In this document: piece after piece, positions 1 through 64,000 of the stretch
Layout: every line of letters starts with the position of its first letter
Position numbering within the stretch: the stretch's first letter is position 1
Assembly (NCBI GenBank): GCA_903850915.1
Contig: CAINMV010000009.1
Location: 64,599 to 128,598 of the forward strand
Direction: 5' to 3'
Origin: an uncultured Bacteroidota bacterium
Lineage (GTDB): Bacteria; Bacteroidota; Bacteroidia; UKL13-3
Length of the DNA: 64,000 nucleotides
Translations under genes and position numbers: made by a program
Notes under the pieces: generated by a model
Database searches by the model: none
Told to the model about the DNA's origin: nothing
Seen by the model: the letters and a program-made list of their open reading frames with translations, nothing else

Positions 1-582
1 ACCATGCTCGTCGCCCCATTGTTGTCCTTCTTGGCGTATGCCATCATTTAAAGTAATTATTCTGTTATAGCCTAGCCCACGAATTACAGGTTTTGAAATG
101 CCCGCCCCAGTAGTGATTTGGGCAATGCCGGGCTTCGATGTTAAAGCATCGATGATGTTTATTGAGGTTGTTTTAAACAAGGTGGCGCGATCGATAGTGG
201 TAACAGCGCTAGGCATTTTAAGTAGTTCAGTAGCTTTTGAGGAGCCTGTAACTACTACTTCCTGAGTTTCTACCACTGATGGAGAAAGGGTGAAATTAAG
301 TGTTGGGTTTTCGCAAACATTAATAAAGCTACTTATCGTTTGATACCCGAATTGTTTGATTTCGGCAAGGTATTTTCCGTTGGGCAAGTTTTCTATTTTA
401 AATTTCCCTGAAGCATCCGTTATGGTGCCTTTCTTTAAGTCGGGGAAGTAAATTGATGCGCCCGTTATAGGGCTATGGTCCTCCGAATCGCTGATTTGCC
501 CCGACCACAAGCATTGAGTGAAAGCGGGTAATGACATACCGAGTGAGGCTAAAATTGTTATTAGTGATAATTTAAATTTCAT
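1..582 (-). CDS. TonB-dependent receptor, N-terminal part (carboxypeptidase-regulatory-like and plug region); truncated by window start
   Basis: Minus-strand ORF running off the 5' edge. Translation begins MKFKLSLITILASLGMSLPAFTQ (signal peptide), then ...SGQISDSEDHSPITGASIYFPDLKKGTITDASGKFKIENLPNGKY... (CarbopepD_reg-like) and ...ATELLKMPSAVTTIDRATL...DALTSKPGI...GLGYNRI (plug-like). Confidence 0.6.
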   Translation of the reverse strand, partial: MKFKLSLITILASLGMSLPAFTQCLWSGQISDSEDHSPITGASIYFPDLKKGTITDASGKFKIENLPNGKYLAEIKQFGYQTISSFINVCENPTLNFTLSPSVVETQEVVVTGSSKATELLKMPSAVTTIDRATLFKTTSINIIDALTSKPGIAQITTGAGISKPVIRGLGYNRIITLNDGIRQEGQQWGDEHG

Positions 583-661
583 AATAAAAAAAATAATGCA
601 ATAAAAAATGAATTCACATCGCATGAAGCAAGGCGAAAAAATCAAAACAAAAAAAATAAAA

Positions 662-1000
662 TTATGAAACTGAAGGTGGCCCTTTATTGTAAATCCCACT
701 ACTTAATACCTCATTTAAAGGCAAAGTGAATTCAAAAATCAAGCTTTGATTTTGTTGAATAGAGAAGTAGGAGGTGCTTGCTGTTGAAGTATGAATCCAA
801 TTGCAATGATTGTCGCATCCAAGGCAATGCGCCTTTTTGGCATGTAAATGATATTTATGCGCGCATTTGTGCTCATTGCTAACTGTAATATTGTAAATCA
901 CATTGTCGCAATGTTCTGAAATGGTGTGATTTTTATCGCGAATCAATTCATGATCATGACCCGTATCTTTAGGCAAGAGAGCCCAAAGGTAAAGGCACAA
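662..1000 (-). CDS. small His/Cys-rich hypothetical protein (112 aa), possible metal-binding protein upstream of the TonB receptor
   Basis: ORF track only. About 11 His and 6 Cys in 112 aa (GHDHE, KYHLHAKKAHCLGCDNHC). No signal peptide; coding status uncertain. Confidence 0.25.
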   Translation of the reverse strand: MCLYLWALLPKDTGHDHELIRDKNHTISEHCDNVIYNITVSNEHKCAHKYHLHAKKAHCLGCDNHCNWIHTSTASTSYFSIQQNQSLIFEFTLPLNEVLSSGIYNKGPPSVS

Positions 1001-1109
1001 AAATAAAGGTGCGTAATATTTACGTATAGCGGTGATATTGCGAAGATATAAAAACTAGGAATAATGCACAAATGGCGCGGGCGGATACTATATTTTGAGA
1101 AGCTGATTT

Positions 1110-3095
<1,986 letters not shown>

Positions 3096-3404
3096 TTAAT
3101 ATTTGTAGGAACTTAATTTATTAATTTTATAGCACACGAAAGTACGTAAAAAAGCCTGTATTTTTAACAGTTTAGTGGATGTTTATTCTCCTTTTTTCCA
3201 CACTGCAATGCACTGAAAAACAATGCGTTGTGATGGTCGTCTGCGATTTTTAAAATAGAGTCGAAGAATATGCTTTAAAACTCGCGGTTTTTACACTTCC
3301 AAATAAAAAAAGTAAAAAATAAATTAAAATAAGACCGAGATTTTTCTTGACTTAATATTGCATCGGCAATCCATTATTTGGGCGTTTAAAACGGCTATTA
3401 ATTT

Positions 3405-3971
3405 TTACCGCACTACCCATTTCACCTCCTCTGCCTCGTGCTTAAAGGCAATAAAGCGTGCGAGTACAAAAAGGTAATCACTGAGTCTGTTAAGATATTT
3501 AATGATGTCAGCTTCCACTTCTTCTGATTCAGAGAGATGAGTGGCGCAGCGTTCAGCACGACGGCAAATACAACGTGCAACGTGTGCGAAAGAGCTTGTG
3601 ATTTGGCCTCCAGGTAAGATGAAAAACTGAAGCTCAGGCAAAATCTCGTTCATCGCATCAATTTGAGTTTCTAGCAATGCAATTTGTGCTTCCTCAATAG
3701 GTGGCAATTTCATATTGGACTTTTCCTTGTCTTCAGCTAAATGCGACCCAATAACAAAAAGGGTGTTCTGTATTTGAAATAATACGTCTCTAGAATTTCC
3801 ATCATCAAAACTATCTCGCACCACACCGATATAGGAATTAAGTTCATCTACGGTGCCATAGGCCTCAATTTTTAAATGATGTTTGGGCACGCGTGTTCCT
3901 CCTATTAAGGATGTTTCGCCTCCATCACCGGTCTTTGTATATATCTTCATTGAAATAAAATTGTAGTGCAA
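3405..3971 (-). CDS. ATP:cob(I)alamin adenosyltransferase, PduO/MMAB type
   Basis: MKIYTKTGDGGETSLIGGTRV...EAYGTVDELNSYIG motif. Likely true start at the internal Met (~3950). Confidence 0.75.
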   Translation of the reverse strand: MHYNFISMKIYTKTGDGGETSLIGGTRVPKHHLKIEAYGTVDELNSYIGVVRDSFDDGNSRDVLFQIQNTLFVIGSHLAEDKEKSNMKLPPIEEAQIALLETQIDAMNEILPELQFFILPGGQITSSFAHVARCICRRAERCATHLSESEEVEADIIKYLNRLSDYLFVLARFIAFKHEAEEVKWVVR

Positions 3972-4105
3972 AGGTAGTCATTCTGTGCATTTATGCTTAT
4001 ATATAGCCACTAAAATGAATTGTGTATAGTCTGTTTATATTTTCCATGAATTGATCTTCACATAACAGTATTTTTGTTCCTTAATCGTATATCGATTTTC
4101 TAAAT

Positions 4106-4822
4106 TTGAAAGTACAACTATTTATCCCTTGCTTTATTGATCAGTTGAAGCCGAGTATCGCCTTCGATATGATTAAAATATTGGAACGCGTTGGGGTGGA
4201 GGTTTCCTATAACCCGAACCAAACCTGCTGCGGCCAGCCTGCCTATAATGCCGGATACTGGGATGAAGCCAAGACCGTTGGGGAGAAATTCATCAAAGAA
4301 TTTGATGGTGAAAGTTATATTGTATCGCCATCTGCTTCATGTGCTGGCATGGTGCGCAATGGCTATAATCATTTGTTTCATAATACTGCATTGCATAACG
4401 AATGTAAGAATGTACAGAAAAACATTTACGAGCTTTCGGAGTTTTTAATTGACGTTTTGAAGATTGAAGATGTAGGAGCAACCTTTAATGGTAAAGCTAC
4501 CTATCATGATAGTTGCAGTGCTTTGCGCGAGTGTAATATCTTATCTCAGCCTAGAAAGCTATTATCGAATGTTCGCGGTTTGGAACTTGTTGAATTGAAG
4601 GACAATACCGTTTGTTGTGGTTTTGGGGGCACTTTCGCTGTGAAGTACGAATCTATTTCGGTGGCGATGGGTGAACAAAAAATAAACAATGCTATGGAAA
4701 CAGGCGCAGAGCTTTTGATTAGCACCGACTACAGTTGTTTACTTCATCTGGAGTCCTATGCGAAAAAACAAGGATTACCAATTCAATGTATGCATCTGGC
4801 CGAGGTATTGGCTATGCAATAG
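4106..4822 (+). CDS. (Fe-S)-binding oxidoreductase with two CCG cysteine-rich domains (LutA / GlcF / HdrD-like)
   Basis: 238 aa. CCGQPAYNAGY and CCGFGGTF motifs (duplicated CCG domain). Confidence 0.7.
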   Translation: MKVQLFIPCFIDQLKPSIAFDMIKILERVGVEVSYNPNQTCCGQPAYNAGYWDEAKTVGEKFIKEFDGESYIVSPSASCAGMVRNGYNHLFHNTALHNECKNVQKNIYELSEFLIDVLKIEDVGATFNGKATYHDSCSALRECNILSQPRKLLSNVRGLELVELKDNTVCCGFGGTFAVKYESISVAMGEQKINNAMETGAELLISTDYSCLLHLESYAKKQGLPIQCMHLAEVLAMQ

Positions 4823-4956
4823 GTGTTCGATGTTTTTTCATTATTTCGAGTTTAGTAGTTGTTAAATCTCTAGCTTTCGAGATTATATTTAGTAAACTTT
4901 TTTACTCATTTATTCATCTCAATTACTCAATTGTCCTTATTATCTTTGCTCCAATC

Positions 4957-5220
4957 ATGGATGAATTAGATTTTGAAATTTTAGATGCCATCTATTTTGT
5001 GGAGCCTTTTAATACTATTTTGAAGGAAGTTTCCGAAAAACGAATTGGTGTGGTGAAGGAATGTCTGCGAAATCTAATTCGAAAGCGTTGGGTGCAAGTA
5101 ATGGTTTGGAATGAAACTCGACAAGAAATGGCAAGTACAGCATTTTATGATTATGACAAGATGGAAGACTTTCATTTTTTAGCCACCAAAGAAGGTTTGA
5201 TGGCGCATAATAGAAAGTAA
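4957..5220 (+). CDS. hypothetical protein (~88 aa from MDELDF...)
   Basis: ORF 4735..5220 overlaps the end of the preceding gene. An internal Met start at 4957 avoids the overlap. No recognisable motif. Confidence 0.25.
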   Translation: MDELDFEILDAIYFVEPFNTILKEVSEKRIGVVKECLRNLIRKRWVQVMVWNETRQEMASTAFYDYDKMEDFHFLATKEGLMAHNRK

Positions 5221-5236
5221 ATTTAGCGTCTTCACC

Positions 5237-5707
5237 TTAATTTTCAATTAGATTTTTCTCAATTCTTACGCCAATATCGTGAATGCCTTTGAGGTGGTCG
5301 ATACGCATGTTCTGCTCTAAAGTAAATTGATATTTTCCCACTTGATTTAACTTGCTAATTCGTGGAATTCGATAACGAATAAAAAACAAATCACCTAAGC
5401 CCTTTCCTAGAGGTAATCCTTCTTTATCGAAAAGCTCGCATTCAATTCGCTCTTGTTTTTTAGTGCCATCAGGCATTATAACATTGAAAAGAAAGAAAAG
5501 GTTGCTGTAGTTATATTCTGCTTCAAAACGAACATTTACAAAAACGGAGTATGTGGTATTGGTGTCACTAATATCAACAGAAAACGAAGGATTATCCATG
5601 TAGTTCCATTCTGCTTTTTCCATGCGTAGATTTTGATCTAGCAATACGTTTTCTTTATTGCAGCTGAGGAAAAAAAGTAAGAAGAGGCAGTAAAAAGTGT
5701 TCTTCAT
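5237..5707 (-). CDS. gldH: gliding-motility lipoprotein GldH-like
   Basis: 156 aa. Lipoprotein signal (LFFLSC lipobox-like). Size and composition resemble Bacteroidetes GldH. Recognition is from memory only. Confidence 0.45.
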   Translation of the reverse strand: MKNTFYCLFLLFFLSCNKENVLLDQNLRMEKAEWNYMDNPSFSVDISDTNTTYSVFVNVRFEAEYNYSNLFFLFNVIMPDGTKKQERIECELFDKEGLPLGKGLGDLFFIRYRIPRISKLNQVGKYQFTLEQNMRIDHLKGIHDIGVRIEKNLIEN

Positions 5708-5735
5708 AAAAACGATAAAGATATTGGTTTTCTGT

Positions 5736-6116
5736 TTATTGGGTTTTGTTTAAATAACGCATATTGAGCGCTAACCATAACGACCTAGATAGCCGGAAGT
5801 TAATGGGTGCAAGCAATACAATTAAAATAACGTTCGGTAAAATCAGCGCCCACATATCCCATCCAAAGAAAAAATGAATCCAAATTAAATTAAAAAGCAC
5901 TAAACCAACAGTTATAGCATAGCTCACATACATTGAACCCCAATAAAAACCAGGTTCATTACTTTTAAAGGTAGCGCCACATTCGCTGCAATTGTCGTAC
6001 ATGTCTGCCATCTTTTTATAGTTGTATGGATTGGGCTCAACAAAGAGGTGCCCTTTGCCACATTTCGAACATCTGAATTTTAAACTTGAAACAAGGATGT
6101 TAGGTTGGTTATTCAT
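5736..6116 (-). CDS. DUF983-like membrane protein with N-terminal zinc-ribbon
   Basis: CSKCGKG...CSECG Cys4 ribbon followed by two hydrophobic helices. Confidence 0.5.
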   Translation of the reverse strand: MNNQPNILVSSLKFRCSKCGKGHLFVEPNPYNYKKMADMYDNCSECGATFKSNEPGFYWGSMYVSYAITVGLVLFNLIWIHFFFGWDMWALILPNVILIVLLAPINFRLSRSLWLALNMRYLNKTQ

Positions 6117-6128
6117 TACTTTTACTTT

Positions 6129-8525
6129 TTAGTTGATTCGTATTTCGTGTATGCTTCTTGCAGCTGATATTTTAATAATATTACGAGCTCTATTTCGTTC
6201 AGTTAGGTTGTATATTTTGCCATCTAGATTATATTCTTGAGCATGAAAAGGGATGCCATGAATAAGCAAGCGATATTTGTCGTATTCGGTGGTGAAATTA
6301 CCATTTATTGTTTGTCGGATACGTAAACTTTTTTTATTGCCTTTCACTTCAAATAGAACGACATTGAAATTTCCATTTTTATAGCCAAAATTATCTCCCG
6401 CATCTTCATAGATTCGACTTGTCCATTCGCCATCTTTATAAAATACATACAGCGTAAGTTCTTTAATTTCCTTTTCGCCTACAAATTGAATTTTAGGATA
6501 GGTTGGAATCACAGCCCCTGCTCTGATAAAGATAGGTATCTGGTCAATTGGTGTTGGGATATTTACTTCTTTACCGCCATGATAGAATTCGTTGTCCCAA
6601 TTAAAATACCATTCACCTGCAGGTAGATAAACATTCTTGTTTTCTTGGTTTTCAATTACCACAGGTGAAATCAGTAGATGATCACCAAACATAAATTCCT
6701 CGTTTCTGGCATGTGTCTCTGGGTTTTCTTGGTCTACAAAACTTAGTGGTCGCATCATCGGTGTTCCATGCTGCGCATGTTGCCAAAACGTAGTATAGAT
6801 ATAGGGAAGTAATCGATAACGCATTTCGATGAATTTTTTGTTGATGCGTTCATGTTTACTTCCAAAGCTCCACGGTTCTTGATCGAAGAGATCTTCGTTG
6901 CTAGCGCTATGGGTGCGCATAAAGCCATTAAAAACGGCCATCTGTAACCAACGTGTATATAGTTCTCCGGAAGGCTGTCCCACAAATCCACCGATGTCGC
7001 TACCGGCAAATGAAACCCCACTTACACTTAAGCGCTGTAGTTGCTGCGATGCAAGCCAAAGGTGTTCCCATGTAGCCGAATTGTCTCCAGTCCAAACGCT
7101 AGTGAACTGCTGAACTCCAGCATAACAGCTTCGTGTGATGGCAAAGGGGCGATGAGGCATAAGAAACTTCTTCAATCCATCTACGGTAGCTTTTGTCATT
7201 AGATGCCCATAAATATTATGTGCTTTGCGATGGCTGCAAGGAGAGCCGTCGTAATCATGGCGAACATCTTCTGGGAAGGTACCTATTTCAAAAACAGCGG
7301 GTTCGTTCATATCATTCCAAACACCACGAACACCAATATCTACTAATTCATCAAATAAATTAGCCCACCAAGTTCTCACTTTCGGATTTGTATAGTCAGG
7401 AAATACACATTTACCGGGCCATACATCACCTTCCATTAAGGCACCATCTGCACGTTTGCAAAAAACATCATTTGCTAAACCATCTTTATAAATAGGGTAA
7501 TCGATATCTACTTTGATGCCCGGATCAATAATTACGATGGTCTTGAAACCTTGTAATTTTAAGCTCTCCATCATAGCTTTAGGATTGGCAAAGTTCTCTT
7601 TGTGAAAAGTGAAACATCGAAATCCATCCATATAATCGATGTCTAGATATAAAGCATCACAGGGTATTTGTCGCCTCCTAAACTCTTGTGCCACTTCCAA
7701 CACTCGACCTTCGGTTAAGTAGCTCCAGCGGCATTGGTGGTAGCCTAAAGCCCATAATGGAGGTAGCTCTGGGGTTCCGGTAAGTTTGGTGTATTCTTGC
7801 GTTACTGTGAGTAATTTAGGTCCATAAATAAAATAATAATTCATTTCGCCTCCACGTGCCCAAAAACTACTAACGTTATCACGCTCATGTCCGAAGTCGA
7901 AGATGGTGCGGAAGGTGTTATCGAAGAAAATGCCATATCCTACACCATGATGTAGGCCATAATAAAAGGGTATGTTTTTGTATAGCGGGTCCGTATTTCC
8001 CCCAAAAGCATAGGCATCGGTTCCATAGTTTTCAAAGCGTTTGCCTCTCACATTAAAGGCTGTTGGTTTATCACCCAAGCCGTAAAATGCTTCGTCTGGC
8101 TGTATCTTTTTGCTTTTAAAAACTATTTTACCTCCTTTTGCCAAATAATGCATCCAATGAAAACCACTTTCGTCTTCATTTATTACAAAACCTTGAAGAT
8201 CCGTGATCGTTACCTTTAAATTGTTTTTGTTTATTCTACAATGAAGCAGTGCTGTTGAAATACGATAGTTTTCTTCTTCTTCATTCACCTGCAGCTCAAT
8301 AATTGATTCAGGATAGTTAGGTATTACCGCATAGCTAAAATCGCGTTCAAAGGTGCCTTCTGTGGCATAGCGAAATCGAATGATTCGGTCGCTCAATACT
8401 TTAATTTGAAGGATTATTTCGGAACTTGTATAGAAGTAGAATACGCTGCCTTCTCGTCTAAATTTAGTAATGTTATCTGGAAAATACTTTATCGAATATT
8501 TCGCATTCTTAGCTTCTATCTGCAT
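6129..8525 (-). CDS. glycoside hydrolase family 31 alpha-glucosidase / alpha-xylosidase
   Basis: 798 aa. GH31 catalytic-region signature GVWNDMNEP and surrounding (DIDYM, WTGDN). Confidence 0.85.
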   Translation of the reverse strand: MQIEAKNAKYSIKYFPDNITKFRREGSVFYFYTSSEIILQIKVLSDRIIRFRYATEGTFERDFSYAVIPNYPESIIELQVNEEEENYRISTALLHCRINKNNLKVTITDLQGFVINEDESGFHWMHYLAKGGKIVFKSKKIQPDEAFYGLGDKPTAFNVRGKRFENYGTDAYAFGGNTDPLYKNIPFYYGLHHGVGYGIFFDNTFRTIFDFGHERDNVSSFWARGGEMNYYFIYGPKLLTVTQEYTKLTGTPELPPLWALGYHQCRWSYLTEGRVLEVAQEFRRRQIPCDALYLDIDYMDGFRCFTFHKENFANPKAMMESLKLQGFKTIVIIDPGIKVDIDYPIYKDGLANDVFCKRADGALMEGDVWPGKCVFPDYTNPKVRTWWANLFDELVDIGVRGVWNDMNEPAVFEIGTFPEDVRHDYDGSPCSHRKAHNIYGHLMTKATVDGLKKFLMPHRPFAITRSCYAGVQQFTSVWTGDNSATWEHLWLASQQLQRLSVSGVSFAGSDIGGFVGQPSGELYTRWLQMAVFNGFMRTHSASNEDLFDQEPWSFGSKHERINKKFIEMRYRLLPYIYTTFWQHAQHGTPMMRPLSFVDQENPETHARNEEFMFGDHLLISPVVIENQENKNVYLPAGEWYFNWDNEFYHGGKEVNIPTPIDQIPIFIRAGAVIPTYPKIQFVGEKEIKELTLYVFYKDGEWTSRIYEDAGDNFGYKNGNFNVVLFEVKGNKKSLRIRQTINGNFTTEYDKYRLLIHGIPFHAQEYNLDGKIYNLTERNRARNIIKISAARSIHEIRIN

Positions 8526-8568
8526 CTTAAAAATATAAAAAAAGCGATGGCTTCAAGTATTCAAGTTT

Positions 8569-9426
8569 TTATACTTGGTAATTGTGGTGGAAATTCACCA
8601 ACTCTTTGATTGGAGACCGCAAAATCGATCCAACTTTCATGTGGTATTTGTTTTCACTTAGGTCTATGAGTATATCTTTAAAGCTATACGCTACGCTACC
8701 GATACAGTTGAAGCTGTGCTTGCTGTAGTTAGGGTAATGCGATACAAGATTTTTAAAGAAATCATCAAATGACTCCCGAACGATTCCATGGATATATTCG
8801 TATGAATCGTGTTCAGAGGCAAAGCTGCAGAAGCTAGCTAACGTTCTATTTGGGAAAGGTTTGGAATAAAGGTCAGAAAAAATCTGTTCATTATCGGTGT
8901 AGCCATATTTTTCACGAAAACTCTTGTCTAGTGTTTCAGGAAAATAGCCGCGCATAAAATCGCGTAGGAGCTTTCTGCCGATATAAGAACCGCTGCCTTC
9001 GTCGCCTAATAGGTATCCAAGTGAGTCTATATTATGAGTGATAACATAGCCGTCGTACAAACAGGTATTCGCTCCTGTACCGATTATAGCGGCAAATCCA
9101 CTTTCACGTTTTAGTAACGCTCTTGCCGCAGCGAGTAAATCGTGTGTTACTAGAATTTTTGTGTTGGGAAAGTTCTCCGCCATCGCGAGTTCTACGATAT
9201 GGTTTTTTTCGGGGGTGCTGCATCCGGCCCCATAAAAATAGATATGGGATATTTCATCAGGTTTCACCTGGTTTAATAACTGCTTTTTTAAGGATTCGGA
9301 AATCTGTTCTTTCGTCCAAAAATAGGGGTTATAACCCTCGGTTCTATATTCAGCCAAGGTTATTTTATTCTCATCGACCAGCGACCATGCTGTTTTGGTT
9401 GAGCCACCATCCGCGATTAATATCAT
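8569..9426 (-). CDS. BadF/BadG/BcrA/BcrD-type ATPase, N-acetylglucosamine kinase-like
   Basis: 285 aa. N-terminal LIADGGSTKTAW sugar-kinase/ASKHA phosphate-1 motif, GTGAN motif. Confidence 0.6.
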   Translation of the reverse strand: MILIADGGSTKTAWSLVDENKITLAEYRTEGYNPYFWTKEQISESLKKQLLNQVKPDEISHIYFYGAGCSTPEKNHIVELAMAENFPNTKILVTHDLLAAARALLKRESGFAAIIGTGANTCLYDGYVITHNIDSLGYLLGDEGSGSYIGRKLLRDFMRGYFPETLDKSFREKYGYTDNEQIFSDLYSKPFPNRTLASFCSFASEHDSYEYIHGIVRESFDDFFKNLVSHYPNYSKHSFNCIGSVAYSFKDILIDLSENKYHMKVGSILRSPIKELVNFHHNYQV

Positions 9427-9487
9427 GTTACGAAAATAGCGATTATTTTAAATTACAAAAAAGGTGATATAAATTAGGTTTTATTTT

Positions 9488-10054
9488 TTATTTGCCATTG
9501 TATTTGTTCATGGCTAGCTCTAAACCGCCTAACATAAACTCCTTTATGGCCGCGATACATTTTGGAATTCGTTCCTCAAGTTGCTTAATTTCTTCTTCAT
9601 TCCAGTTTCCGAGCACATAGTTTACCTGTTTGCCTTTTGTAAAGTTATTTCCAATTCCAAAACGAAATCTTGGGTATTTTTGAGTTCCAAGTACTTCCTG
9701 AATGTTTGAGAGACCATTATGGCCCGCATCGCTGCCACTACCTTTGATTCGGATTTCTCCGAATGGTAAGGCCAAATCGTCAACCAAGGTGAGGCTATTC
9801 ACAGTATCTATGCCGTTTTCCTTTATCCAATAGCGCAAGGCGGTACCGCTCAAATTCATATATGTTGAGGGTTTAATAATATGAACTTTTTTGCCTCGGA
9901 AGCTGCCTTCAGCATGGGCGGCCAAGCGTTCGTTTTTGAAGGTTAGCTTCAACTCCTCAGCTAGTGCATCAGCAATCAGAAATCCTATATTATGCCGAGT
10001 GAGCTCATATTCAGCGCCAATGTTCCCAAGTCCGGCAATCAAAAATTTTTGCAT
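9488..10054 (-). CDS. pth: peptidyl-tRNA hydrolase
   Basis: LIAGLGNIGAEYELTRHNIGF, 188 aa. Confidence 0.9.
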   Translation of the reverse strand: MQKFLIAGLGNIGAEYELTRHNIGFLIADALAEELKLTFKNERLAAHAEGSFRGKKVHIIKPSTYMNLSGTALRYWIKENGIDTVNSLTLVDDLALPFGEIRIKGSGSDAGHNGLSNIQEVLGTQKYPRFRFGIGNNFTKGKQVNYVLGNWNEEEIKQLEERIPKCIAAIKEFMLGGLELAMNKYNGK

Positions 10055-10098
10055 AATTTAATCTTTAAACAATTTGAAATAAGTAAACGCAGTGTTAT

Positions 10099-10506
10099 TT
10101 AATGCTGTATTTCCATGCATAGCTCTATCAACACTCCATTAGTGTTTCGGGGATGCAGAAAGGCCACCATTTTATTGTCGGCCCCAGGTTTTGGGAATCC
10201 TTTTAGAACTTCAAAACCTTCTTTAGTTAGGCGCTCTAATTCTGCTTGGAGGTCGTTTGTTTCAAAGGCAATATGATGTATCCCTTCGCCTTCTTTCTCG
10301 ATAAATTTTGCAATTGCAGAGTTGTCATCCGTAGCTTGCAACAACTCAATTTTAGTTTGATTTACCTTAAAAAAGGAGGTAATCACATTTTCGCTTTCAA
10401 CACCTTCGCTTTTGTAAGGTGGCACACCCAATAATGCAGTATAAAGTGCATTTGAAGCGTGCATTTCTTTAATAGCGATTCCAATATGTTCGATGTTTGT
10501 AAGCAT
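10099..10506 (-). CDS. mce: methylmalonyl-CoA epimerase (VOC / glyoxalase-fold)
   Basis: 135 aa. HIGIAIK...GIHHIAFE...GVLIEL pattern typical of MCE. Confidence 0.6.
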   Translation of the reverse strand: MLTNIEHIGIAIKEMHASNALYTALLGVPPYKSEGVESENVITSFFKVNQTKIELLQATDDNSAIAKFIEKEGEGIHHIAFETNDLQAELERLTKEGFEVLKGFPKPGADNKMVAFLHPRNTNGVLIELCMEIQH

Positions 10507-10523
10507 GCTGCGAAGATAAATAA

Positions 10524-11831
10524 TTAGACGGTTTTCAATTCAAAGATACTTTCATATACTTCACTCCATCCTTTCCAATCCAAGTAGTTGCTAAGGCTTT
10601 CGTTATGCCAAATGGAAATAAAGTGTCCGTTTACCTTTTGAATTTCATCAAGCATGGTTTGAATTGTTTTTATCGCTTCTTGTGACGATAGGTTTAAGTA
10701 GTTTTTTAGGCTAACGTCCATAATGCAGAAGGGATGAATTTGGAGGGCGGTCACTTCGTTTCTTTCAAGGTCGAACCATTGAAAAGGGAAGGAGGTGCCT
10801 GCTCTAAACCCAATAGTTTCGGCATAGCCTAAGCTATATTCATGGCGAATTCCTGCTTCAATTAGGCTGCGGTAAGTATTTGGTATAGTAAAGCGCAAGT
10901 AATGTTGTCGGCTATTGTAAACTTCTTTTTTTTGAATGCCTTTAAGAAGATTAATTTCTTGCTTTAAAAACATGGTCTTTTCCTTGGAGTAATAAGATGG
11001 ATGGATGCCTAATTCTACATTTTTTTTTAATTTTTGAATCACCTCAAGGAATTTAGGATTCGAAGGGTTGATGTTTTTATCGAAGTTGCTGTTTTCTGCC
11101 AAAAGTAAAAATACAAGTGTGCTTGGATTGTGTTTTTTTTGTATCGAGAGTATTTTGTCAAAGGTGTCATAGGGGTCATCTTTCGCACCCATCAATACTA
11201 AAATGCGATTTATAACTTGCTCTATTTTAAATTGCACTAAATCTCTGAGAAGACCACCGATATTTCTTTTTAGACCTTTACCGCTGTAGCAAAATGCTTG
11301 ATCAATATCAAATGTATTTATTATCTTGAAACTTTCATTTTTTATTTCGAGGGTCGGATAATATGAGGTTAATAGCAATTTGAATTCTTCAAGCCACTGA
11401 TCCACAATGGGCGTTTGAAGCACATTTAGTTTATGGAGCACGGAGTTGGTATGTAGAAATCTTCCATGCGAATCCAGAAAACATTTGCCATACTCTTCCA
11501 TGCGTGATATACAGTAAAATACTGCGCCCAAAATATCAAATGGAAGCTCGTGGTTATTGTTTTTGAAAATTGTTTTTAGTCCTTTCCATTTCCCGATTTC
11601 TCCAAAGTTTTCATGGATTGAGCTATCATTTAAAATTGAATCGGCGTAAATGTTTATGCAATTGCCTATGTGTTGGTTACTGTAGTTTATCTTGGCCATG
11701 CTTGTATTGTCAAACTCTAGTATAGAGTCTGTGATTTGAAAGTCAAGGCCCATGCGATTTTGGAACACCCAAAACAATGTATATTGCAAGCGAGAAGAGC
11801 TATGAGGACTATAGATTAGAATTTCCTTCAT
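10524..11831 (-). CDS. hypothetical protein, possibly polysaccharide-deacetylase-family
   Basis: 435 aa. N-terminal IYSPHSSSRLQYTLFWVF resembles Bacteroidetes proteins annotated polysaccharide deacetylase family. Weak recall only. Confidence 0.3.
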   Translation of the reverse strand: MKEILIYSPHSSSRLQYTLFWVFQNRMGLDFQITDSILEFDNTSMAKINYSNQHIGNCINIYADSILNDSSIHENFGEIGKWKGLKTIFKNNNHELPFDILGAVFYCISRMEEYGKCFLDSHGRFLHTNSVLHKLNVLQTPIVDQWLEEFKLLLTSYYPTLEIKNESFKIINTFDIDQAFCYSGKGLKRNIGGLLRDLVQFKIEQVINRILVLMGAKDDPYDTFDKILSIQKKHNPSTLVFLLLAENSNFDKNINPSNPKFLEVIQKLKKNVELGIHPSYYSKEKTMFLKQEINLLKGIQKKEVYNSRQHYLRFTIPNTYRSLIEAGIRHEYSLGYAETIGFRAGTSFPFQWFDLERNEVTALQIHPFCIMDVSLKNYLNLSSQEAIKTIQTMLDEIQKVNGHFISIWHNESLSNYLDWKGWSEVYESIFELKTV

Positions 11832-11990
11832 AAAGGGGCAGCAAAGCGAGGCGCAAATTATACAAATTGTGATTAAATTGAAATAATTTGTCTACCGAAG
11901 GATTTTAGCCTTCCAAAAGCATTAAATTACGTAGGGTATTCGTAAATTCGCCCAATTACAAGCATTTAATAAAGAAAGATATCGTTTATC

Positions 11991-13127
11991 ATGAAAGTAG
12001 CATTAATTACAGGCGTTACAGGGCAAGACGGAGCCTATTTGTCAGAATTTCTTTTGAATAAAGGTTATATGGTTCATGGCATAAAGCGTCGTTCATCTCT
12101 AATTAACACCGACCGAATTGATCATTTGTATTTAGATCCTCACGAAAAAAATGTAAGATTCAAAATGCACTATGGCGACCTAACCGACAGTACGAACCTC
12201 ATACGTATAATTCAAGAGGTGCAGCCAGATGAGATTTACAATTTAGCAGCGATGAGCCATGTGCATGTTAGTTTTGAAACTCCTGAATATACTGCAAACG
12301 CTGATGGAATAGGCACACTAAGGATACTTGAGGCCGTTCGGATTTTAGGTTTGACAGCTAAAACACGTATTTATCAAGCTTCAACCTCTGAATTGTATGG
12401 CTTGGTTCAGGCTGTTCCTCAAAGTGAAACCACACCGTTTTACCCGCGAAGTCCTTATGCAGTGGCAAAAATTTATGGCTATTGGATTACGGTAAATTAC
12501 AGGGAAGCCTATGGAATGTATGCCTGCAATGGAATATTATTTAATCATGAGTCGCCAATACGAGGGGAGACTTTTGTTACACGGAAAATTACACGTGCAG
12601 CTGCCCGCATTGTTTTGGGCATGCAGGACAAGGTATATCTCGGAAACCTAAGCGCAAGACGTGACTGGGGTCATGCAAAAGACTATATTGAAGCGATGTA
12701 TTTGATTCTGCAGCAAGAAAAAGCAGAAGATTTTGTAATTGCGACTGGAATAACAACTCCGGTTCGAGAATTTATACGAATGGCGTTTCATGATATTGGT
12801 GTAACGGTAGATTTTAAAGGGGAAAATGAACACGAGGTAGGTGTGATAACATCCATCGACAGGGCTCGTTTGGAGTTTCTTGAGCTTCAGGATGCTCCTG
12901 TTAAATTGAATCAAGAGGTGGTGGCGGTAGATAAAAGATATTATCGCCCAACGGAAGTGGATTTGCTCGTTGGCGATCCAACAAAGGCCCAGACTAAGTT
13001 AGGATGGAAGCCGAAATATGATTTAAAAATGTTGGTGAACGATATGATGAAAGGTGATTTAAAGCTGATGAAGAAGGAGCTGTTTTTAAAAGAACATGGC
13101 TTTAAAACATTAAATTACTTTGAATAG
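11991..13127 (+). CDS. gmd: GDP-mannose 4,6-dehydratase
   Basis: [22 protein letters not shown]..., SDR extended family, 378 aa. Confidence 0.9.
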
Positions 13128-13130
13128 TTT

Positions 13131-14066
13131 TTGCGCGTAATGGAAAAAAACTCGAAAATTTATATTGCTGGTCATCGAGGGATGGTAGGAAGTGCTGTTC
13201 AACGCAAGTTGGAGTCGGAAGGATTTCACAATTTTGTTAGTCGCACATCCGCGGAACTCGACCTCCGTAATCAACATGCTGTTGCTGATTTTTTTAATTC
13301 TGAAAAGCCTGAGTACGTTTTTCTGGCTGCAGCAAAGGTGGGAGGTATTTTAGCGAATAATAGCTTTCGTGCCGATTTTATTTATGAGAATCTTATGATT
13401 GAATCGAATATCATCCATCAAAGCTATTTGCATGGAGTGAAGAAGCTTATGTTTTTTGGGTCATCATGTATATATCCGCGCATGGCACCTCAGCCAATTA
13501 AAGAAGAATACCTATTGTCTGGGTATCTCGAACATACCAATGAACCCTATGCGATTGCGAAAATTGCCGGAATAAAAATGTGTGATGCCTATCGAGATCA
13601 ATATCAATGTAATTTTATAAGTGTAATGCCAACGAACCTGTATGGTTTAAATGACAATTACCATCCAGAGAATTCTCATGTGATGCCTGCGCTAATTCGT
13701 CGAATACATGAAGCAAAGGAAAATAATTTTCCGGAGGTTTTAGTTTGGGGCAGTGGCTCTCCATTGCGTGAGTTTTTAAACGCAGATGACTTAGCTGACG
13801 CTTGTTTTTTACTTATGCAAAACTACAATGAAGCTGGACTTATTAACATCGGAAGTGGCGAGGATTTGAGTATTAAATCCTTGGCACTGTTAATTCAAGA
13901 AGTGATCGGATATAAAGGGGTATTGTCTTTTGATACAACTAAACCAGATGGGACACCTCGAAAATTGATGGACCATGCGCGTCTCGCTGACTTGGGCTGG
14001 AAACCAAAAATTTCACTCGCAGATGGTATTGCAATAGCCTATGCTGATTTTTTAAAGAAAAAATAA
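13131..14066 (+). CDS. fcl: GDP-L-fucose synthase (GDP-4-keto-6-deoxymannose 3,5-epimerase/4-reductase)
   Basis: [13 protein letters not shown]...[11 protein letters not shown]. Starts 4 bp after gmd stop (operon). Confidence 0.85.
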
Positions 14067-14135
14067 TTCAAAGGAGAAACGTTGTTTTAATGTACATTAT
14101 CTTTAAGCTAACTCGTACTTACAAAACCCAATATT

Positions 14136-15290
14136 ATGAAATCTAAATTTTACCTGTTTTTCCTGTCTGCTTTTATTATTGCAGCCTGCTCCAGTGGCAA
14201 GAAAGCCTATAAACATGGCCAATACGATAATGCTGTTTATCAATCGGTAAATCGTTTGAAAAGCAAGCCATCACACCAAAAAGCAACAGCAATACTTCGT
14301 GATGCATATCCTATGGCGGTGCAGTACCATCAGGATAGAATTAAAACGATGCTTATAAGTAATGACAACGCTCGTTATGAAAATATCGTTACTGAATATC
14401 AGGCGCTAAATAATCTTTACGACCAAATTCAATTGTGCCCAGCGGCGAAAAAGCTTGTGATTACCCAACGCTATACTGCAGAGTTGAATGATGCAAAGGT
14501 TAAGGCTGCAGAGCTTCACTATGCGCTTGGTCAAAAGTACCTCGACAAAAAGAATAAGAACGACGCAAAGATTGCCTACAATGAGTTTGAAAGAGCATCA
14601 CAACTTATGCAAGGGAATTACAAGGATTGCGACGCAAAGATGAGAGAAGCAATGGATTGGGCAATAACGAAGGTTATCGTGTTGCCTGTTGAAGTTCATA
14701 GCAATAGCTTAAAAATGAGTAACGACTATTTCCAAAATAAAATAGTGCAGTATTTGTATGAACATAAGTTGAGTAAATTTGTTATGTTCTATAGTGAAGC
14801 AGAGGCAAATAATACTAAGATTCGAGTTGATGAAATATTAGATCTAAGCTTTGATGATTTTGTTGTAGGGCAATTAACTACAGATAGATTGCAACGCGAA
14901 GTGACCAACGATTCTGTTTTGGTTGGTGAAACGAAGGTGTCGCTTCCTGGTGCGAAAACAGATACTATAATTAAAGTTTATGGTAAAGCAAAAGCTACGC
15001 TTTTTGTTACTAAAAGAACTATTGAAAGTAAAGGTGTGCTCGACATGAAGATTATTGACAAATATTCAAATGCAGTTTTACAAGAAGAAAAGATGCCCGG
15101 TATTTACATTTGGACAAATCAGTTTGGATATTACCAAGGCGATGTAAAGGCTTTGAAGGCAGAAGATTTGGAACTAACTAAAGGTAAAGAATTACAGCCA
15201 CCTCCTCCACAGGATTTTTTTGTGGCATTCACACAGCCAATCTTTAATCAACTTATCGGAAGAATAACGCAACGTTATAGCGGGTATTAG
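14136..15290 (+). CDS. lipoprotein of unknown function
   Basis: Signal peptide with lipobox (FIIAACSS), 384 aa, no recognised domain. Sits immediately upstream of the MoxR module. Confidence 0.4.
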   Translation: MKSKFYLFFLSAFIIAACSSGKKAYKHGQYDNAVYQSVNRLKSKPSHQKATAILRDAYPMAVQYHQDRIKTMLISNDNARYENIVTEYQALNNLYDQIQLCPAAKKLVITQRYTAELNDAKVKAAELHYALGQKYLDKKNKNDAKIAYNEFERASQLMQGNYKDCDAKMREAMDWAITKVIVLPVEVHSNSLKMSNDYFQNKIVQYLYEHKLSKFVMFYSEAEANNTKIRVDEILDLSFDDFVVGQLTTDRLQREVTNDSVLVGETKVSLPGAKTDTIIKVYGKAKATLFVTKRTIESKGVLDMKIIDKYSNAVLQEEKMPGIYIWTNQFGYYQGDVKALKAEDLELTKGKELQPPPPQDFFVAFTQPIFNQLIGRITQRYSGY

Positions 15291-15402
15291 TGGAATCAGT
15301 AATTTTGCACAATTTGAAATCGCGTAGTTTTTTGTGGGTTTTATTAAGTTTATGGTTAAATTAACTCAATTAATTTAATTCGTTGGTCTATATTGCAATC
15401 TC

Positions 15403-16371
15403 ATGCGGGAAGCAGTTTTTTTAAAACAAAATCAAGAAAAATGGCAGTTGCTTGAGCAGCAGATGAATAATCATGAGGCGAGCGCCGATGAATTAGCAGA
15501 GCTATATATTAAAGTTACGGATGACTTAGCCTATGCTCGCACTTTTTATCCGGATAGTCAATCTTTGCAATATCTAAATTCCTTAGCTGTAAAAATACAC
15601 AGTAAAGTTTATCGAAATAAAAAAGAAAAGGTGAGCCGCTTAATTACTTTTTGGCAAAGTGAGTTGCCTGAAGTTATTTATCGTCATCGTTTTAAAATGT
15701 TGTTTTCCCTAGTTGTTTTTGTTTTAGCAACTGGTATTGGTGTTGTTAGCGCCGCGAATGACAATCAATTCGTGCGCTTGATTTTGGGTGATACCTATGT
15801 TGATATGACCATCAACAATATCAAAGAAGGGAAACCTATGGATGTTTATGGGCATACCAATGAAGGTGATATGTTTTTTTACATTGCATTTAATAATATT
15901 CAGGTGTCATTTATGCAGTTTGTAACAGGAATAACAGCTTGCGTTTATACCCTTATAATAGAAATGCAAAACGCAATTATGCTTGGCGCATTCCAGGTTT
16001 TCTTTTATAAATACAGGTTGCTTACAACATCAATTCTTGCCATTTGGATCCATGGCACATTAGAGATTTCGGCTATTATAATAGCCTGTGGCGCTGGCTT
16101 TGTCTTTGGTTCCGGACTTCTTTTTCCAGGCACTTATCGTCGTCGCGATTCTTTTTTGTCTGGCGCAAAAGATGGTATAAAGATTGTCATCGGCTTGGTA
16201 CCTATTTTTCTTTTTGCTGCCTTTTTGGAGAGCTTCATTACTCGACATTATCAGCTTTTGGCGTATTGGTCGTTGTCTTTTATTATACCTTCATTAGGTT
16301 TCGTAATTTGGTATTTTGTTTTTTATCCTTTTAAATTATATCATGGTGGAACAAAAAAAGAAATATATTGA
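15403..16371 (+). CDS. stage II sporulation protein M-like (DUF95) integral membrane protein
   Basis: N-terminus MREAVFLKQNQEKWQLLEQ...LAELYIKVTDDL typical of Bacteroidetes SpoIIM-family. Multiple TM helices in the C-terminal half. Confidence 0.6.
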   Translation: MREAVFLKQNQEKWQLLEQQMNNHEASADELAELYIKVTDDLAYARTFYPDSQSLQYLNSLAVKIHSKVYRNKKEKVSRLITFWQSELPEVIYRHRFKMLFSLVVFVLATGIGVVSAANDNQFVRLILGDTYVDMTINNIKEGKPMDVYGHTNEGDMFFYIAFNNIQVSFMQFVTGITACVYTLIIEMQNAIMLGAFQVFFYKYRLLTTSILAIWIHGTLEISAIIIACGAGFVFGSGLLFPGTYRRRDSFLSGAKDGIKIVIGLVPIFLFAAFLESFITRHYQLLAYWSLSFIIPSLGFVIWYFVFYPFKLYHGGTKKEIY

Positions 16372-17365
16372 GTTAAGGCAACAACGCGACTTTGGACAGA
16401 TCATAAGTACGACTTTTGATTTTTTATTTTCAAATTTCGCGAGTTTTTTTAAAACTGTTTTTGCTATTACAGGAGTTGCTTTTGTGCTTTCGATGGCAGT
16501 ACTTTCGCTTTGGATTTATAAGTTTTTTGGCTCATTATTACAGGGTACTCGAAACTATTCCCGTTATTCTGGCGCATCAAATTCCATTGAAAATATTTTA
16601 GATGGATATAATTTAGCGTATTTAATTGTTGGATTTGCGATCTTGTTGGTGGCTGTAATGCTTACTTATATAACCATTTATTGTTATATGAAAATATATG
16701 TTCGACTTGGCCGAATTGAAGAAATAAGTATTAGTCAGGTTTGGTTTGAAGTGAAAAGTAATTTCTTACGTTACTTAGCTGCCGGTTTCTTGTATTCTGT
16801 TTTCTTAATTGTGTTTTATGCAATTGTAATGTTTTCAATTACCTTAAGTGGTTTTGTTTTTACGTTTCTGATGTTTGGATTCATCGCCGTGGTCTATTAT
16901 TTTTATTTGTACTTCAACGTCGTAATTAATGAAGAAGAGATGCGTATTATTGATGCCTTTTCTCGTTCTTTTAATCTTGTGAAGGGTCATTGGTGGCTTA
17001 CTTTTGGAGTTTATTTCGTGTCTTATCTACTTTGCTATGTGGTAACTTTATTACTTGGCCTTGCTGCAACTGTAGCTGGTAGTGCAGCCTCTACCTTATT
17101 TGATATGCGAGATGTTCAATTTCTACTTTGGCCATTAGGTATAAGTGTCTCGGTACTAGGAGTGATATATGTTTATATGGTTTTTTGTTTTTTTATCATT
17201 AAAAACTGTGTGCTCTACTATAGCCTTGTTGAGTCAAAGGATAATACTGGACTACTGCAAAAAATACAAGCAATCTCGAATTCTACGAATGAAGGGAATA
17301 ATGAAGTGAAGATAGAGCGTAACAATCAACAATATTCTAATGACGAACCTGAAGAAGAATTTTAA
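16343..17365 (+). CDS. polytopic membrane protein, unknown function
   Basis: About 6-7 hydrophobic helices. Start probably MVEQKKK (16343), overlapping the upstream gene by ~29 bp. No RDD motif found. Confidence 0.45.
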   Translation: MVEQKKKYIELRQQRDFGQIISTTFDFLFSNFASFFKTVFAITGVAFVLSMAVLSLWIYKFFGSLLQGTRNYSRYSGASNSIENILDGYNLAYLIVGFAILLVAVMLTYITIYCYMKIYVRLGRIEEISISQVWFEVKSNFLRYLAAGFLYSVFLIVFYAIVMFSITLSGFVFTFLMFGFIAVVYYFYLYFNVVINEEEMRIIDAFSRSFNLVKGHWWLTFGVYFVSYLLCYVVTLLLGLAATVAGSAASTLFDMRDVQFLLWPLGISVSVLGVIYVYMVFCFFIIKNCVLYYSLVESKDNTGLLQKIQAISNSTNEGNNEVKIERNNQQYSNDEPEEEF

Positions 17366-18143
17366 GTTTTTTTTGTTCGTTTCCCTAGCCTTTCTTAGTC
17401 ATGGGCTATTTGCCTGGACTGTAGATACTTCCCTCTTGAGTTTTAATATTCTCGATTTGGACAGCGCTCATCAACGGCAAGATTTCGCTAGAATTGATTT
17501 TTGCAATTGTAACGGCAATCAATTTGCCCCGATGGTTGCTAGGAGGGATGTTAACATTAGCGTATTGGAAAAATTTAGGTCAAAGCCAGAATTTCAATAC
17601 GAGCGAACTATAAAAGATGAGGCGACTTCCTTTTGGTCGAGTTTCTGGTCGTGGTTGGCTAAGAAATTGTTTGGTAATATTTCTGAAGACAACACGAATG
17701 AATCGCGCAATTTTGTGTTTTGGTTAATCGGCATTTTCTTTACCATCCTTGTAAGCTATTGGCTATACAAAAGCGATTTTCTCGGTTCACCCATGCGCCG
17801 CACAGCTAAAATAGATCAAGGCCTTTTTGAAGAAATAGGCCGATCTGATGAGGATATTGAAAGTCAAATTATGAGTGCTCTTGTTCAACGTGATTATCCA
17901 CTTGCAATTCGATGGGTTTATATCAAATGTATTAAGAATCTTGCCGATGAAAATGAAATAGAAATACAGCAAAACAAAACCAATTACGATTATATACTAG
18001 AAATAAAAAGCTACGACCAACGTGTCTCCTTTTCCGAGCTTACCCGCTTATACGAATTCACGAACTATGGTCGCTTCACTACCAATGAAGACCATTATCA
18101 AAAGGCGCAATCAATTTCTAAAGCCATGTTAAATAAAAGATAA
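17340..18143 (+). CDS. DUF4129-like protein (N-terminal signal/TM, one internal TM, C-terminal alpha domain)
   Basis: 267 aa. Start overlaps the upstream gene by ~26 bp. Architecture and neighbourhood match DUF4129 partners of MoxR/DUF58. Confidence 0.45.
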   Translation: MTNLKKNFKFFLFVSLAFLSHGLFAWTVDTSLLSFNILDLDSAHQRQDFARIDFCNCNGNQFAPMVARRDVNISVLEKFRSKPEFQYERTIKDEATSFWSSFWSWLAKKLFGNISEDNTNESRNFVFWLIGIFFTILVSYWLYKSDFLGSPMRRTAKIDQGLFEEIGRSDEDIESQIMSALVQRDYPLAIRWVYIKCIKNLADENEIEIQQNKTNYDYILEIKSYDQRVSFSELTRLYEFTNYGRFTTNEDHYQKAQSISKAMLNKR

Positions 18144-19373
18144 ATGAAATCGAATAAGAAATTTCTTTTACTTATCGGTGCGGTGTTTTTGCTCCTTTTT
18201 TGGATTGAGTCGAGTCAACCTAAGCCCATCGATTGGAGCCCAGGTTTTAGTAAAGATGAAAAAAAGCCCTTAGGCGATTATCTGCTTTTTGAAATGTTGC
18301 CTGCGATATTTAATGGTCAAAACATTCAAAGTGTAAATAAAAACATTATTGACCAGCTTGATGAAGATAAACTTCAAAACTCCAAGGATATTAATTATAT
18401 CTTTGTTAATGATGTAGTTGATTTTAATGAATACGAAGCTACACGTCTATTAGATTTTGTGCAACAAGGGCATCATGTTTTTATCGCTTCATCTAGCTTT
18501 TCAGACACACTGCTTTCCTTGTTGGCTTTAAAACAGATGTCTATTTATGAGGGCGAAGCTTTTTTATATGCAACGTCTATTAAAGATTCCTTATTTCATT
18601 TTAACTTTTGTGATAATATAAAAACAATCGATACAGGGTATGCAATTTCTAAAGAATTCTCTTCTGTAAGTTATTACTTTGATTCGATACAAGGTCAGAA
18701 GAAAATGCTTGCTGCAGACACATTGCATCATTGCGTTTTGACAGAAATAAAATATGGTAAAGGCCATGTTATTTTATGCACTCTACCGCACGCCTTTACT
18801 AATTATTATATTTTAAAGCCAAGTAATCTTGATTTTATCCTTCAAACGCTAACACGAATGCCTTTGCAAACTGTTTGGTGGGACGAGCATTATAAATCAG
18901 GAAGAGCAAAAGATACACCATTACGTTATATCTTGGATAATAGTAGTTTGAAATGGGCCTATTATCTTATGTTAATTGGATTGATGCTTTTTGTTTTATT
19001 TATGGGTAAGCGCCGTCAACGTATTATCCCTCGTTTGGATCCCATGAAAAACACTTCATTAGAATTTGCAGAAACCATTGGACAGGTGTATTATGAGAAG
19101 GGAGACCACATCAATTTAGCACAAAAAAAAGTAAATTATTTCAAAGAGTACCTTCGTGCTAAATACATGCTTAATTTAACCCAATACCCTCATCGGAATT
19201 CAACTGATTTCCTTGTTAACTTAAGTAACAAAACAGGAAGGTCTGTTTCAGAGTTAAAGACGCTATTTGAATATATTTCCTACATTGAGAACACCTTAGA
19301 CATTAATGAAAAAGAATTAATATATCTAAATACACTTATTGAACGATTTAAATCACCCAGCAAAAGCAATTAA
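18144..19373 (+). CDS. DUF4350-like membrane-anchored protein
   Basis: 409 aa. N-terminal TM, second TM (YYLMLIGLMLFVLFMG). ATG directly abuts the upstream TAA. Family assignment is by architecture and context. Confidence 0.4.
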   Translation: MKSNKKFLLLIGAVFLLLFWIESSQPKPIDWSPGFSKDEKKPLGDYLLFEMLPAIFNGQNIQSVNKNIIDQLDEDKLQNSKDINYIFVNDVVDFNEYEATRLLDFVQQGHHVFIASSSFSDTLLSLLALKQMSIYEGEAFLYATSIKDSLFHFNFCDNIKTIDTGYAISKEFSSVSYYFDSIQGQKKMLAADTLHHCVLTEIKYGKGHVILCTLPHAFTNYYILKPSNLDFILQTLTRMPLQTVWWDEHYKSGRAKDTPLRYILDNSSLKWAYYLMLIGLMLFVLFMGKRRQRIIPRLDPMKNTSLEFAETIGQVYYEKGDHINLAQKKVNYFKEYLRAKYMLNLTQYPHRNSTDFLVNLSNKTGRSVSELKTLFEYISYIENTLDINEKELIYLNTLIERFKSPSKSN

Positions 19374-19387
19374 AAAGTAAATTATAT

Positions 19388-20362
19388 ATGACAAACGAAT
19401 TTAATTCTCGCATTGACTTGTCGCCACTTCATCAAGGCGTTCAGCGTTTACGAAGTGAGCTACAAAAAGTTGTAGTAGGCCAACATGCACTAATTGACAA
19501 TCTTATTGTAAGTGTTTTAAGTAATGGCCATGCACTTATCGAAGGTGTACCAGGTGTTGCTAAAACATTATCCGCTAAGTTGCTTGCACATAGTATTTCA
19601 TCGGGGTTTTCCCGCATCCAATTCACCCCCGATTTAATGCCATCAGATATTTTGGGTACCTCTGTTTTTAATCAAAAAACCACGGAATTTGAATTTAAAC
19701 AGGGACCTATTTTTTCTAATTTGATATTAATTGATGAGATCAATAGAGCTCCTGCTAAAACCCAAGCCGCACTTTTTGAGGTGATGGAAGAACGACAGAT
19801 AACGCTAGATGGAAGGCAATATAATATGCAGCTTCCTTTTTTGGTTTTTGCAACGCAAAATCCAATTGAACAAGAGGGCACCTATCGCTTGCCTGAAGCC
19901 CAGCTAGATCGTTTTATGATGAAGATTGAAGTGGCTTATCCTACAGATCAAGAAGAGCTTTTAATTTTAAAAAGTCATCACACGCGAACCAACAACAATC
20001 CTTTGGCAGGTATTGAGCGTGTTATTTCTGGACAGGAAGTTCTTGAATATCAGCATCTCGTTCGTCAAGTACATGCTGAAGAATCTTTACTGCAATATAT
20101 TACTGCGATAGTAACGCAAACTCGAAATTTTTCTGGTTTATATCTTGGAGCTTCACCAAGGGCATCTTTTTGGTTATTGCAGGCTGCCAAAGCAAAAGCC
20201 GCTATAGCAGGGCGCGATTTCATTACACCTGACGATGTTCAACATATGGCCTTTCCTGTCCTTCGGCACCGCATAATGCTTACTCCAGACAAAGAGATGG
20301 AGGGATCCAACACTAACGAGGTTATAAAACAGATTCTTGAAAAAATTGAGGTGCCTAGATAA
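19388..20362 (+). CDS. MoxR-family AAA+ ATPase
   Basis: Walker A GVPGVAKT, MoxR hallmark FSRIQFTPDLMPSDILG, Walker B LILIDEINRA, 324 aa. Confidence 0.9.
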   Translation: MTNEFNSRIDLSPLHQGVQRLRSELQKVVVGQHALIDNLIVSVLSNGHALIEGVPGVAKTLSAKLLAHSISSGFSRIQFTPDLMPSDILGTSVFNQKTTEFEFKQGPIFSNLILIDEINRAPAKTQAALFEVMEERQITLDGRQYNMQLPFLVFATQNPIEQEGTYRLPEAQLDRFMMKIEVAYPTDQEELLILKSHHTRTNNNPLAGIERVISGQEVLEYQHLVRQVHAEESLLQYITAIVTQTRNFSGLYLGASPRASFWLLQAAKAKAAIAGRDFITPDDVQHMAFPVLRHRIMLTPDKEMEGSNTNEVIKQILEKIEVPR

Positions 20363-21700
20363 ATGATACAGCGGTTTTTTTCTTCATTGTATTTGAGCTC
20401 CCGCTTTTTTATTGCGGTTGGAATTTTATCGACGTTTTTTCTAGGAAGTTACTTTTTTTCTGTGACATTTGTTTTGGTAAAAACGATATTTAATTTAATC
20501 ATATTGCTTTTTGCTATTGATATTTTAATGTTGTTTAAAACCTCACATGCAATAGATGCAAAAAGGATAGCATCAGATAAGCTATCCAATGGAGATGATA
20601 ATGCATTTACAATTGAGCTTTTTAATCGTTATCCATTTACTGTGATGGTACGAATTTATGATGAACTTCCTCCTCAATTTCAATTACGCGACAACTATTT
20701 TCAGCGCAATGCGCCTGCAAAAAGTACCATCTTTATTAATTATAGCCTCCGTCCATTAAAACGAGGTGTTTACAATTTCGGGGCATTGAATGTTTTTGCG
20801 CATACTTTTATTGGGCTCGCAGTAAGGCGTTACCGACTCGATAATGATAGGAATATGCCTGTGTATCCCTCATTTATTCAAATGCGCAAATACGAGTTTT
20901 TGGCGATTCACAATCGATTACAAATGGCTGGAATCAAGAAGATAAGGCGGCTAGGAAATAATCAAGAATTTGAGCAAATAAAAGAATATGTGCAAGGCGA
21001 TGATTATCGAACAATCAACTGGAAAGCTACTGCTAGAAAGGGTATGTTTATGGTTAACCAATATCAAGATGAACGTTCGCAGAATGTTTATTGCATCATC
21101 GATAAAGGACGAATGATGAAGATGCCTTTCGAAAAGCTTTCCTTGCTAGACTATAGTATTAATGCTGCATTGGCATTAAGTAATATCGCGATACGCAAGT
21201 CGGATAAGGCCGGTATAGTTACGTTTAATGAAAATAAAATTCAGGTTTTAAAAGCAGAAGGACGCAATAGTCAAATGATGAGAATCGCTGATTTGTTGTA
21301 TCAACAAAAAACCAGATATCTAGAAAGCAACTATGAAGCGCTTTATGTTCAAATGCGACATCTAATAAGTCATCGTAGTTTATGTTTGTTGTTCACCAAC
21401 TTCGAAAGTTATAGTAGTATGCAACGCAATCTAAAATCCCTGATAGGTATTTCCAAACATCATACTTTGGTCGTGGTTTTTTTTGAAAACACCGAAATAG
21501 AAAAGCTGCTAAAGGAACCGGCGCATACATCAGAGGATATTTACATTCAGACGATAGCGGAGAAGTTTGCCTACGAGAAGAAGCAAATCGTTTTGGAGCT
21601 TCAACTTCATGGTATTCATAGCATATTAACCGCACCGCAGCATCTAACCGTTAATACTGTTAATAAGTACTTGGAATTAAAATCACGTTGTGTGATTTAG
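20363..21700 (+). CDS. DUF58 domain protein (VWA-like MoxR partner)
   Basis: DUF58 hallmark EFEQIKEYVQGDDYRTINWKATAR, N-terminal TM helices, 445 aa. ATG abuts the MoxR stop. Confidence 0.85.
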   Translation: MIQRFFSSLYLSSRFFIAVGILSTFFLGSYFFSVTFVLVKTIFNLIILLFAIDILMLFKTSHAIDAKRIASDKLSNGDDNAFTIELFNRYPFTVMVRIYDELPPQFQLRDNYFQRNAPAKSTIFINYSLRPLKRGVYNFGALNVFAHTFIGLAVRRYRLDNDRNMPVYPSFIQMRKYEFLAIHNRLQMAGIKKIRRLGNNQEFEQIKEYVQGDDYRTINWKATARKGMFMVNQYQDERSQNVYCIIDKGRMMKMPFEKLSLLDYSINAALALSNIAIRKSDKAGIVTFNENKIQVLKAEGRNSQMMRIADLLYQQKTRYLESNYEALYVQMRHLISHRSLCLLFTNFESYSSMQRNLKSLIGISKHHTLVVVFFENTEIEKLLKEPAHTSEDIYIQTIAEKFAYEKKQIVLELQLHGIHSILTAPQHLTVNTVNKYLELKSRCVI

Positions 21701-21760
21701 CCGTTTTGTCTCAAAAATCCTTAATATTGGAACTATCAATATCTGTATTAATTTTGCACT

Positions 21761-22648
21761 ATGAAATATTTAAAAACCAAAGATAATTTTTTAAGCATTC
21801 CAGATGAGAAGCACTATAGTTACAAAGATTCAAAATATGTAATACAGCAGGTGCCTTATGAATACACATCAAGCTATTTGGCTGGAAGTGAGAAAGGACC
21901 AAAAGCGATTGTAGGTGCCTCTCAATTTGTTGAACTTTATGACGAAGAACTCGATCAGGAAAGCTATTTAAAAGGTGGTATCTGTACCCTTCCTCCATTA
22001 AACTTTAAACATAAAACCGATAAAAAAGCGGTTGATTATATCGCAGAGGAAACCGCGAAACTCCTTGATGACGGAAAGTTTGTGGTAAGCATTGGTGCAG
22101 AACATACAGTTACGGCTGGCTTTGTGCGACCATTCGCAAAGAAATATAAAAATTTAACCGTATTGCAAATTGATGCCCATAGCGACCTTCGTGAGAGTTA
22201 TCATAATAACAAATACTCTCATGCTAGTGCAATGGCACGTGTTCGCGATGAAAAGGTGAATTTGGTTCAAGTAGGTATTCGTGCACAGTGTATTGAGGAG
22301 AGTGAAGTTATAAAAAAATCCAAAGACATTCACACGTTTTACGCTCACCAAATCCGTGAAAATGCAAAATGGATTGAAGAGGTATTGAAAGCCTGCACCA
22401 AAGATGTTTATATTACCATCGATGCCGATGGTTTTGATCCAAGTGTAATCCCTGCAGTTGGAACTGCCGAGCCTAATGGCTTAATGTATAACGAAGGGGT
22501 GAATTTGTTGAAGAGGATTATTGCAACGAAGAATGTGGTTGGGTTTGACGTGGTGGAATGTGCTCCAATTAAAGGAAGTATATTAAGTGAATATACGCTT
22601 GCTAAGTTGATTTATAAAATGATAGGCTACATTACAATTAAGAAATGA
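21761..22648 (+). CDS. arginase-family hydrolase, agmatinase-like
   Basis: GAEHTV, IDAHSDLR, ITIDADGFDP metal-binding motifs of the ureohydrolase fold. Confidence 0.6.
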   Translation: MKYLKTKDNFLSIPDEKHYSYKDSKYVIQQVPYEYTSSYLAGSEKGPKAIVGASQFVELYDEELDQESYLKGGICTLPPLNFKHKTDKKAVDYIAEETAKLLDDGKFVVSIGAEHTVTAGFVRPFAKKYKNLTVLQIDAHSDLRESYHNNKYSHASAMARVRDEKVNLVQVGIRAQCIEESEVIKKSKDIHTFYAHQIRENAKWIEEVLKACTKDVYITIDADGFDPSVIPAVGTAEPNGLMYNEGVNLLKRIIATKNVVGFDVVECAPIKGSILSEYTLAKLIYKMIGYITIKK

Positions 22649-23100
22649 CAAAAATAAAAAAAGGCGATAAGGCCCCTAATTTTAAGGCAAAAAACCAAAA
22701 TGGAGAGTGGGTAAGCTTATCTGATTTTAAGGGGAAAAAATTAGTGCTTTATTTTTATCCTAAAGCAAATACGCCAACATGCACGGTTGAAAGTTGTAAT
22801 TTAAGCGACAACCACCAGCTACTGCAAAAGGCAGGCTATGCCGTTTTGGGTGTGAGTGCCGATAGTGAAAAGCAGCAACTTAACTTTAAAAATAAATTTA
22901 AATTCCCGTTCGATCTGCTTGCCGACGAAAATCAAGAAGTGATTAAAGCTTACGATGTATGGGCCGAAAAAAGTACGTTTGGTAAGACTTACATGGGTTT
23001 GGTAAGGACCACATTTATAATTAATGAGTTAGGTAAGATAGAGGAGGTAATAGATAAGGTGGAATCAAAAAATCATGCCCAACAAATTTTAAGTCTTTAA
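22645..23100 (+). CDS. bcp: thiol peroxidase Bcp (peroxiredoxin Q)
   Basis: LVLYFYPKANTPTCTVESC with resolving Cys. 4-bp overlap with the upstream gene. Confidence 0.85.
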   Translation: MTKIKKGDKAPNFKAKNQNGEWVSLSDFKGKKLVLYFYPKANTPTCTVESCNLSDNHQLLQKAGYAVLGVSADSEKQQLNFKNKFKFPFDLLADENQEVIKAYDVWAEKSTFGKTYMGLVRTTFIINELGKIEEVIDKVESKNHAQQILSL

Positions 23101-23245
23101 AAGGTATTATCTGAAAATGCAAAACTTAAGAACCCTTGTTTTGAATTATTTAAGTTGCAGGAAAAGTTTTTTTGTTACGTAATTTGTTCCGAAGGGATAT
23201 TCTAATTTGTTAAATCCTCAACCTATTCAATATTATTATTAGGCT

Positions 23246-23797
23246 TTATAAAAACATAAGTTGGAATTCTTTCTTTAAGAATTCTAAGGCTTTGTGATTC
23301 GGAAGCTCATTTCGTTGTATCACATTTTCTAAAATAGCTTTACTTAAGTCAATACCATTGGCATCAGGTCGCAATGGAATAAAGGATTGATTAATAAGGT
23401 TTATTGTTTGCTCTTTTGCATCTTTAATTACAATCCAGGCTTGGGTGGATAGGTACATTTGCATGGCTACATTATGGGCATACTCTGTGTTTATCTCGGT
23501 TATTAGCGCTTGTTTTAAATCCAATCCCATGTGATTTGCAGGGTTATTACGCATCAAAATACTATCCGGCTGAATGCGTTCTAAAAACAATGTCATTCGT
23601 TCATAAGCCTGCATACGAGCAGGGAGGATAATGCTTTCACCATGCTGTTTCAACTCGATATTTCTTTTCTTAAGTTCGTTTTCGAGAAACATATGTGTGA
23701 TGAAATATGCAGACGCTAAAGCCACTAATGATGGGATAACGTAGCGGCTAAGTTCTATTAAATAATCGGAGGTGTCCATTAATAGTATTGAGGTCAT
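23246..23797 (-). CDS. hypothetical protein
   Basis: 183-aa ORF, one N-terminal hydrophobic helix, no motif recognised. Confidence 0.3.
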   Translation of the reverse strand: MTSILLMDTSDYLIELSRYVIPSLVALASAYFITHMFLENELKKRNIELKQHGESIILPARMQAYERMTLFLERIQPDSILMRNNPANHMGLDLKQALITEINTEYAHNVAMQMYLSTQAWIVIKDAKEQTINLINQSFIPLRPDANGIDLSKAILENVIQRNELPNHKALEFLKKEFQLMFL

Positions 23798-23875
23798 ATT
23801 GAGCTGTTTTGAAATTAAATTAGTAAGTGTAAAAAAACAAAAATAGTTTATTCGATGTATAACGCAATAGTAGTG

Positions 23876-24706
23876 TTATTTATTTTTTTCGTGATAATAT
23901 GATGCTGCCTTACGAACATTACCAAATTCATTAAGCAAATTTGAGGCCTCTTCCTCTTGGATTTTTAGCTCCTGCATTAGCATTTCCACGCCACGTCGGA
24001 TGAGTTTTTTATTGCTAAGATGCATATCCACCATCTTATTGTCTTTAACATGGCCAAGTTGTATCATCACGCTGGTGCTAATCATATTCAAGATTAACTT
24101 TTGGGCAGTACCCGCTTTCATTCGTGTACTTCCAGTCACAAATTCAGGCCCTACTACACATTCGATTCTAAAGTCGGATTCGGCCGCTACTGCGCTCTTT
24201 TTATTACATACAATACAGGCGGTAGTAATTTTTTTTGTTCTGCATTGTTTCAGGGCCGCAGCAACATAAGGGGTGCCACCGCTCGCCGCAATACCTACCA
24301 CAACATCTTTATTCGTAATTTTATGTTGTTTCAAATCCTTAAATCCTTGGTTGCGATTATCTTCTGCGAATTCAACAGCTTGTCGTATCGCGCTATCGCC
24401 GCCAGCAATAATTCCTATTACCTTGCCATGTGGAATGCCGTATGTAGGGGGGCATTCACTTGCGTCTACAATTCCTAATCGTCCACTGGTGCCAGCACCG
24501 ATATAAAATAAGCGTCCTCCGCTATTCATCTGTTGCACAATTTTTTTAACTAGATTTTCAATGGCAGGAATGCATTTCGCTACTGCAAGTGGAACAGATT
24601 GATCTTCATGATTTATCGATTTCAGCAGTTTTTTTACAGACATCTTTTCGAGATGATTGTAGTGGGAGCTTTTTTCTGTTGATAGGGTAATAGAATCTTT
24701 CTTCAT
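23876..24706 (-). CDS. murQ: N-acetylmuramic acid 6-phosphate etherase
   Basis: SIS domain GRLFYIGAGTSGRLG...ECPPTYG. Confidence 0.8.
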   Translation of the reverse strand: MKKDSITLSTEKSSHYNHLEKMSVKKLLKSINHEDQSVPLAVAKCIPAIENLVKKIVQQMNSGGRLFYIGAGTSGRLGIVDASECPPTYGIPHGKVIGIIAGGDSAIRQAVEFAEDNRNQGFKDLKQHKITNKDVVVGIAASGGTPYVAAALKQCRTKKITTACIVCNKKSAVAAESDFRIECVVGPEFVTGSTRMKAGTAQKLILNMISTSVMIQLGHVKDNKMVDMHLSNKKLIRRGVEMLMQELKIQEEEASNLLNEFGNVRKAASYYHEKNK

Positions 24707-25335
24707 TGATGGATGTAAATTATTTTTTTAGTCTCGAAAAATTCAGCGTCGAAGAATTTTTTTAACGAAATCTCTTCATGACGGAATTGAAAACGTTGAT
24801 GAGCCTCATTAAGTTCGTTTTTTAATTCACCACCTTTAAGAAAAATAAACCCGTTGCGAATGGTGTTAATACTTTCAGCTTTTATCTTGCCTTTACTCCA
24901 AAAAATCAGATCAAGTGTAGGTGCAACAGCGCGACTAATAATAAAATCAAATTTGTCTTTTATCGTTTCTGCTCGAGCGTTAATTGCAGTAACGTTTTTT
25001 AAATCCAGTGCGGTTGCTATTTCCTGAACAACTTTTATTTTTTTGCCGATGCTATCTACACCTAAAAATTGTACTTGCGGAAATAATATGGCGAGTGGTA
25101 TTGTTGGAAAGCCACCACCACAGCCAATATCCATTATTGTGGTATTTGGTTTGAATGATACTATTTTAGCAATTGCCAAAGAGTGAAGCACATGCTTCTC
25201 GTACAAGCCCTCTATATCCTTGCGTGAGATCACGTTGATTTGTGCATTCCAAAATTCATACAAGGATTGCAACTTTTCAAAATGCTCTTTTTGCAAAGGC
25301 GTGATGTTGGGAAAATAACGTTGAATATAATGCAA
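24703..25335 (-). CDS. rsmG: 16S rRNA (guanine527-N7)-methyltransferase
   Basis: MDIGCGGGFPTIPLAI SAM motif, 210 aa. 4-bp overlap with murQ. Confidence 0.8.
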   Translation of the reverse strand: MHYIQRYFPNITPLQKEHFEKLQSLYEFWNAQINVISRKDIEGLYEKHVLHSLAIAKIVSFKPNTTIMDIGCGGGFPTIPLAILFPQVQFLGVDSIGKKIKVVQEIATALDLKNVTAINARAETIKDKFDFIISRAVAPTLDLIFWSKGKIKAESINTIRNGFIFLKGGELKNELNEAHQRFQFRHEEISLKKFFDAEFFETKKIIYIHQ

Positions 25336-25431
25336 AGTTTAGGTTATTTGATAATTATTAATTAAAACAGCAAAATGAAAAGTGGTGAAATGCATTTGGT
25401 GTTTATGCCATGTATTGCTAATAATGATGAA

Positions 25432-26193
25432 TTAGAATCCTTTGACAATATCAATAAAACTTCTGGCTTGTAAAGCAGCACCGCCAATTAATCCACCATC
25501 TATATCGGGCTGACTAAATAATTCTTTAGCATTGTCTGGTTTTACGCTACCTCCATATAAAATACTGATGTTCTCGGCTAGCTCATCACCAAATTTCTTG
25601 GCTATTATTTTTCGGATGAAACCATGCATTTCTTGGGCTTGTGCTGAGGATGCTGTTTGTCCGGTTCCAATAGCCCACACAGGCTCGTAGGCCACAACTA
25701 CTTGTCTCATATTTTCGGAAGGTAAATGATACAAAGCCTCGCTTAACTGTGATTCAATTATTTCAAATAGTTTTCCGCTATTGCGCTCATCTAAAGTTTC
25801 TCCAACACAGTATATGGGTTGTAATAAATTTGTGAGCGCGATATCTATTTTTTTTGCGAGTAAGTCATTGGTTTCATTAAAATACTGACGTCGTTCGCTG
25901 TGTCCGATGATAACATAATCACAACCTACCGATTTTAGCATTGCAGTCGATATCTCGCCAGTATAAGCGCCGCTGCTCATCTCACTGCAGTTTTGAGCTC
26001 CTAACGCTATCATTGGCATGTCAAATAACAAAGGTTGTATTTTATGCAGGTGTATATATGGTGGTGCAATCACCACATATGTTTGCGACTTTACTTCTTG
26101 CGCGTAAAGCTCAATGATTTCTTTTACAAGTTGAATTCCTTCGTCAAAGGATTTGTTCATTTTCCAATTGCCGGCAACAATTTTCTTTCTCAT
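25432..26193 (-). CDS. tpiA: triosephosphate isomerase
   Basis: VAGNWKMN, IGHSERR, YEPVWAIGTG. Confidence 0.9.
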   Translation of the reverse strand: MRKKIVAGNWKMNKSFDEGIQLVKEIIELYAQEVKSQTYVVIAPPYIHLHKIQPLLFDMPMIALGAQNCSEMSSGAYTGEISTAMLKSVGCDYVIIGHSERRQYFNETNDLLAKKIDIALTNLLQPIYCVGETLDERNSGKLFEIIESQLSEALYHLPSENMRQVVVAYEPVWAIGTGQTASSAQAQEMHGFIRKIIAKKFGDELAENISILYGGSVKPDNAKELFSQPDIDGGLIGGAALQARSFIDIVKGF

Positions 26194-26260
26194 GAGGTAG
26201 TTGTAATTTTACTTAATTTTAAATTGCAAATATAGTTAGTTCGTGTAGTTTTCTCTTTGG

Positions 26261-27439
26261 TTAAAACTTTCGGTATTTGGCGGTTTGTTCGAAAACGTTT
26301 CCAAGTATAGCTTTGTCGTCATCGGTAAATTCTACATGCCTTCGGTCCATCACCAATTTTGCCACATCATATACTTTGTCAGGTGCATACACTTCCATCC
26401 CTTGGGCTCCACCCCAGCTAAAGTCAGGAACAAAGTTTCGTGGAAATCCAGATCCGAAAATATTGCACGCAACACCAATAACGGTGCCTGTATTAAACAT
26501 AGTATTAATAGCACATTTACTGTGGTCACCCATAATGAGACCGCAAAATTGCAAGCCAGTTCGCTCAAATCTATCGCTTTTATAGCTCCATAGCTTGACC
26601 TCTGCATAGTTGTTTTTTAAATTACTATTGTTTGAGTCGGCACCAATATTACACCATTCTCCTATTACACTGTTGCCTAAAAAACCGTCGTGTCCTTTAT
26701 TGGAATAACCAAATAGCAGGCTGTTATTTACTTCACCTCCCACACGGCATTCCGGGCCAAGTGTGGTGGCACCGTATATTTTCGCTCCCATTTTTAGAAC
26801 ACTATGGTCACCCATGGCAAAAGGTCCACGGACCATACAGCCTTCCATCATTTCTGCGTTAGATCCAATATAAATCGGCCCAGTTTTAGTATTTAAAATA
26901 CTTGCATTTACTACAGCACCTTCTTCAATAAATAACTGTGAAATATCTCCTATTAAAGCGTTATTCGATGGTAAAGGTTGTGATTTCTTATTCGCTGTTA
27001 GTAACTTATAGTCCGCTCGAAGCTCTTGGTCGTTAAAGGTAAATAGGTCGCTCAGCTGTTTAATTATGTTCACTGATGTGGCCTTTGTTTCAATTAATTG
27101 TAAGGTGCTAAAGTCACTTTCGTCTATGTTTGTAAATGCTGCTGCAATAAGGGTGCCTTGGTATGATAAGGCGAATCCAGGCATTACATTTTTAATTTCC
27201 GAGGCCAATGTTTCATTGGGGCAAACACAGGCATTAACGAATATACTTTTTGCATTTTTCGTACATGTAAATTTCTTTTGGATGCGAGCAGCGGTTTCAA
27301 AACTCACCTCGCATGCGACATGATGTTCCCATTTTTCCTTCAAGGTGAGAATCCCAATTCTAAAGGCACCTATTGGTCTGGTGGCTGCCAAAGGGAAAAA
27401 CCGTTCGCGATCTGAAGGGTCAAATAGAATTATATTCAT
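26261..27439 (-). CDS. Bacteroidetes alternative GlmU-like sugar-phosphate nucleotidyltransferase with hexapeptide-repeat (LbH) C-terminus
   Basis: 392 aa. N-terminal nucleotidyltransferase-like region then repeated [LIV]G hexapeptide motifs. Resembles the alt_bact_glmU family (from memory). Confidence 0.5.
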   Translation of the reverse strand: MNIILFDPSDRERFFPLAATRPIGAFRIGILTLKEKWEHHVACEVSFETAARIQKKFTCTKNAKSIFVNACVCPNETLASEIKNVMPGFALSYQGTLIAAAFTNIDESDFSTLQLIETKATSVNIIKQLSDLFTFNDQELRADYKLLTANKKSQPLPSNNALIGDISQLFIEEGAVVNASILNTKTGPIYIGSNAEMMEGCMVRGPFAMGDHSVLKMGAKIYGATTLGPECRVGGEVNNSLLFGYSNKGHDGFLGNSVIGEWCNIGADSNNSNLKNNYAEVKLWSYKSDRFERTGLQFCGLIMGDHSKCAINTMFNTGTVIGVACNIFGSGFPRNFVPDFSWGGAQGMEVYAPDKVYDVAKLVMDRRHVEFTDDDKAILGNVFEQTAKYRKF

Positions 27440-27541
27440 AGGATAATAAACTAGATAAATTTATAGTATGGCGCCTAAAGTAGCTCGAAGTTGAGATTTC
27501 AATAGTGTTCAGGCGGTGCAAATTACGAAAATGCGGACAAT

Positions 27542-27569
27542 AAAAAACCCCACTGTATGCACAGAGGGG
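27542..27569 (-). terminator. rho-independent terminator downstream of L31 gene
   Basis: Minus-strand hairpin CCCCTCTGTGCATACAGTGGGG followed by T-run (plus-strand A6 at 27542-27547). Confidence 0.55.
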
Positions 27570-27600
27570 TAATAAGTATGTCGTTGGGAGTATAGTTAAA

Positions 27601-27858
27601 TTATACCGTTTCTTTCTTTGCGTAACGTTTATTGAATTTATCGATACGACCTGCGGTGTCAATCAAATTCGATTTTCCAGTATAAAATGGGTGTGACTTA
27701 TCAGAAATCTCTAATTTGTATAGAGGATATTCGTTTCCGTCCTCCCATTTAATGGTTTCTTTCGTTTCTACAGCACTTTTAGTTAAAAAGGCGTGGTCGC
27801 AACTCATATCTTTAAATACTACTAAACGGTAGTTTTTTGGATGTATTTCGGGTTTCAT
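27601..27858 (-). CDS. rpmE: 50S ribosomal protein L31 (type B, non-zinc)
   Basis: [17 protein letters not shown]...HPFYTGK, 85 aa, lacks the CxxC pair. Confidence 0.85.
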
Positions 27859-27978
27859 ATCAGGGCTATCTTTTAAAAAAGGAGTGCAAATATACTATTT
27901 TTTCATTAATTATCAAAACATTCCTATAAAATACTGTTTTTCACGGCATTCAAATGCCAATTTAATGCTATGGAGGCC

Positions 27979-29205
27979 TTATTCTTGTAGCTTCTCCTCG
28001 GTTTGGTTAAGATGGCGAGCTAAAAAATAGCCCATGCTGAAGCTGGCTTGAAGGAGGTAGCCACCAGTAGGAGCGTCCCAATCTAGCATTTCTCCGATGG
28101 CGTAATGTCCTCTCATTTTCTTAAGCTGGAAGTTTTCATCCACTTCGTCCAGCGCAATTCCGCCAACGGTTGAAATGGCATCATCGAGAGGTGCCGTATC
28201 AGTAACCAATAATGGGAGTCGTTTAATGTAATTGGAGAGTGTTGCACTATCGAGGAATTCTTCTTTTTTAAGATGCGTTTTTAGTAAGGCAATTTGTACT
28301 TTCGATAGATTTAGTTCGCCTTGTAATATTACAGTGTTCGACTTGATGCCTTTATTTGAAAGGGCTTTTTTTATGGTCGACAAACTTAATCCTGGCTTTA
28401 AGTCAAGATAGATTGTAGCGACTGCCTTATCTTTTAATTGCTTTCGTATTTCATGGCTAAGGGCATAAATTGCACCTCCTTCCAAGCCTAAGGATGTGAT
28501 TACCAACTCACCAAATTTCTCTTTGTCGTTGCAATACACCACAATGTTTTTAATCGCTGTCCCTTCTTCTTCGCGAAGCGCCTCGGGCCACTCAATTTTA
28601 TAGGCGCAATTCGAAGGCAGGAAAGGGAGTGTAGTAATTCCATGCTCGGCAAATAGGGATAGCCAACTACCATCGGATCCTGTCTTCGACCAACTTCCAC
28701 CACCAAGGCTATAAACCACAATATCGGCTTTCATCACGTGGTCTTGAAAATGATGTTCAATGATAAGGTCACCTTCGCTATTCCAACCTTTCCAAGTGTT
28801 CTTCACTTGTATGGTTACTCGGCGATGAGTTAGTACTTTAAGAATGGCATTTAAAACCTGTATTGGCTTAATTCCTTCCGTAGGAAATACGCGTTTACTC
28901 GAGCCCACATAAGTTTCTATATGCAAGGTGTTTAACCAACGACGTAGGTCGCTATTGTTAAAGGCTCTGAGACTACGTTCAAGAAATGTAGCAGGTATAT
29001 ACCTTGCTATAAAAGGTTCCAGTGGTTCGGAGTGTGTAAGGTTAAAGCCCCCCTCACCAGCCACTAAAAACTTACGCGCCGGTGCTGCATTTTTTTCGTA
29101 AATTACAACGTCGAAGAGGCGATGATCAAGTTGTGCGGCGAGCATAAGTGCTGCTGGTCCGCTGCCAATAATGGCTATTGTTTTTTTGTTATTTGGGATG
29201 CTCAA
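27979..29205 (-). CDS. FAD-dependent flavoprotein of the HI0933/BaiN-like family
   Basis: IAIIGSGPAALMLAAQL dinucleotide fold, 408 aa. Confidence 0.6.
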   Translation of the reverse strand: MSIPNNKKTIAIIGSGPAALMLAAQLDHRLFDVVIYEKNAAPARKFLVAGEGGFNLTHSEPLEPFIARYIPATFLERSLRAFNNSDLRRWLNTLHIETYVGSSKRVFPTEGIKPIQVLNAILKVLTHRRVTIQVKNTWKGWNSEGDLIIEHHFQDHVMKADIVVYSLGGGSWSKTGSDGSWLSLFAEHGITTLPFLPSNCAYKIEWPEALREEEGTAIKNIVVYCNDKEKFGELVITSLGLEGGAIYALSHEIRKQLKDKAVATIYLDLKPGLSLSTIKKALSNKGIKSNTVILQGELNLSKVQIALLKTHLKKEEFLDSATLSNYIKRLPLLVTDTAPLDDAISTVGGIALDEVDENFQLKKMRGHYAIGEMLDWDAPTGGYLLQASFSMGYFLARHLNQTEEKLQE

Positions 29206-29217
29206 ATTGCTGTATTT

Positions 29218-32064
29218 TTATTTGTAGATTCGAATACCCTGTTTTGGATTCGTGCTATATGTTTTAAAAGTATACGTAACGGTCAAGAGGTAATAACGTT
29301 GTAAAATATTGGTTTGCAAATCTTGAATATAACTTTCGGTATTGGTGCGTTGGATGCTTTTGTTTTGATTGAGTAAGTCATACACAGAAATGCGAATTTC
29401 GCCTTGTTGTTTTTTTAGAAATTTACAACCAACACCAGTATTCCATAGGGCAATCGATTGATTAAATGCGCTGCTGAGTCCGCTAAAACTTGAATACGTA
29501 AATTCACTTTGCAACACAATATTCTTTATTGGTATCATTGTTATTTTAAACTTCGAGGTTTCAATGAAATAAACATTGTTGGTGCTTTTCTGTAACGTAT
29601 TGTTTACATTGCTGTAAGTGGAGTTTGATGCTATAGTGAAGTCTACTTTGTCACTAATATTGCTTGTGAATATGAAGCCCAAAATGCCTGTCGTAGTATT
29701 GGCAATGTTTTTTTCTTCGTTTATCATTCCGGGTACATTTGAGTACGCCACTGTTGCGTTGACGCTGAAGTTTGTTTTTATTTTTTTGATTGGAACAGTA
29801 TAATTAACAAAAGAGCGCAGTGAAAAGTAACCTTGTAGGTTCACGGGGCGTTGTATTTGCGATCCTCTAGGCAAAATAACATCGGTGTATACCACCGTGT
29901 CGCGAGAGGCAATTAACGTGCTATTGCCGATATAATTGGTGGCATAGTTTCCATTGAGCAAGGCAAAGAAGGAGTTTGCTTTTTTGGTGTCAACTTTTGA
30001 ATAGCGTATATTTAGACTATGCTGGAAATCTTGTTTCAAATAAGGGTTACCTGTGCTTAATTGAAGTGAATTTGAGTTGTTAATTACATTTTGAAGCTGA
30101 TCGATGCTTGGGGCATTATTTGAACTTCTATAATTAATACGTAACGTTTTTTGTGCGGTAATTTTATATTGCAGTTGTGCCGATGGAAGCAAAGATTGAA
30201 ATGTTCTGCCTAAAGAATAATAGCTTGGAAATTCTTGTTGCTTATTCAGTTGGGCCCATTGGTATGCGGCATTAATGGCAATATTTATTTTTTCTTTTTG
30301 ATAACGAAATCCGATACCACCTGATTGCGTTTGATAATCGTTTTTAAAGATGCTCGTTAGGATTGTGTCGATGACGGTGTAGGTATCTTGAAGCAAGGGG
30401 TCTTTAGTAAATGTTTTTCTAGAAGAATAATTTTGAGAGTAGCTGCTTGAATAGCTAAAGGAAAGAAATTTTAATTTACTTATAGGCTCCGTGTAAACAA
30501 TATTTCCAATTACCCCGTTTCCGTTTTTGAGGTTTTTAATTTGCTGGTCAACAGTGTCGCCTGTGAAACTTGTATCGTTGTAATAAACATTGTTGGCATT
30601 GTTTTTACTTTCGGAATTATTTAGGCTGAATGTTGGCGACACATTAACAGAAAATGTTCTTCCTCGTTTACTGAAGGCATGTCGATAGAGTATTGGAGCC
30701 GAAATCATATAACTAAAAACACGGTTACTAGAATTGTTGTTTGTCTTACTTAGTAGTATTAGGCTTTTAATATTTTGCCCGAATAGAGTTTTACTGCCGT
30801 CGTTTTGTTGAAATGAAACTTTGGGTTGAAAAACTATCGAATTAAAAGAGTCTATTTTGGTTTCTATCTTGAAGTTAAATCTGTTATTGAGGTTTGTATT
30901 GTCTGCAACGTTGGTTTCAGAATATATCAAGCCCTTGGTGTTATTCAGAAGATACTGTTGCAAGAGGTTGGACGAGGATTCGTTTTTTGTTTGATTGAAG
31001 AAATAACTACCCGATACGTCAGTTTTCTTTCCCCATTTGTCGGCGTAATTTACCCCAAAAGCGCCTGTAGAGTTGATGCCATTTTGTGTGTTTATAATAA
31101 AGTTATCTGCATTGTTGGACTGACCTCCAGGACCTCCTTGTCCTCCGCGCATTCCTCCATGACCATGACCGCCACCACCTTGTCCTCCAGAACTGCTCAT
31201 AACTCCCGCCAAGTCATCGGCTGTAAAATTCTGTTCGTTTACATCATTAGCTTGTGTAAGTATTGTAATTCTGCGGTTGCCTTTAAAAATGTTGATATTA
31301 CCTCCCATTCGATATCTTCCTTGATCGCCATAGCCTATAAAGGCCTTTCCAAAAGTGCCATTGCGAAATTGTGGCTTCGTAACTATATTTATTGTTTTGG
31401 CGGTATTCCCATCATCAACTCCAGTGAATTGTGCTTGGTCGCTTTTTTTGTCGAATACCTGTATTTTGTCAATTACCTCAGCGGGTATATTTTTCAAAAC
31501 GGCATTTGCGTCATCACCAAAAAATACCTTACCATCTACTAAAACCTGCTTTACATCTTCGCCTTGAGCTTGAACTTTACCGTCTGTAATAATTACTCCA
31601 GGCATTTTCGTTACTAAATCTTCTGCAGTGGCATCTTTGTTTACCTTAAAGGCACTTGCACTATAACTTGTTGTATCGCCATTTAAAATGGCTATTGGTA
31701 GTTTGGCTGAAATGGTTACTTGGTTTAGGGAGGCCGTATTTAAATTTAGTGTGATGATGCCTAATTTCAATGGGATTTCTGCTGTTTGAATAGAACGAAC
31801 ATAGGTTTGGTAGCCCATTGCCACAATTTTCAATGCGTATTTTGTATAGGCTTTAATTTCATTAATCCGAAATCGTCCGCTGTTATCGGATGAAGTGGCT
31901 GCAACGAAAGAGGAGTCAATATTTAGAAGGTAAATAGAGGCGGCCTCAATAGGCATATTATTCGAATCCGCAAGTTTGCCTCCTATTGCAATCGATTGCG
32001 CTTGCAAACTATTAAATGCAAATACAATGCACATAAAAAAGAGGCATCTATAACTGGAAATCAT
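29218..32064 (-). CDS. outer-membrane beta-barrel protein, TonB-dependent-receptor-like (CarbopepD_reg + plug-like + barrel) with Gly/His-rich insertion
   Basis: Signal peptide MISSYRCLFFMCIVFAFNSLQAQ, SGRFRINEIKA... domain, GGQGGGGHGHGGMRGGQGGPGGQ low-complexity insert, C-terminal aromatic-rich barrel strands ending ...RIYK. Confidence 0.6.
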   Translation of the reverse strand: MISSYRCLFFMCIVFAFNSLQAQSIAIGGKLADSNNMPIEAASIYLLNIDSSFVAATSSDNSGRFRINEIKAYTKYALKIVAMGYQTYVRSIQTAEIPLKLGIITLNLNTASLNQVTISAKLPIAILNGDTTSYSASAFKVNKDATAEDLVTKMPGVIITDGKVQAQGEDVKQVLVDGKVFFGDDANAVLKNIPAEVIDKIQVFDKKSDQAQFTGVDDGNTAKTINIVTKPQFRNGTFGKAFIGYGDQGRYRMGGNINIFKGNRRITILTQANDVNEQNFTADDLAGVMSSSGGQGGGGHGHGGMRGGQGGPGGQSNNADNFIINTQNGINSTGAFGVNYADKWGKKTDVSGSYFFNQTKNESSSNLLQQYLLNNTKGLIYSETNVADNTNLNNRFNFKIETKIDSFNSIVFQPKVSFQQNDGSKTLFGQNIKSLILLSKTNNNSSNRVFSYMISAPILYRHAFSKRGRTFSVNVSPTFSLNNSESKNNANNVYYNDTSFTGDTVDQQIKNLKNGNGVIGNIVYTEPISKLKFLSFSYSSSYSQNYSSRKTFTKDPLLQDTYTVIDTILTSIFKNDYQTQSGGIGFRYQKEKINIAINAAYQWAQLNKQQEFPSYYSLGRTFQSLLPSAQLQYKITAQKTLRINYRSSNNAPSIDQLQNVINNSNSLQLSTGNPYLKQDFQHSLNIRYSKVDTKKANSFFALLNGNYATNYIGNSTLIASRDTVVYTDVILPRGSQIQRPVNLQGYFSLRSFVNYTVPIKKIKTNFSVNATVAYSNVPGMINEEKNIANTTTGILGFIFTSNISDKVDFTIASNSTYSNVNNTLQKSTNNVYFIETSKFKITMIPIKNIVLQSEFTYSSFSGLSSAFNQSIALWNTGVGCKFLKKQQGEIRISVYDLLNQNKSIQRTNTESYIQDLQTNILQRYYLLTVTYTFKTYSTNPKQGIRIYK

Positions 32065-32156
32065 GGATAAGATCAAGGATGATAAGAGTCGCAAAGCCAA
32101 TAATAATTATCTGTCAAAGATAGTTTATTTAATAGATCTGCTTGCGAGGGCTTTTG

Positions 32157-32870
32157 TCAAATTGTTTGGTTTTTCGGTATTAGGTCTATAAACCAAAAAC
32201 CACGCATATTCCCTAAGTTTTCGCTTGTATTGACGTAAAGCTCTTTATAAATATGCTCCCCTAAATTAAAATTGATTTTGTTTTTAAATAAAGGTCCATC
32301 ATAGCAGAAGGTATGGTATTCGCCATTCTCGCCACATGGGTCAACTTCTCCAGGCAATTGAACGCTAAATTTAGAATCTAGCTCCCGCCCTAGCCAAGTT
32401 TCATTCAAGTATCCATCATTAACGCAACAAAGCAAGGAGCGGAAGCCAGCTTTAATAAATTTATTCAAGATTACATTTGTGTTTCTTTTCCATAGCGGAA
32501 AGATACAAGTTATGCCAATGGCTGACATGCTTTTTTCACGGTACTCTCTAAGCTCTTCTAAAAAAATGTCGCCGAAAATAATATATGTGATGCCTTCTTT
32601 TTTCTTTAGTAAAAGAGTTTCTTTCATCTTATTCTCATATTCCAAATTTGTTCCTTCGTTTACAAAAACTTTAAGCAAAGGTAAACCTATAGATTGTGCC
32701 TGTAGATCTAAAAGTTCCTCTCTTACCCCATGCATCGAGACCCGCTTATATTCCTCATTAAGTGTAGTTAAAAGATAGCTTACTTCAAACTTCTGCTCAA
32801 GTAAAGTTAAATGCAAGGCATAGGTGGCATCTTTGCCTCCACTCCAACAGAAAATCGCCTTGGGCATCAT
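32157..32870 (-). CDS. PP-loop ATP pyrophosphatase of the MJ0570 / Dph6-like family
   Basis: AIFCWSGGKDATYAL PP-loop, 237 aa. Confidence 0.55.
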   Translation of the reverse strand: MMPKAIFCWSGGKDATYALHLTLLEQKFEVSYLLTTLNEEYKRVSMHGVREELLDLQAQSIGLPLLKVFVNEGTNLEYENKMKETLLLKKKEGITYIIFGDIFLEELREYREKSMSAIGITCIFPLWKRNTNVILNKFIKAGFRSLLCCVNDGYLNETWLGRELDSKFSVQLPGEVDPCGENGEYHTFCYDGPLFKNKINFNLGEHIYKELYVNTSENLGNMRGFWFIDLIPKNQTI

Positions 32871-32923
32871 TAAATTAGTGACCGGAGTAATCGATAATAT
32901 GCAATTATTCCGGCCTAGTAATC

Positions 32924-35900
32924 TTAGTTTTTTATAAAGCGGTACAATTTTGATTTGTTATCTCCAATGTTAAGCATGTATGCGCCTGAAGCCAGACTTT
33001 GAAGGTTTATTTTCTGTAGCTCTGAACTAATAGTTCCTTGTGCTAAAACACGTCCTAAGTTATCGGTAATGGTATATGTTAAGCCTATCTCCAATTGGTT
33101 CGACTTTAATTCGATGAATTCATATGCTGGGTTTGGAGCGATTGAAATATTATGATACTTTTCTGTTTGTGTGATGCCAATTTTCGACATGACAACACAA
33201 GATGAGGTGTCGGTGCAGGTGCCAGTCTTTAATATTACGGCATAACTACCATTTTTAGTTGCCGTAAACGATTGCCCAGTTTCTCCACTAATTGGCTGTT
33301 TGCCATTATTACAGTCAATCCACTGATATGATAAACCTGTTGCAGCTGCACTAATTGTAAATCCGTTCACTGTAGTCGCTTTATTTATTGATGGGTAAAT
33401 AGTGGCATCTACAGAAGTACGAGTTGCCGACACGCATCCACTATCGATGGCATCAACATAATAGGTGGTAGTTAAACTTAAAACAGGCGTTGTCAAAGTG
33501 CTTCCGGTGCTTATTACTGTTCCGCCAAAGGCCACATTATACCATCTAGTATTTCCAGCGCTTGCTGCTGCGCTTAGCGTTACGGATGCAGGTGTGCAAC
33601 TATAGCCTGGGGTGGTGCTTGTAACCGTAGGTATTTTTTTAACTTTAGCAATCACTGCGATACGCGGATAGGAAGTACAACCATTGTCTTTGGTGTCTAT
33701 ATAAAAAGTATCGGTAACTGTTAAAGGTGAGGTTGTAAATGATGGGCCATTCCCTAATAATGTCCCTCCAATAGAATCGCTATACCAAGCAATTAATCCG
33801 CCACTTGCTGAAGCGCCTAAGGTGATGCTACCTGCTCCACATACCGATGCTGAGGTAAAGCCAGTAATGGTTGGCAATGGGTTTATGGTGGCTTTAGCCG
33901 GAGTACGAAAGGCTGTCACACATCCATTATTTGTAGCGTCAACATAATAGGTTGTAGTGGTAGTTAGCGATGGTGTAGTGAAGGATGTTCCTGTTGCTAT
34001 TGAAGTACCACCAGTTGAAGTGGTATACCAGTTAATAGTACCAGCACTGGCAGCGGCTCCAAGTGTTACCTTATCTCCAACACATCCACTGGCAGAGGTG
34101 GTTCCGTTGATTGTAGGATTGGAATAAACTGATGCAACAATGGTTGTTCTTGTTGCTGATGTGCAAACGCCTGAAACTACTTCTAGATAGTAAGTTCTTG
34201 GTGAGAAAATAACTGGAGTTGTGTATGTAGTTCCTGAATCTATCAAGGTTCCGCCACTTGAAGTAGAATACCAGTAAATAGTACCCGTGTTACATGTTGC
34301 ATTAAGCACCACACTTCCTGAGCCACATGTTCCCGCAGGGGTGGTGGATGTAATAATTGGTAATGGAATAATTGTTACGGTTATGGGTGTGCGAGATGCA
34401 GAAACGCAGCCATTGGCTGTTACTTCAACATAATATGTGGTAGTTGATGAAAGGACCGGAGTTGAATATGTAAGTCCACTAAAAAGCGAGGTGCCTCCTG
34501 TTGCGCTGCTATACCAATCAATTGTTCCTGCGCCAGTGCTCGCCGATAATACCGCGCTTCCAGGTCCGCATAATGTTGCTGGTGTAATTCCCGTAATGGT
34601 AGGGATTGGTTTTATCGTAGCAACAATAGGAGTTCTTGTGGCGCTGGCGCATCCCTTATAAATAGCATCAACATAATACGTTGTTGTGGCTGTTAAGCTT
34701 GGAGTAGTAAATGTAATTCCCGTGTCAAGTGCCATGCCTCCAGTAATATTTGCATACCAGTTCACGCTTCCCATAGCAGCGGTAGCGCCGAGCACTAAGA
34801 TTCCTGGGCCGCAACGTTGCGCTGCAGTGGTAGCCGTAATTTGTGGATTTAATATTGTTACTTTTTTTGCTGTAGAATTAGAGGATGATGGGCCAAAGAT
34901 GCAGCTTACAACGCATCGGAAATATGTGGTGTTTAGAAATCCAACAGCTGTAAATTGATTTTGCGTTGCTCCTGAAATATCGCTATAGTTAATGCCATTT
35001 ATAGACGACTGCCATTGATAACCTGTTCCTACCCCAATTCCTGTTGTACCTGATAAGCTTAGTAAAAAGTTGTTCCCTACACAAACAGTATCAAAGCTTG
35101 ATACGGTGGTTCCTGCAACCCCATTTAAGCATATTGGTCTAGGTACACCGTCAAACTCGTCAGCGCCAATATCCACTCTTGTTCCTCCTCCCTTGGTGCT
35201 TCCTGTTGGTCCAGGTCGGGTTTCATTATCAATGTCGGTGGAGATACCGCTTATTGCAAGCCCTCCAGATTCTAAGTAAGAAATTGCAGTTCCTGCGGTG
35301 TCAATGTGAAGGTTAACGTTGGCACTAGTTCCATTTGCATTCTTAAAGAGAGGATCTACGTTCGCGCTTAAAGTATCTTGGCCAGTGGCTATTTTCCAGT
35401 TGCCAAATGTGGTATAATCTGTTCCGTTTAGTCTTGATAAAAAGGTAATTGCACCATTCCAGTAGTTGTTTGCGGCAATTGTTTGACTTGTAAGTCCTGC
35501 TAATCTTAAAGCAAAGTTTTTGCCGGTGGAAAGTCCATTGCTTCGTGTATTACAGAAAATGTTGTTTTTCAATTCTCGTGAAATCGATGTTACGGAGCTT
35601 GCAAAGGCGATGGTGTTATTTGTTCCAGCGCCGACGTTACTTCCATTAATGCACACAGTATTAAAATAAAGATTATTTGTCCCACCATCTTCATTTATTC
35701 CAATCATTAATAGCGAGTTTGTAATTGAAGTGCCAGTTTCGTCTGTCCCAAGACGTATCATATTATTGTAAACATTAACTGCTCCGGAGGCGATATCAAT
35801 ACCTCGCAAAAAGCCCGATGATGTTGCTGATAGTGCTGAGAAACTGTGAATGGAGTTTTTATCAATTGTGTTTGTTCCTGCAGCGCCACTGTAATAAATT

Positions 35901-37705
35901 CCAACAATTGTAGGTCCTGCAGAAGTAGACGTGTTGGTTAACTTTAAGGTATGAATTGTATTTCCTGAAATAATTGCAGGCCCGGAGGTGGATAGATATC
36001 CAATTCCCAAAATTGCATTGTTCCCGGCCGTTGCCGATGTTTGAATTGCACTAGTTAAGTTTCTGATGGTGTTTCCTGAGATGGTAAACGCTCCGGCAGT
36101 AGAGGCAACCAAGATGCCAACCAAAGAACTAGCTTGAGTTCCTGCAGATAAGGCATTACTATTTATATTGGCAATTAAATTTCCAGTGATAGTTCCTGAT
36201 ATACCCGTTCCATTTAATATTATTCCTCGAATACTTTGAATAGAGGTACTTGTTGTTGCGCTAATGGCATTAATACTATTTGGAATGGTTGCGCTTCCAA
36301 TTGTATTGTTTGTGATGTTTACCGTGGTTCCTCCTGAGGCTGCAATGCCATTGAAAATTGGAGTAACTGTGGTTGATGAATTCAACACAATACCAGCTAT
36401 AATATTGTTAGATATGTTAATGACATTATTGGTTCCACCGCCAGTTCTAATACAAATTGGCCCACCGGTATTGGCTGTGGCTGTAAAGGTTATTCCTGGT
36501 GTGGCTGTAGTCGATCCAATAATATTACCTAATATAGTTCCTACGTTAGCATTTCCATTTGCAATATTTATTATTTCCATCGCAGTAGACCCTGCGTTTC
36601 CAGTGGTCATGTCGATATTTGTTATTGTATTGTTTTGCAGTGAAGTTGCTGCTCCTAAGCCTACCGAAATATCCATGGCCCAAAAGGAATATGTTGACGC
36701 TCCAGTTATAGTATATGTTCCACTACCAGCAGCATTGTTACCTCCAATGAAGTTTCCACTTATATTAAAGCCATTGGCTGCATTCGAAAGGTTAGCTACA
36801 TTGGGCGTAATCCAAAGTACGCGATGCACTGAGGTGCTACTTAGGTAATCGATGGCGGTGGATTGGTATAGATGATTATTGGTAACACTCCATGCCGTAT
36901 TTCCAAGGTCAACTTTTACGTGTGTAGAACCTGCAGTTGCGCTATAAATATCATAAATATTACAAGCGGTTATGGTGCAACTATCGTTATAGGTACCTGG
37001 GGTGGTTTGTGTTCCGTAAGCACAAATACCGATTGCTGGGAAAGTGGATGTCGTAGTTCCTGTTCCATGTACATTACAATATGAGATGGTGTTAAAGTCA
37101 TTACCCAATAGTCCAGTGCTACTTGCGCTATTAATAAAAATTACCCCTGCTGCTGTAGTTAAGGCTGGTGATGCATTGGTATTTTGTCCTTTTACATCAC
37201 AGTATTTTATTGTATTGTATAATGCATCGTTGATTAAACGAATAGCAACACCAGTTGTACTTGTGTTTATAATAGTAAGCGCAATATTGCTGCCCGTAGC
37301 ACCAGGACGGCCGTCAATTGTGAAATTCTTCGCACCATTTAAGTCGAATGTAGCTGTTGTGTTAGCACTAGTAATGGTTACAGCGGTTAACGATAGTGAT
37401 GGTCTTATCGTTACTGTATTTAGTGCTGAGTTTCCAGTATAGTTGCCAATTGCAATCGGGAATGTTTCACCAGTAGAATAGGAAGCATCAGTTAAGGTAA
37501 AGGTAACAGCAGCGCTTACGCCTTTGCTCGTTAAATCGGCTATGGCAGCGGTGATGGTAACATAGGTTTGTCCGCTACCAACATTGTAATTGCCAGATAA
37601 AGGTTGTGCTTTAGAGATTACGCCTAAAAAAACTAAGAAAAAAACCAGGTGAATTGCTTTGCTGTTGCAAAAATTACGTAGAAAGGTAAAGTAAATTTGG
37701 CTCAT
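32924..37705 (-). CDS. giant secreted protein (1593 aa): right-handed beta-helix region, ~7 tandem ~72-aa Cys-containing Ig-like repeats, T9SS C-terminal sorting domain
   Basis: Signal peptide. Thr/Ser/Asn/Gly-rich beta-helix-like repeats (NNxI, GNTI). Repeats of pattern P-x-IT...CG-GS...A...G.I.WY....GG......T.TTP.L..TTTYYV....GC.S..RT. C-terminus ...IAPNPAYEFIELKS...GAYMLNIGDNKSKLYRFIKN typical of type-A T9SS CTD. Confidence 0.75.
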   Translation of the reverse strand: MSQIYFTFLRNFCNSKAIHLVFFLVFLGVISKAQPLSGNYNVGSGQTYVTITAAIADLTSKGVSAAVTFTLTDASYSTGETFPIAIGNYTGNSALNTVTIRPSLSLTAVTITSANTTATFDLNGAKNFTIDGRPGATGSNIALTIINTSTTGVAIRLINDALYNTIKYCDVKGQNTNASPALTTAAGVIFINSASSTGLLGNDFNTISYCNVHGTGTTTSTFPAIGICAYGTQTTPGTYNDSCTITACNIYDIYSATAGSTHVKVDLGNTAWSVTNNHLYQSTAIDYLSSTSVHRVLWITPNVANLSNAANGFNISGNFIGGNNAAGSGTYTITGASTYSFWAMDISVGLGAATSLQNNTITNIDMTTGNAGSTAMEIINIANGNANVGTILGNIIGSTTATPGITFTATANTGGPICIRTGGGTNNVINISNNIIAGIVLNSSTTVTPIFNGIAASGGTTVNITNNTIGSATIPNSINAISATTSTSIQSIRGIILNGTGISGTITGNLIANINSNALSAGTQASSLVGILVASTAGAFTISGNTIRNLTSAIQTSATAGNNAILGIGYLSTSGPAIISGNTIHTLKLTNTSTSAGPTIVGIYYSGAAGTNTIDKNSIHSFSALSATSSGFLRGIDIASGAVNVYNNMIRLGTDETGTSITNSLLMIGINEDGGTNNLYFNTVCINGSNVGAGTNNTIAFASSVTSISRELKNNIFCNTRSNGLSTGKNFALRLAGLTSQTIAANNYWNGAITFLSRLNGTDYTTFGNWKIATGQDTLSANVDPLFKNANGTSANVNLHIDTAGTAISYLESGGLAISGISTDIDNETRPGPTGSTKGGGTRVDIGADEFDGVPRPICLNGVAGTTVSSFDTVCVGNNFLLSLSGTTGIGVGTGYQWQSSINGINYSDISGATQNQFTAVGFLNTTYFRCVVSCIFGPSSSNSTAKKVTILNPQITATTAAQRCGPGILVLGATAAMGSVNWYANITGGMALDTGITFTTPSLTATTTYYVDAIYKGCASATRTPIVATIKPIPTITGITPATLCGPGSAVLSASTGAGTIDWYSSATGGTSLFSGLTYSTPVLSSTTTYYVEVTANGCVSASRTPITVTIIPLPIITSTTPAGTCGSGSVVLNATCNTGTIYWYSTSSGGTLIDSGTTYTTPVIFSPRTYYLEVVSGVCTSATRTTIVASVYSNPTINGTTSASGCVGDKVTLGAAASAGTINWYTTSTGGTSIATGTSFTTPSLTTTTTYYVDATNNGCVTAFRTPAKATINPLPTITGFTSASVCGAGSITLGASASGGLIAWYSDSIGGTLLGNGPSFTTSPLTVTDTFYIDTKDNGCTSYPRIAVIAKVKKIPTVTSTTPGYSCTPASVTLSAAASAGNTRWYNVAFGGTVISTGSTLTTPVLSLTTTYYVDAIDSGCVSATRTSVDATIYPSINKATTVNGFTISAAATGLSYQWIDCNNGKQPISGETGQSFTATKNGSYAVILKTGTCTDTSSCVVMSKIGITQTEKYHNISIAPNPAYEFIELKSNQLEIGLTYTITDNLGRVLAQGTISSELQKINLQSLASGAYMLNIGDNKSKLYRFIKN

Positions 37706-37912
37706 ATATTAAAGTTGTAGTAAAGTTATTTATGCGATTAAAAATTGGTTTATTATTAGCAATCAACGAATATAACAAAATGTTTGATTTGCAATAAAAG
37801 TTAATTTATGGTTTTACTGTATTATGACACCAATTTGTTGATTGCCAATCATTTTTCGCGAATTCGTTAAATAAAGCCATTATTGTGGGGAAGTGTAAGT
37901 TTGTTCTGACAA

Positions 37913-39829
37913 TCAATTGTCGCACTTTAATGACTTCATAATACTCTCAGACACCTCATATCCGAGTGATTTTGCCTTTAAAATATCCTGACATGTGTTT
38001 TTGTTGTCGTTTAAATGGTTGTATGATATGGCTCTATTGTAATAAAAAGAAGGATTGGGAGTCGATTCTATGGCTTTTGAAAATGAGATTATTGATGCTT
38101 CATAATTGTCAATTTTCTGATAACAGGTGCCAATAAGATTCCAAATATTACCGCTGTTATCATTTACAATGGTAAGATGTTTTTGAAGATCGACAATAGC
38201 ATCATTCTCTTTGTTCATTCTGTCGTATACCAAACCTCTGCTTAAATATCCATTTTCGGTTTTAGGGTTCAATTCAATCGCTTTATTAAAATCAGTTAAA
38301 GCCGAATCAAGTAGCCCCAATTGAGCATAAGCGCCTCCTCTGTTTTCTAATAATTTAGGAAAATTTGGCTTAATACCATAACACTTATTGTAATCGTCAA
38401 GTGCTTTTCTGTATTTTTCTAATATAAACCAAATGTTTCCTCGGTTTAACAAGTCTTCTGTTTCCGCTTTATTTATCGAAAGAGAAATATCATACATTTC
38501 AATTGCTTTGGTGTAGTTTTTCTCTGCTTTGTAAATTTTACCACGTTGCCCATAAGCCCTACTGCTTGGCACTGCCACGATGGCATGATCCCATAAAGCG
38601 GTGCTGTTTTTCCAGGTTTTTACTTGGGTATAAGCTATTGGTGTTATTGTTAGCACAATCAACGTCACAGTCAAATAAAGCGCTATCGGTGCTTTGCCAT
38701 TGTTTTTGTCTACCCAACGTTGCATGGCATATCCAAGCAGAAAAAAGGGGCCTAGCAAAGGTAAATAACTATACCTGTCAGCTAGAATGGCACTTCCTAC
38801 TGGGAAGAACTGGAGAACCAAAATCAAATTCAGTAAATAAAAAAGTATTGAAAATACAATCACTTTGTTCTTCTTGAAATAAATTAAGATCAGAGCGATT
38901 AAGCCAATAGAGAGTAAAGGTGAAATTAAATATGAAGTTGGTAGTGCAATATTTATAGCAGGAAATGGATAAAAAGTGCAAAGGTTTATTGGCACTATTG
39001 TTTTTGCCAAGTACATCAAAACCCCATAATTGCCGAACAGAAAACGTGATGTTGCTGGAAATACGGTGGCTGCAAAGACGGCTCCTTGTTGGCTTTGCGC
39101 ATTCACAGTAAGCAGGCCGAATATTAGTGAAAGTATGAAAAAGGGTATTTTTTCTAACGCTGTTTTTATTGAAAACAAGCGGGAATAATAGTAATCGATA
39201 GCCAATAACGCTAAGGGTAACACTACGGCAGCTGGTTTAGATATAATGGATAAAAAGAAGGCTACAAATACAAGTGCAAGGTGCACGAGTTTACCGCTTT
39301 TTATATAGTTAACGTAAAGTAGCAACCCACCTAAGAAGAAGAAGGCATACAAAACATCCTTGCGTTCTGAAACCCAAGCGACGGATTCTACGTGTAAAGG
39401 ATGAATGCCAAAAAGCAAGGCTGTAATAAATCCAGGCCAATTTTTACCGTTCGATAGTTTCTTGAATAAGAAAAAAACCAAACATACATTTAATAAGTGC
39501 AAGAGCACGTTTGTTATATGAAAGGAGGTTGCTGACTTGCCGAAAATCGTATAGTTTAAAGCCAACGAAAACATAGTAAGAGGGTGGTAGTTTCCTTGAA
39601 CTGGCTTTGAGATAATTTCTTGTATGTGATTAAGAGATTGAATAGAAGTGTTGTTTACAACATAATCATCATCATCCCAATTAACAAAACTAGCGTTGAA
39701 GGTTGGAACATAAACAAAAAGTGTAAGCGCGAGGCATATTAGCAACATCAGAAATTGAACATTCTTCTCTTTCGCAATAGGCTGTTCTTTTTTTGTGTTT
39801 TTCTGTGTTTTTGTTTTGTTCGAAGCCAT
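37913..39829 (-). CDS. polytopic membrane protein with GT-C-like (TMTC/PMT-like, DUF1736-type) N-terminal domain and C-terminal TPR repeats
   Basis: 638 aa. About 10-12 TM helices, with VNWDDDDYVVNN in the first loop. C-terminal 250 aa with TPR-like AxxxYxxA / NPxxxxxYxNRG repeats. Confidence 0.5.
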   Translation of the reverse strand: MASNKTKTQKNTKKEQPIAKEKNVQFLMLLICLALTLFVYVPTFNASFVNWDDDDYVVNNTSIQSLNHIQEIISKPVQGNYHPLTMFSLALNYTIFGKSATSFHITNVLLHLLNVCLVFFLFKKLSNGKNWPGFITALLFGIHPLHVESVAWVSERKDVLYAFFFLGGLLLYVNYIKSGKLVHLALVFVAFFLSIISKPAAVVLPLALLAIDYYYSRLFSIKTALEKIPFFILSLIFGLLTVNAQSQQGAVFAATVFPATSRFLFGNYGVLMYLAKTIVPINLCTFYPFPAINIALPTSYLISPLLSIGLIALILIYFKKNKVIVFSILFYLLNLILVLQFFPVGSAILADRYSYLPLLGPFFLLGYAMQRWVDKNNGKAPIALYLTVTLIVLTITPIAYTQVKTWKNSTALWDHAIVAVPSSRAYGQRGKIYKAEKNYTKAIEMYDISLSINKAETEDLLNRGNIWFILEKYRKALDDYNKCYGIKPNFPKLLENRGGAYAQLGLLDSALTDFNKAIELNPKTENGYLSRGLVYDRMNKENDAIVDLQKHLTIVNDNSGNIWNLIGTCYQKIDNYEASIISFSKAIESTPNPSFYYNRAISYNHLNDNKNTCQDILKAKSLGYEVSESIMKSLKCDN

Positions 39830-39897
39830 AGAATTTTTTAAGGAAGAATATGTTTCAAATGTATAATTTTTTGACGAATATCGTTTTTTCGTTAAGG

Positions 39898-40911
39898 TTA
39901 AAATGCACTAACTATGGCTACCTTGCCTTTCCCAGAGGCAATGAGGAGCTTGCCATTTCTTGCCTTTCTGAGGGTATGGAAGTTTTTTTCATTTGAAAGG
40001 GGAGCCCAGCTTTTACCATTGTCGATGCTTAAATCTGACCCTCCGGGGCCTACACAAATCCAACGGTTTTTCCCCACAAATTCAACACATTCTCTATAGC
40101 CTCTGGTCGGTTTATTTGGCGCTTTCCAGGTTTTTCCATCGTTATTAGAATAAAAAACGTGGTTGGTTTTTAAAGTGTCAATTAAATAATCGCCGCCAAC
40201 AATGACAATCCGGTTTTTAGGATTTCTTGCCACAGAAAAAATCCCAGTTGTTTTTCTACCTGCAAGCATAGGAGTGGCGATAGTATCCCAAGTTCTACCT
40301 TTATCACAAGAGGTGTAAAGTCGTGTGTTAAATCCTCCTGTGCTGATTATTACGTGCTGTTTGGCAAAACATCGTATCCCCGTTCCACTTGCAGCGAAGG
40401 AAGATTCGTTTGGTCTTAATGTTGGCCTACTAGCATCACAAACATTCGTCCATTTTTGCCCACCATCAGTAGTGGAAAGTACTAGCATCATACCGTTTAG
40501 GGGGTCGCCGTAAATAAGTCCTTCTTGACGATTCCAAAAATCGACGCCATCAATAAAAATATCAGAATCATTGCTGTAATAAACTAATTGCCAGGATAAG
40601 CCCCCATTTTCTGTTTTTAAAATGGAAGCCGGTGAACCCGCATTTGCAATGATGGCCTTTTGCGAGTCGAAGGCGTATATGGATCTGAAATCCTTTGATT
40701 CATAGTTTGCAACTTTGCTTAGAATCCAGCTGTTCCCTCCATCGGTAGTACGGCCAACTGTTCCAGAGCCTCCACTAATCCAAGCAATGCTATCATTTAT
40801 AACCGAAATCCCCCTAAAGCTCACATTGGTATTTAATGGTATTGTTTTCCAACTGTTTGTCTGCGCAAAAGTAAACATTGAGAAGAAACAGAGAATGAAT
40901 GTAAGTCTCAT
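39898..40911 (-). CDS. Ycf48/BNR-repeat (sialidase-fold) beta-propeller protein, secreted
   Basis: Signal peptide. Repeated S/TxDxGxTW BNR motifs (TTDGGNSW, TENGGLSW, TTDGGQKW, CDKGRTW, NNDGKTW, IDNGKSW). Confidence 0.6.
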   Translation of the reverse strand: MRLTFILCFFSMFTFAQTNSWKTIPLNTNVSFRGISVINDSIAWISGGSGTVGRTTDGGNSWILSKVANYESKDFRSIYAFDSQKAIIANAGSPASILKTENGGLSWQLVYYSNDSDIFIDGVDFWNRQEGLIYGDPLNGMMLVLSTTDGGQKWTNVCDASRPTLRPNESSFAASGTGIRCFAKQHVIISTGGFNTRLYTSCDKGRTWDTIATPMLAGRKTTGIFSVARNPKNRIVIVGGDYLIDTLKTNHVFYSNNDGKTWKAPNKPTRGYRECVEFVGKNRWICVGPGGSDLSIDNGKSWAPLSNEKNFHTLRKARNGKLLIASGKGKVAIVSAF

Positions 40912-40928
40912 AACGTAATCTATATTAG

Positions 40929-42395
40929 TTAATTTAATAACTTCATAATTGCATTATAAATAACATCACCAGAGCTAGGTCTTGGTGCATTGGTGTCTAT
41001 TATTTTCCCCGTTTTGTCGATGAGCATATAGCGTGGAATTGAATTGATGCCAAAGTAATTCACAATAGGTGAACTCCAATCTCCTGGTGAATGAAGTAGC
41101 AACCCCTTCATTCCAATCTGATTAACAGCATTGCGCCAGCTGCCTTCATTTCCATCGATAGAGATGTATAAAAAAACGATGTTCTTAAGTTGCTTCTCTG
41201 TGAATCTTTCATGAAGCGCCTTTGATGCAGGAAACTCTTGCCTGCAAGGGCCACACCAGCTCGCCCAAAAGTCAACAAATACTACCTTATCTTCGATGGA
41301 TTTCGGATTAAATGTTTTACCATTAATATCTTTTAAGGTGAGGCCATCAAATGGGTTTTTGGTGTTTTCATTTTTAACATCCTTTTGCGTTTTTGTCTTT
41401 TCTATACTTGTAACTGCCTTTGCTTTAATGCGGGCTTCGCATTTGTTTTTTGTTAATTGAGAATAAGTCCCATCGTGCTCAATATTTTTAAGCTCAGCGT
41501 ACACATGTTTTACGGTGAAGGAAGAAAGCTTGTCACATTCTGAATTAAGGAAGTTAGCGATATACCAAACTTGTGTTTTTCCATTCAATTCTTTTTTTGC
41601 AGTTGTTACTTTCTTCTCGATACTAATATTGTAATCCGTGAACTTATTAAAATCATTGGCTTTTGAAGTAAAGTAAACAATGTAGTTGGTGATAAAGTCG
41701 CAGTATTGTGAATTTATTAAAGCGCCGTCATCAAAAAGTTTTGAGCTTAATCCATCTAACATTACCTCAGGTAGTGCATTAACACGTAAAATGGTGTTCG
41801 CCTGATTCGCATTTACAATTGGATAACTTATCAAAGATGAGAAATAGCAGTAACGAATGGTTTGCTCCAAAAAGTTTTTAAAGCCATTACTAAAACTGCT
41901 CTGGTCTTGTTTGTTATAAAATTCAAGTTGTTTTCTGCGTTCTCTAAAGAGGTACATTTCATAGGCGTCAATGGGTGTACTAACCATTTTTTGTTTCACA
42001 AGTTCTTTATCGAAATTGCTTTTAAATTCCGAATAAAAACTAGTTAGAAAAGCATTTTGTTGAGCCCCTTGTCCAGAAAAAACAAATCCATGTTGGCTTG
42101 TGTCTTTGCCGATTTTAATGGTTATGGCATCGCCGGGCTCGAGATACAAATTAATTTGTTTTTTTTTGTAATGTAATGAGGCCGAAGTCTTGTTTTCTGA
42201 AGGTATACTGAATTTGCATTCTCCTTCAAACACTTTACTTGAAATGGTTGTGTTGTATTCTTCAATAGCATAATAATTTACATATAACTGACATGAATCC
42301 GGTGCTTCGGATTCGAATAGTAAATTAATTTTTACTGGGTTTTGTGAAATAAGAATACTGGGTAATAAAACAAATAATAAAAGTAGCTTATTCAT
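40929..42395 (-). CDS. TlpA/ResA-like thiol-disulfide oxidoreductase with ~350-aa N-terminal extension
   Basis: C-terminal thioredoxin fold with VVFVDFWASWCGPCRQEFP. Signal peptide from MNKLLLLFVLL. The N-terminal domain is unrecognised. Confidence 0.6.
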   Translation of the reverse strand: MNKLLLLFVLLPSILISQNPVKINLLFESEAPDSCQLYVNYYAIEEYNTTISSKVFEGECKFSIPSENKTSASLHYKKKQINLYLEPGDAITIKIGKDTSQHGFVFSGQGAQQNAFLTSFYSEFKSNFDKELVKQKMVSTPIDAYEMYLFRERRKQLEFYNKQDQSSFSNGFKNFLEQTIRYCYFSSLISYPIVNANQANTILRVNALPEVMLDGLSSKLFDDGALINSQYCDFITNYIVYFTSKANDFNKFTDYNISIEKKVTTAKKELNGKTQVWYIANFLNSECDKLSSFTVKHVYAELKNIEHDGTYSQLTKNKCEARIKAKAVTSIEKTKTQKDVKNENTKNPFDGLTLKDINGKTFNPKSIEDKVVFVDFWASWCGPCRQEFPASKALHERFTEKQLKNIVFLYISIDGNEGSWRNAVNQIGMKGLLLHSPGDWSSPIVNYFGINSIPRYMLIDKTGKIIDTNAPRPSSGDVIYNAIMKLLN

Positions 42396-42622
42396 AGTTA
42401 TTGCATGAAACGACTTTAAGGAATTGAAATGTAAAAATAACAAAAAATTGTTACTCGTTTCTTAAAGGTTTAGCATGAATAATATGTGCATTCTCCAATT
42501 CTATGTTGTTTCTGATTTTAGAACTGAGTGTTAAAAAAAGGTTTTATTAAAATGGTACTCAGTAATTTAATAATATTAAATTACTTTCAAGTAATAGGTG
42601 AGGCGCAAAATCCTTGATTTTT

Positions 42623-43246
42623 TTAAGCTTGCTCTAGTGCTTTGGAGCTTCTCAACTGCAATTCTCGATCATGATTGTTGTCCAAGAAAATTTGTTTTTG
42701 AACTAAATCTGCAATTTGATGATAATACTGTTTTATAGGAACCTCTTCTTCCTTGTAATGGCGTAAAAACGTATCATCAAACGTGTTGATGGTGAAGTTG
42801 AGTGAGCTCTTTCTTACTATGTTTTCTAGCGTGTTTTTAGCACTTTTCTCGTAACTCATCGAGAAGATGTTTTTGATCACCACATTTTCACCATCTCCTT
42901 TAAATTGAGGAAGTGCTTTTTCGCCAAAACTAAAGAACACTAATCTACTTGCCTTATGTTCATTCATCGCCTTGATAATGTTTTGAATGGCATCCCTTAA
43001 ATAAAATAATTTCCATAGGTGATAATATGAATATAAAGAGATTACAGCTTGATGGCTTTTTATCGCATCCGAAACACTATAGATATTAAAAACATCACCT
43101 TTGATATATGTGTAATTATGATGGACAATTTTAAAGTCATTTTCACCATCAGCAAAAACGCTAACTTGAAATCCGGATGTTAACAATTGCCGGGCAATAA
43201 TTTGCCCCAAAGTTGAATCGCCGCCCAAAATAATTACCTTTTTCAT
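42623..43246 (-). CDS. NAD(P)-binding Rossmann-fold protein (NmrA/SDR-like)
   Basis: MKKVIILGGDSTLGQIIARQLL glycine-rich dinucleotide motif, 207 aa. Confidence 0.5.
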   Translation of the reverse strand: MKKVIILGGDSTLGQIIARQLLTSGFQVSVFADGENDFKIVHHNYTYIKGDVFNIYSVSDAIKSHQAVISLYSYYHLWKLFYLRDAIQNIIKAMNEHKASRLVFFSFGEKALPQFKGDGENVVIKNIFSMSYEKSAKNTLENIVRKSSLNFTINTFDDTFLRHYKEEEVPIKQYYHQIADLVQKQIFLDNNHDRELQLRSSKALEQA

Positions 43247-43392
43247 AATATGAATAAGAATGTAAAAGTAGTTTAAGTGAAATTCTATCGAGATTAATTT
43301 TAGGTTAACAAAATGTGAAGTTGTTGTTGAATTAATTTCTTAATATTTACAAAAAGCTTACCTAACATTTAATAGTTACGTTTGAACTTAAT

Positions 43393-43683
43393 ATGTATAA
43401 GAGGTATCACTATTTAATCGCAGTTCTGTTTTTTTCATCTACTGTGGTTTCTATGATAAAGTTCGATTCTATCAATCCATCGTTGTGGGCATTATGCGCA
43501 TACTTGTATCTTTTTAAGGCGGATCCATCCAAAGGAATAAGAGCGAAGTTCTTCACCACCATTAATCTACTGGGCATACTTTTTGGATACATTCTACTTC
43601 TTTACCAAATTGTATCAAACCCGATTCACAAACAGGTAAGTAAGGATGAGATTTATGGTTTAACAATTCAGCAGGGAAAATGA
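43393..43683 (+). CDS. small hypothetical membrane protein (96 aa)
   Basis: ORF track only. Three hydrophobic segments. Coding status uncertain. Confidence 0.2.
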   Translation: MYKRYHYLIAVLFFSSTVVSMIKFDSINPSLWALCAYLYLFKADPSKGIRAKFFTTINLLGILFGYILLLYQIVSNPIHKQVSKDEIYGLTIQQGK

Positions 43684-43758
43684 CAATAACTTTCCTAGTT
43701 TCTTTCACTTATTGAGGTTAGCTGCATTAAGTTTGCAATAAAAAGAATCGATATAACG

Positions 43759-43793
43759 CAAAAAAAATCGCTCCGAATTGGAGCGATTTTTTT
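43759..43793. terminator. bidirectional rho-independent terminator
   Basis: A8-TCGCTCC-GAATT-GGAGCGA-T9 perfect hairpin with A-run and T-run flanks, between convergent genes. Confidence 0.6.
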
Positions 43794-43811
43794 TATTGAA
43801 TAGTTCGAAAA

Positions 43812-46800
43812 TTAATTTAGAGTATAACGAATTCCAAATTGCATTTGCCAAACATCCTCTAATAAAAAACGAGGCTTTGTTACTGTTGTAGGCAACACCC
43901 CAGTTTGATTGTCAATTTGCATTTGATAAACAGGTTGATTTGTTAAAGCATCACGTTTTACAAACTTTAGCGGCACGTTATTCACTACTGAATTTCCAAC
44001 ACCCCAAGTTTTATTAATTAAGTTACCTAGGTTGTAAACATCAGCATGTATTTGAAGGTTGTGCTTGGTGTTTTTTACATGTATACCATAGTTTTGAGCA
44101 TAGCTTAAGTCGATGGTAGTAAACATTTTTAGAAGAGCACCATTACGTTCAGCATATTTCCCTCTATTAGACTTAAGATAATCGTTGCTATTTATTAAGT
44201 TGTCAAGGGCTGTTTGTTGGTCAGCAGCTGTATATGTTTTTGTGCCAACAGTTAATGGATTAAATTGCAAGTCAGAGGCTTTTGCTGGAACAAACATCAA
44301 ATCATTATTGCTAATTTGATCGCCGTTGATGTCTCCATTGATTATGAATGAATATCTTCCTTGGCTTCCACTTTGAAAGAACAATCCAAAGGTTTGAGAG
44401 AAATCTTTGGTATGCTCATGTGTATAAGAAAGTGCCGCAATAATACGGTGTCTTTGGTCAAAGTCTGAATAGGCTAAAGTAGGTGAGTTGTTTCCATTTA
44501 CAGTTAAATTTCCAGCCCAAGATGAATAAGCAATAGAGCTTGCACTTGTTAAGTCTTTTGCGCTAGCAAAGTTGTATGCAGCCATCAGATAAAGTCCTTT
44601 CTTAAAGGTCTTTTCTAGTTTCGCAGTAACAGACATCGACGAACCAGCGTTGTTGCTTCGTAAAACGGTAGCGTCATTTATCGATTTGTTGATTTTGTTC
44701 GTGTCGTTTTTGTTAGCCGCTGTAGCAACTAAATTGCCATAATAAGGTCGGGTATCAACACCTGCATAGTTTCCAACAGTTGGCTTAAGATTGGCATTGA
44801 TATAGTAAACGGCATTAACATTTTTGCTAAAAATGCCTTCTAATGTTGCAACAATTCCGAACGGTAATTTCGCATCAACAGCAATATTATTTCTCCATAA
44901 TTGAGGGAATTTGTATTTGTCATCTACCACCGCAATGTTATATGTTGCAGGCAATGAAGCTGTTGCAGGAATGTATTTATTAACATTTGGGCTAAATTGA
45001 TATGCTGTTGTGTTGTTAATATTAATGGCTCCAGTTAATACTCCATTGTTTCCTACTTGATTTGATATATAAACAAATGGAGGTGTTCCGCTAAATAATC
45101 CTGTTCCGCCTCTAATTTGCAGCGAACGGTCGCCTTTTACATTCCAATTGAATCCTAATCGTGGTGAAATCAAGATGTTAGTTCCTGGAAGTTTATCTGT
45201 ATGAAGTGCCATTGACGCACCTGTTTCATCCATGAATTTCAATGTATCCACTTTTGGATTGTTTAGCGCAGTGTTTCCATACATTGGAATGTCAAAACGT
45301 ATTCCTCCAGTTAATTTAAGTTTTTTAGTTACATTATACTCATCTTGAATGTATATTCCTGGATAGTTAACTTTGGTCGTTGCAGTTGGTAATGCATTGT
45401 TGGCCAGCGCTGAATATGTAAGTTGATATTGACGCACAGAAACAACGCCTCCAGTTGTATCACCATTTGCCGATTTGTAAAAGTCGTTAAGTGAGTTGAA
45501 AGCAAAGTTTCCATAATAGCGAGGCGTAAATGTATTCTCAAATTTGTAAGATTGGAAATTTATGCCTGCAGTAATAGTATGTTTTTTGAAGTATTTGGTG
45601 AAGTTATCTTGGAATTGAATAATATCGGTATTCAAGCGGTTGTTCGGAGTGAATAGTTCATAACCAAAGGAAGTCAATGTTTTTCCACCTGATAAAATAT
45701 CTACAAATGGGAAGGGTGTTTCTTCACGTGATGATCGGAAATCGCGCATGGCTGTATAGCCAACTTGAACTGAATTGGTCATGCTATTGCCGATTGTTGT
45801 ATTTAATTCACCTATCACAGAAATTAGGTTGTTGTTAATAATATAGTTAGCGTTTTGGAAAGGTAGTGCATCTGTATTATTAGAACGATTTCCACTAATT
45901 ACACCGCTATTACTCAATGGAACTTCACGAGATGAGGTTAAGCTGTTATATCTAACACTTACACGATTGTTTTTGTTTACGTTCCAATCTAATTTGGCCA
46001 AAAATTTATTACTTTGTGTTAGCAATGAATAATTTTCGTACTTCCCAGCATCATAACCATATTTATTTAATAGGAAGTCATGTAATGAGTCTAATGTTGC
46101 TGCAGAAACTCTTGTAACGTTTGATCCCGACAATCCTGGACGTGCCGCTACATATTGAGTAGCAGGGTCGCTACGACGCTCAAATTCACCATTTACAAAG
46201 AAGAATAATTTGTTTTTAATAATTGGTCCTCCTAAACGGAATCCTGTTTGGTTTACACTGAATTTATTACTGGTTATCGTGTTTTCACCTGCATAGCGTC
46301 CAACCATAGACTCATTTCTTGAGTTTCTGAAAATCGATCCTTCAATTTTGTTTGTTCCTGAGCGTGTTACTGTGTTAATTCCAGCACCAGTAAATCCGTT
46401 GTAACGAATATCAAATGGAGCTAAGTTAACTTGAATTTCTTGTATCGCATCTAAAGATATTGGCGTCGAGTTGGTTTGTCCTCCTGGAGCAGAAGCCAAG
46501 CCGAAACTGTTGTTAAATACCGAACCATCGATAGTTAAGTTATTATAACGGCTATCCTGACCAGCGAAGGAAATACCTGCGCCTGCAGTAGAAGCTACTG
46601 AGCTTGAACGTCCTTGCGGTGTTAAACGTAGGAAGTCATATAAGCTTCTATTAATTGTAGGTAATGTTTGAAGCTGTTCTTTGCTGATGTTTGTAGATGC
46701 TCCAGTTCTTTTGTCGTTAAGCAAGCTGTTCTTGTCAGCAAAAATTTCAGCTTCTTTCAAGTTTACCGTGTTTTCCGAAAGTGTGAAATTCGCTTCATAA

Positions 46801-47105
46801 GCTTGGCCTAGGCTTAAAAAAACATTCTCAAGCTTTTGAGTTTGCATACCAAGATAAGTTACAGTAACGGTGTAAGGACCGCCAATACGAAGTGACGGTA
46901 AATTGTAAGAACCATCATTACGGCTAGTGTTTCCAGAAATACTTCCGGATGGTGTGTGAACGGCAGTAATAATAGCTCCAATTACAGGCGCTCCTTTACT
47001 GTCGTTAATGTTTCCAAACATGGAAGACGAGGTTGCATTCTGGCCGAAGCTGAATGCCACATTAAAGATTAAAATTAAGGTTAGTAAACGTTTTAATAAA
47101 TGCAT
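43812..47105 (-). CDS. TonB-dependent receptor (1097 aa, CarbopepD_reg N-domain, SusC-like size) without adjacent SusD
   Basis: Signal peptide, GAIITAVHTPSGSISGNTSRNDGSYNL domain, plug and barrel, C-terminal ...FGIRYTLN. Confidence 0.8.
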   Translation of the reverse strand: MHLLKRLLTLILIFNVAFSFGQNATSSSMFGNINDSKGAPVIGAIITAVHTPSGSISGNTSRNDGSYNLPSLRIGGPYTVTVTYLGMQTQKLENVFLSLGQAYEANFTLSENTVNLKEAEIFADKNSLLNDKRTGASTNISKEQLQTLPTINRSLYDFLRLTPQGRSSSVASTAGAGISFAGQDSRYNNLTIDGSVFNNSFGLASAPGGQTNSTPISLDAIQEIQVNLAPFDIRYNGFTGAGINTVTRSGTNKIEGSIFRNSRNESMVGRYAGENTITSNKFSVNQTGFRLGGPIIKNKLFFFVNGEFERRSDPATQYVAARPGLSGSNVTRVSAATLDSLHDFLLNKYGYDAGKYENYSLLTQSNKFLAKLDWNVNKNNRVSVRYNSLTSSREVPLSNSGVISGNRSNNTDALPFQNANYIINNNLISVIGELNTTIGNSMTNSVQVGYTAMRDFRSSREETPFPFVDILSGGKTLTSFGYELFTPNNRLNTDIIQFQDNFTKYFKKHTITAGINFQSYKFENTFTPRYYGNFAFNSLNDFYKSANGDTTGGVVSVRQYQLTYSALANNALPTATTKVNYPGIYIQDEYNVTKKLKLTGGIRFDIPMYGNTALNNPKVDTLKFMDETGASMALHTDKLPGTNILISPRLGFNWNVKGDRSLQIRGGTGLFSGTPPFVYISNQVGNNGVLTGAININNTTAYQFSPNVNKYIPATASLPATYNIAVVDDKYKFPQLWRNNIAVDAKLPFGIVATLEGIFSKNVNAVYYINANLKPTVGNYAGVDTRPYYGNLVATAANKNDTNKINKSINDATVLRSNNAGSSMSVTAKLEKTFKKGLYLMAAYNFASAKDLTSASSIAYSSWAGNLTVNGNNSPTLAYSDFDQRHRIIAALSYTHEHTKDFSQTFGLFFQSGSQGRYSFIINGDINGDQISNNDLMFVPAKASDLQFNPLTVGTKTYTAADQQTALDNLINSNDYLKSNRGKYAERNGALLKMFTTIDLSYAQNYGIHVKNTKHNLQIHADVYNLGNLINKTWGVGNSVVNNVPLKFVKRDALTNQPVYQMQIDNQTGVLPTTVTKPRFLLEDVWQMQFGIRYTLN

Positions 47106-47434
47106 ATAAAAAGGGGTTTAGAGTGAGTTTGCTTTTGATAATTTAACAATATGAACTTTATTTAAAGGATGCAAAAATAGATACCTTGAGTTCTCAAATA
47201 GTTAACATAGTTTTAATTTAATAAGACCAAAATGTGTCGCTAGTGTTAATAAAAAAATGTTGTTTCATCACCTTCATTTTACTTGAAAACAAAATTATGT
47301 TTCCTGTTTTATGGTCAAAATGAATTTGGGTGAATTTATTAACATTTTATTCGCATTTAAGTTTTTTGCTTCCCAAGAAAATTTAACTGAGTGTTTAAAT
47401 TGCCTTTACAATGCCTTTATAACAGGTAACTTAT

Positions 47435-48289
47435 TTGCGTTATTTATTTAACGTGATGGATAAAAGGGAAATCGAAATTGTTGTAGTGTCTGATGTTCAT
47501 TTAGGTACTTACGGTTGCCATGCCATGGAACTAAACATTTATCTCAATTCCATAAAGCCTAAAATTCTGGTTTTAAATGGCGACATCATAGATTTCTGGC
47601 AATTCAGCAAGTCGTATTTTCCAGATTCGCACATTCGAATCATTACAACCATTTTAAAGCTAATCGAAAATGGAACCACAGTTTATTATATCACAGGTAA
47701 TCATGATGAAAAACTTAGAAGTTTCACAAACTTACATCTTGACAAGTTAATTCTAACGGATAAGTTAATTATGAATGTTGATGGGAAGTCAATGTGGTTT
47801 TTCCATGGCGACATTTTTGATTTTACCATGAAGCATGCGAAGTGGTTGGCCAAAGTTGGAGGGAAAGGGTATGATGCTTTAATTGTGTTTAATAGAATTG
47901 TGAATTATATATCCATGAAAATTGGACGTGGTAGGATTTCACTTTCAAAAAAGATAAAAGATGGAGTGAAGTCTGCCGTTTCTTTCATCTCTGATTTTGA
48001 AGAAACGGTAATCGAGCTGGCATTGGAGCAAAACTTTGATTATGTGCTTTGCGGTCACATTCATTCTCCAGTCATAAAAAACATAAAAAGAGAGGGGCGA
48101 GAGCTCGTGTATTTAAATTCAGGTGATTGGATAGAAAACTTAACAGCGCTAGAGTACAAAGATAAAATTTGGCGGATATTTCGATTTCATGATGAAGTAG
48201 AGCAAACGAATACTCCGCAAAAGGCAAATAGACAAAAGGAGGTGAAGAAAGAGTTGGAAACGATACAATTAAATTCAAACAAATTCTAA
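47435..48289 (+). CDS. LpxH-family metallophosphoesterase (UDP-2,3-diacylglucosamine diphosphatase-like)
   Basis: VVSDVHLG...LVLNGDIIDFW...ITGNHDE...CGHIH calcineurin-like motifs arranged as in LpxH. Confidence 0.55.
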   Translation: MRYLFNVMDKREIEIVVVSDVHLGTYGCHAMELNIYLNSIKPKILVLNGDIIDFWQFSKSYFPDSHIRIITTILKLIENGTTVYYITGNHDEKLRSFTNLHLDKLILTDKLIMNVDGKSMWFFHGDIFDFTMKHAKWLAKVGGKGYDALIVFNRIVNYISMKIGRGRISLSKKIKDGVKSAVSFISDFEETVIELALEQNFDYVLCGHIHSPVIKNIKREGRELVYLNSGDWIENLTALEYKDKIWRIFRFHDEVEQTNTPQKANRQKEVKKELETIQLNSNKF

Positions 48290-48299
48290 ATCTAAAATC

Positions 48300-49313
48300 A
48301 TGAATGTACTTTTTGCCATTCAAGGCACTGGCAATGGCCATTTAAGCAGAGCCAAAGAAATAATACCATATTTGTTGAAATATGCGAATGTGGATTTATT
48401 GGTAAGCGGAACTCAATCACAAATTGAGATGCCATATATTATTAAATACAAAAAACGGGGTATTTCATTTTCTCCAGGAAAAGGCGGTGGCATCGATTAC
48501 TACGATACTATCAAGAGCTTTAAGCCGTTTAATTTTCATAAGGATATTGTACAACTTCCGGTTGAGAATTATGATTTAGTACTTAATGATTTTGAGCCAA
48601 TTTCAGCTTGGGCCTGTAAGCTAAAAAGAAAAAGATGTATTGCAATTAGTCATCAAGCCTCTTTCTTATCGAGGGCAACGCCAAGACCTGAACAGAAAAA
48701 TTTATTTTGTGAAAAGCTCTTTAAACATTACGCACCTTGTTCTGATTATGTTGGATTTCATTTTCAGAAATATGATCAATTTATTAAGACACCCATCATT
48801 AGAAGTGATGTGCGAAATCTGGAGATTGCAAATGGCAGTCATGTCACCGTTTATCTCCCAGCCTTCAGTCACACAATTTTAATCCCTTTCTTAGAGAAAA
48901 CAACCAATGTTACTTGGGAGGTTTTTAGTAAGGAAGTCAAGGAAGAAATAATTCTTCCCAATATACGCATTATGCCAATCACCAACGAAGGCTATCTTAA
49001 AAGCTTGGCAAGCAGTCAAGGACTTTTAACAGGTGGTGGTTTTGAAGGTCCTGCAGAGGCAACATACCTGCAAAAAAAGGTGATGATGATTCCAATTGCA
49101 GGCCATTATGAACAGCAATGCAATGCCGTTGCGTTTAAGCAGCTGGGTGGCACAGTAGTGAAAGATATTAATCATGATTTTCGAGTGAAGTTAAATCAAT
49201 GGTTAACTTTCATTGAGCCTGTAAAGTTAAGCTTTCCAGATATCACAGCCGAAATTGTCTATCATATTCTAGAGTCGAAGTCAGCAACTCCAGCATTGGC
49301 TTTTCACTATTGA
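48300..49313 (+). CDS. glycosyltransferase of the MurG-like / MJ1255 (GT-B) family
   Basis: N-terminal FAIQGTGNGHLSRAKEI, C-terminal LLTGGGFEGPAEA nucleotide-sugar-binding-like motif. 11 bp after the upstream gene. Confidence 0.45.
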   Translation: MNVLFAIQGTGNGHLSRAKEIIPYLLKYANVDLLVSGTQSQIEMPYIIKYKKRGISFSPGKGGGIDYYDTIKSFKPFNFHKDIVQLPVENYDLVLNDFEPISAWACKLKRKRCIAISHQASFLSRATPRPEQKNLFCEKLFKHYAPCSDYVGFHFQKYDQFIKTPIIRSDVRNLEIANGSHVTVYLPAFSHTILIPFLEKTTNVTWEVFSKEVKEEIILPNIRIMPITNEGYLKSLASSQGLLTGGGFEGPAEATYLQKKVMMIPIAGHYEQQCNAVAFKQLGGTVVKDINHDFRVKLNQWLTFIEPVKLSFPDITAEIVYHILESKSATPALAFHY

Positions 49314-49347
49314 GGAACTTTCAACATTGCAAAATGTAAGATATGCA

Positions 49348-49445
49348 GTTTTTTGCCATGTTTTTCAAAGTCAATGATGGCTTAGCATTCACTTCCATTT
49401 CCTTACATAGATATGCCACAATACCTTTGCCAAATCGCGGGTGTT
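49348..49445 (-). pseudogene. decayed ~98-bp copy of the 3' end of the UvrD-family helicase gene (matches 51614..51708, ~85% id, with indels)
   Basis: Direct nucleotide comparison within the window. Compare ...tttttgccatgtttttcaaagtcaatgatggcttagcattcacttcc... with ...tttttgccatattgttcaaagtcgatgatggctttgcgttcacttcc.... Confidence 0.7.
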
Positions 49446-49481
49446 TAACTATATAATCCAGTTCCTTATATAACTTGTAAT

Positions 49482-49815
49482 GAGCGATCGCCTTTTACAT
49501 TCCAATTGAACACCATTGTGGTGAAATTAAGATGTTAGTTCCTGGAAGTTTATCCTTATGAAGTGCCATTGACGCACCTGTTTCATCCATGAATTTCAAT
49601 GTGTTCACTTTTGGATTGTTTAGCGCAGTGTTTCCATACATTGGAATGTCAAAACGTATTCCTCCAGTTAATTTAAGTTTTAAGTTACATTGTACTCATC
49701 TTGAATATAAATCTAGGATAATTTTTTTGCAATTGCTTTTGGCAAATCATGGTTTGCTAGTGCCGAATAAGTTAGTTGTTATTGACGCACAGAAACTACG
49801 CCACCTTTAGTAGTG
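49482..49815 (-). pseudogene. decayed ~335-bp copy of an internal segment of the TonB-dependent receptor gene (matches 45122..45473; first ~230 bp ~93% id, then diverged with indels)
   Basis: Direct nucleotide comparison within the window (cgccttttacattccaattgaa...gttagttcctggaagtttatc...gtttccatacattggaatgtcaaaacgtattcctccagttaatttaag). Confidence 0.75.
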
Positions 49816-49832
49816 CCATTTGTGATAAGAAA

Positions 49833-50795
49833 TCACCACCTGTATTTTATCCAAGATGCTTGCTTTGCTTTGGTAAAGAAGGTCCAGGCAATAAATCGGC
49901 TAGTTTTATTGCCCTGATGCATGGTAACTGTTTTGACTTCTTGAACATCAACACTTTCTAATTTGTTGTAAAAGTTTTTTAAATTGTATTCTTTGGAGAC
50001 TAATGTCGAATACCAAAGGCAAGAATTTGAAAATTTTTTGCTTTGGGAAATCATGGTTTCAATAAATGTAATTTCACCCCCTTCGCACCAAAGTTCTTTC
50101 GCTTGTCCACCGAAATTCAAAGATGTATCTCTTGTTTTTTTCTGGTTTAGATTATTTAATTTACGAATGTTTCCTGCCCTAGCTTCTATTTCAGAGGCAT
50201 GAAAAGGAGGGTTGCAAATGCTAAGGTCGAAATATTCATCGGGTTGTATGACGCCTTCAAAAATATCCTCGGGGTTGGCCTGTAGGCGAAAGGCTACCTT
50301 GCCTCTTAAAGTCTCGTTCTTGGCAACAATCATGGATGCAGACTCAATAGCTTCTTTTGCAATATCAGAACCTACAAAGGTCCAGCCCAGCATTGCATTT
50401 CCGAGTATTGGATAAATACAATTGGCTCCAACACCAATATCTAAACATCTTATTTTATTTCCATTGGGTATCTTACTATGATTGCTGCTTCCTAGCATGT
50501 CAGCAAGGTATAGGAGATGATCTGCTCTGCCTGGAATGGGCGGACATAAATACCCTGTCGGTATACTCCAAAAATTAATATCGTAATAATATCGTAGCAA
50601 AGCTTTATTAAGAGTCATTACTGCTTCTGCGTTCGAAAAATCAATGGATGCATCACCGTATGGATTAGGTTTTACAAATGCAGTCAGCTCCTCGCAATGT
50701 TGAATGAGTGCCTTGAAATCATAAGGTTGACGATGCTTGTTGAGAGGATGTAAATTGGTTTTCTCATTTGGATGCGCCTTTTTTTCTTGCAACAT
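49833..50795 (-). CDS. rlmF: 23S rRNA (adenine1618-N6)-methyltransferase
   Basis: 320 aa. RlmF-like N-terminus (LHPLNKHRQPYDF...) and NPPF catalytic motif (DLSICNPPFHAS). Confidence 0.7.
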   Translation of the reverse strand: MLQEKKAHPNEKTNLHPLNKHRQPYDFKALIQHCEELTAFVKPNPYGDASIDFSNAEAVMTLNKALLRYYYDINFWSIPTGYLCPPIPGRADHLLYLADMLGSSNHSKIPNGNKIRCLDIGVGANCIYPILGNAMLGWTFVGSDIAKEAIESASMIVAKNETLRGKVAFRLQANPEDIFEGVIQPDEYFDLSICNPPFHASEIEARAGNIRKLNNLNQKKTRDTSLNFGGQAKELWCEGGEITFIETMISQSKKFSNSCLWYSTLVSKEYNLKNFYNKLESVDVQEVKTVTMHQGNKTSRFIAWTFFTKAKQASWIKYRW

Positions 50796-50906
50796 TTATT
50801 TTTTATTGGATTAGGTTGATATTTGATTTATGGAAAATAATTGTAGTGCATTTTTACACTATAAGGAGATGCTCGTTTTCCACGTTAATGATCAAAAATA
50901 ACAAGA

Positions 50907-51365
50907 TTACATTTTACGACACCATTTTATTTTTACAGCACTTAGGATATCGGTTTCAATTCTTAAATGTTTTAAAATTTCAAATTCGTTTTTGATGTAA
51001 AAGGGTAGCGGAGATACGTAGGCTGTTCCATTTTGCTTTTGATAATTATCGTGGTCTATGACCCATCCAAAAAGTATTTTATTTTCGTCTTTTAGTGTCT
51101 TCAATAATATTCTTCCAAGTCCTTGGCCTTGATGTTTCGAATGCACTATAATTGAAAACCGAACTTCATTTTCTTTTTCAAAATCAACAGCCCATGCAAT
51201 CACTTTTTGATGGATCTCTTCAATAATATAATAGTTGTAGTTTTCAACATCATTTAATAAAGTTGAAAATCGGCCTTTCAATTTTATCGGGTATTCGTTA
51301 TCCCATAATTCATTGATTTGATCTTCTTGATTTTGAGATAATGTTTTAGTTTTAATGACATTCAT
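50907..51365 (-). CDS. GNAT family N-acetyltransferase
   Basis: 152 aa. HQGQGLGRILL acetyl-CoA binding motif. Confidence 0.65.
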   Translation of the reverse strand: MNVIKTKTLSQNQEDQINELWDNEYPIKLKGRFSTLLNDVENYNYYIIEEIHQKVIAWAVDFEKENEVRFSIIVHSKHQGQGLGRILLKTLKDENKILFGWVIDHDNYQKQNGTAYVSPLPFYIKNEFEILKHLRIETDILSAVKIKWCRKM

Positions 51366-51568
51366 TTTTGATGATGTAGGCTATGCGAAACCAAAATCAG
51401 ATCTTGAATTAAGTCTTTTCACGACCAATAAATCGCTTACGGCTTAATAAAAAATTAATGGCTCTTCCAATATTCTTATTCAAGGAGCATAATTTTGTTC
51501 ATTGGCATTTTGTATTAATCGTATCCGAATTGGTTTTTGTTGGGCCAATTGGGTTAAAGGAAGCGATT

Positions 51569-53887
51569 TCAATTTTGGATTACCTTCAATTTTGCAAATC
51601 TCAATATCAATACCTTTTTGCCATATTGTTCAAAGTCGATGATGGCTTTGCGTTCACTTCCTTTTCCTTCCATAGATGCCACGATTCCTTTGCCAAATCG
51701 CTGGTGTTCCACTAAATTTCCGGTATCTAGATTTTCCGTATTGTCTGCTTCGAAATTCGTTGGTTCGCTTGGCTGTGCTTTATGCAAGGGTTTGAAATTA
51801 ATGTCGGGTAGTATCAGTTTATTGGTGTTGCCCAACTGTGCCTTCAAAGAATTTGGCTTGAAGTTGCTGCGTTCTTCGTCTAAATTGAATTTACGTGTTG
51901 GTATATTAGGCTTAACAGGAGCCATAAACTGTGTGTATTCCACGGGTATTTCGTCTAAAAACCGACTCGGTTCATTACTAATGCGTTGCCCAAATCTAAA
52001 GCGGGTGTCAGCAAAGCTTAATGTTACTTTACGCTCGGCTCTGGTGATAGCAACATAAAACAACCTTCGTTCCTCTTCTAAATCATTGCGCGATGACAAT
52101 GCCATTTGACTTGGAAATAAATTCTCTTCCATTCCCACCAAATATACATGAGGGAACTCTAAGCCTTTTGCAGCATGAATGGTCATTAATGTCACCTGAT
52201 CAGTATTCTCACTGTCTTTGTCGGCATCGGTGAGTAAAGCAATATCTTGTAAATACAAATCTAGTGTAATCGGCTCTCCACTTTCATCTTTGGCCTCACT
52301 AAATTCTTTTATACCGTTTAAAAGCTCTTCTACATTTTCGAAACGGCTCATACCTTCCACGGTCTTATCTTCGTAAAGGTCTTTTAATAAGCCACTTTCT
52401 TTAGCTACACGATAGGCCACGTCGTAGGCGCTCTTTCTGGTGAGTTCAGAAGCGAAACTTTTTAAAAGTAAAACAAACTCATGCACTTTATTGCCAGAAC
52501 TTCCTACTTTGTTTAATTCATGGCTATTAATTATTTCCCAAATGGATTTATTTTGTTCGTTGGCCAACAAACTAATTTTATCCATGGTGGTCTTTCCAAT
52601 TCCTCTTACTGGATAATTAATAATCCGCTTTAACGCCTCTTCATCATTAGGATTGACGAGCAATCGGAGGTAGGCAATTAAATCTTTGATTTCTTTTCGT
52701 TGATAGAAACTCATGCCACCATAAATTCGATAGGCAATATTCATCTTACGCAACGCTTCTTCTAATGCTCTACTTTGTGAGTTGGTTCGATATAAAATCG
52801 CAAACTCTTTGTTGAACATCTGATGTTGCATCTTGTCTTCGAAAATTAAATCAGCAACAAGCTTACCTTCATCATTGTCTGTAAGTGTTTTGAAAATTTT
52901 AATCGGATCGCCTTGAGCATTATCGGTCCAAACGTTTTTCTCTAATTGATCTTTGTTCTTTTTTATTAGTTCACCTGCAGCCTTTACAATGGTTTGTGTG
53001 CTTCTATAGTTTTGTTCTAACTTAAAGGTTTTCATTTCCGGATATTCCCGGTTGAAATTTAAGATATTACGAATGGTGGCACCACGAAATGCATAAATAC
53101 TTTGGGCATCATCACCAACAACACATATATTATGGTGTACTGCCGCAAGCATCTTTAAAATCATGTATTGTGAGAAATTGGTATCTTGATACTCATCAAC
53201 CATGATGTACTCAAACTTATGCTGATAGTGCTCTAATATTTCAGGGAACTTGTCGAGTAGCTCGTACATTTTCAAAAGCAAATCATCGAAATCCATGGCC
53301 CCCGATTTAAAGCAACGTTGCGCATAAGTGGCATATATCTCGGCCATTTTACTTAAACCTGCAGTTTGGTCGGAAGCCTCTTTCTCTTTATCCTTATAAT
53401 AATCGTAAGGAAATATCAACGCATTTTTTGCTTGTGAGATTCGCGTGTAAACAACATTGGGTTTATATACTTTATCGTCCAGACCCATTTCATTGATGAT
53501 CGTTTTTAACAGGCTTTTGGCATCATCAGTATCATAAATTGTAAAGGTCTTCGGATAACCAAGTTTATCAGCTTCAATACGCAATATTTTAGCAAAAACA
53601 CTATGGAAGGTGCCCATCCACAAGTTCTTTGCTTCGCCGCCTACCACTTTCTCAATGCGAAGTCGCATTTCTTTCGCTGCTTTATTGGTAAAGGTTAGTG
53701 ATAAAATACGAAACGAATCGATATTTTGCTGAAGCATATACGCGATGCGATAGGTCAGTACACGAGTTTTGCCAGATCCGGCACCTGCTATTATCATCAC
53801 CGGACCTTCAATGGCTTTTACTGCTTCTTGTTGGGCGGGATTAAGTTCTTTTAAATAGTCTACTGAAGTTTGCAATTCTTTACTCAC
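51569..53887 (-). CDS. ATP-dependent DNA helicase, UvrD/PcrA/Rep family
   Basis: LNPAQQEAV...IIAGAGSGKTRVLTYRIAYML, DEYQDTN, 772 aa. Confidence 0.85.
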   Translation of the reverse strand: MSKELQTSVDYLKELNPAQQEAVKAIEGPVMIIAGAGSGKTRVLTYRIAYMLQQNIDSFRILSLTFTNKAAKEMRLRIEKVVGGEAKNLWMGTFHSVFAKILRIEADKLGYPKTFTIYDTDDAKSLLKTIINEMGLDDKVYKPNVVYTRISQAKNALIFPYDYYKDKEKEASDQTAGLSKMAEIYATYAQRCFKSGAMDFDDLLLKMYELLDKFPEILEHYQHKFEYIMVDEYQDTNFSQYMILKMLAAVHHNICVVGDDAQSIYAFRGATIRNILNFNREYPEMKTFKLEQNYRSTQTIVKAAGELIKKNKDQLEKNVWTDNAQGDPIKIFKTLTDNDEGKLVADLIFEDKMQHQMFNKEFAILYRTNSQSRALEEALRKMNIAYRIYGGMSFYQRKEIKDLIAYLRLLVNPNDEEALKRIINYPVRGIGKTTMDKISLLANEQNKSIWEIINSHELNKVGSSGNKVHEFVLLLKSFASELTRKSAYDVAYRVAKESGLLKDLYEDKTVEGMSRFENVEELLNGIKEFSEAKDESGEPITLDLYLQDIALLTDADKDSENTDQVTLMTIHAAKGLEFPHVYLVGMEENLFPSQMALSSRNDLEEERRLFYVAITRAERKVTLSFADTRFRFGQRISNEPSRFLDEIPVEYTQFMAPVKPNIPTRKFNLDEERSNFKPNSLKAQLGNTNKLILPDINFKPLHKAQPSEPTNFEADNTENLDTGNLVEHQRFGKGIVASMEGKGSERKAIIDFEQYGKKVLILRFAKLKVIQN

Positions 53888-53987
53888 GGCACAAATTTAA
53901 GCAAAAGCAAGCAATGCATTCCACAATTGATCCCCAAAGACAACCTACTTTTTGACTTTTCAAAAAAAAAATCTATGTTTGAAAACT

Positions 53988-56537
53988 ATGAAGCAATTTT
54001 ACCCGAAGTTTATTTTAGTGCTTTTAGCTGCCACGCTTTCAGGAATCGTTTTCTCGACGAAGGAAACAGAAAATGAGACGCAAAGCATTCTTAACTATTT
54101 TGAACTGATTTTATCGCGGCAAGCTGGTCCAACGGGCAAGGTGGAGGCTTCCGATGTGTATCAAGTAGAACAGCAAATTCAAAATTTAAGTTCTTCCCAA
54201 AATAAAACCAACGGATCAACGCTAATTTGGAACGAACTTGGACCAGACAATGTTGGTGGTCGCACACTTGGCATTCTTGCCGATAATCAACACAACGGCT
54301 GGATTTATGCTGGCGCTGCCAGCGGTGGTGTTTGGCTGTCTAAAACTGGCGGGTCTTCATGGTATCATATCTCAAACAATAGCGACTTTTATGAGAATTT
54401 ATGTGTGAGTAGCATTACGCAAACACCAAATGGAGACATCTATTTTGGAACAGGCGAAGGTAGCTTTGGTGGATTAAGAGGAGGCGGTGTTTGGCGCAAG
54501 GATAAAGACAGTACTGAATTTCGTCGTTTGAATAAAACTAATCCTGCGGTAGGTGGAACCATTTGGAACAACACCAATTTTATGGCGGCCTCTTCAAAAA
54601 GAAATAGGGTATATGCAGGCAATGAAGGTGGACTATATATTAGTGATAATAATGGTGCTTCTTGGACTATTGCCAGTGGGGCAACTTCGGGCAACTGCAC
54701 AGAGGTGAAAGCGGATTCTGATGGCACTGTGGTGGCTATCATCAATAAGAAAATATACATAAGCACAAATGATGGCGACGCATTTACCTTATCATCCAGT
54801 GGCCTTCCTAGTGTTGGTTTAGTAGGTCGTTCCACAGTTGCAATATCCTCGAAAAACACAAATTACATCTATTGCGTCTATTCCAAAACGGGAACTAATG
54901 ATTGCTATGGTGCTTACCGTACTATAGATAAAGGGGTTACTTGGAAATTAATCGAAGCAGGAAATCCATACTTTAATCCGTTCAATGATCAAGGCTGGTA
55001 CGACATCTGTAGCGCTGTGGATCCAGAAAACGAAAATAGATTATTTCTAGGTGGTGTTACATTTTGGGAATGGAATGGCCCGGGTACAAATTTTATGCGC
55101 ACAGGCACAAATATCCATTCGGATTTGCATAATATAACCATCGATCGACGTACCAATCCATATACCATTGTTATCGGAAGCGATGGAGGCGTTTACAAAA
55201 GTAACGATAAAGCAAAATCATTTTATTCTGCCTTAAAACTTTATACCACTACACAGTTTTATAGCATGTCGGCCTCGCGTGAAGAAAATGTTGTAGGAGG
55301 CACTCAAGATAATGGAACGCAATACATTAACAAACTCGGTAATACAGTTAAGTCATCATACAATATTTTGGGTGGTGATGGTTTTTTTTGTGAGTCAGGT
55401 TGGCACGATGTGGCTGAAACAAAATTCGCTGAGTCGCAGTTTGCAAATCTAAAAAGGAATAAAGGCAATGGAGCTATGCAGCCTTTTTATGATGACGAGG
55501 CTTTAAAATATATTGGAGATGCCAGTGGTGGTTTCTCTGGAAGTGGAAATGGTCAATTTAGCTCTCCATTTACGCTATGGGAGCATACTACCAACGATAC
55601 CATTTCGTATTTTGCTATCGGAGTGCGAGGGGCAATTTACTTTACAAAAGGGGCAACCAATTTTGCCGCTACTGGTGGCTCAAAATGGTATAAATTGGCT
55701 TCTTTTAATGGTAATGTCAATTGTGTCGAATTTAGTACCGATGGAGATATGTTGTTCTTTGGTGTTGGCAATGCGCTATATCGCGTAAGTGGGATTAATA
55801 CCGCCGTGTTTGATGAGACGTTTAGTGCTAATCCTGCAACGCATGGCATCAAATTTAATTCACTTTCTCTTAATTCCTTAGGAACGAGTGTGCAGGGTGT
55901 CGCATGCGACTTGTTGTATCCAAACCGGATTTTAATTGCCACAGGTAACTATGGTTTTACCGACCATGTTTTTATTTCACGTAATGCGGATGACATTTCT
56001 GCAAATGTGAAATTTAGTTCGGTGCAAAGTAATTTACCTGCATTCCCATGCTATGATGTTGCTTTCGATTATGGAGATAGCAGTACCTTTTTAGTTGGCA
56101 CGGAATATGGATTATTTGCCACATTTAATAGTGGGTTAAGTTGGAGTGAACAAAATACGGGTATGTCGCGCGTTGCTGTTTATCAGGTTCGTCAATATAT
56201 CGACAAACGTCAGCCTTGGAAGGGCTCCACGTATTATTTGGCTACCTTTGGCAGAGGTATGTTTAAAAGCACCTCGCTTACAACAGGCATAAATAAAAAT
56301 ACACCGAAGGTTATTCATGAGTTTTGTGTTTTTCCAAACCCTGCTTCGCTCGTTCTATCTATGCAAGGATTGCATAGTGGAGTAGTAAACATATACGATA
56401 TGCAAGGCTGCAAACTATTCTCACAGTCAGTGCAAGCCAATGAAACAACGGATGTTTCGCAGTTGAAAAAAGGAAACTATATTTTTGAGCTCATCGAAAA
56501 TGGCCAACGAAGTGTAACCAAATTTGTGAAGTTGTAG
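53988..56537 (+). CDS. secreted BNR/sortilin-like repeat beta-propeller protein with T9SS C-terminal sorting domain
   Basis: Signal peptide from MKQFYPKFILVLLA. Repeated SxDxGxxW motifs. C-terminus CVFPNPAS...GNYIFELIENGQRSVTKFVKL (T9SS CTD). Confidence 0.65.
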   Translation: MKQFYPKFILVLLAATLSGIVFSTKETENETQSILNYFELILSRQAGPTGKVEASDVYQVEQQIQNLSSSQNKTNGSTLIWNELGPDNVGGRTLGILADNQHNGWIYAGAASGGVWLSKTGGSSWYHISNNSDFYENLCVSSITQTPNGDIYFGTGEGSFGGLRGGGVWRKDKDSTEFRRLNKTNPAVGGTIWNNTNFMAASSKRNRVYAGNEGGLYISDNNGASWTIASGATSGNCTEVKADSDGTVVAIINKKIYISTNDGDAFTLSSSGLPSVGLVGRSTVAISSKNTNYIYCVYSKTGTNDCYGAYRTIDKGVTWKLIEAGNPYFNPFNDQGWYDICSAVDPENENRLFLGGVTFWEWNGPGTNFMRTGTNIHSDLHNITIDRRTNPYTIVIGSDGGVYKSNDKAKSFYSALKLYTTTQFYSMSASREENVVGGTQDNGTQYINKLGNTVKSSYNILGGDGFFCESGWHDVAETKFAESQFANLKRNKGNGAMQPFYDDEALKYIGDASGGFSGSGNGQFSSPFTLWEHTTNDTISYFAIGVRGAIYFTKGATNFAATGGSKWYKLASFNGNVNCVEFSTDGDMLFFGVGNALYRVSGINTAVFDETFSANPATHGIKFNSLSLNSLGTSVQGVACDLLYPNRILIATGNYGFTDHVFISRNADDISANVKFSSVQSNLPAFPCYDVAFDYGDSSTFLVGTEYGLFATFNSGLSWSEQNTGMSRVAVYQVRQYIDKRQPWKGSTYYLATFGRGMFKSTSLTTGINKNTPKVIHEFCVFPNPASLVLSMQGLHSGVVNIYDMQGCKLFSQSVQANETTDVSQLKKGNYIFELIENGQRSVTKFVKL

Positions 56538-56636
56538 CACGTTTTTAATGTTCTAATTTTCCGTATTTCATTTTTTACACCTTACCTTTAAGGATTGTGT
56601 TTTAAGACTTACCTTCGCGCCTTAATTTTTTTCTCT

Positions 56637-58013
56637 ATGAAGTTTGAAAATGTTAGTATCGAAAAAGCGGTTAACGAAGGCAAGTGCATTACTAGAATCG
56701 ACAACATGGTGGTTTTCACCGAACGCACTGTGCCTGGCGATGTCGTGGATTTAGAATATTTCAAGAAACGGAAAAAATTCGCAGAAGCGAAAGTTACTCA
56801 ATTTCATAGCAGGGGAGATGATTATAGTGCACCCTTTTGCCCACAGTTTAACCATTGTAGTGGTTGTAAATGGCAACAAATGAAATATGCAGCGCAGCTT
56901 AAACTAAAACAAATTACCGTTGAGGAATCTCTTGTGAATATTGGTAAGTTGGCGCTACCCGAAATTAACACTATTTTAGGGTCGGAAAATGAAACCTATT
57001 ATCGAAATAAAATGGAATATTCCTTCACACACAAAAAATGGGTGCCCAATTTGGCGCAACTTGATGTGGAGGAGCATAAAGCATTGGGCTTGCACGTTTC
57101 CGGACGATTCGATAAAGTGCTCGATATAGAAGACTGCCATCTCCAGGCAGACTTAGGTAATCAGATTCGTAATTTCGTGAAGGCCTTTGCTATTGAAAAT
57201 GGTTTTACCTTTTTTAACTTAAGAGATCAGGTGGGTTTATTACGAAATCTTATTGTTAGAAATAATCAAGCAGGCGAATGGATGTTTATTTTGATGTTCT
57301 CAGAGGATAACCAAGAAGCGATAGTGACAATTCTAGAGGCCGTGAGGCATAAATTCCCTCAAATAACATCGTTGCTTTATGTTATTAATTCGAAGCGTAA
57401 CGATACGATTACGGATTTAAAAGTGAATACCTATTTTGGCAATGAATACATAATGGAAAACATTGGTGCGCTACAATTTAAAATTTCACCTAAAGCTTTC
57501 TTTCAAGTTAATGTGCCTCAGGCAACGAAGCTATATGAGATAACAAAAAAATATGCAGCATTATCGAAAGACGATGTTGTTTACGATTTATATACTGGAA
57601 CAGGAAGCATAGCCTGTTTTATTGCAGATAAATGCAAAAAGGTAATTGGCTTGGAATATGTCCCGGAAGCTATTGAAGATGCTAAGGTGAATGCTACGTT
57701 GAACGGAATAACAAATACTGAATTTTATTCTGGCGATATCAAAGATTTGCTCACCGCTGCCTTTTTCGAAACCCATGGTGCGCCCGATGTGATAATCACC
57801 GATCCTCCTCGTAGCGGTATGCATACCGATGTAATTGCTGCAATTATGAACGCGGCACCTAAACGCGTTGTTTATGTGAGTTGCAATGCCGCCACGCAAG
57901 CTCGAGATTTGGCATTGTTAGATGAAAAATATAAAGTTATGCAGGTGCAACCAGTTGATATGTTCCCGCATACAAGTCATGTCGAAAATGTGGTATGCTT
58001 GGAGTTGAAGTAA
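56637..58013 (+). CDS. rlmD: 23S rRNA (uracil1939-C5)-methyltransferase (RumA)
   Basis: TRAM domain, Fe-S cluster cysteines CPQFNHCSGC, SAM fold DLYTGTGSI, catalytic Cys near C-terminus. Confidence 0.75.
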   Translation: MKFENVSIEKAVNEGKCITRIDNMVVFTERTVPGDVVDLEYFKKRKKFAEAKVTQFHSRGDDYSAPFCPQFNHCSGCKWQQMKYAAQLKLKQITVEESLVNIGKLALPEINTILGSENETYYRNKMEYSFTHKKWVPNLAQLDVEEHKALGLHVSGRFDKVLDIEDCHLQADLGNQIRNFVKAFAIENGFTFFNLRDQVGLLRNLIVRNNQAGEWMFILMFSEDNQEAIVTILEAVRHKFPQITSLLYVINSKRNDTITDLKVNTYFGNEYIMENIGALQFKISPKAFFQVNVPQATKLYEITKKYAALSKDDVVYDLYTGTGSIACFIADKCKKVIGLEYVPEAIEDAKVNATLNGITNTEFYSGDIKDLLTAAFFETHGAPDVIITDPPRSGMHTDVIAAIMNAAPKRVVYVSCNAATQARDLALLDEKYKVMQVQPVDMFPHTSHVENVVCLELK

Positions 58014-58020
58014 GTGTTTT

Positions 58021-58440
58021 TTATCGTAACTCTTTTTTTAACATATAACCTTGCAGAATAATAACCGCAGCGGTTCGGTCAACTAAACTTTTATCACTTC
58101 GTTGTTTCTTATTTAGGCCGGCATCAATCATTGTTTTAAATGCCATGCGGCTTGTGAAGCGTTCATCCATCATCTCTACTGGGATATTGGGAAAATGTTT
58201 CTTGAAAAGGTTTATAAAAGCTTTCAATGGTACCGCCGAATCAGAAGCTGTTCCGTCCTCTTGCTTGGGTTCTCCAAAAACGATGGTTTCTACCCTCTCT
58301 TCTTGAAAATAAGTTTTAAAAAAGTCAAGGGCGTTTTTAGGATGAATTGTGGTGAGCGGTGTCGCAATAATTTGTAGGTTGTCGGTAACGGCAATACCCA
58401 TGCGTTTCGTGCCATAATCGATGGCCATTATCCTACTCAT
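58021..58440 (-). CDS. ruvX: Holliday-junction resolvase-like RNase H-fold protein YqgF
   Basis: MSRIMAIDYGTKRMGIAVTD. The internal Met start is preferred over the ORF-track start. Confidence 0.75.
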   Translation of the reverse strand: MSRIMAIDYGTKRMGIAVTDNLQIIATPLTTIHPKNALDFFKTYFQEERVETIVFGEPKQEDGTASDSAVPLKAFINLFKKHFPNIPVEMMDERFTSRMAFKTMIDAGLNKKQRSDKSLVDRTAAVIILQGYMLKKELR

Positions 58441-58695
58441 AGTTACAAAGATAAGGTAATTCTTGATTCTCGTTTTTAGGTAAAAAAATAAAAATAGCAT
58501 CAGATATTGTCTGATTCTCATGCGTTTGGATGCATTTGATTTGTTTTTTTTGTGATACTAGACTAGGTTTAAAAGTTTATTCAGTAAAGGGTTTAAGCGT
58601 TGTGCGGTGCAAAATAGTTATATTAATTCTCTTGAAAATGTAATCTTCATTTTGTAGATAAATGAATTATTGGTATCTTTGCAACCTCGAAAAAT

Positions 58696-58768
58696 GGAGC
58701 GGTAGCTCAGTTGGTAGAGCACAAGACTGAAAATCTTGGTGTCGGCGGTTCAATCCCGCCCCACTCCA
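58696..58768 (+). tRNA. tRNA-Phe (anticodon GAA)
   Basis: 73-nt cloverleaf read by hand: acceptor GGAGCGG/CCACTCC (one C5-A68 mismatch), D-arm GCTC-AGTTGGTA-GAGC, anticodon loop CTGAAAA, T-arm GGCGG-TTCAATC-CCGCC, discriminator A, CCA not encoded. Confidence 0.8.
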
Positions 58769-58776
58769 CATCCTTA

Positions 58777-58806
58777 AAAGCTGCAATTTTAATTGCAGCT
58801 TTTTTT
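58777..58806 (+). terminator. rho-independent terminator after tRNA-Phe
   Basis: AAAGCTGCAATT-TT-AATTGCAGCTTT perfect hairpin followed by T7. Confidence 0.7.
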
Positions 58807-58856
58807 GTTTACTTTACCTTGTATTCGTTTCCGTTTTAATCTTTATTCTTTTTATT

Positions 58857-59582
58857 ATGCCCACCAAAGAAATTGAATTTTTAGAAGGACCGCAGTCACG
58901 TTGGGAAGAATTTAAGTTCCTAAATGCTGTGCTTTTTGAGTTTATGAAAGGTTTACGTGCTCTGCATTTTGTCGGGCCCTGTGTCACCATTTTTGGTTCA
59001 GCACGTTTTAAAGAAGAGCACCCATACTATAAAGTGACCGAAGGGCTCTCCGCTTTAATAGCACAACTTGGTTTTACTATAATGACTGGAGGTGGCCCTG
59101 GTCTAATGGAGGCTGCGAATAAAGGGGCCAAGTCGGTAGGAGGGAAGTCGGTAGGTTGCAATATTGTGTTGCCAAAGGAGCAATATGCAAATCCTTACCT
59201 CGATAGAAGTGTCAATATTCGATACTTTTTCGTGCGTAAAACGCTACTCATTAAATACTCTTATGCCTTTGTGGTTATGCCTGGTGGATTTGGCACTCTC
59301 GATGAGTTTTTCGAGGCGTTAACCTTGGTACAAACAAAAAAGATTTCGAGTTTCCCGATCGTTATTTTCGATAAAGAATTCCATCAAAAACTGATGGATT
59401 ATGTGGAAATTTTGAAACAGAAAAACACAATTTCACCACTCGATCTCGGCCTTTATATGGTAACTGATAATATTGAAGAGGCGGTAACATACATCAAAAA
59501 CAATACTATAGAGCGTTTTGGCCTTTTACCAAAGAAGCGTATCAATCCATTATCATTTCTTGGAGAACGAAAGTTGAAATAA
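58857..59582 (+). CDS. LOG-family protein (cytokinin riboside 5'-monophosphate phosphoribohydrolase-like / TIGR00730 Rossmann protein)
   Basis: PGGFGTLDEFFEALTLVQT LOG signature, 241 aa. Confidence 0.7.
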   Translation: MPTKEIEFLEGPQSRWEEFKFLNAVLFEFMKGLRALHFVGPCVTIFGSARFKEEHPYYKVTEGLSALIAQLGFTIMTGGGPGLMEAANKGAKSVGGKSVGCNIVLPKEQYANPYLDRSVNIRYFFVRKTLLIKYSYAFVVMPGGFGTLDEFFEALTLVQTKKISSFPIVIFDKEFHQKLMDYVEILKQKNTISPLDLGLYMVTDNIEEAVTYIKNNTIERFGLLPKKRINPLSFLGERKLK

Positions 59583-59652
59583 CTAAACCTTAATGTTTAA
59601 TGGTTGTTCCTTAACGATTTCGCGTTCTTCGTTTAATAAATATTTGATTGGC

Positions 59653-60723
59653 CTAAGAAATGCCAACATAATATTTCTTACGCAACCAAAAGGCAACGTT
59701 TACCAAGGCTATTAACGCAGGTACTTCTACTAAAGGGCCAATCACGCCTGCAAAGGCTTCGCCACTATTTATTCCAAAAACACCAATTGCAACAGCTATG
59801 GCCAATTCAAAGTTATTGCCGGATGCCGTAAATGCAATTGAGGCGGTACGCGAATAGTCAGCTCCTAAATATTTACCAAGAAAGAAGCTTGCTAAAAACA
59901 TTATTATAAAATAAAGCAAGAGTGGAATAGCAATGCGAATCACATCTAACGGAATTTGCACCATAAGTTCTCCTTTTAAACTAAACATAATGAGGATGGT
60001 AAAAAGCAAAGCAACTATAGTGATCGGTGAAATGCGTGGGATGAATTTCTTTTCGAACCACTCTTCTCCTTTAATTTTTATAAAATAGTACCTGCTAATT
60101 ATACCGGCGGCAAAGGGAATGCCAAGATAAATCGCCACTGACTTCGCAATTTGTGCAATAGTAATGTTTACCTCAAATCCCTGAATTCCGAAGAATGGTG
60201 GTAAAAAGGTAATAAATAGATAGGCATACACACTATAAAGTAAAACTTGGAAAATGCTATTTAAAGCGACGAGACCAGCTGCATATTCTCTATTCCCCTC
60301 TGCTAGCTCATTCCAAACAATCACCATAGCAATGCATCGTGCAAGTCCAATAAGGATTAATCCAATCATATAGGATGGATAGCCTTGCAAAAAGATGATG
60401 GCCAATACGAACATTAATGTCGGGCCAATTACCCAATTGAGCAGTAAAGATGCGCCTAAAACACGTGTATTTTTAAAAACCTCACCCATTTTTTCATAAC
60501 GTACTTTTGCTAAAGGAGGGTACATCATTAAAATTAATCCTATGGCCAAAGGTATATTAGTTGTACCGGTTGCAAACGAGTTGATAAGGTTGGCGGAAGA
60601 AGGGATAAAGTAACCAATAGCTACGCCCAAAGCCATGGCTAGAAAAATCCATAAAGTTAAAAACCGATCAAGAAATCCGAGCGTCTTTCTTTGCTGGGTT
60701 CGAGTGCCTTTATTTAATGTCAT
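59653..60723 (-). CDS. arsB: arsenite efflux transporter ACR3
   Basis: About 10 TM helices. ACR3 signature GLARCIAMV. Start preferred at MTLNKG (60723) to avoid overlap. Confidence 0.8.
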
Positions 60724-60742
60724 AGTAATTTTTAGCTTTGAG

Positions 60743-61216
60743 TTAACAGCAGCCGGCACCTGGAGTGCATAACGATGCAGCCGGCGTTCCAAGGTCAGCT
60801 AATTTTATTTTTCTTTTTTCAAGAGGTATCCCGCATTGATCCTCGGCCAAACATGCGGTTTCTTTTTGTGTTAAAACAAAGTCTTTTCCATTAAAATCTA
60901 AACCGTATTTCCCAATGGTATCCGACTGATATTCTACCTCTACCTCAAAATCACCCATCGCCAACATTTTCTCTGAAAGGTCGATAATGTTTAATAGTTT
61001 CTGAGGCTTGAGGCGGTGGTCAATATCATTAGCTTCCCAAAATTGGAAGTTTACCACTTTCTCCTGACGCATGGTTCCACCACAGTCAATAAAGTCTTTG
61101 GTAATTATGCCAACTTCGGTAATGTGAAAGTATTCAGGAACATAGGTTCCATTCGGTAAACGAAAGTTTAGAGCCTCGGTAGTGGCTAGTTTGTTTTTGA
61201 TTTCTGAAAGTTTCAT
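60743..61216 (-). CDS. uncharacterised ars-operon protein (157 aa) with C-terminal Cys cluster CTPGAGCC
   Basis: Lies between arsR and ACR3 on the same strand with 20-50 bp spacers. No ArsC, ArsD or ArsA motifs. Possibly a DUF6428-type protein (uncertain recall). Confidence 0.5.
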
Positions 61217-61264
61217 AGTTGAGTAATTTAAAGTTAACGTGTTGCAAAATTTAAGTTTTTCGAA

Positions 61265-61594
61265 TTAACAGCATTCCTTTTTTTGCGTCATTTTAAAATT
61301 TATATTGGCGAAATAGGATTGGAGTTTAATCATGTTTTTTTCATTGATGCAATAGCAGATGGAATTGCCTTCAATATTGCCTTTAATAAGCCCTGCGTTC
61401 TTTAATGCTTTCAGGTGTTGCGATATTGTAGCCTGTGCCAATGGCAATTCGCTAACGATGTCATTGCAAATGCAGGTATCGGCTTTTAACAGAAATTCTA
61501 TTATTGCAATGCGAGCAGGGTGTCCCATGGCTTTTGCCATAAGGGCAATATCATTCTGCTTTTCTGTGAAATTTCCAGCTTTACTTGCTCCCAT
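61265..61594 (-). CDS. arsR: ArsR/SmtB-family metalloregulator
   Basis: HTH with As(III)-site-like CICND in the position of the classical CVCDL, 109 aa. Confidence 0.8.
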   Translation of the reverse strand: MGASKAGNFTEKQNDIALMAKAMGHPARIAIIEFLLKADTCICNDIVSELPLAQATISQHLKALKNAGLIKGNIEGNSICYCINEKNMIKLQSYFANINFKMTQKKECC

Positions 61595-61663
61595 AACTTC
61601 CGTAATCTATAACGCAATATTACGATAAAGATTTCAGAGTAGAAGATATTATTTTGAATTCCC

Positions 61664-61699
61664 TAAAAAAGGAAAACCCTTCCGGTTCACGGAAGGGTT
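61664..61699 (-). terminator. rho-independent terminator after the T9SS cargo gene
   Basis: 10-bp stem AACCCTTCCG/CGGAAGGGTT with 5-nt loop. On the minus strand it is followed by a T-run (plus-strand A-run 61665-61676). Confidence 0.6.
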
Positions 61700-61729
61700 A
61701 CGATTATACATGAAGAGTTTTTTACGAAA

Positions 61730-63358
61730 TTATTCTATTTCAATTTTTTGAGTAGCAATACCATCGTTAGTAAGTATTTTCACCAAATAAAGTCCTGTGG
61801 TCAATGTCGTTTCGTTGAAATTGATGGTGTTAATTCCGTTTTTGAAAGATGCAACTTGCGAAGCAACCATTTTACCTGATAGGTCATACACGGTAACCAT
61901 CACATCGGATGGTTGATTCAAATTTACTGAAACAGCGAAGCTTCCATTTGATGGATTCGGGTAAACTAAAGCTTTGATAGTGTTTATCGTATTGTTGATA
62001 CCAATTGATGCTGGTGTATACGAATTAGCGGCTATTAGTCCGTCGGTGAAGTCTGCACCTGTAGCTGCTGCTGATGTAGTAGCTGGACGATAATCAGGAG
62101 TTAAAAAGTTGTAAGGTGTAATTAATAAGCCAGCCGTAGAAGCTAATGTGTCGTTACTTTTACCTGCAAACCAATTGTAAATGTTGAATGTTCCAGCATT
62201 TACTTGTAAGTTTTTTCCTGTGGGCATTCCAGCAATAATATTGTTTTTAAAACGTAAGCTATCTGTCGATGCGTTTAATTCGCATGCCGTACCATCAATA
62301 TGATAACCAGAAGTCCAATCCATTAATAGTGAATTATAAATAGAGATATAAGAATTACGACGGATGCGAATTGCTCGACGGAATTTAGGGTCTATTGTAT
62401 TGGTTGTGCTTCCTCTGTATGGTCCTATTAACGTTACATTTGAGAATTTAGCAGAAGTATAAGGTTGAGCTTCAGATCCTGCAGCATCATTATCTGATTC
62501 AAATCCTTCTGATGTTGAAGATGCAGATTGGTCGGCAATTGAAGGGTCGCGAACACCCAATAAAAATTGGTTCATTCCACCGTAACCGAAGTCAGTATCA
62601 AAGTCGTCATCTAGGCCACGGTAAGCCACTAAATATTTGCAATTAACTGCACCACCAAACCACTCAAATGAATCGTCATTAGTAAATGAACATTGGATAT
62701 GATCTATTTGTGTTAAAGAACCTACACCGCCAAATGTTAAACCGTTAAGTTCTTTGTCTGGTTGAAAAGGAAATCCTGCAAATTCTATACGTACATAAGA
62801 AAGTACACCTGAACTGTCATTATTGTTATTACCTCCATAATTTGCTTTTACAGCGTCTAAACCTCCTTCAATTATTGATGTTCCGCCAGCAGCGTTAATA
62901 AGACCTGCTCCACACAATACTACACCACCCCAATCTCCTAATCCTCTTGCGCCTGCAGCGAAGTTAGATGTGAAAATAATTGGATTTGTAGCTGTTCCTT
63001 TTGCGTTTATTTTTGAACCGCGACAAACAATTAAAGTTGCTTCTGTAGCTTTCTCACCACGAATAATAACACCAGGTTGAATTGTTAGTGTTGCACCACT
63101 TGTAACATAAACTTTGTTTTGCAATAAAATAATATCGCCTGTGCTCCAAGTTGTGTTGGTGGTGATATCTGCGTTTACTGTTTTGTTGGTAGCTCCATAA
63201 ACGGTGTTTTGTGGATCCCAATTACACCAGCCTTCAGTCCACATGGCTTTACCTGGGGCAAATGCACCTCTGTAGCTTACTTTTTCAAAAAATTTAACTT
63301 GCGAAAATGTAGTAGCGCAAATTAACAATACGATTAAGGTTGAATAGAATTTTCTCAT
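61730..63358 (-). CDS. secreted protein with T9SS C-terminal sorting domain, located directly after a TonB-dependent receptor gene
   Basis: Signal peptide MRKFYSTLIVLLICATTFSQ. C-terminal YPNPSNGSFAVSV...GLYLVKILTNDGIATQKIEIE T9SS CTD. Central Gly/Asp-rich region. Confidence 0.6.
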   Translation of the reverse strand: MRKFYSTLIVLLICATTFSQVKFFEKVSYRGAFAPGKAMWTEGWCNWDPQNTVYGATNKTVNADITTNTTWSTGDIILLQNKVYVTSGATLTIQPGVIIRGEKATEATLIVCRGSKINAKGTATNPIIFTSNFAAGARGLGDWGGVVLCGAGLINAAGGTSIIEGGLDAVKANYGGNNNNDSSGVLSYVRIEFAGFPFQPDKELNGLTFGGVGSLTQIDHIQCSFTNDDSFEWFGGAVNCKYLVAYRGLDDDFDTDFGYGGMNQFLLGVRDPSIADQSASSTSEGFESDNDAAGSEAQPYTSAKFSNVTLIGPYRGSTTNTIDPKFRRAIRIRRNSYISIYNSLLMDWTSGYHIDGTACELNASTDSLRFKNNIIAGMPTGKNLQVNAGTFNIYNWFAGKSNDTLASTAGLLITPYNFLTPDYRPATTSAAATGADFTDGLIAANSYTPASIGINNTINTIKALVYPNPSNGSFAVSVNLNQPSDVMVTVYDLSGKMVASQVASFKNGINTINFNETTLTTGLYLVKILTNDGIATQKIEIE

Positions 63359-63532
63359 TTTAAATAATTTCTTTGTGATATTTGTACTGCAAAATAACTC
63401 CCTCAACATGTTCCTAAGGTTAATGCCATGTTATGTATTTGTTATTAAAGGTTTTTTGCGAATTGTTTAATCTTGCAAAAAAAGTCGCTAAGAAATTCTT
63501 AGCGACTTAGTATATTATAGATTTTCTTTTGC

Positions 63533-64000
63533 TTAAAATTTGTAAGCAGCGCCAACACTAACAACTCTTCCTGTTGTTACATCGCTTATAATATTGTCGG
63601 AGTTGCTGTCCATTACTTTATTCTTGTTGGTATCCTGATAGAATATTTGTTTTTGAGCGAAACCATCTTTGATGTTAATTTTAACTTCAAGGTTGTTGTC
63701 CTTTAAAAAAGTTTTTGCAAGTTGAAAATCAATAATCGAACGTCCGTTTTCCCATATATTTGGTTCCAGGGCATTACCCACAATAGCAATACGTCGTCCA
63801 ATAATATTATAGGAAAGTGATGCGTTAAAGTGTTTTTTGTCATTAGCATATTGCAAGCCTGAGTTAATAATAAATGGCGATTGGCCCTGTAGTGGTCGTT
63901 TCTCTGCTGAGGAACCTGCAATGTCTGCCACGCTTATATCCGATTTAATAAGTGCAAGGTTCGTGTACACTGTTAAGCTATTTAATAAAGTATTCGTTGC
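63533..64000 (-). CDS. TonB-dependent receptor / OM beta-barrel, C-terminal part (runs off window end)
   Basis: Alternating-hydrophobic beta-strand pattern ending ...RVVSVGAAYKF (terminal aromatic). Confidence 0.55.
   Translation of the reverse strand, partial: ATNTLLNSLTVYTNLALIKSDISVADIAGSSAEKRPLQGQSPFIINSGLQYANDKKHFNASLSYNIIGRRIAIVGNALEPNIWENGRSIIDFQLAKTFLKDNNLEVKINIKDGFAQKQIFYQDTNKNKVMDSNSDNIISDVTTGRVVSVGAAYKF

Follow-up and report, generated by a model that had tools for sequence, protein, structure and literature searches.

The six same-strand genes at 15403-21700 (+) of the window, the whole 64-kb stretch of Bacteroidota DNA analysed here, are best explained as a single operon for an inner-membrane complex with its own AAA+ motor, a reading that we consider, taken as a whole, slightly more likely than not. 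The operon is a further case of a system that has already been noted in the literature but is uncharacterised. The features are as follows.

15291..15402 (+): intergenic region, candidate promoter, with a Bacteroidetes-type -7 element TAATTTTG at 15300-15307
15403..16371 (+): SpoIIM/DUF95-family polytopic membrane protein, 322 aa (PF01944, 2.9e-34)
16343..17365 (+): six-TM membrane protein with an acidic C-terminal tail, 340 aa (TM prediction)
17340..18143 (+): bitopic DUF4129 protein, 267 aa (PF13559, 5.9e-5, residues 199-257)
18144..19373 (+): DUF4350 protein, 409 aa (Pfam DUF4350, 5.9e-13)
19388..20362 (+): MoxR-proper AAA+ ATPase, 324 aa, soluble (AAA_3, 1.5e-62; AAA_lid_2, 3.4e-21)
20363..21700 (+): DUF58 protein, 445 aa (Pfam DUF58, 1.4e-18)

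Operon structure and upstream region

The six ORFs form a coupled run with junctions of -29, -26, 0, +14 and 0 bp, the third and fifth being TAA|ATG. The initial annotation had described six coupled same-strand genes with overlaps of ~29 and ~26 bp, two TAA-ATG abutments and one 14-bp gap, all of which we reproduced. The first junction measures -29 bp when the polytopic gene begins at ATG 16343, and would be -56 bp (349 aa product) with the upstream TTG at 16316; an independent gene caller, run on contigs of the same species from metagenomes, takes the ATG and returned the identical six products (322, 340, 267, 409, 324 and 445 aa).

The lipoprotein ORF directly upstream (14136-15290), which carries a lipobox-like signal ending ...IIAAC, had been put forward as a possible member of the unit. 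We place it outside, since no homologue was present at any of 82 related loci, closest relatives included, and since the 112-bp gap between it and the operon contains the -7 box. The motif TANNTTTG lies at 15300, and the 12-mer GTAATTTTGCAC is repeated at ~21747, ahead of the next transcription unit; 47 occurrences of the promoter motif on the window's + strand make it weak evidence for a candidate promoter here.

Conservation of the neighbourhood

Sixty-six loci with room on both sides, drawn from the FCB group (Bacteroidota, Ignavibacteriota, Calditrichota and KSB1), were compared, and the order SpoIIM, polytopic, DUF4129, DUF4350, MoxR, DUF58 was identical in 57. Agreement in both order and strand at 57 of 66 loci is an arrangement far beyond chance. 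Median gaps in the orthologous loci (-17, +2, -4, +11 and 0 bp) show that the close packing is kept, and in FCB-group loci the polytopic gene always has SpoIIM on one side and DUF4129 on the other. The six-gene membership initially proposed was borne out, but a regular seventh member had been missed, namely a gene for an RDD-family membrane protein, which is found at 58 of the 66 loci and is absent from the 64-kb window. Likewise, the neighbourhood is conserved in Bacteroidota as claimed, but its range is wider, extending beyond that phylum to the other phyla above, a Chlorobiales-labelled MAG, plasmids of Paracoccus and Rhizobium, and a mycobacterial counterpart. On the alphaproteobacterial plasmids the order is permuted (DUF805, DUF4129-like, DUF4350-position, MoxR, DUF58, SpoIIM, RDD), and the DUF4350-position protein matches Pfam DUF4350 in Rhizobium only. 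Membrane genes lacking an adjacent MoxR-DUF58 pair were seen at about 10 of 73 loci, so the motor may be dispensable or encoded elsewhere; five loci have the DUF4129-DUF4350 pair alone.

Membrane components

A Pfam profile search agrees with the initial calls of SpoIIM, DUF4129, DUF4350, MoxR and DUF58, DUF4129 being marginal (23.5 bits against a cut-off of 24.8) with orthologues above the cut-off. The four non-motor products are, by TM prediction, integral membrane proteins. The SpoIIM-like protein has a soluble N-terminal domain of ~98 aa followed by 5-6 TM helices by hydropathy, and its median identity to 69 orthologues is 49%. It shares family PF01944 with Bacillus SpoIIM, of the DMP engulfment complex, and with the DUF95 proteins of circular-bacteriocin clusters; in both known contexts the family is described as a polytopic scaffold or processing factor that works on the membrane's outer face (PMC5898192, section 3.3). 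Unlike those contexts, the operon has no SpoIID/SpoIIP or bacteriocin precursor genes, its host is a non-sporulating Bacteroidota, and the orthologues carry an extra cytoplasmic N-terminal domain (PF28475, DUF8413).

The six-TM polytopic protein itself had no match in Pfam and NCBIfam profile searches. PF10110, PF06790 or PF25231 is present in relatives that are 23-30% identical to it, and we regard the protein as distantly GPDPase_memb/UPF0259/DUF4013-like on sequence grounds.

The DUF4129 protein comprises an N-terminal TM or signal segment, an outside segment of ~96 aa, a second TM and a C-terminal DUF4129 domain of ~124 aa, which topology prediction puts on the cytoplasmic side. It matches 3,476 clusters (50% identity) at E<=1e-3, the best 150 of which all have the identical 220-320-aa architecture. 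In the DUF4350 protein, an N-terminal TM/signal anchor precedes a GATase1-like/GIFT domain of ~245 aa, a TM helix and a conserved cytoplasmic helical bundle of ~120 aa that begins KRRQRIIP. The ectodomain has a GATase1-like/GIFT fold, similar to GldG/IFT52, in which the catalytic triad is absent, and is non-catalytic; the predicted topology places it outside the cytoplasmic membrane and the tail within the cytoplasm.

The MoxR ATPase and the DUF58 protein

The identification of a bona fide MoxR holds: judged by its sequence, the protein is an ATPase of the MoxR-proper class with all catalytic motifs intact, including Walker A (GVPGVAKT), Walker B (LILIDEINR), sensor 1 (ATQNP), the Arg finger (LPEAQLDRF) and sensor 2 (GASPRAS), each conserved to at least 90% across 65 orthologues. 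Its nearest solved structure is 2R44 (E 1.2e-83). The MoxR motif RIQFTPDLMPSDILG and the DUF58 motif GDDYRTINWKATAR quoted initially were both found, each at least 90% conserved among orthologues.

The DUF58 protein consists of an N-terminal TM hairpin, a beta-sandwich (64-168), a linker (~186-237, GDDxRxINWKATAR) that is poorly modelled and strongly conserved, and a vWA-fold domain (241-441) whose nearest structural neighbours, on the predicted model, are NorD and BatB. By the positive-inside rule, its sole basis, the vWA domain is probably cytoplasmic; counting against this, Makarova et al. thought the archaeal Ig+vWA protein probably secreted (PMC5898192). The MIDAS is non-canonical (D247-K-G-R-M, with N346 at the position of the beta4 Asp): both serines are missing from the D-x-G-x-M motif, and the beta4 Asp is missing in FCB-group sequences as well, which rules out the canonical metal-bridged target binding of NorD.

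Comparison with known systems

In the mycobacterial Rv3689-Rv3695 (MoxR2) locus, DUF4350, MoxR, DUF58, SpoIIM and RDD are linked by annotation (PMC8191103), and the same set is linked in Paracoccus aminovorans p_II (OH746_RS20800-20830) and Rhizobium sp. N6212 (AMK01_RS24925-24955), with a DUF4129-like gene just before DUF4350. DUF58 proteins of these clusters and of the operon have D-x-G-x-x-M where DxSxS is expected. The clusters differ from the operon in having RDD, which the window lacks, in a DUF805 protein (alphaproteobacteria) where a GPDPase_memb-like six-TM protein stands here, and in the position of SpoIIM, which leads the operon here, follows DUF58 in alphaproteobacteria and, in M. 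tuberculosis, lies on the opposite strand.

We found no functional study of this six-gene cluster in the literature, in keeping with the initial statement that it has no assigned function, but parts of the neighbourhood were already in print in 2015 (PMC5898192, sections 3.2 and 3.3). There, Makarova, Galperin and Koonin predicted a "novel secretion or membrane remodelling complex" from archaeal arCOG01314 (DUF4350)-MoxR (COG0714)-Ig+vWA neighbourhoods, proposed MoxR as an assembly or regulation factor, and noted that bacterial SpoIIM homologues adjoin vWA and COG0714 genes. Common to both are a membrane-anchored DUF4350 protein with a GldG-like flavodoxin-fold ectodomain and a MoxR ATPase, and the archaeal protein with an N-terminal beta-sandwich and C-terminal vWA has the DUF58 architecture modelled here. 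The archaeal neighbourhoods alone have extra S-layer-like Ig-domain membrane proteins (arCOG02884 and others), and SpoIIM, DUF4129, RDD and the polytopic protein are not among the parts named for them in those sections.

As in Bat operons, an MRP-type MoxR (AAA_3) is followed directly by a DUF58 gene, and the solved BatB structure ranks with the top matches to the vWA domain of DUF58. The pair lies at the 3' end here and at the 5' end in Bat, however, and the partners are SpoIIM, DUF4129, DUF4350 and polytopic proteins; the Pfam search upheld the absence of BatA/BatB (TM-VWA) and TPR BatC genes claimed initially, and BatD and BatE are lacking too. NorQ belongs to another MoxR subfamily. NorD is a soluble protein whose intact MIDAS binds NorB; the DUF58 protein, by contrast, is membrane-anchored with a degenerate MIDAS, and the operon has no evident metalloenzyme target.

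Proposed mechanism and alternatives

Our slightly favoured explanation is that MoxR and DUF58 together make up a motor, tethered to the membrane, for remodelling or assembling the membrane proteins encoded with it. NorQD is the precedent for such a mechanism: its AAA+ pore takes in a VWA "finger", and the partner is remodelled by the motor (PMC9976466, PMC13036017). By analogy with NorQ-NorD, CbbQ-CbbO and RavA-ViaA, DUF58 would be anchored in the membrane through its hairpin, a MoxR hexamer would dock on its cytoplasmic vWA part, and ATP hydrolysis would pull or twist DUF58, with the strongly conserved segment 186-237 as the candidate element for engaging MoxR. Force would then pass to the co-encoded membrane proteins, with the SpoIIM-like N-terminal domain and the cytoplasmic tails conserved in the DUF4350 and DUF4129 proteins as likely handles, and the complex would be assembled, gated or reset, such that the outward GIFT domain may change what it does in the envelope. 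Observations on related clusters also speak for this reading: the mycobacterial counterpart genes are co-regulated (PMC8191103), the SpoIIM-type Rv3694c and RDD-type Rv3695 of M. tuberculosis co-purified with the divisome protein Rv0954 (PMC8093794), BCG needs Rv3691 to grow slowly (PMC2685279), and MoxR has been proposed as an assembly or regulation factor in archaea (PMC5898192).

Two alternatives seem to us improbable, though worth weighing, and equally so. A novel protein secretion system, with a membrane-protein conduit assembled or energised by MoxR-DUF58, was proposed for the archaeal neighbourhood (PMC5898192, section 3.2, Table 2) and would suit both the GldG/IFT52-like fold and the mostly membrane-bound components; yet the operon has no conserved candidate cargo, outer-membrane component or pore-forming family, nor the archaeal S-layer or Ig-domain partners, MoxR-class ATPases are known remodellers rather than translocases, and the flanking genes differ from lineage to lineage. 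In the other, the operon is a stress-tolerance module equivalent in function to Bat, with MoxR-DUF58 maintaining proteins of the membrane or periplasm under stress from oxidants, heat or slow growth and the remaining genes as clients or cofactors. The operon has the MoxR-DUF58 pair in common with Bat operons, Riemerella and Francisella Bat/MoxR mutants are stress-sensitive (PMC11834572), BCG upregulates Rv3691 during slow growth and depends on it then (PMC2685279), and in M. chelonae double lysogens the whole counterpart cluster shows strong down-regulation as one block (PMC8191103). Against this, the Bat genes named above are absent, and the partner set, wholly unlike that of Bat, is co-inherited as strictly as the motor, which favours a dedicated complex over general clients.

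Still less probable is a chaperone inserting a cofactor or metal into a membrane enzyme encoded elsewhere, on the model of NorQD, CoxDEF, CbbQO or the Mg/Co chelatases, with the co-encoded proteins as docking scaffolds. Activation of a specific enzyme is typical of MoxR/VWA pairs (PMC13036017, PMC9976466) and the NorD VWA domain is a near structural neighbour, but the NorD-essential MIDAS residues are replaced, no consistently linked enzyme gene was found across 80 loci, and DUF58 is membrane-anchored alongside, by our count, five non-enzymatic membrane partners. An anti-phage or conflict system of the MoxR-vWA "ternary" type, suggested by weak matches of MoxR to PF20030 bpMoxR (6.7e-10) and PADLOC DolB (5.6e-6), is already largely refuted, and very unlikely: AAA_3 scores far above bpMoxR, PADLOC matches none of the other proteins, beta-propeller and effector genes are absent, and the distribution appears chromosomal and housekeeping-like with conserved flanking synteny. 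The companion idea of a chance juxtaposition of unrelated genes, held equally improbable, is excluded by the identical gene order at 57 of 66 loci.

As to what the remodelled complex would do, our best guess, from weak and partly lineage-specific hints, is a role in the cell envelope, such as glycan/peptidoglycan handling or the assembly or export of envelope proteins, rather than in cytoplasmic chaperoning.

Organization and boundaries of the operon

The operon consists of six forward-strand genes, which are listed below together with the families retrieved by a Pfam profile search of each product.

Genes of the operon, with ORF coordinates, strand, product length and Pfam match
15403-16371, +, SpoIIM-like gene, 322 aa; SpoIIM (PF01944), E 2.9e-34, whole profile matched
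16316/16343-17365, +, polytopic-protein gene, 340 aa from the ATG at 16343; no family match
17340-18143, +, DUF4129 gene, 267 aa; DUF4129, E 5.9e-5, 23.5 bits against a cut-off of 24.8
18144-19373, +, DUF4350 gene, 409 aa; DUF4350, E 5.9e-13
19388-20362, +, MoxR gene, 324 aa; AAA_3 (PF07726), E 1.5e-62, and AAA_lid_2, E 3.4e-21
20363-21700, +, DUF58 gene, 445 aa; DUF58, E 1.4e-18

With the ATG at 16343 taken as the start of gene 2, the junctions measure, in order, -29, -26, 0, +14 and 0 bp, and the DUF58 gene directly abuts the MoxR gene (TAA followed by ATG at 20362/20363). A separate gene caller on same-species metagenome contigs gave the identical six products (322, 340, 267, 409, 324 and 445 aa). 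The six coupled genes and the junction lengths reported in the initial annotation hold.

The intergenic gaps around the operon are 112 bp before the first gene and 60 bp after the last. Both contain the 12-mer GTAATTTTGCAC (15298-15309 and 21747-21758), with a -7 box of the Bacteroidetes type, TAnnTTTG, inside it. Because this motif is frequent in the AT-rich window, with 47 copies on the + strand, the shared 12-mer lends weak support to the transcription-unit boundaries. Scans for sigma-70 promoters and terminators gave no signal beyond shuffled expectation. The copy in the downstream gap stops 2 bp short of the ATG at 21761, and if the 12-mer is a promoter, the transcript would be leaderless or have a very short leader.

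Domain content and predicted topology

The Pfam search bears out the five family calls first made by eye (SpoIIM, DUF4129, DUF4350, MoxR and DUF58). The DUF4129 match lies marginally below the Pfam cut-off, which orthologues of the protein exceed, and an NCBIfam search added nothing specific for the operon proteins. PDB sequence searches with DUF58 (single sequence and profile), DUF4350 and SpoIIM returned nothing significant. The polytopic protein has few relatives, but since those at 23-30% identity give weak matches to PF10110 (GPDPase_memb), PF06790 (UPF0259), PF25231 or DUF4013, it is a divergent member of a loose six-TM group, not an orphan.

Hydropathy and the positive-inside rule were used to predict topologies. 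The SpoIIM-like protein is predicted to have a 98-aa N-terminal soluble domain (residues 1-98) followed by 5-6 TM helices, and the polytopic protein an acidic tail and six TM helices. For the DUF4129 protein, the prediction is one TM helix, about 96 aa outside, a second TM helix and a 124-aa cytoplasmic DUF4129 domain (residues 144-267). TgpA-type proteins are fusions of DUF4129 to a transglutaminase; in an exhaustive search for fusions with the operon's DUF4129 protein as query, the best 150 matches were all stand-alone proteins. The DUF4350 protein has a similar predicted plan, with about 247 aa outside between two TM helices and a 122-aa cytoplasmic tail (residues 288-409) that opens with a near-invariant KRRQRIIP...NTSLEF. 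Its ectodomain has the flavodoxin-like GATase1 fold. No Cys or His is conserved in 80% or more of 83 sequences, and the Cys-His-Glu amidotransferase triad is absent; the ectodomain is therefore non-catalytic, resembling the GIFT domains of the family that includes GldG, IFT52 and OST48. The DUF4350 tail, the DUF4129 tail and the SpoIIM N-domain were compared as possible docking modules of common descent; hhalign probabilities were at most 1.2%, and the idea was rejected.

The MoxR ATPase and its DUF58 partner

The gene 5 product is a soluble protein in which Walker A (GVPGVAKT), Walker B (LIDEINR), sensor 1 (ATQNP), the Arg finger (LPEAQLDRF) and sensor 2 (GASPRAS) are all intact, and these catalytic motifs are at least 90% conserved among 65 orthologues. 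With every motif in place and the AAA_3 match at 1.5e-62, its earlier description as a bona fide MoxR is upheld, and by its domains, motifs and adjacent DUF58 gene it would be classed as MoxR-proper (MRP) among AAA+ proteins. The solved MoxR structure 2R44 is matched at E 1.2e-83. It is probably a paralogue and not the orthologue of the cluster MoxR, with about 50% identity, as read from the printed alignment, versus 57-80% for true orthologues; 2R44 also carries a 9-residue insertion and has GASTRAA where the cluster MoxR has GASPRAS.

The DUF58 protein has a TM hairpin at its N-terminus; the 393 residues after it are soluble, and the positive-inside rule would place them in the cytoplasm. 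It has the vWA (Rossmann-like) fold and lacks the DxSxS...T...D metal-binding motif. At the MIDAS positions, taken from the secondary structure of the model and not from a superposition, beta1 ends in D247-K-G-R-M instead of DxSxS, and beta4 in T-N346-F-E, with N346 replacing Asp. D247, G249, M252 and N346 do not vary among 40 Bacteroidota sequences, and the D-x-G-x-x-M pattern is also present in the DUF58 proteins of alphaproteobacterial clusters, at 21% overall identity. DUF58 is the operon's vWA partner of MoxR, with a conserved, non-canonical MIDAS. Its most conserved stretch lies in the following segment.

Conserved segment of DUF58
20918-21073, +, residues 186-237, the family signature GDDYRTINWKATAR and its flanks

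This signature, GDDxRxINWKATAR, is invariant even against the same 21%-identical alphaproteobacterial homologues, and residues 186-237 are the sole region with pLDDT below 50 in the AlphaFold2 monomer model.

Conservation across the FCB group

With each GTDB species represented by a single genome, a scan using a DUF4350 alignment of six sequences yielded 215 confirmed relatives; 80 loci were kept. An HMM for each family, based on sequences of the window plus two distant loci, was run against all ORFs of all loci. Among the 66 loci that extend far enough to either side, 57 have the identical six-gene order on one strand. The proposed conserved neighbourhood in Bacteroidota is thus confirmed, and it extends beyond that phylum: the order is found in Cytophagales, Sphingobacteriales, Chitinophagales, Bacteroidales, unclassified Bacteroidia, Ignavibacteriota, Calditrichota and KSB1, as well as in a Chlorobiales-labelled MAG. 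Median gaps among the loci are -17, +2, -4, +11 and 0 bp, and the orthologues share with the window proteins a median identity of 61% for MoxR, 52% for DUF58, 49% for SpoIIM, 33% for DUF4350, 27% for DUF4129 and 26% for the polytopic protein.

An RDD-family (PF06271) gene is a regular seventh member of the module. It lies near the module in 58 of the 66 loci (61 loci overall have RDD HMM matches), either divergent and upstream of SpoIIM, as in Bacteroidota (49 loci), or as the last gene of the operon, overlapping the DUF58 stop, as in Ignavibacteriota, Calditrichota and KSB1 (9 loci). The RDD HMM matched no ORF within the 64-kb window, nor near the module in its closest relatives (L004-L006); the RDD gene of this organism may be elsewhere in the genome.

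Split loci reveal sub-modularity, with the DUF4129-DUF4350 pair alone in five loci and the four membrane genes without adjacent MoxR-DUF58 in five or six others. The split forms are L001, L014, L017, L021, L028, L030, L043, L054, L070, L076 and L079. At L001, DUF4350 is followed by a CBM9 gene and sulfatase genes.

Flanking genes

Genes of note around the operon are as follows.

Flanking genes in the window
8569-9426, -, BadF/BcrAD-type sugar kinase, 9.6 kb upstream of the module
11991-14066, +, pair of epimerase/dehydratase-family genes, directly upstream of the lipoprotein gene
14136-15290, +, lipoprotein gene, 384 aa, signal ending ...IIAAC
21761-23100, +, arginase-family gene (295 aa, PF00491) and Bcp/AhpC-type peroxiredoxin gene (151 aa), overlapping by 4 bp
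23876-24706, -, MurQ-like SIS-domain etherase, 5.7 kb downstream of the module

The lipoprotein had been put forward as a possible part of the unit. It is similarly placed on the same-species contigs L085 and L086, matches no family in Pfam, NCBIfam or PADLOC, and its only TPR signal is a sub-threshold TPR_2 match (E 0.097). Because no homologue occurs in any of 82 related loci, we place it outside the unit. The two genes preceding it resemble those for GDP-mannose 4,6-dehydratase and GDP-fucose synthase; in L085 the families are PF16363 and PF01370. Downstream, ORFs matching the arginase/peroxiredoxin pair by size and position also follow the module in L004 and L005.

About 30 loci, the window among them, have MurQ and the BadF-type kinase in the vicinity of the module. 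Across Cytophagales (about 30 loci) they are adjacent to each other and just upstream of RDD, and they are absent near the module in Sphingobacteriales, Chitinophagales, Ignavibacteriota and others. The arrangement is probably inherited synteny split by rearrangement, and it hints weakly, at most, at a link to cell-wall recycling. Cytophagales loci (L019-L083) have a gene for a lipoprotein-type membrane dipeptidase of about 420 aa, M19-like by motif only, between the divergent RDD and SpoIIM genes. Found in about 22-30 loci, mostly from Cytophagales and unclassified Bacteroidota MAGs, it was set aside as a lineage-specific insert.

Counterparts outside the FCB group

When annotated plasmids were searched by tblastn, related operons turned up in Paracoccus aminovorans and on many Rhizobium replicons. 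Here the genes, all overlapping on one strand, encode DUF805, a DUF4129-like protein, a protein in the DUF4350 position, MoxR, DUF58, SpoIIM and RDD. One or two DUF805 proteins (L087, 4051-4491; L088, 3666-4765) replace the GPDPase_memb-like six-TM protein of the FCB group. The DUF4129-like proteins match Pfam at E 0.025 and 0.0014, and the protein in the DUF4350 position matches DUF4350 in Rhizobium only (4.3e-8), with no Pfam match in Paracoccus.

The neighbourhood is known in outline, since parts of it are covered by earlier work, and its function is uncharacterised in the literature. In 2015 Makarova, Galperin and Koonin described a neighbourhood, present in archaea 'and several bacteria', that joins DUF4350 (arCOG01314) to MoxR and to an Ig+vWA protein. 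They predicted that it encodes a complex for secretion or membrane remodelling, and noted bacterial SpoIIM homologues beside vWA and COG0714 genes (PMC5898192). RNA-seq of M. chelonae shows the RDD, SpoIIM, DUF58, MoxR, DUF4350 and membrane-protein genes (orthologues of Rv3695-Rv3689) shifting jointly (PMC8191103). Of the seven families of the bacterial cluster (SpoIIM, RDD, DUF4129, DUF4350, MoxR, DUF58 and the polytopic protein), SpoIIM, DUF4129, DUF4350, MoxR and DUF58 are co-linear in the window, and no RDD gene is adjacent. Shared with the arCOG01314 system are a DUF4350 protein with a signal or anchor, an ectodomain and a C-terminal TM helix, here with an extra conserved cytoplasmic tail, and a COG0714 MoxR with an Ig-like plus vWA protein in the same operon. 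In contrast to it, Pfam detects no S-layer-like or Ig-domain membrane proteins (arCOG02884, COG4743/PF07760) among the operon proteins. The SpoIIM domain is likewise shared with the SpoIIM/DMP engulfment machinery, but the operon has no SpoIID or SpoIIP. A literature search on DUF4350, DUF4129, Rv3691-95, MoxR2 and SpoIIM+RDD+MoxR, which reached few subscription journals, found no functional study, in line with the absence of an assigned function recorded initially.

Proposed mechanism and alternatives

The analysis shows which parts there are, how they fold, how far they are conserved and that they are linked; every contact, the membrane side of DUF58 and the direction of action are inferred. 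The best-supported reading is that MoxR and DUF58 would be a dedicated AAA+/vWA remodelling pair acting on its own membrane complex. In the NorQ-NorD pair, the VWA domain inserts a finger into the central pore of a MoxR-class hexamer, and the C-terminus of NorD touches the ring; a linker is twisted as ATP is hydrolysed, which remodels the target in the membrane (PMC9976466, PMC13036017). On this model, DUF58 would be gripped by MoxR, with residues 186-237 as the candidate handle, and held at the membrane by its hairpin. DUF58 would then transmit force to the cytoplasmic tails of DUF4350 and DUF4129 or to the SpoIIM N-domain, bringing the outward-facing GIFT domain and the polytopic partners into a different state. 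Given the degenerate but conserved MIDAS with its invariant Arg (R250), target recognition must differ from that of NorD.

A few hints weakly suggest a role in the envelope. SpoIIM scaffolds peptidoglycan hydrolases in Bacillus, and GIFT domains are present in GldG and OST48. The divisome protein Rv0954 co-purifies Rv3694c and Rv3695 (PMC8093794), and slow growth of BCG needs Rv3691 (PMC2685279). The synteny of MurQ and the BadF-type kinase in Cytophagales and in the window is one more such hint. The DUF4129/DUF4350/MoxR/DUF58/SpoIIM set, with or without RDD, is common to FCB-group bacteria, Alphaproteobacteria and Actinobacteria, and partly to Archaea. We offer only tentatively, as a possibility short of likely, that it is an ancient envelope machine powered by an AAA+ ATPase and unlike any secretion, assembly or stress system described so far. 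Its vWA adaptor, tethered to the membrane and lacking a MIDAS, would link ATP hydrolysis in the cytoplasm to a GIFT domain that faces outward.

The novel secretion system proposed in 2015 seems unlikely for this operon, which contains no cargo, pore or outer-membrane component. A stress module like that of the Bat (Bacteroides aerotolerance) operon shares only MoxR-DUF58 with it and is also improbable: as first noted for BatA, BatB and BatC, a Pfam scan of seven proteins found no BatA/BatB-type TM plus VWA ORF, no TPR BatC and no BatD or BatE. A chaperone for cofactor insertion is very improbable, as no enzyme is linked and the MIDAS is not intact. Finally, a defence role as a MoxR-vWA ternary conflict system is excluded in practice, as MoxR scores 38.8 bits for bpMoxR versus 209.7 bits for AAA_3, PADLOC gives just a weak DolB match on MoxR, a beta-propeller or other effector gene is absent, and the distribution is housekeeping-like.

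Significance

The initial annotation was real and mostly correct, standing on the six genes, their domains and their conservation and failing on the lipoprotein. The window is one further instance of a widespread, already noticed, uncharacterised cluster, notable only for the absence of a nearby RDD gene. The useful outcome is a refined parts list (DUF58 as vWA partner, RDD as seventh member, the lipoprotein excluded) and a topology model. Few AAA+ families are as poorly understood as the MoxR ATPases, and to our knowledge the few with a known client are NorQD, CbbQO, RavA-ViaA and CoxD. In hundreds of species, this type of operon brings together a motor, its vWA adaptor and a fixed set of probable clients. 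Genetically tractable hosts are among them (Pedobacter, Prevotella, Rhizobium and mycobacteria), which makes the operon a good system for studying how MoxR and DUF58 may act at the membrane.

Follow-up and report, generated by a model that had tools for sequence, protein, structure and literature searches.

The 519-nt gap between the convergent glycosyltransferase (GT) and rlmF genes (49314-49832) of the window (i.e., the whole 64,000-nt stretch of DNA that was analysed, which is from an uncultured Bacteroidota bacterium) is occupied throughout by a mosaic of two decayed gene-fragment copies, one of the 3' end of a UvrD/PcrA helicase gene and the other of an internal segment of a TonB-dependent receptor gene. 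This mosaic is probably the non-functional fossil of a 518-nt templated insertion (about 49305-49822, hereafter the patch) that was made at one point from two nearby templates by serial microhomology-mediated template switching. From the anatomy described below we infer both the single event and the mechanism. The helicase 3' end lies 2.3 kb to the right of the patch and the receptor segment 4.4 kb to the left (Table 1). Both source genes retain their full length and their Pfam domains, and all of the genes between the two sources were found to be single-copy and intact from the list of open reading frames, Pfam matches and self-BLAST of the window. A first-pass annotation of this DNA had described the gap as non-coding but non-random sequence built of two gene-fragment copies, in agreement with the self-BLAST matches obtained here (E values of 2e-29 for the helicase copy and 1e-115 for the receptor copy).

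Table 1. Coordinates of genes, source segments and parts of the mosaic in the window.
Feature	Position	Strand	Basis or remark
TonB-dependent receptor (CarboxypepD_reg, Plug, OMP_b-brl_4)	43812-47105	-	Pfam
Source 2: internal segment of intact receptor gene	45082-45469	-	within gene 43812-47105
Metallophosphoesterase	47435-48289	+	Pfam
Glycosyltransferase (GT)	48300-49313	+	Pfam
Decayed helicase 3'-end copy	49302-49454	-	source 51567-51717; blastn, shuffle test, translation
New GT end: two extra codons (His, Tyr) and new TGA stop	49305-49313	+	antisense of helicase copy
Join J2, block common to both copies	49440-49454	.	15 nt; overlap of the two copies
Decayed internal receptor-gene copy	49440-49822	-	source 45082-45469, about aa 546-675; blastn, translation
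Central block, apparently re-homogenised	49499-49708	.	source 45141-45352; ~95% identical to gene
Inferred former GT stop (TGA, then TAA) and rest of 7-nt ancestral spacer to rlmF stop	49823-49832	+	reconstruction
rlmF	49833-50795	-	Pfam
GNAT acetyltransferase	50907-51365	-	Pfam
Source 1: intact helicase 3' end	51567-51717	-	within gene 51569-53887
UvrD/PcrA helicase	51569-53887	-	Pfam; PcrA_UvrD_tudor domain at aa 723-765

The two self-BLAST matches were between 49440-49822 and 45082-45469 (same strand, 84% identity over 388 columns) and between 49350-49454 and 51615-51717 (same strand, 86% identity, including a 2-bp insertion). No other dispersed repeats were found in the 64 kb; the only further match was an intragenic repeat within a large open reading frame. 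The helicase copy extended left to 49302, which corresponds to 51567, at lower identity (8 of 2000 shuffles scored equally well), and shuffle tests for homology past either outer end of the mosaic were non-significant. The helicase copy consequently comprises the final 149 nt of the gene (~49 codons, from the Tudor-domain region), the stop codon and 2 nt past the stop, and it overlaps the final four GT codons. Its conceptual translation (KKLHILHFAMLKVPQ followed by two stops) was aligned with the C-terminus of the helicase (KKVLILRFAKLKVIQN followed by a stop), and the stitched translation was identical at 32 of 49 positions. The copy is frameshifted by the 2-bp insertion and contains in-frame stops, and its mismatches numbered 8/4/9 by codon position. 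A copy with a 2-bp insertion had been recognized previously at 49348-49445, limits that proved too narrow for a span that runs from 49302 to 49454 and includes the stop codon. Likewise, the receptor copy had been recognized as such but was said to begin at 49482; it begins at 49440, so that its first 15 nt also belong to the helicase copy. The receptor copy is interrupted by small indels at four sites and by several in-frame stops; its stitched translation was identical to the receptor at 108 of 132 positions, and the same copy was also matched, in three frames, by the sister-species receptor in tblastn. The stretch is non-coding, with stops in all three frames on the sense strand of the source genes, and neither of two + strand open reading frames in the patch (61 and 73 aa) had a Pfam match.

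Both fragments are in direct orientation relative to their sources (plus/plus in both blastn matches), and their order in the mosaic, with the helicase piece first and the receptor piece second, is the reverse (b/a) of that on the chromosome. On both points the first-pass annotation was right, and the resemblance that it drew to the junction of a tandem duplication is strengthened by a 15-nt microhomology at the internal join (J2). The source sites of this block, GGTGTTCCACTAAAT (51703-51717) and GGTGTTCCGCTAAAT (45082-45096), are identical at 14 of 15 positions, and the sequence of the join is CGCGGGTGTTTAACTATATAATCC. To the left of the block the mosaic tracks the helicase gene and to the right it tracks the receptor gene, the two sources being unrelated to each other outside the block. 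When the 64 kb were searched for the 15-nt pattern with up to two mismatches, only the two source sites were found, as compared with 0.21 occurrences expected by chance. The block thus bears the signature of illegitimate, microhomology-mediated joining between exactly these two neighbouring genes.

At the left edge of the mosaic, helicase homology begins at TTT (49302-49304), which is codon 335 (Phe) of the GT gene, and the corresponding helicase site reads GCGATTT/CAA. The right edge reads CCATTTG/TGATAAG, at a distance of 10 nt from the stop of rlmF; here the last base with receptor homology is 49822, and it is followed by TGATAAGAAA and then by the rlmF stop codon (49833-49835, minus strand). 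Microhomology was of different extent at each join, i.e., 15 nt at J2, TTT only at the left edge (J1) and 0-4 nt within a T-run at the right edge (J3), where it is blurred by ~13% decay. Excision of 49305-49822 from the present sequence, which joins 49304 to 49823, gave ...TTG GCT TTT TGA TAA GAAA TCA (reconstructed junction, ...CATTGGCTTTT^TGATAAGAAATCACC), in which the GT ends in ALAF followed by a stop codon 7 nt from the rlmF stop. Thus, removal of the patch from a single site left the target otherwise intact, and the inserted stretches are copies of nearby sequences that are themselves intact. The GT of this species ends in PALAFHY whereas that of the sole sister-species orthologue found ends in ERLAF. 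The restored LAF end and the in-frame TGA TAA indicate that both edges of the mosaic trace back to a single ancestral position, for which one-point insertion predicts the exact empty-site sequence CATTGGCTTTTTGATAAGAAATCACC. This ancestral junction is a reconstruction, resting on a match of three residues and a stop (LAF-stop) to one sister and on the in-frame stop codon, for which the chance is roughly 5%; C-terminal tails vary across representatives of the GT family and lend no added support to the LAF end.

The insertion point falls within the sole ~17 nt of this junction where neither gene would be harmed. In the ungapped register that places 49313 opposite 51578, the patch has TGA where the helicase source reads TGG, and with the present source sequence the GT frame would extend 49 codons into the patch. 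This suggests that a later TGG-to-TGA nonsense change cut an accidental GT tail to two residues. A mobile element (IS or MITE) was considered as the source of the patch and rejected, as no inverted repeat pairs the ends at 49302 and 49822 and the open reading frames of the patch are without Pfam matches. Target-site duplication was likewise absent from the flanks, which read GGCTTTT and TGATAAG.

Decay of the patch was evident from three-way comparison of the receptor copy, the receptor gene and the corresponding locus of the sister species, the receptor of which is 83% identical to that of the window at the amino acid level and 75.7% identical at the nucleotide level. In the flanks of the receptor copy (i.e., outside the central block in Table 1), changes specific to the patch were distributed 8/8/5 by codon position (chi-square p 0.65) whereas changes specific to the gene were distributed 1/0/19 (chi-square p 4e-8). 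At first and second codon positions, 16 changes relative to the sister were specific to the patch as opposed to 1 that was specific to the gene. Patch-specific changes were also biased in direction, with 13 from GC to AT versus 4 from AT to GC. The even spread of these changes over codon positions and their AT bias indicate that the patch is a decaying copy and the gene a constrained source. Accordingly, the patch decays neutrally, with about 13% substitutions on its own branch, an AT bias, indels and stops. Divergence at first and second positions was similar in the helicase piece (12 of 94, ~13%) and the receptor flanks (16 of 116, ~14%), which fits one age and a single origin. Synonymous sites between this species and the sister are saturated (dS > 3), which implies that the insertion arose long after the two species separated and agrees with its absence at the sister locus. 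Third-position divergence was higher in the receptor flanks (27 of 58) than in the helicase piece (9 of 47), an excess that counts against the preferred account and for which import of an allele by the receptor gene is a possible cause. The notion that the gene has evolved faster than the neutral patch, raised by three-way parsimony at third positions, was dropped because of saturation of the sister.

The first-pass annotation had described the receptor copy as a well-conserved first part followed by a scrambled remainder. Identity is indeed uneven, but the pattern is one of a centre with ~95% identity between two edges with about 69-75% (~74% for the flanks overall). Mismatches between copy and gene numbered 12 of 210 in the central block as opposed to 45 of 173 in the flanks (Fisher p 3e-8). 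The central block contains exact runs of 26, 46 and 72 nt identical to the receptor gene and a frame that is open over ~55 codons. In the three-way alignment of this block, 9 changes were specific to the patch, 2 to the gene and 50 to the sister, copy and gene having 50 states in common against the sister. These observations suggest that the central ~210 nt of the receptor copy represent a later tract of ectopic gene conversion with the live receptor gene, probably in the direction of gene to patch. That a gene may undergo ectopic conversion with a pseudogene or repeat in its vicinity (concerted evolution) is well established. The patch resembles such cases in that its central tract is near-identical to a live gene while its edges have diverged, in that its runs of 26-72 nt have the length needed for homologous pairing and in that the central block combines low divergence with states common to copy and gene against an outgroup. 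It differs in that only one tract, in a 388-nt fragment, is involved and in that there is no sign of receptor diversification. Error-prone synthesis near the joins was rejected as the source of the diverged edges, their 25% divergence being far above any polymerase error rate.

The patch was present in all strains sampled. Thus, each of seven conspecific contigs from independent assemblies that spanned the gap (six, L010-L014 and L027, about 99.8% identical and one, L015, 100% identical) had this same gap of 519 nt, and in the GT cluster formed at 90% each of the four members was 337 aa in length. In contrast, the sister locus (L022), which carries a block of genes for a NAD-binding protein, the receptor, the phosphoesterase and the GT, lacks the scar. 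An empty site (i.e., the pre-insertion allele) was not seen in the sampled conspecific contigs or relatives. The proposal that strains or relatives might reveal either an intact duplication or a clean GT-rlmF junction therefore had a mixed outcome, as neither arrangement was found among the conspecific contigs and the sister locus, although free of the scar, has the GT beside an aldo-keto reductase gene rather than rlmF.

More distant comparisons were less informative. No relative sharing the rlmF neighbourhood was found, a contig scan having returned only relatives of 44-55% without shared neighbours, and the nearest non-self RlmF in a protein search was 63% identical, with three such loci that showed no synteny. 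More distant receptor homologues (57-58%) also showed no synteny and so left the gene order unpolarised, and a UvrD scan of JGI metagenomes returned only relatives of 22-28%. In the loci of GT-family representatives, the GT was followed by an unrelated GNAT gene or a BamD-like gene; similarity of the former to the GNAT of the window was rejected (E 74).

Under the preferred explanation, the target would have been a very tight convergent junction, entered after the last sense codon of the GT gene and before its stop codon, which lay 7 nt away from that of rlmF. The starting point would have been a stalled or broken nascent strand with a disengaged 3' end, which would have changed template three times, leaving the target for the helicase site at TTT, passing to the receptor gene at the 15-nt block and returning to the target at the T-run. 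An event of this type (FoSTeS/MMBIR or long-distance template switching) would leave the source genes untouched. By the usual rule, positive GC skew marks fork movement in the + direction. GC skew is positive over most of the window, and forks moving in this direction would meet the head-on-transcribed rlmF, GNAT and helicase genes exactly at the insertion point; head-on entry is thus a possible reason for stalling there. Only one coincidence is needed for one-point insertion, namely that the patch starts at the helicase stop codon (2 nt past).

We know of no bacterial composite templated insertion of about 0.5 kb, such insertions having been documented mainly in eukaryotes, and none of this size was found in a literature search. 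Several features of the patch can nevertheless be compared with known systems. Complex rearrangements with templated insertions attributed to FoSTeS/MMBIR have been described for human copy-number variants (reviewed in PMC2583991). The patch resembles these in that it was copied from short, nearby templates in direct orientation, in that its two pieces are joined through microhomology (15 nt at J2) and in that the sources are intact. It differs in being bacterial and without change in gene copy number, and in that two of its three joins have microhomology of 4 nt or less, the mechanism here being deduced from one decayed example. In E. coli, long-distance template switching has been proposed as the origin of tandem amplicons 7-32 kb in length with 4-15 bp of homology at their borders (Slack et al., 2006, PMC1428787). 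The b/a junction of the patch, which links two directly oriented sites at a distance of 6.6 kb through 15 nt of imperfect homology, is comparable to these amplification joins. In contrast with the E. coli amplicons, the intervening segment is not duplicated here and only ~0.5 kb around the join is present, at a third site between the two sources; moreover, the E. coli joins arose in the laboratory while the patch is old and fixed in a natural population.

The same comparison bears on the most serious alternative, by which a transient tandem duplication or excised circle (about 45082-51717) formed at the 15-nt microhomology and a ~0.5-kb piece spanning its b/a join was then captured in the GT-rlmF spacer at a break or replication fork, either by double illegitimate recombination or by end joining, with the duplication itself later lost by homologous recombination. 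This account predicts the same anatomy as template switching (i.e., one insertion point and a b/a join on microhomology), and there is ample precedent in bacteria for duplications of this size with microhomology at their limits (PMC1428787). There is also precedent for single strands of the same genome becoming integrated at microhomologies. Thus, in Acinetobacter, ectopic single strands were found to integrate in this way (SPDIR; 2016 work as summarised in bioRxiv 10.1101/2023.11.22.568220), and the patch resembles the products so summarised in that ectopic DNA of the same genome was integrated at (extended) microhomologies, without homology of the RecA type, to leave a foreign patch at one site. 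According to the same summary, however, SPDIR patches are about 3-100 bp in length and derive from a single ectopic source, whereas the present patch is 518 nt in length and derives from two, which places it outside SPDIR in both size and source. Nothing in the sequence separates capture from direct template switching, but capture would take two separate rare events as opposed to one multi-switch event, and we regard it as doubtful.

Of the remaining accounts, one dispenses with insertion of the helicase copy altogether. The GT and helicase genes would once have been abutting convergent neighbours with stops that overlapped by 10 nt (49304-49313), and rlmF and GNAT, together with a 200-nt upstream spacer and the receptor-derived filler, would have been inserted at 51717 with duplication of the last 149 bp of the helicase gene, which was thereby kept whole. 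The helicase copy would then end exactly at its stop codon and abut the GT end as a matter of course. In keeping with this account, the GT-rlmF junction is a breakpoint of synteny relative to the sister species, and the GT of the sister overlaps its convergent neighbour, the aldo-keto reductase gene, by 4 nt, so that overlap of this kind is normal here. However, it requires a 2.3-kb insertion from three templates that carried two functional genes from an unknown locus, where the originals were subsequently lost, and under it both the LAF match and the in-frame TGA TAA that directly follows the patch would be coincidences. Furthermore, GT-helicase adjacency was not seen in the relatives examined, in which the neighbour of the GT was the aldo-keto reductase, the unrelated GNAT or the BamD-like gene. 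These points together make a native helicase stub unlikely.

A marginally poorer fit was given by the explanation originally put forward, namely that the 6.6-kb segment 45082-51717 was duplicated in tandem, became fixed and then suffered two independent, complementary deletions that left stubs at the join, the first removing rlmF and GNAT from copy 1 and the second removing the receptor 5' half, phosphoesterase and GT from copy 2. The b/a order, the orientation, the microhomology at the join and the single-copy, intact state of all genes are as expected from such a history. The outer edges are not, for both map to one ancestral point and excision restores the LAF end of the GT. Thus, the first deletion would need to start precisely on the stop codon of the GT and to finish 2 nt beyond that of the helicase, and the second would need to finish at a distance of 10 nt from the stop of rlmF, on the very ancestral position where the first began; as the endpoints were free to fall within about 2.3 kb and 4.4 kb, the chance of this was estimated to be of the order of 1e-5. 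Tandem duplications are, in addition, normally lost precisely by homologous recombination, which counts against loss by paired deletions. Neither second copies nor independent deletion endpoints were found, as the intervening genes are single-copy, and no intact duplication, one-deletion intermediate or clean GT-rlmF junction was present in any conspecific contig examined. The first-pass view that two deletions produced the stubs was therefore abandoned as improbable.

Retention of the patch for a function was judged to be very improbable. Such a function might be exerted by a read-through 3'UTR RNA of the GT gene that is antisense to receptor and helicase mRNAs and couples their expression, or by the patch as a silent donor cassette for the surface receptor. 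A GT run-on transcript would complement receptor mRNA through the + strand runs of 26-72 nt that are identical to the receptor gene, and no intrinsic terminator was found after the GT. At least one exchange with the receptor gene has apparently occurred, and the patch is fixed in all of the strains sampled. On the other hand, polymorphism in the patch was raised rather than lowered, with 5 SNPs in 531 bp as compared with 52 in the surrounding 20,470 bp (p 0.012, pairwise megablast), and this denser polymorphism argues against constraint, as do the AT bias and the even distribution over codon positions of patch-specific changes. No Rfam match was obtained within the scar at E values up to 1, the folds were ordinary relative to shuffled sequences (z -1.07 for the + strand and -0.29 for the - strand) and promoter- and terminator-like sites in the patch were at or below the level expected by chance. 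A donor system would also be limited to a single cassette. We conclude that the patch is non-functional DNA, the only certain effects of which are the extension of the GT by two residues and the widening of the GT-rlmF spacer from 7 to 519 nt.

The idea that the fragments are relics of unlinked paralogues (i.e., of another receptor gene and another helicase gene once located here or elsewhere), which the first-pass annotation had rightly held to be less likely, is scarcely credible, for although in the flanks the distance between scar and receptor gene (0.25-0.26) is about equal to that between sister orthologues, this is explained by neutral decay (the 16 patch-specific changes versus 1 in the gene at first and second positions), the use at the join of a 15-nt block found in precisely this pair of neighbouring genes is a strong argument against it, the closest receptor homologue outside the species among 5.8 billion proteins, a collection that includes assemblies of this species and holds no closer one, was the sister orthologue (83% aa), and the DNA of that orthologue was only 71.5% identical to the scar, below the 84% of the neighbouring gene.

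Given serial template switching as the preferred reading, the patch would be a natural composite insertion, made from two nearby templates with long microhomology at their join and fixed in an uncultured, freshwater-type Bacteroidota population. Its interest is modest, as it represents a new natural case of an already known mutational event rather than a new biological system. It does suggest that multi-switch errors of replication or repair, which are best known from human copy-number variants and laboratory amplifications in E. coli, also scar the genomes of wild bacteria. As a neutral copy that lies beside its constrained sources, the patch provides an internal clock, by which neutral decay, AT-biased mutation and ectopic gene conversion can be read at one locus. 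Of practical note, the 95%-identical block breaks short-read assemblies, and gene callers could take the 0.5-kb gap for a missed gene.

Third codon positions of the source genes and of the patch (the roughly 518-nt stretch between the glycosyltransferase gene, GT, and rlmF that was copied from the helicase and TonB-dependent receptor genes) were found to differ unequally. The receptor gene (45082-45140 plus 45353-45469) differed from its copy at 47% of third positions, compared with only 19% for the helicase gene (51567-51717) and its copy; first- and second-position differences were similar for both genes. A divergent allele may have been imported into the receptor gene after copying.

Synteny breaks off at the end of GT (49313/49833 in the window, 7811-7814 in the sister-species locus L022), the window and the sister species sharing only a block of four genes from that for an NAD-binding protein to GT. 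In the sister species, GT is followed by a convergent aldo-keto reductase gene that overlaps it by 4 nt, and in more distant relatives its neighbour is either an unrelated GNAT gene (24-nt overlap) or a BamD-like gene. The closest RlmF from outside the species was just 63% identical to that encoded at 49833-50795; for the receptor, the sister orthologue was 83% identical. Either rlmF of the sister species is unsampled or, in this lineage, the gene has an unusually high rate of divergence.

Two conspecific contigs assembled from short reads, L015 and L028, terminate within the part of the patch that has 95% identity to its source, at positions corresponding to 49652 and 49627, respectively, and these ends are probably repeat-induced assembly breaks. 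In a third conspecific contig, L012, a run of Ns in the phosphoesterase gene (near 48190), which causes a gene of 288 aa with no Pfam match to be called, is an assembly gap rather than biology.

Intrinsic terminator, internal repeat and strain polymorphism in the window
Feature	Position	Strand	Remarks
Bidirectional intrinsic terminator AAAAAAAATCGCTCCAATTCGGAGCGATTTTTTTT	43760-43794	minus	textbook form
Direct repeat, 207 nt	33827-34033 / 34556-34762		67% identity
Insertion/deletion, 9-10 nt, TGTGTTTTAT-type	about 58552-58555		differs between strains

The terminator, located 18 nt past the TAA stop of the receptor gene, accounts for sub-threshold Rfam matches to Leu_leader and STnc450 at the same position; no comparable intrinsic terminator was found at GT or rlmF. 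The direct repeat is internal to a 1593-aa ORF (32924-37705) and probably represents repeated protein domains. The strain-variable insertion/deletion is intergenic and adjoins a RuvX-like gene.
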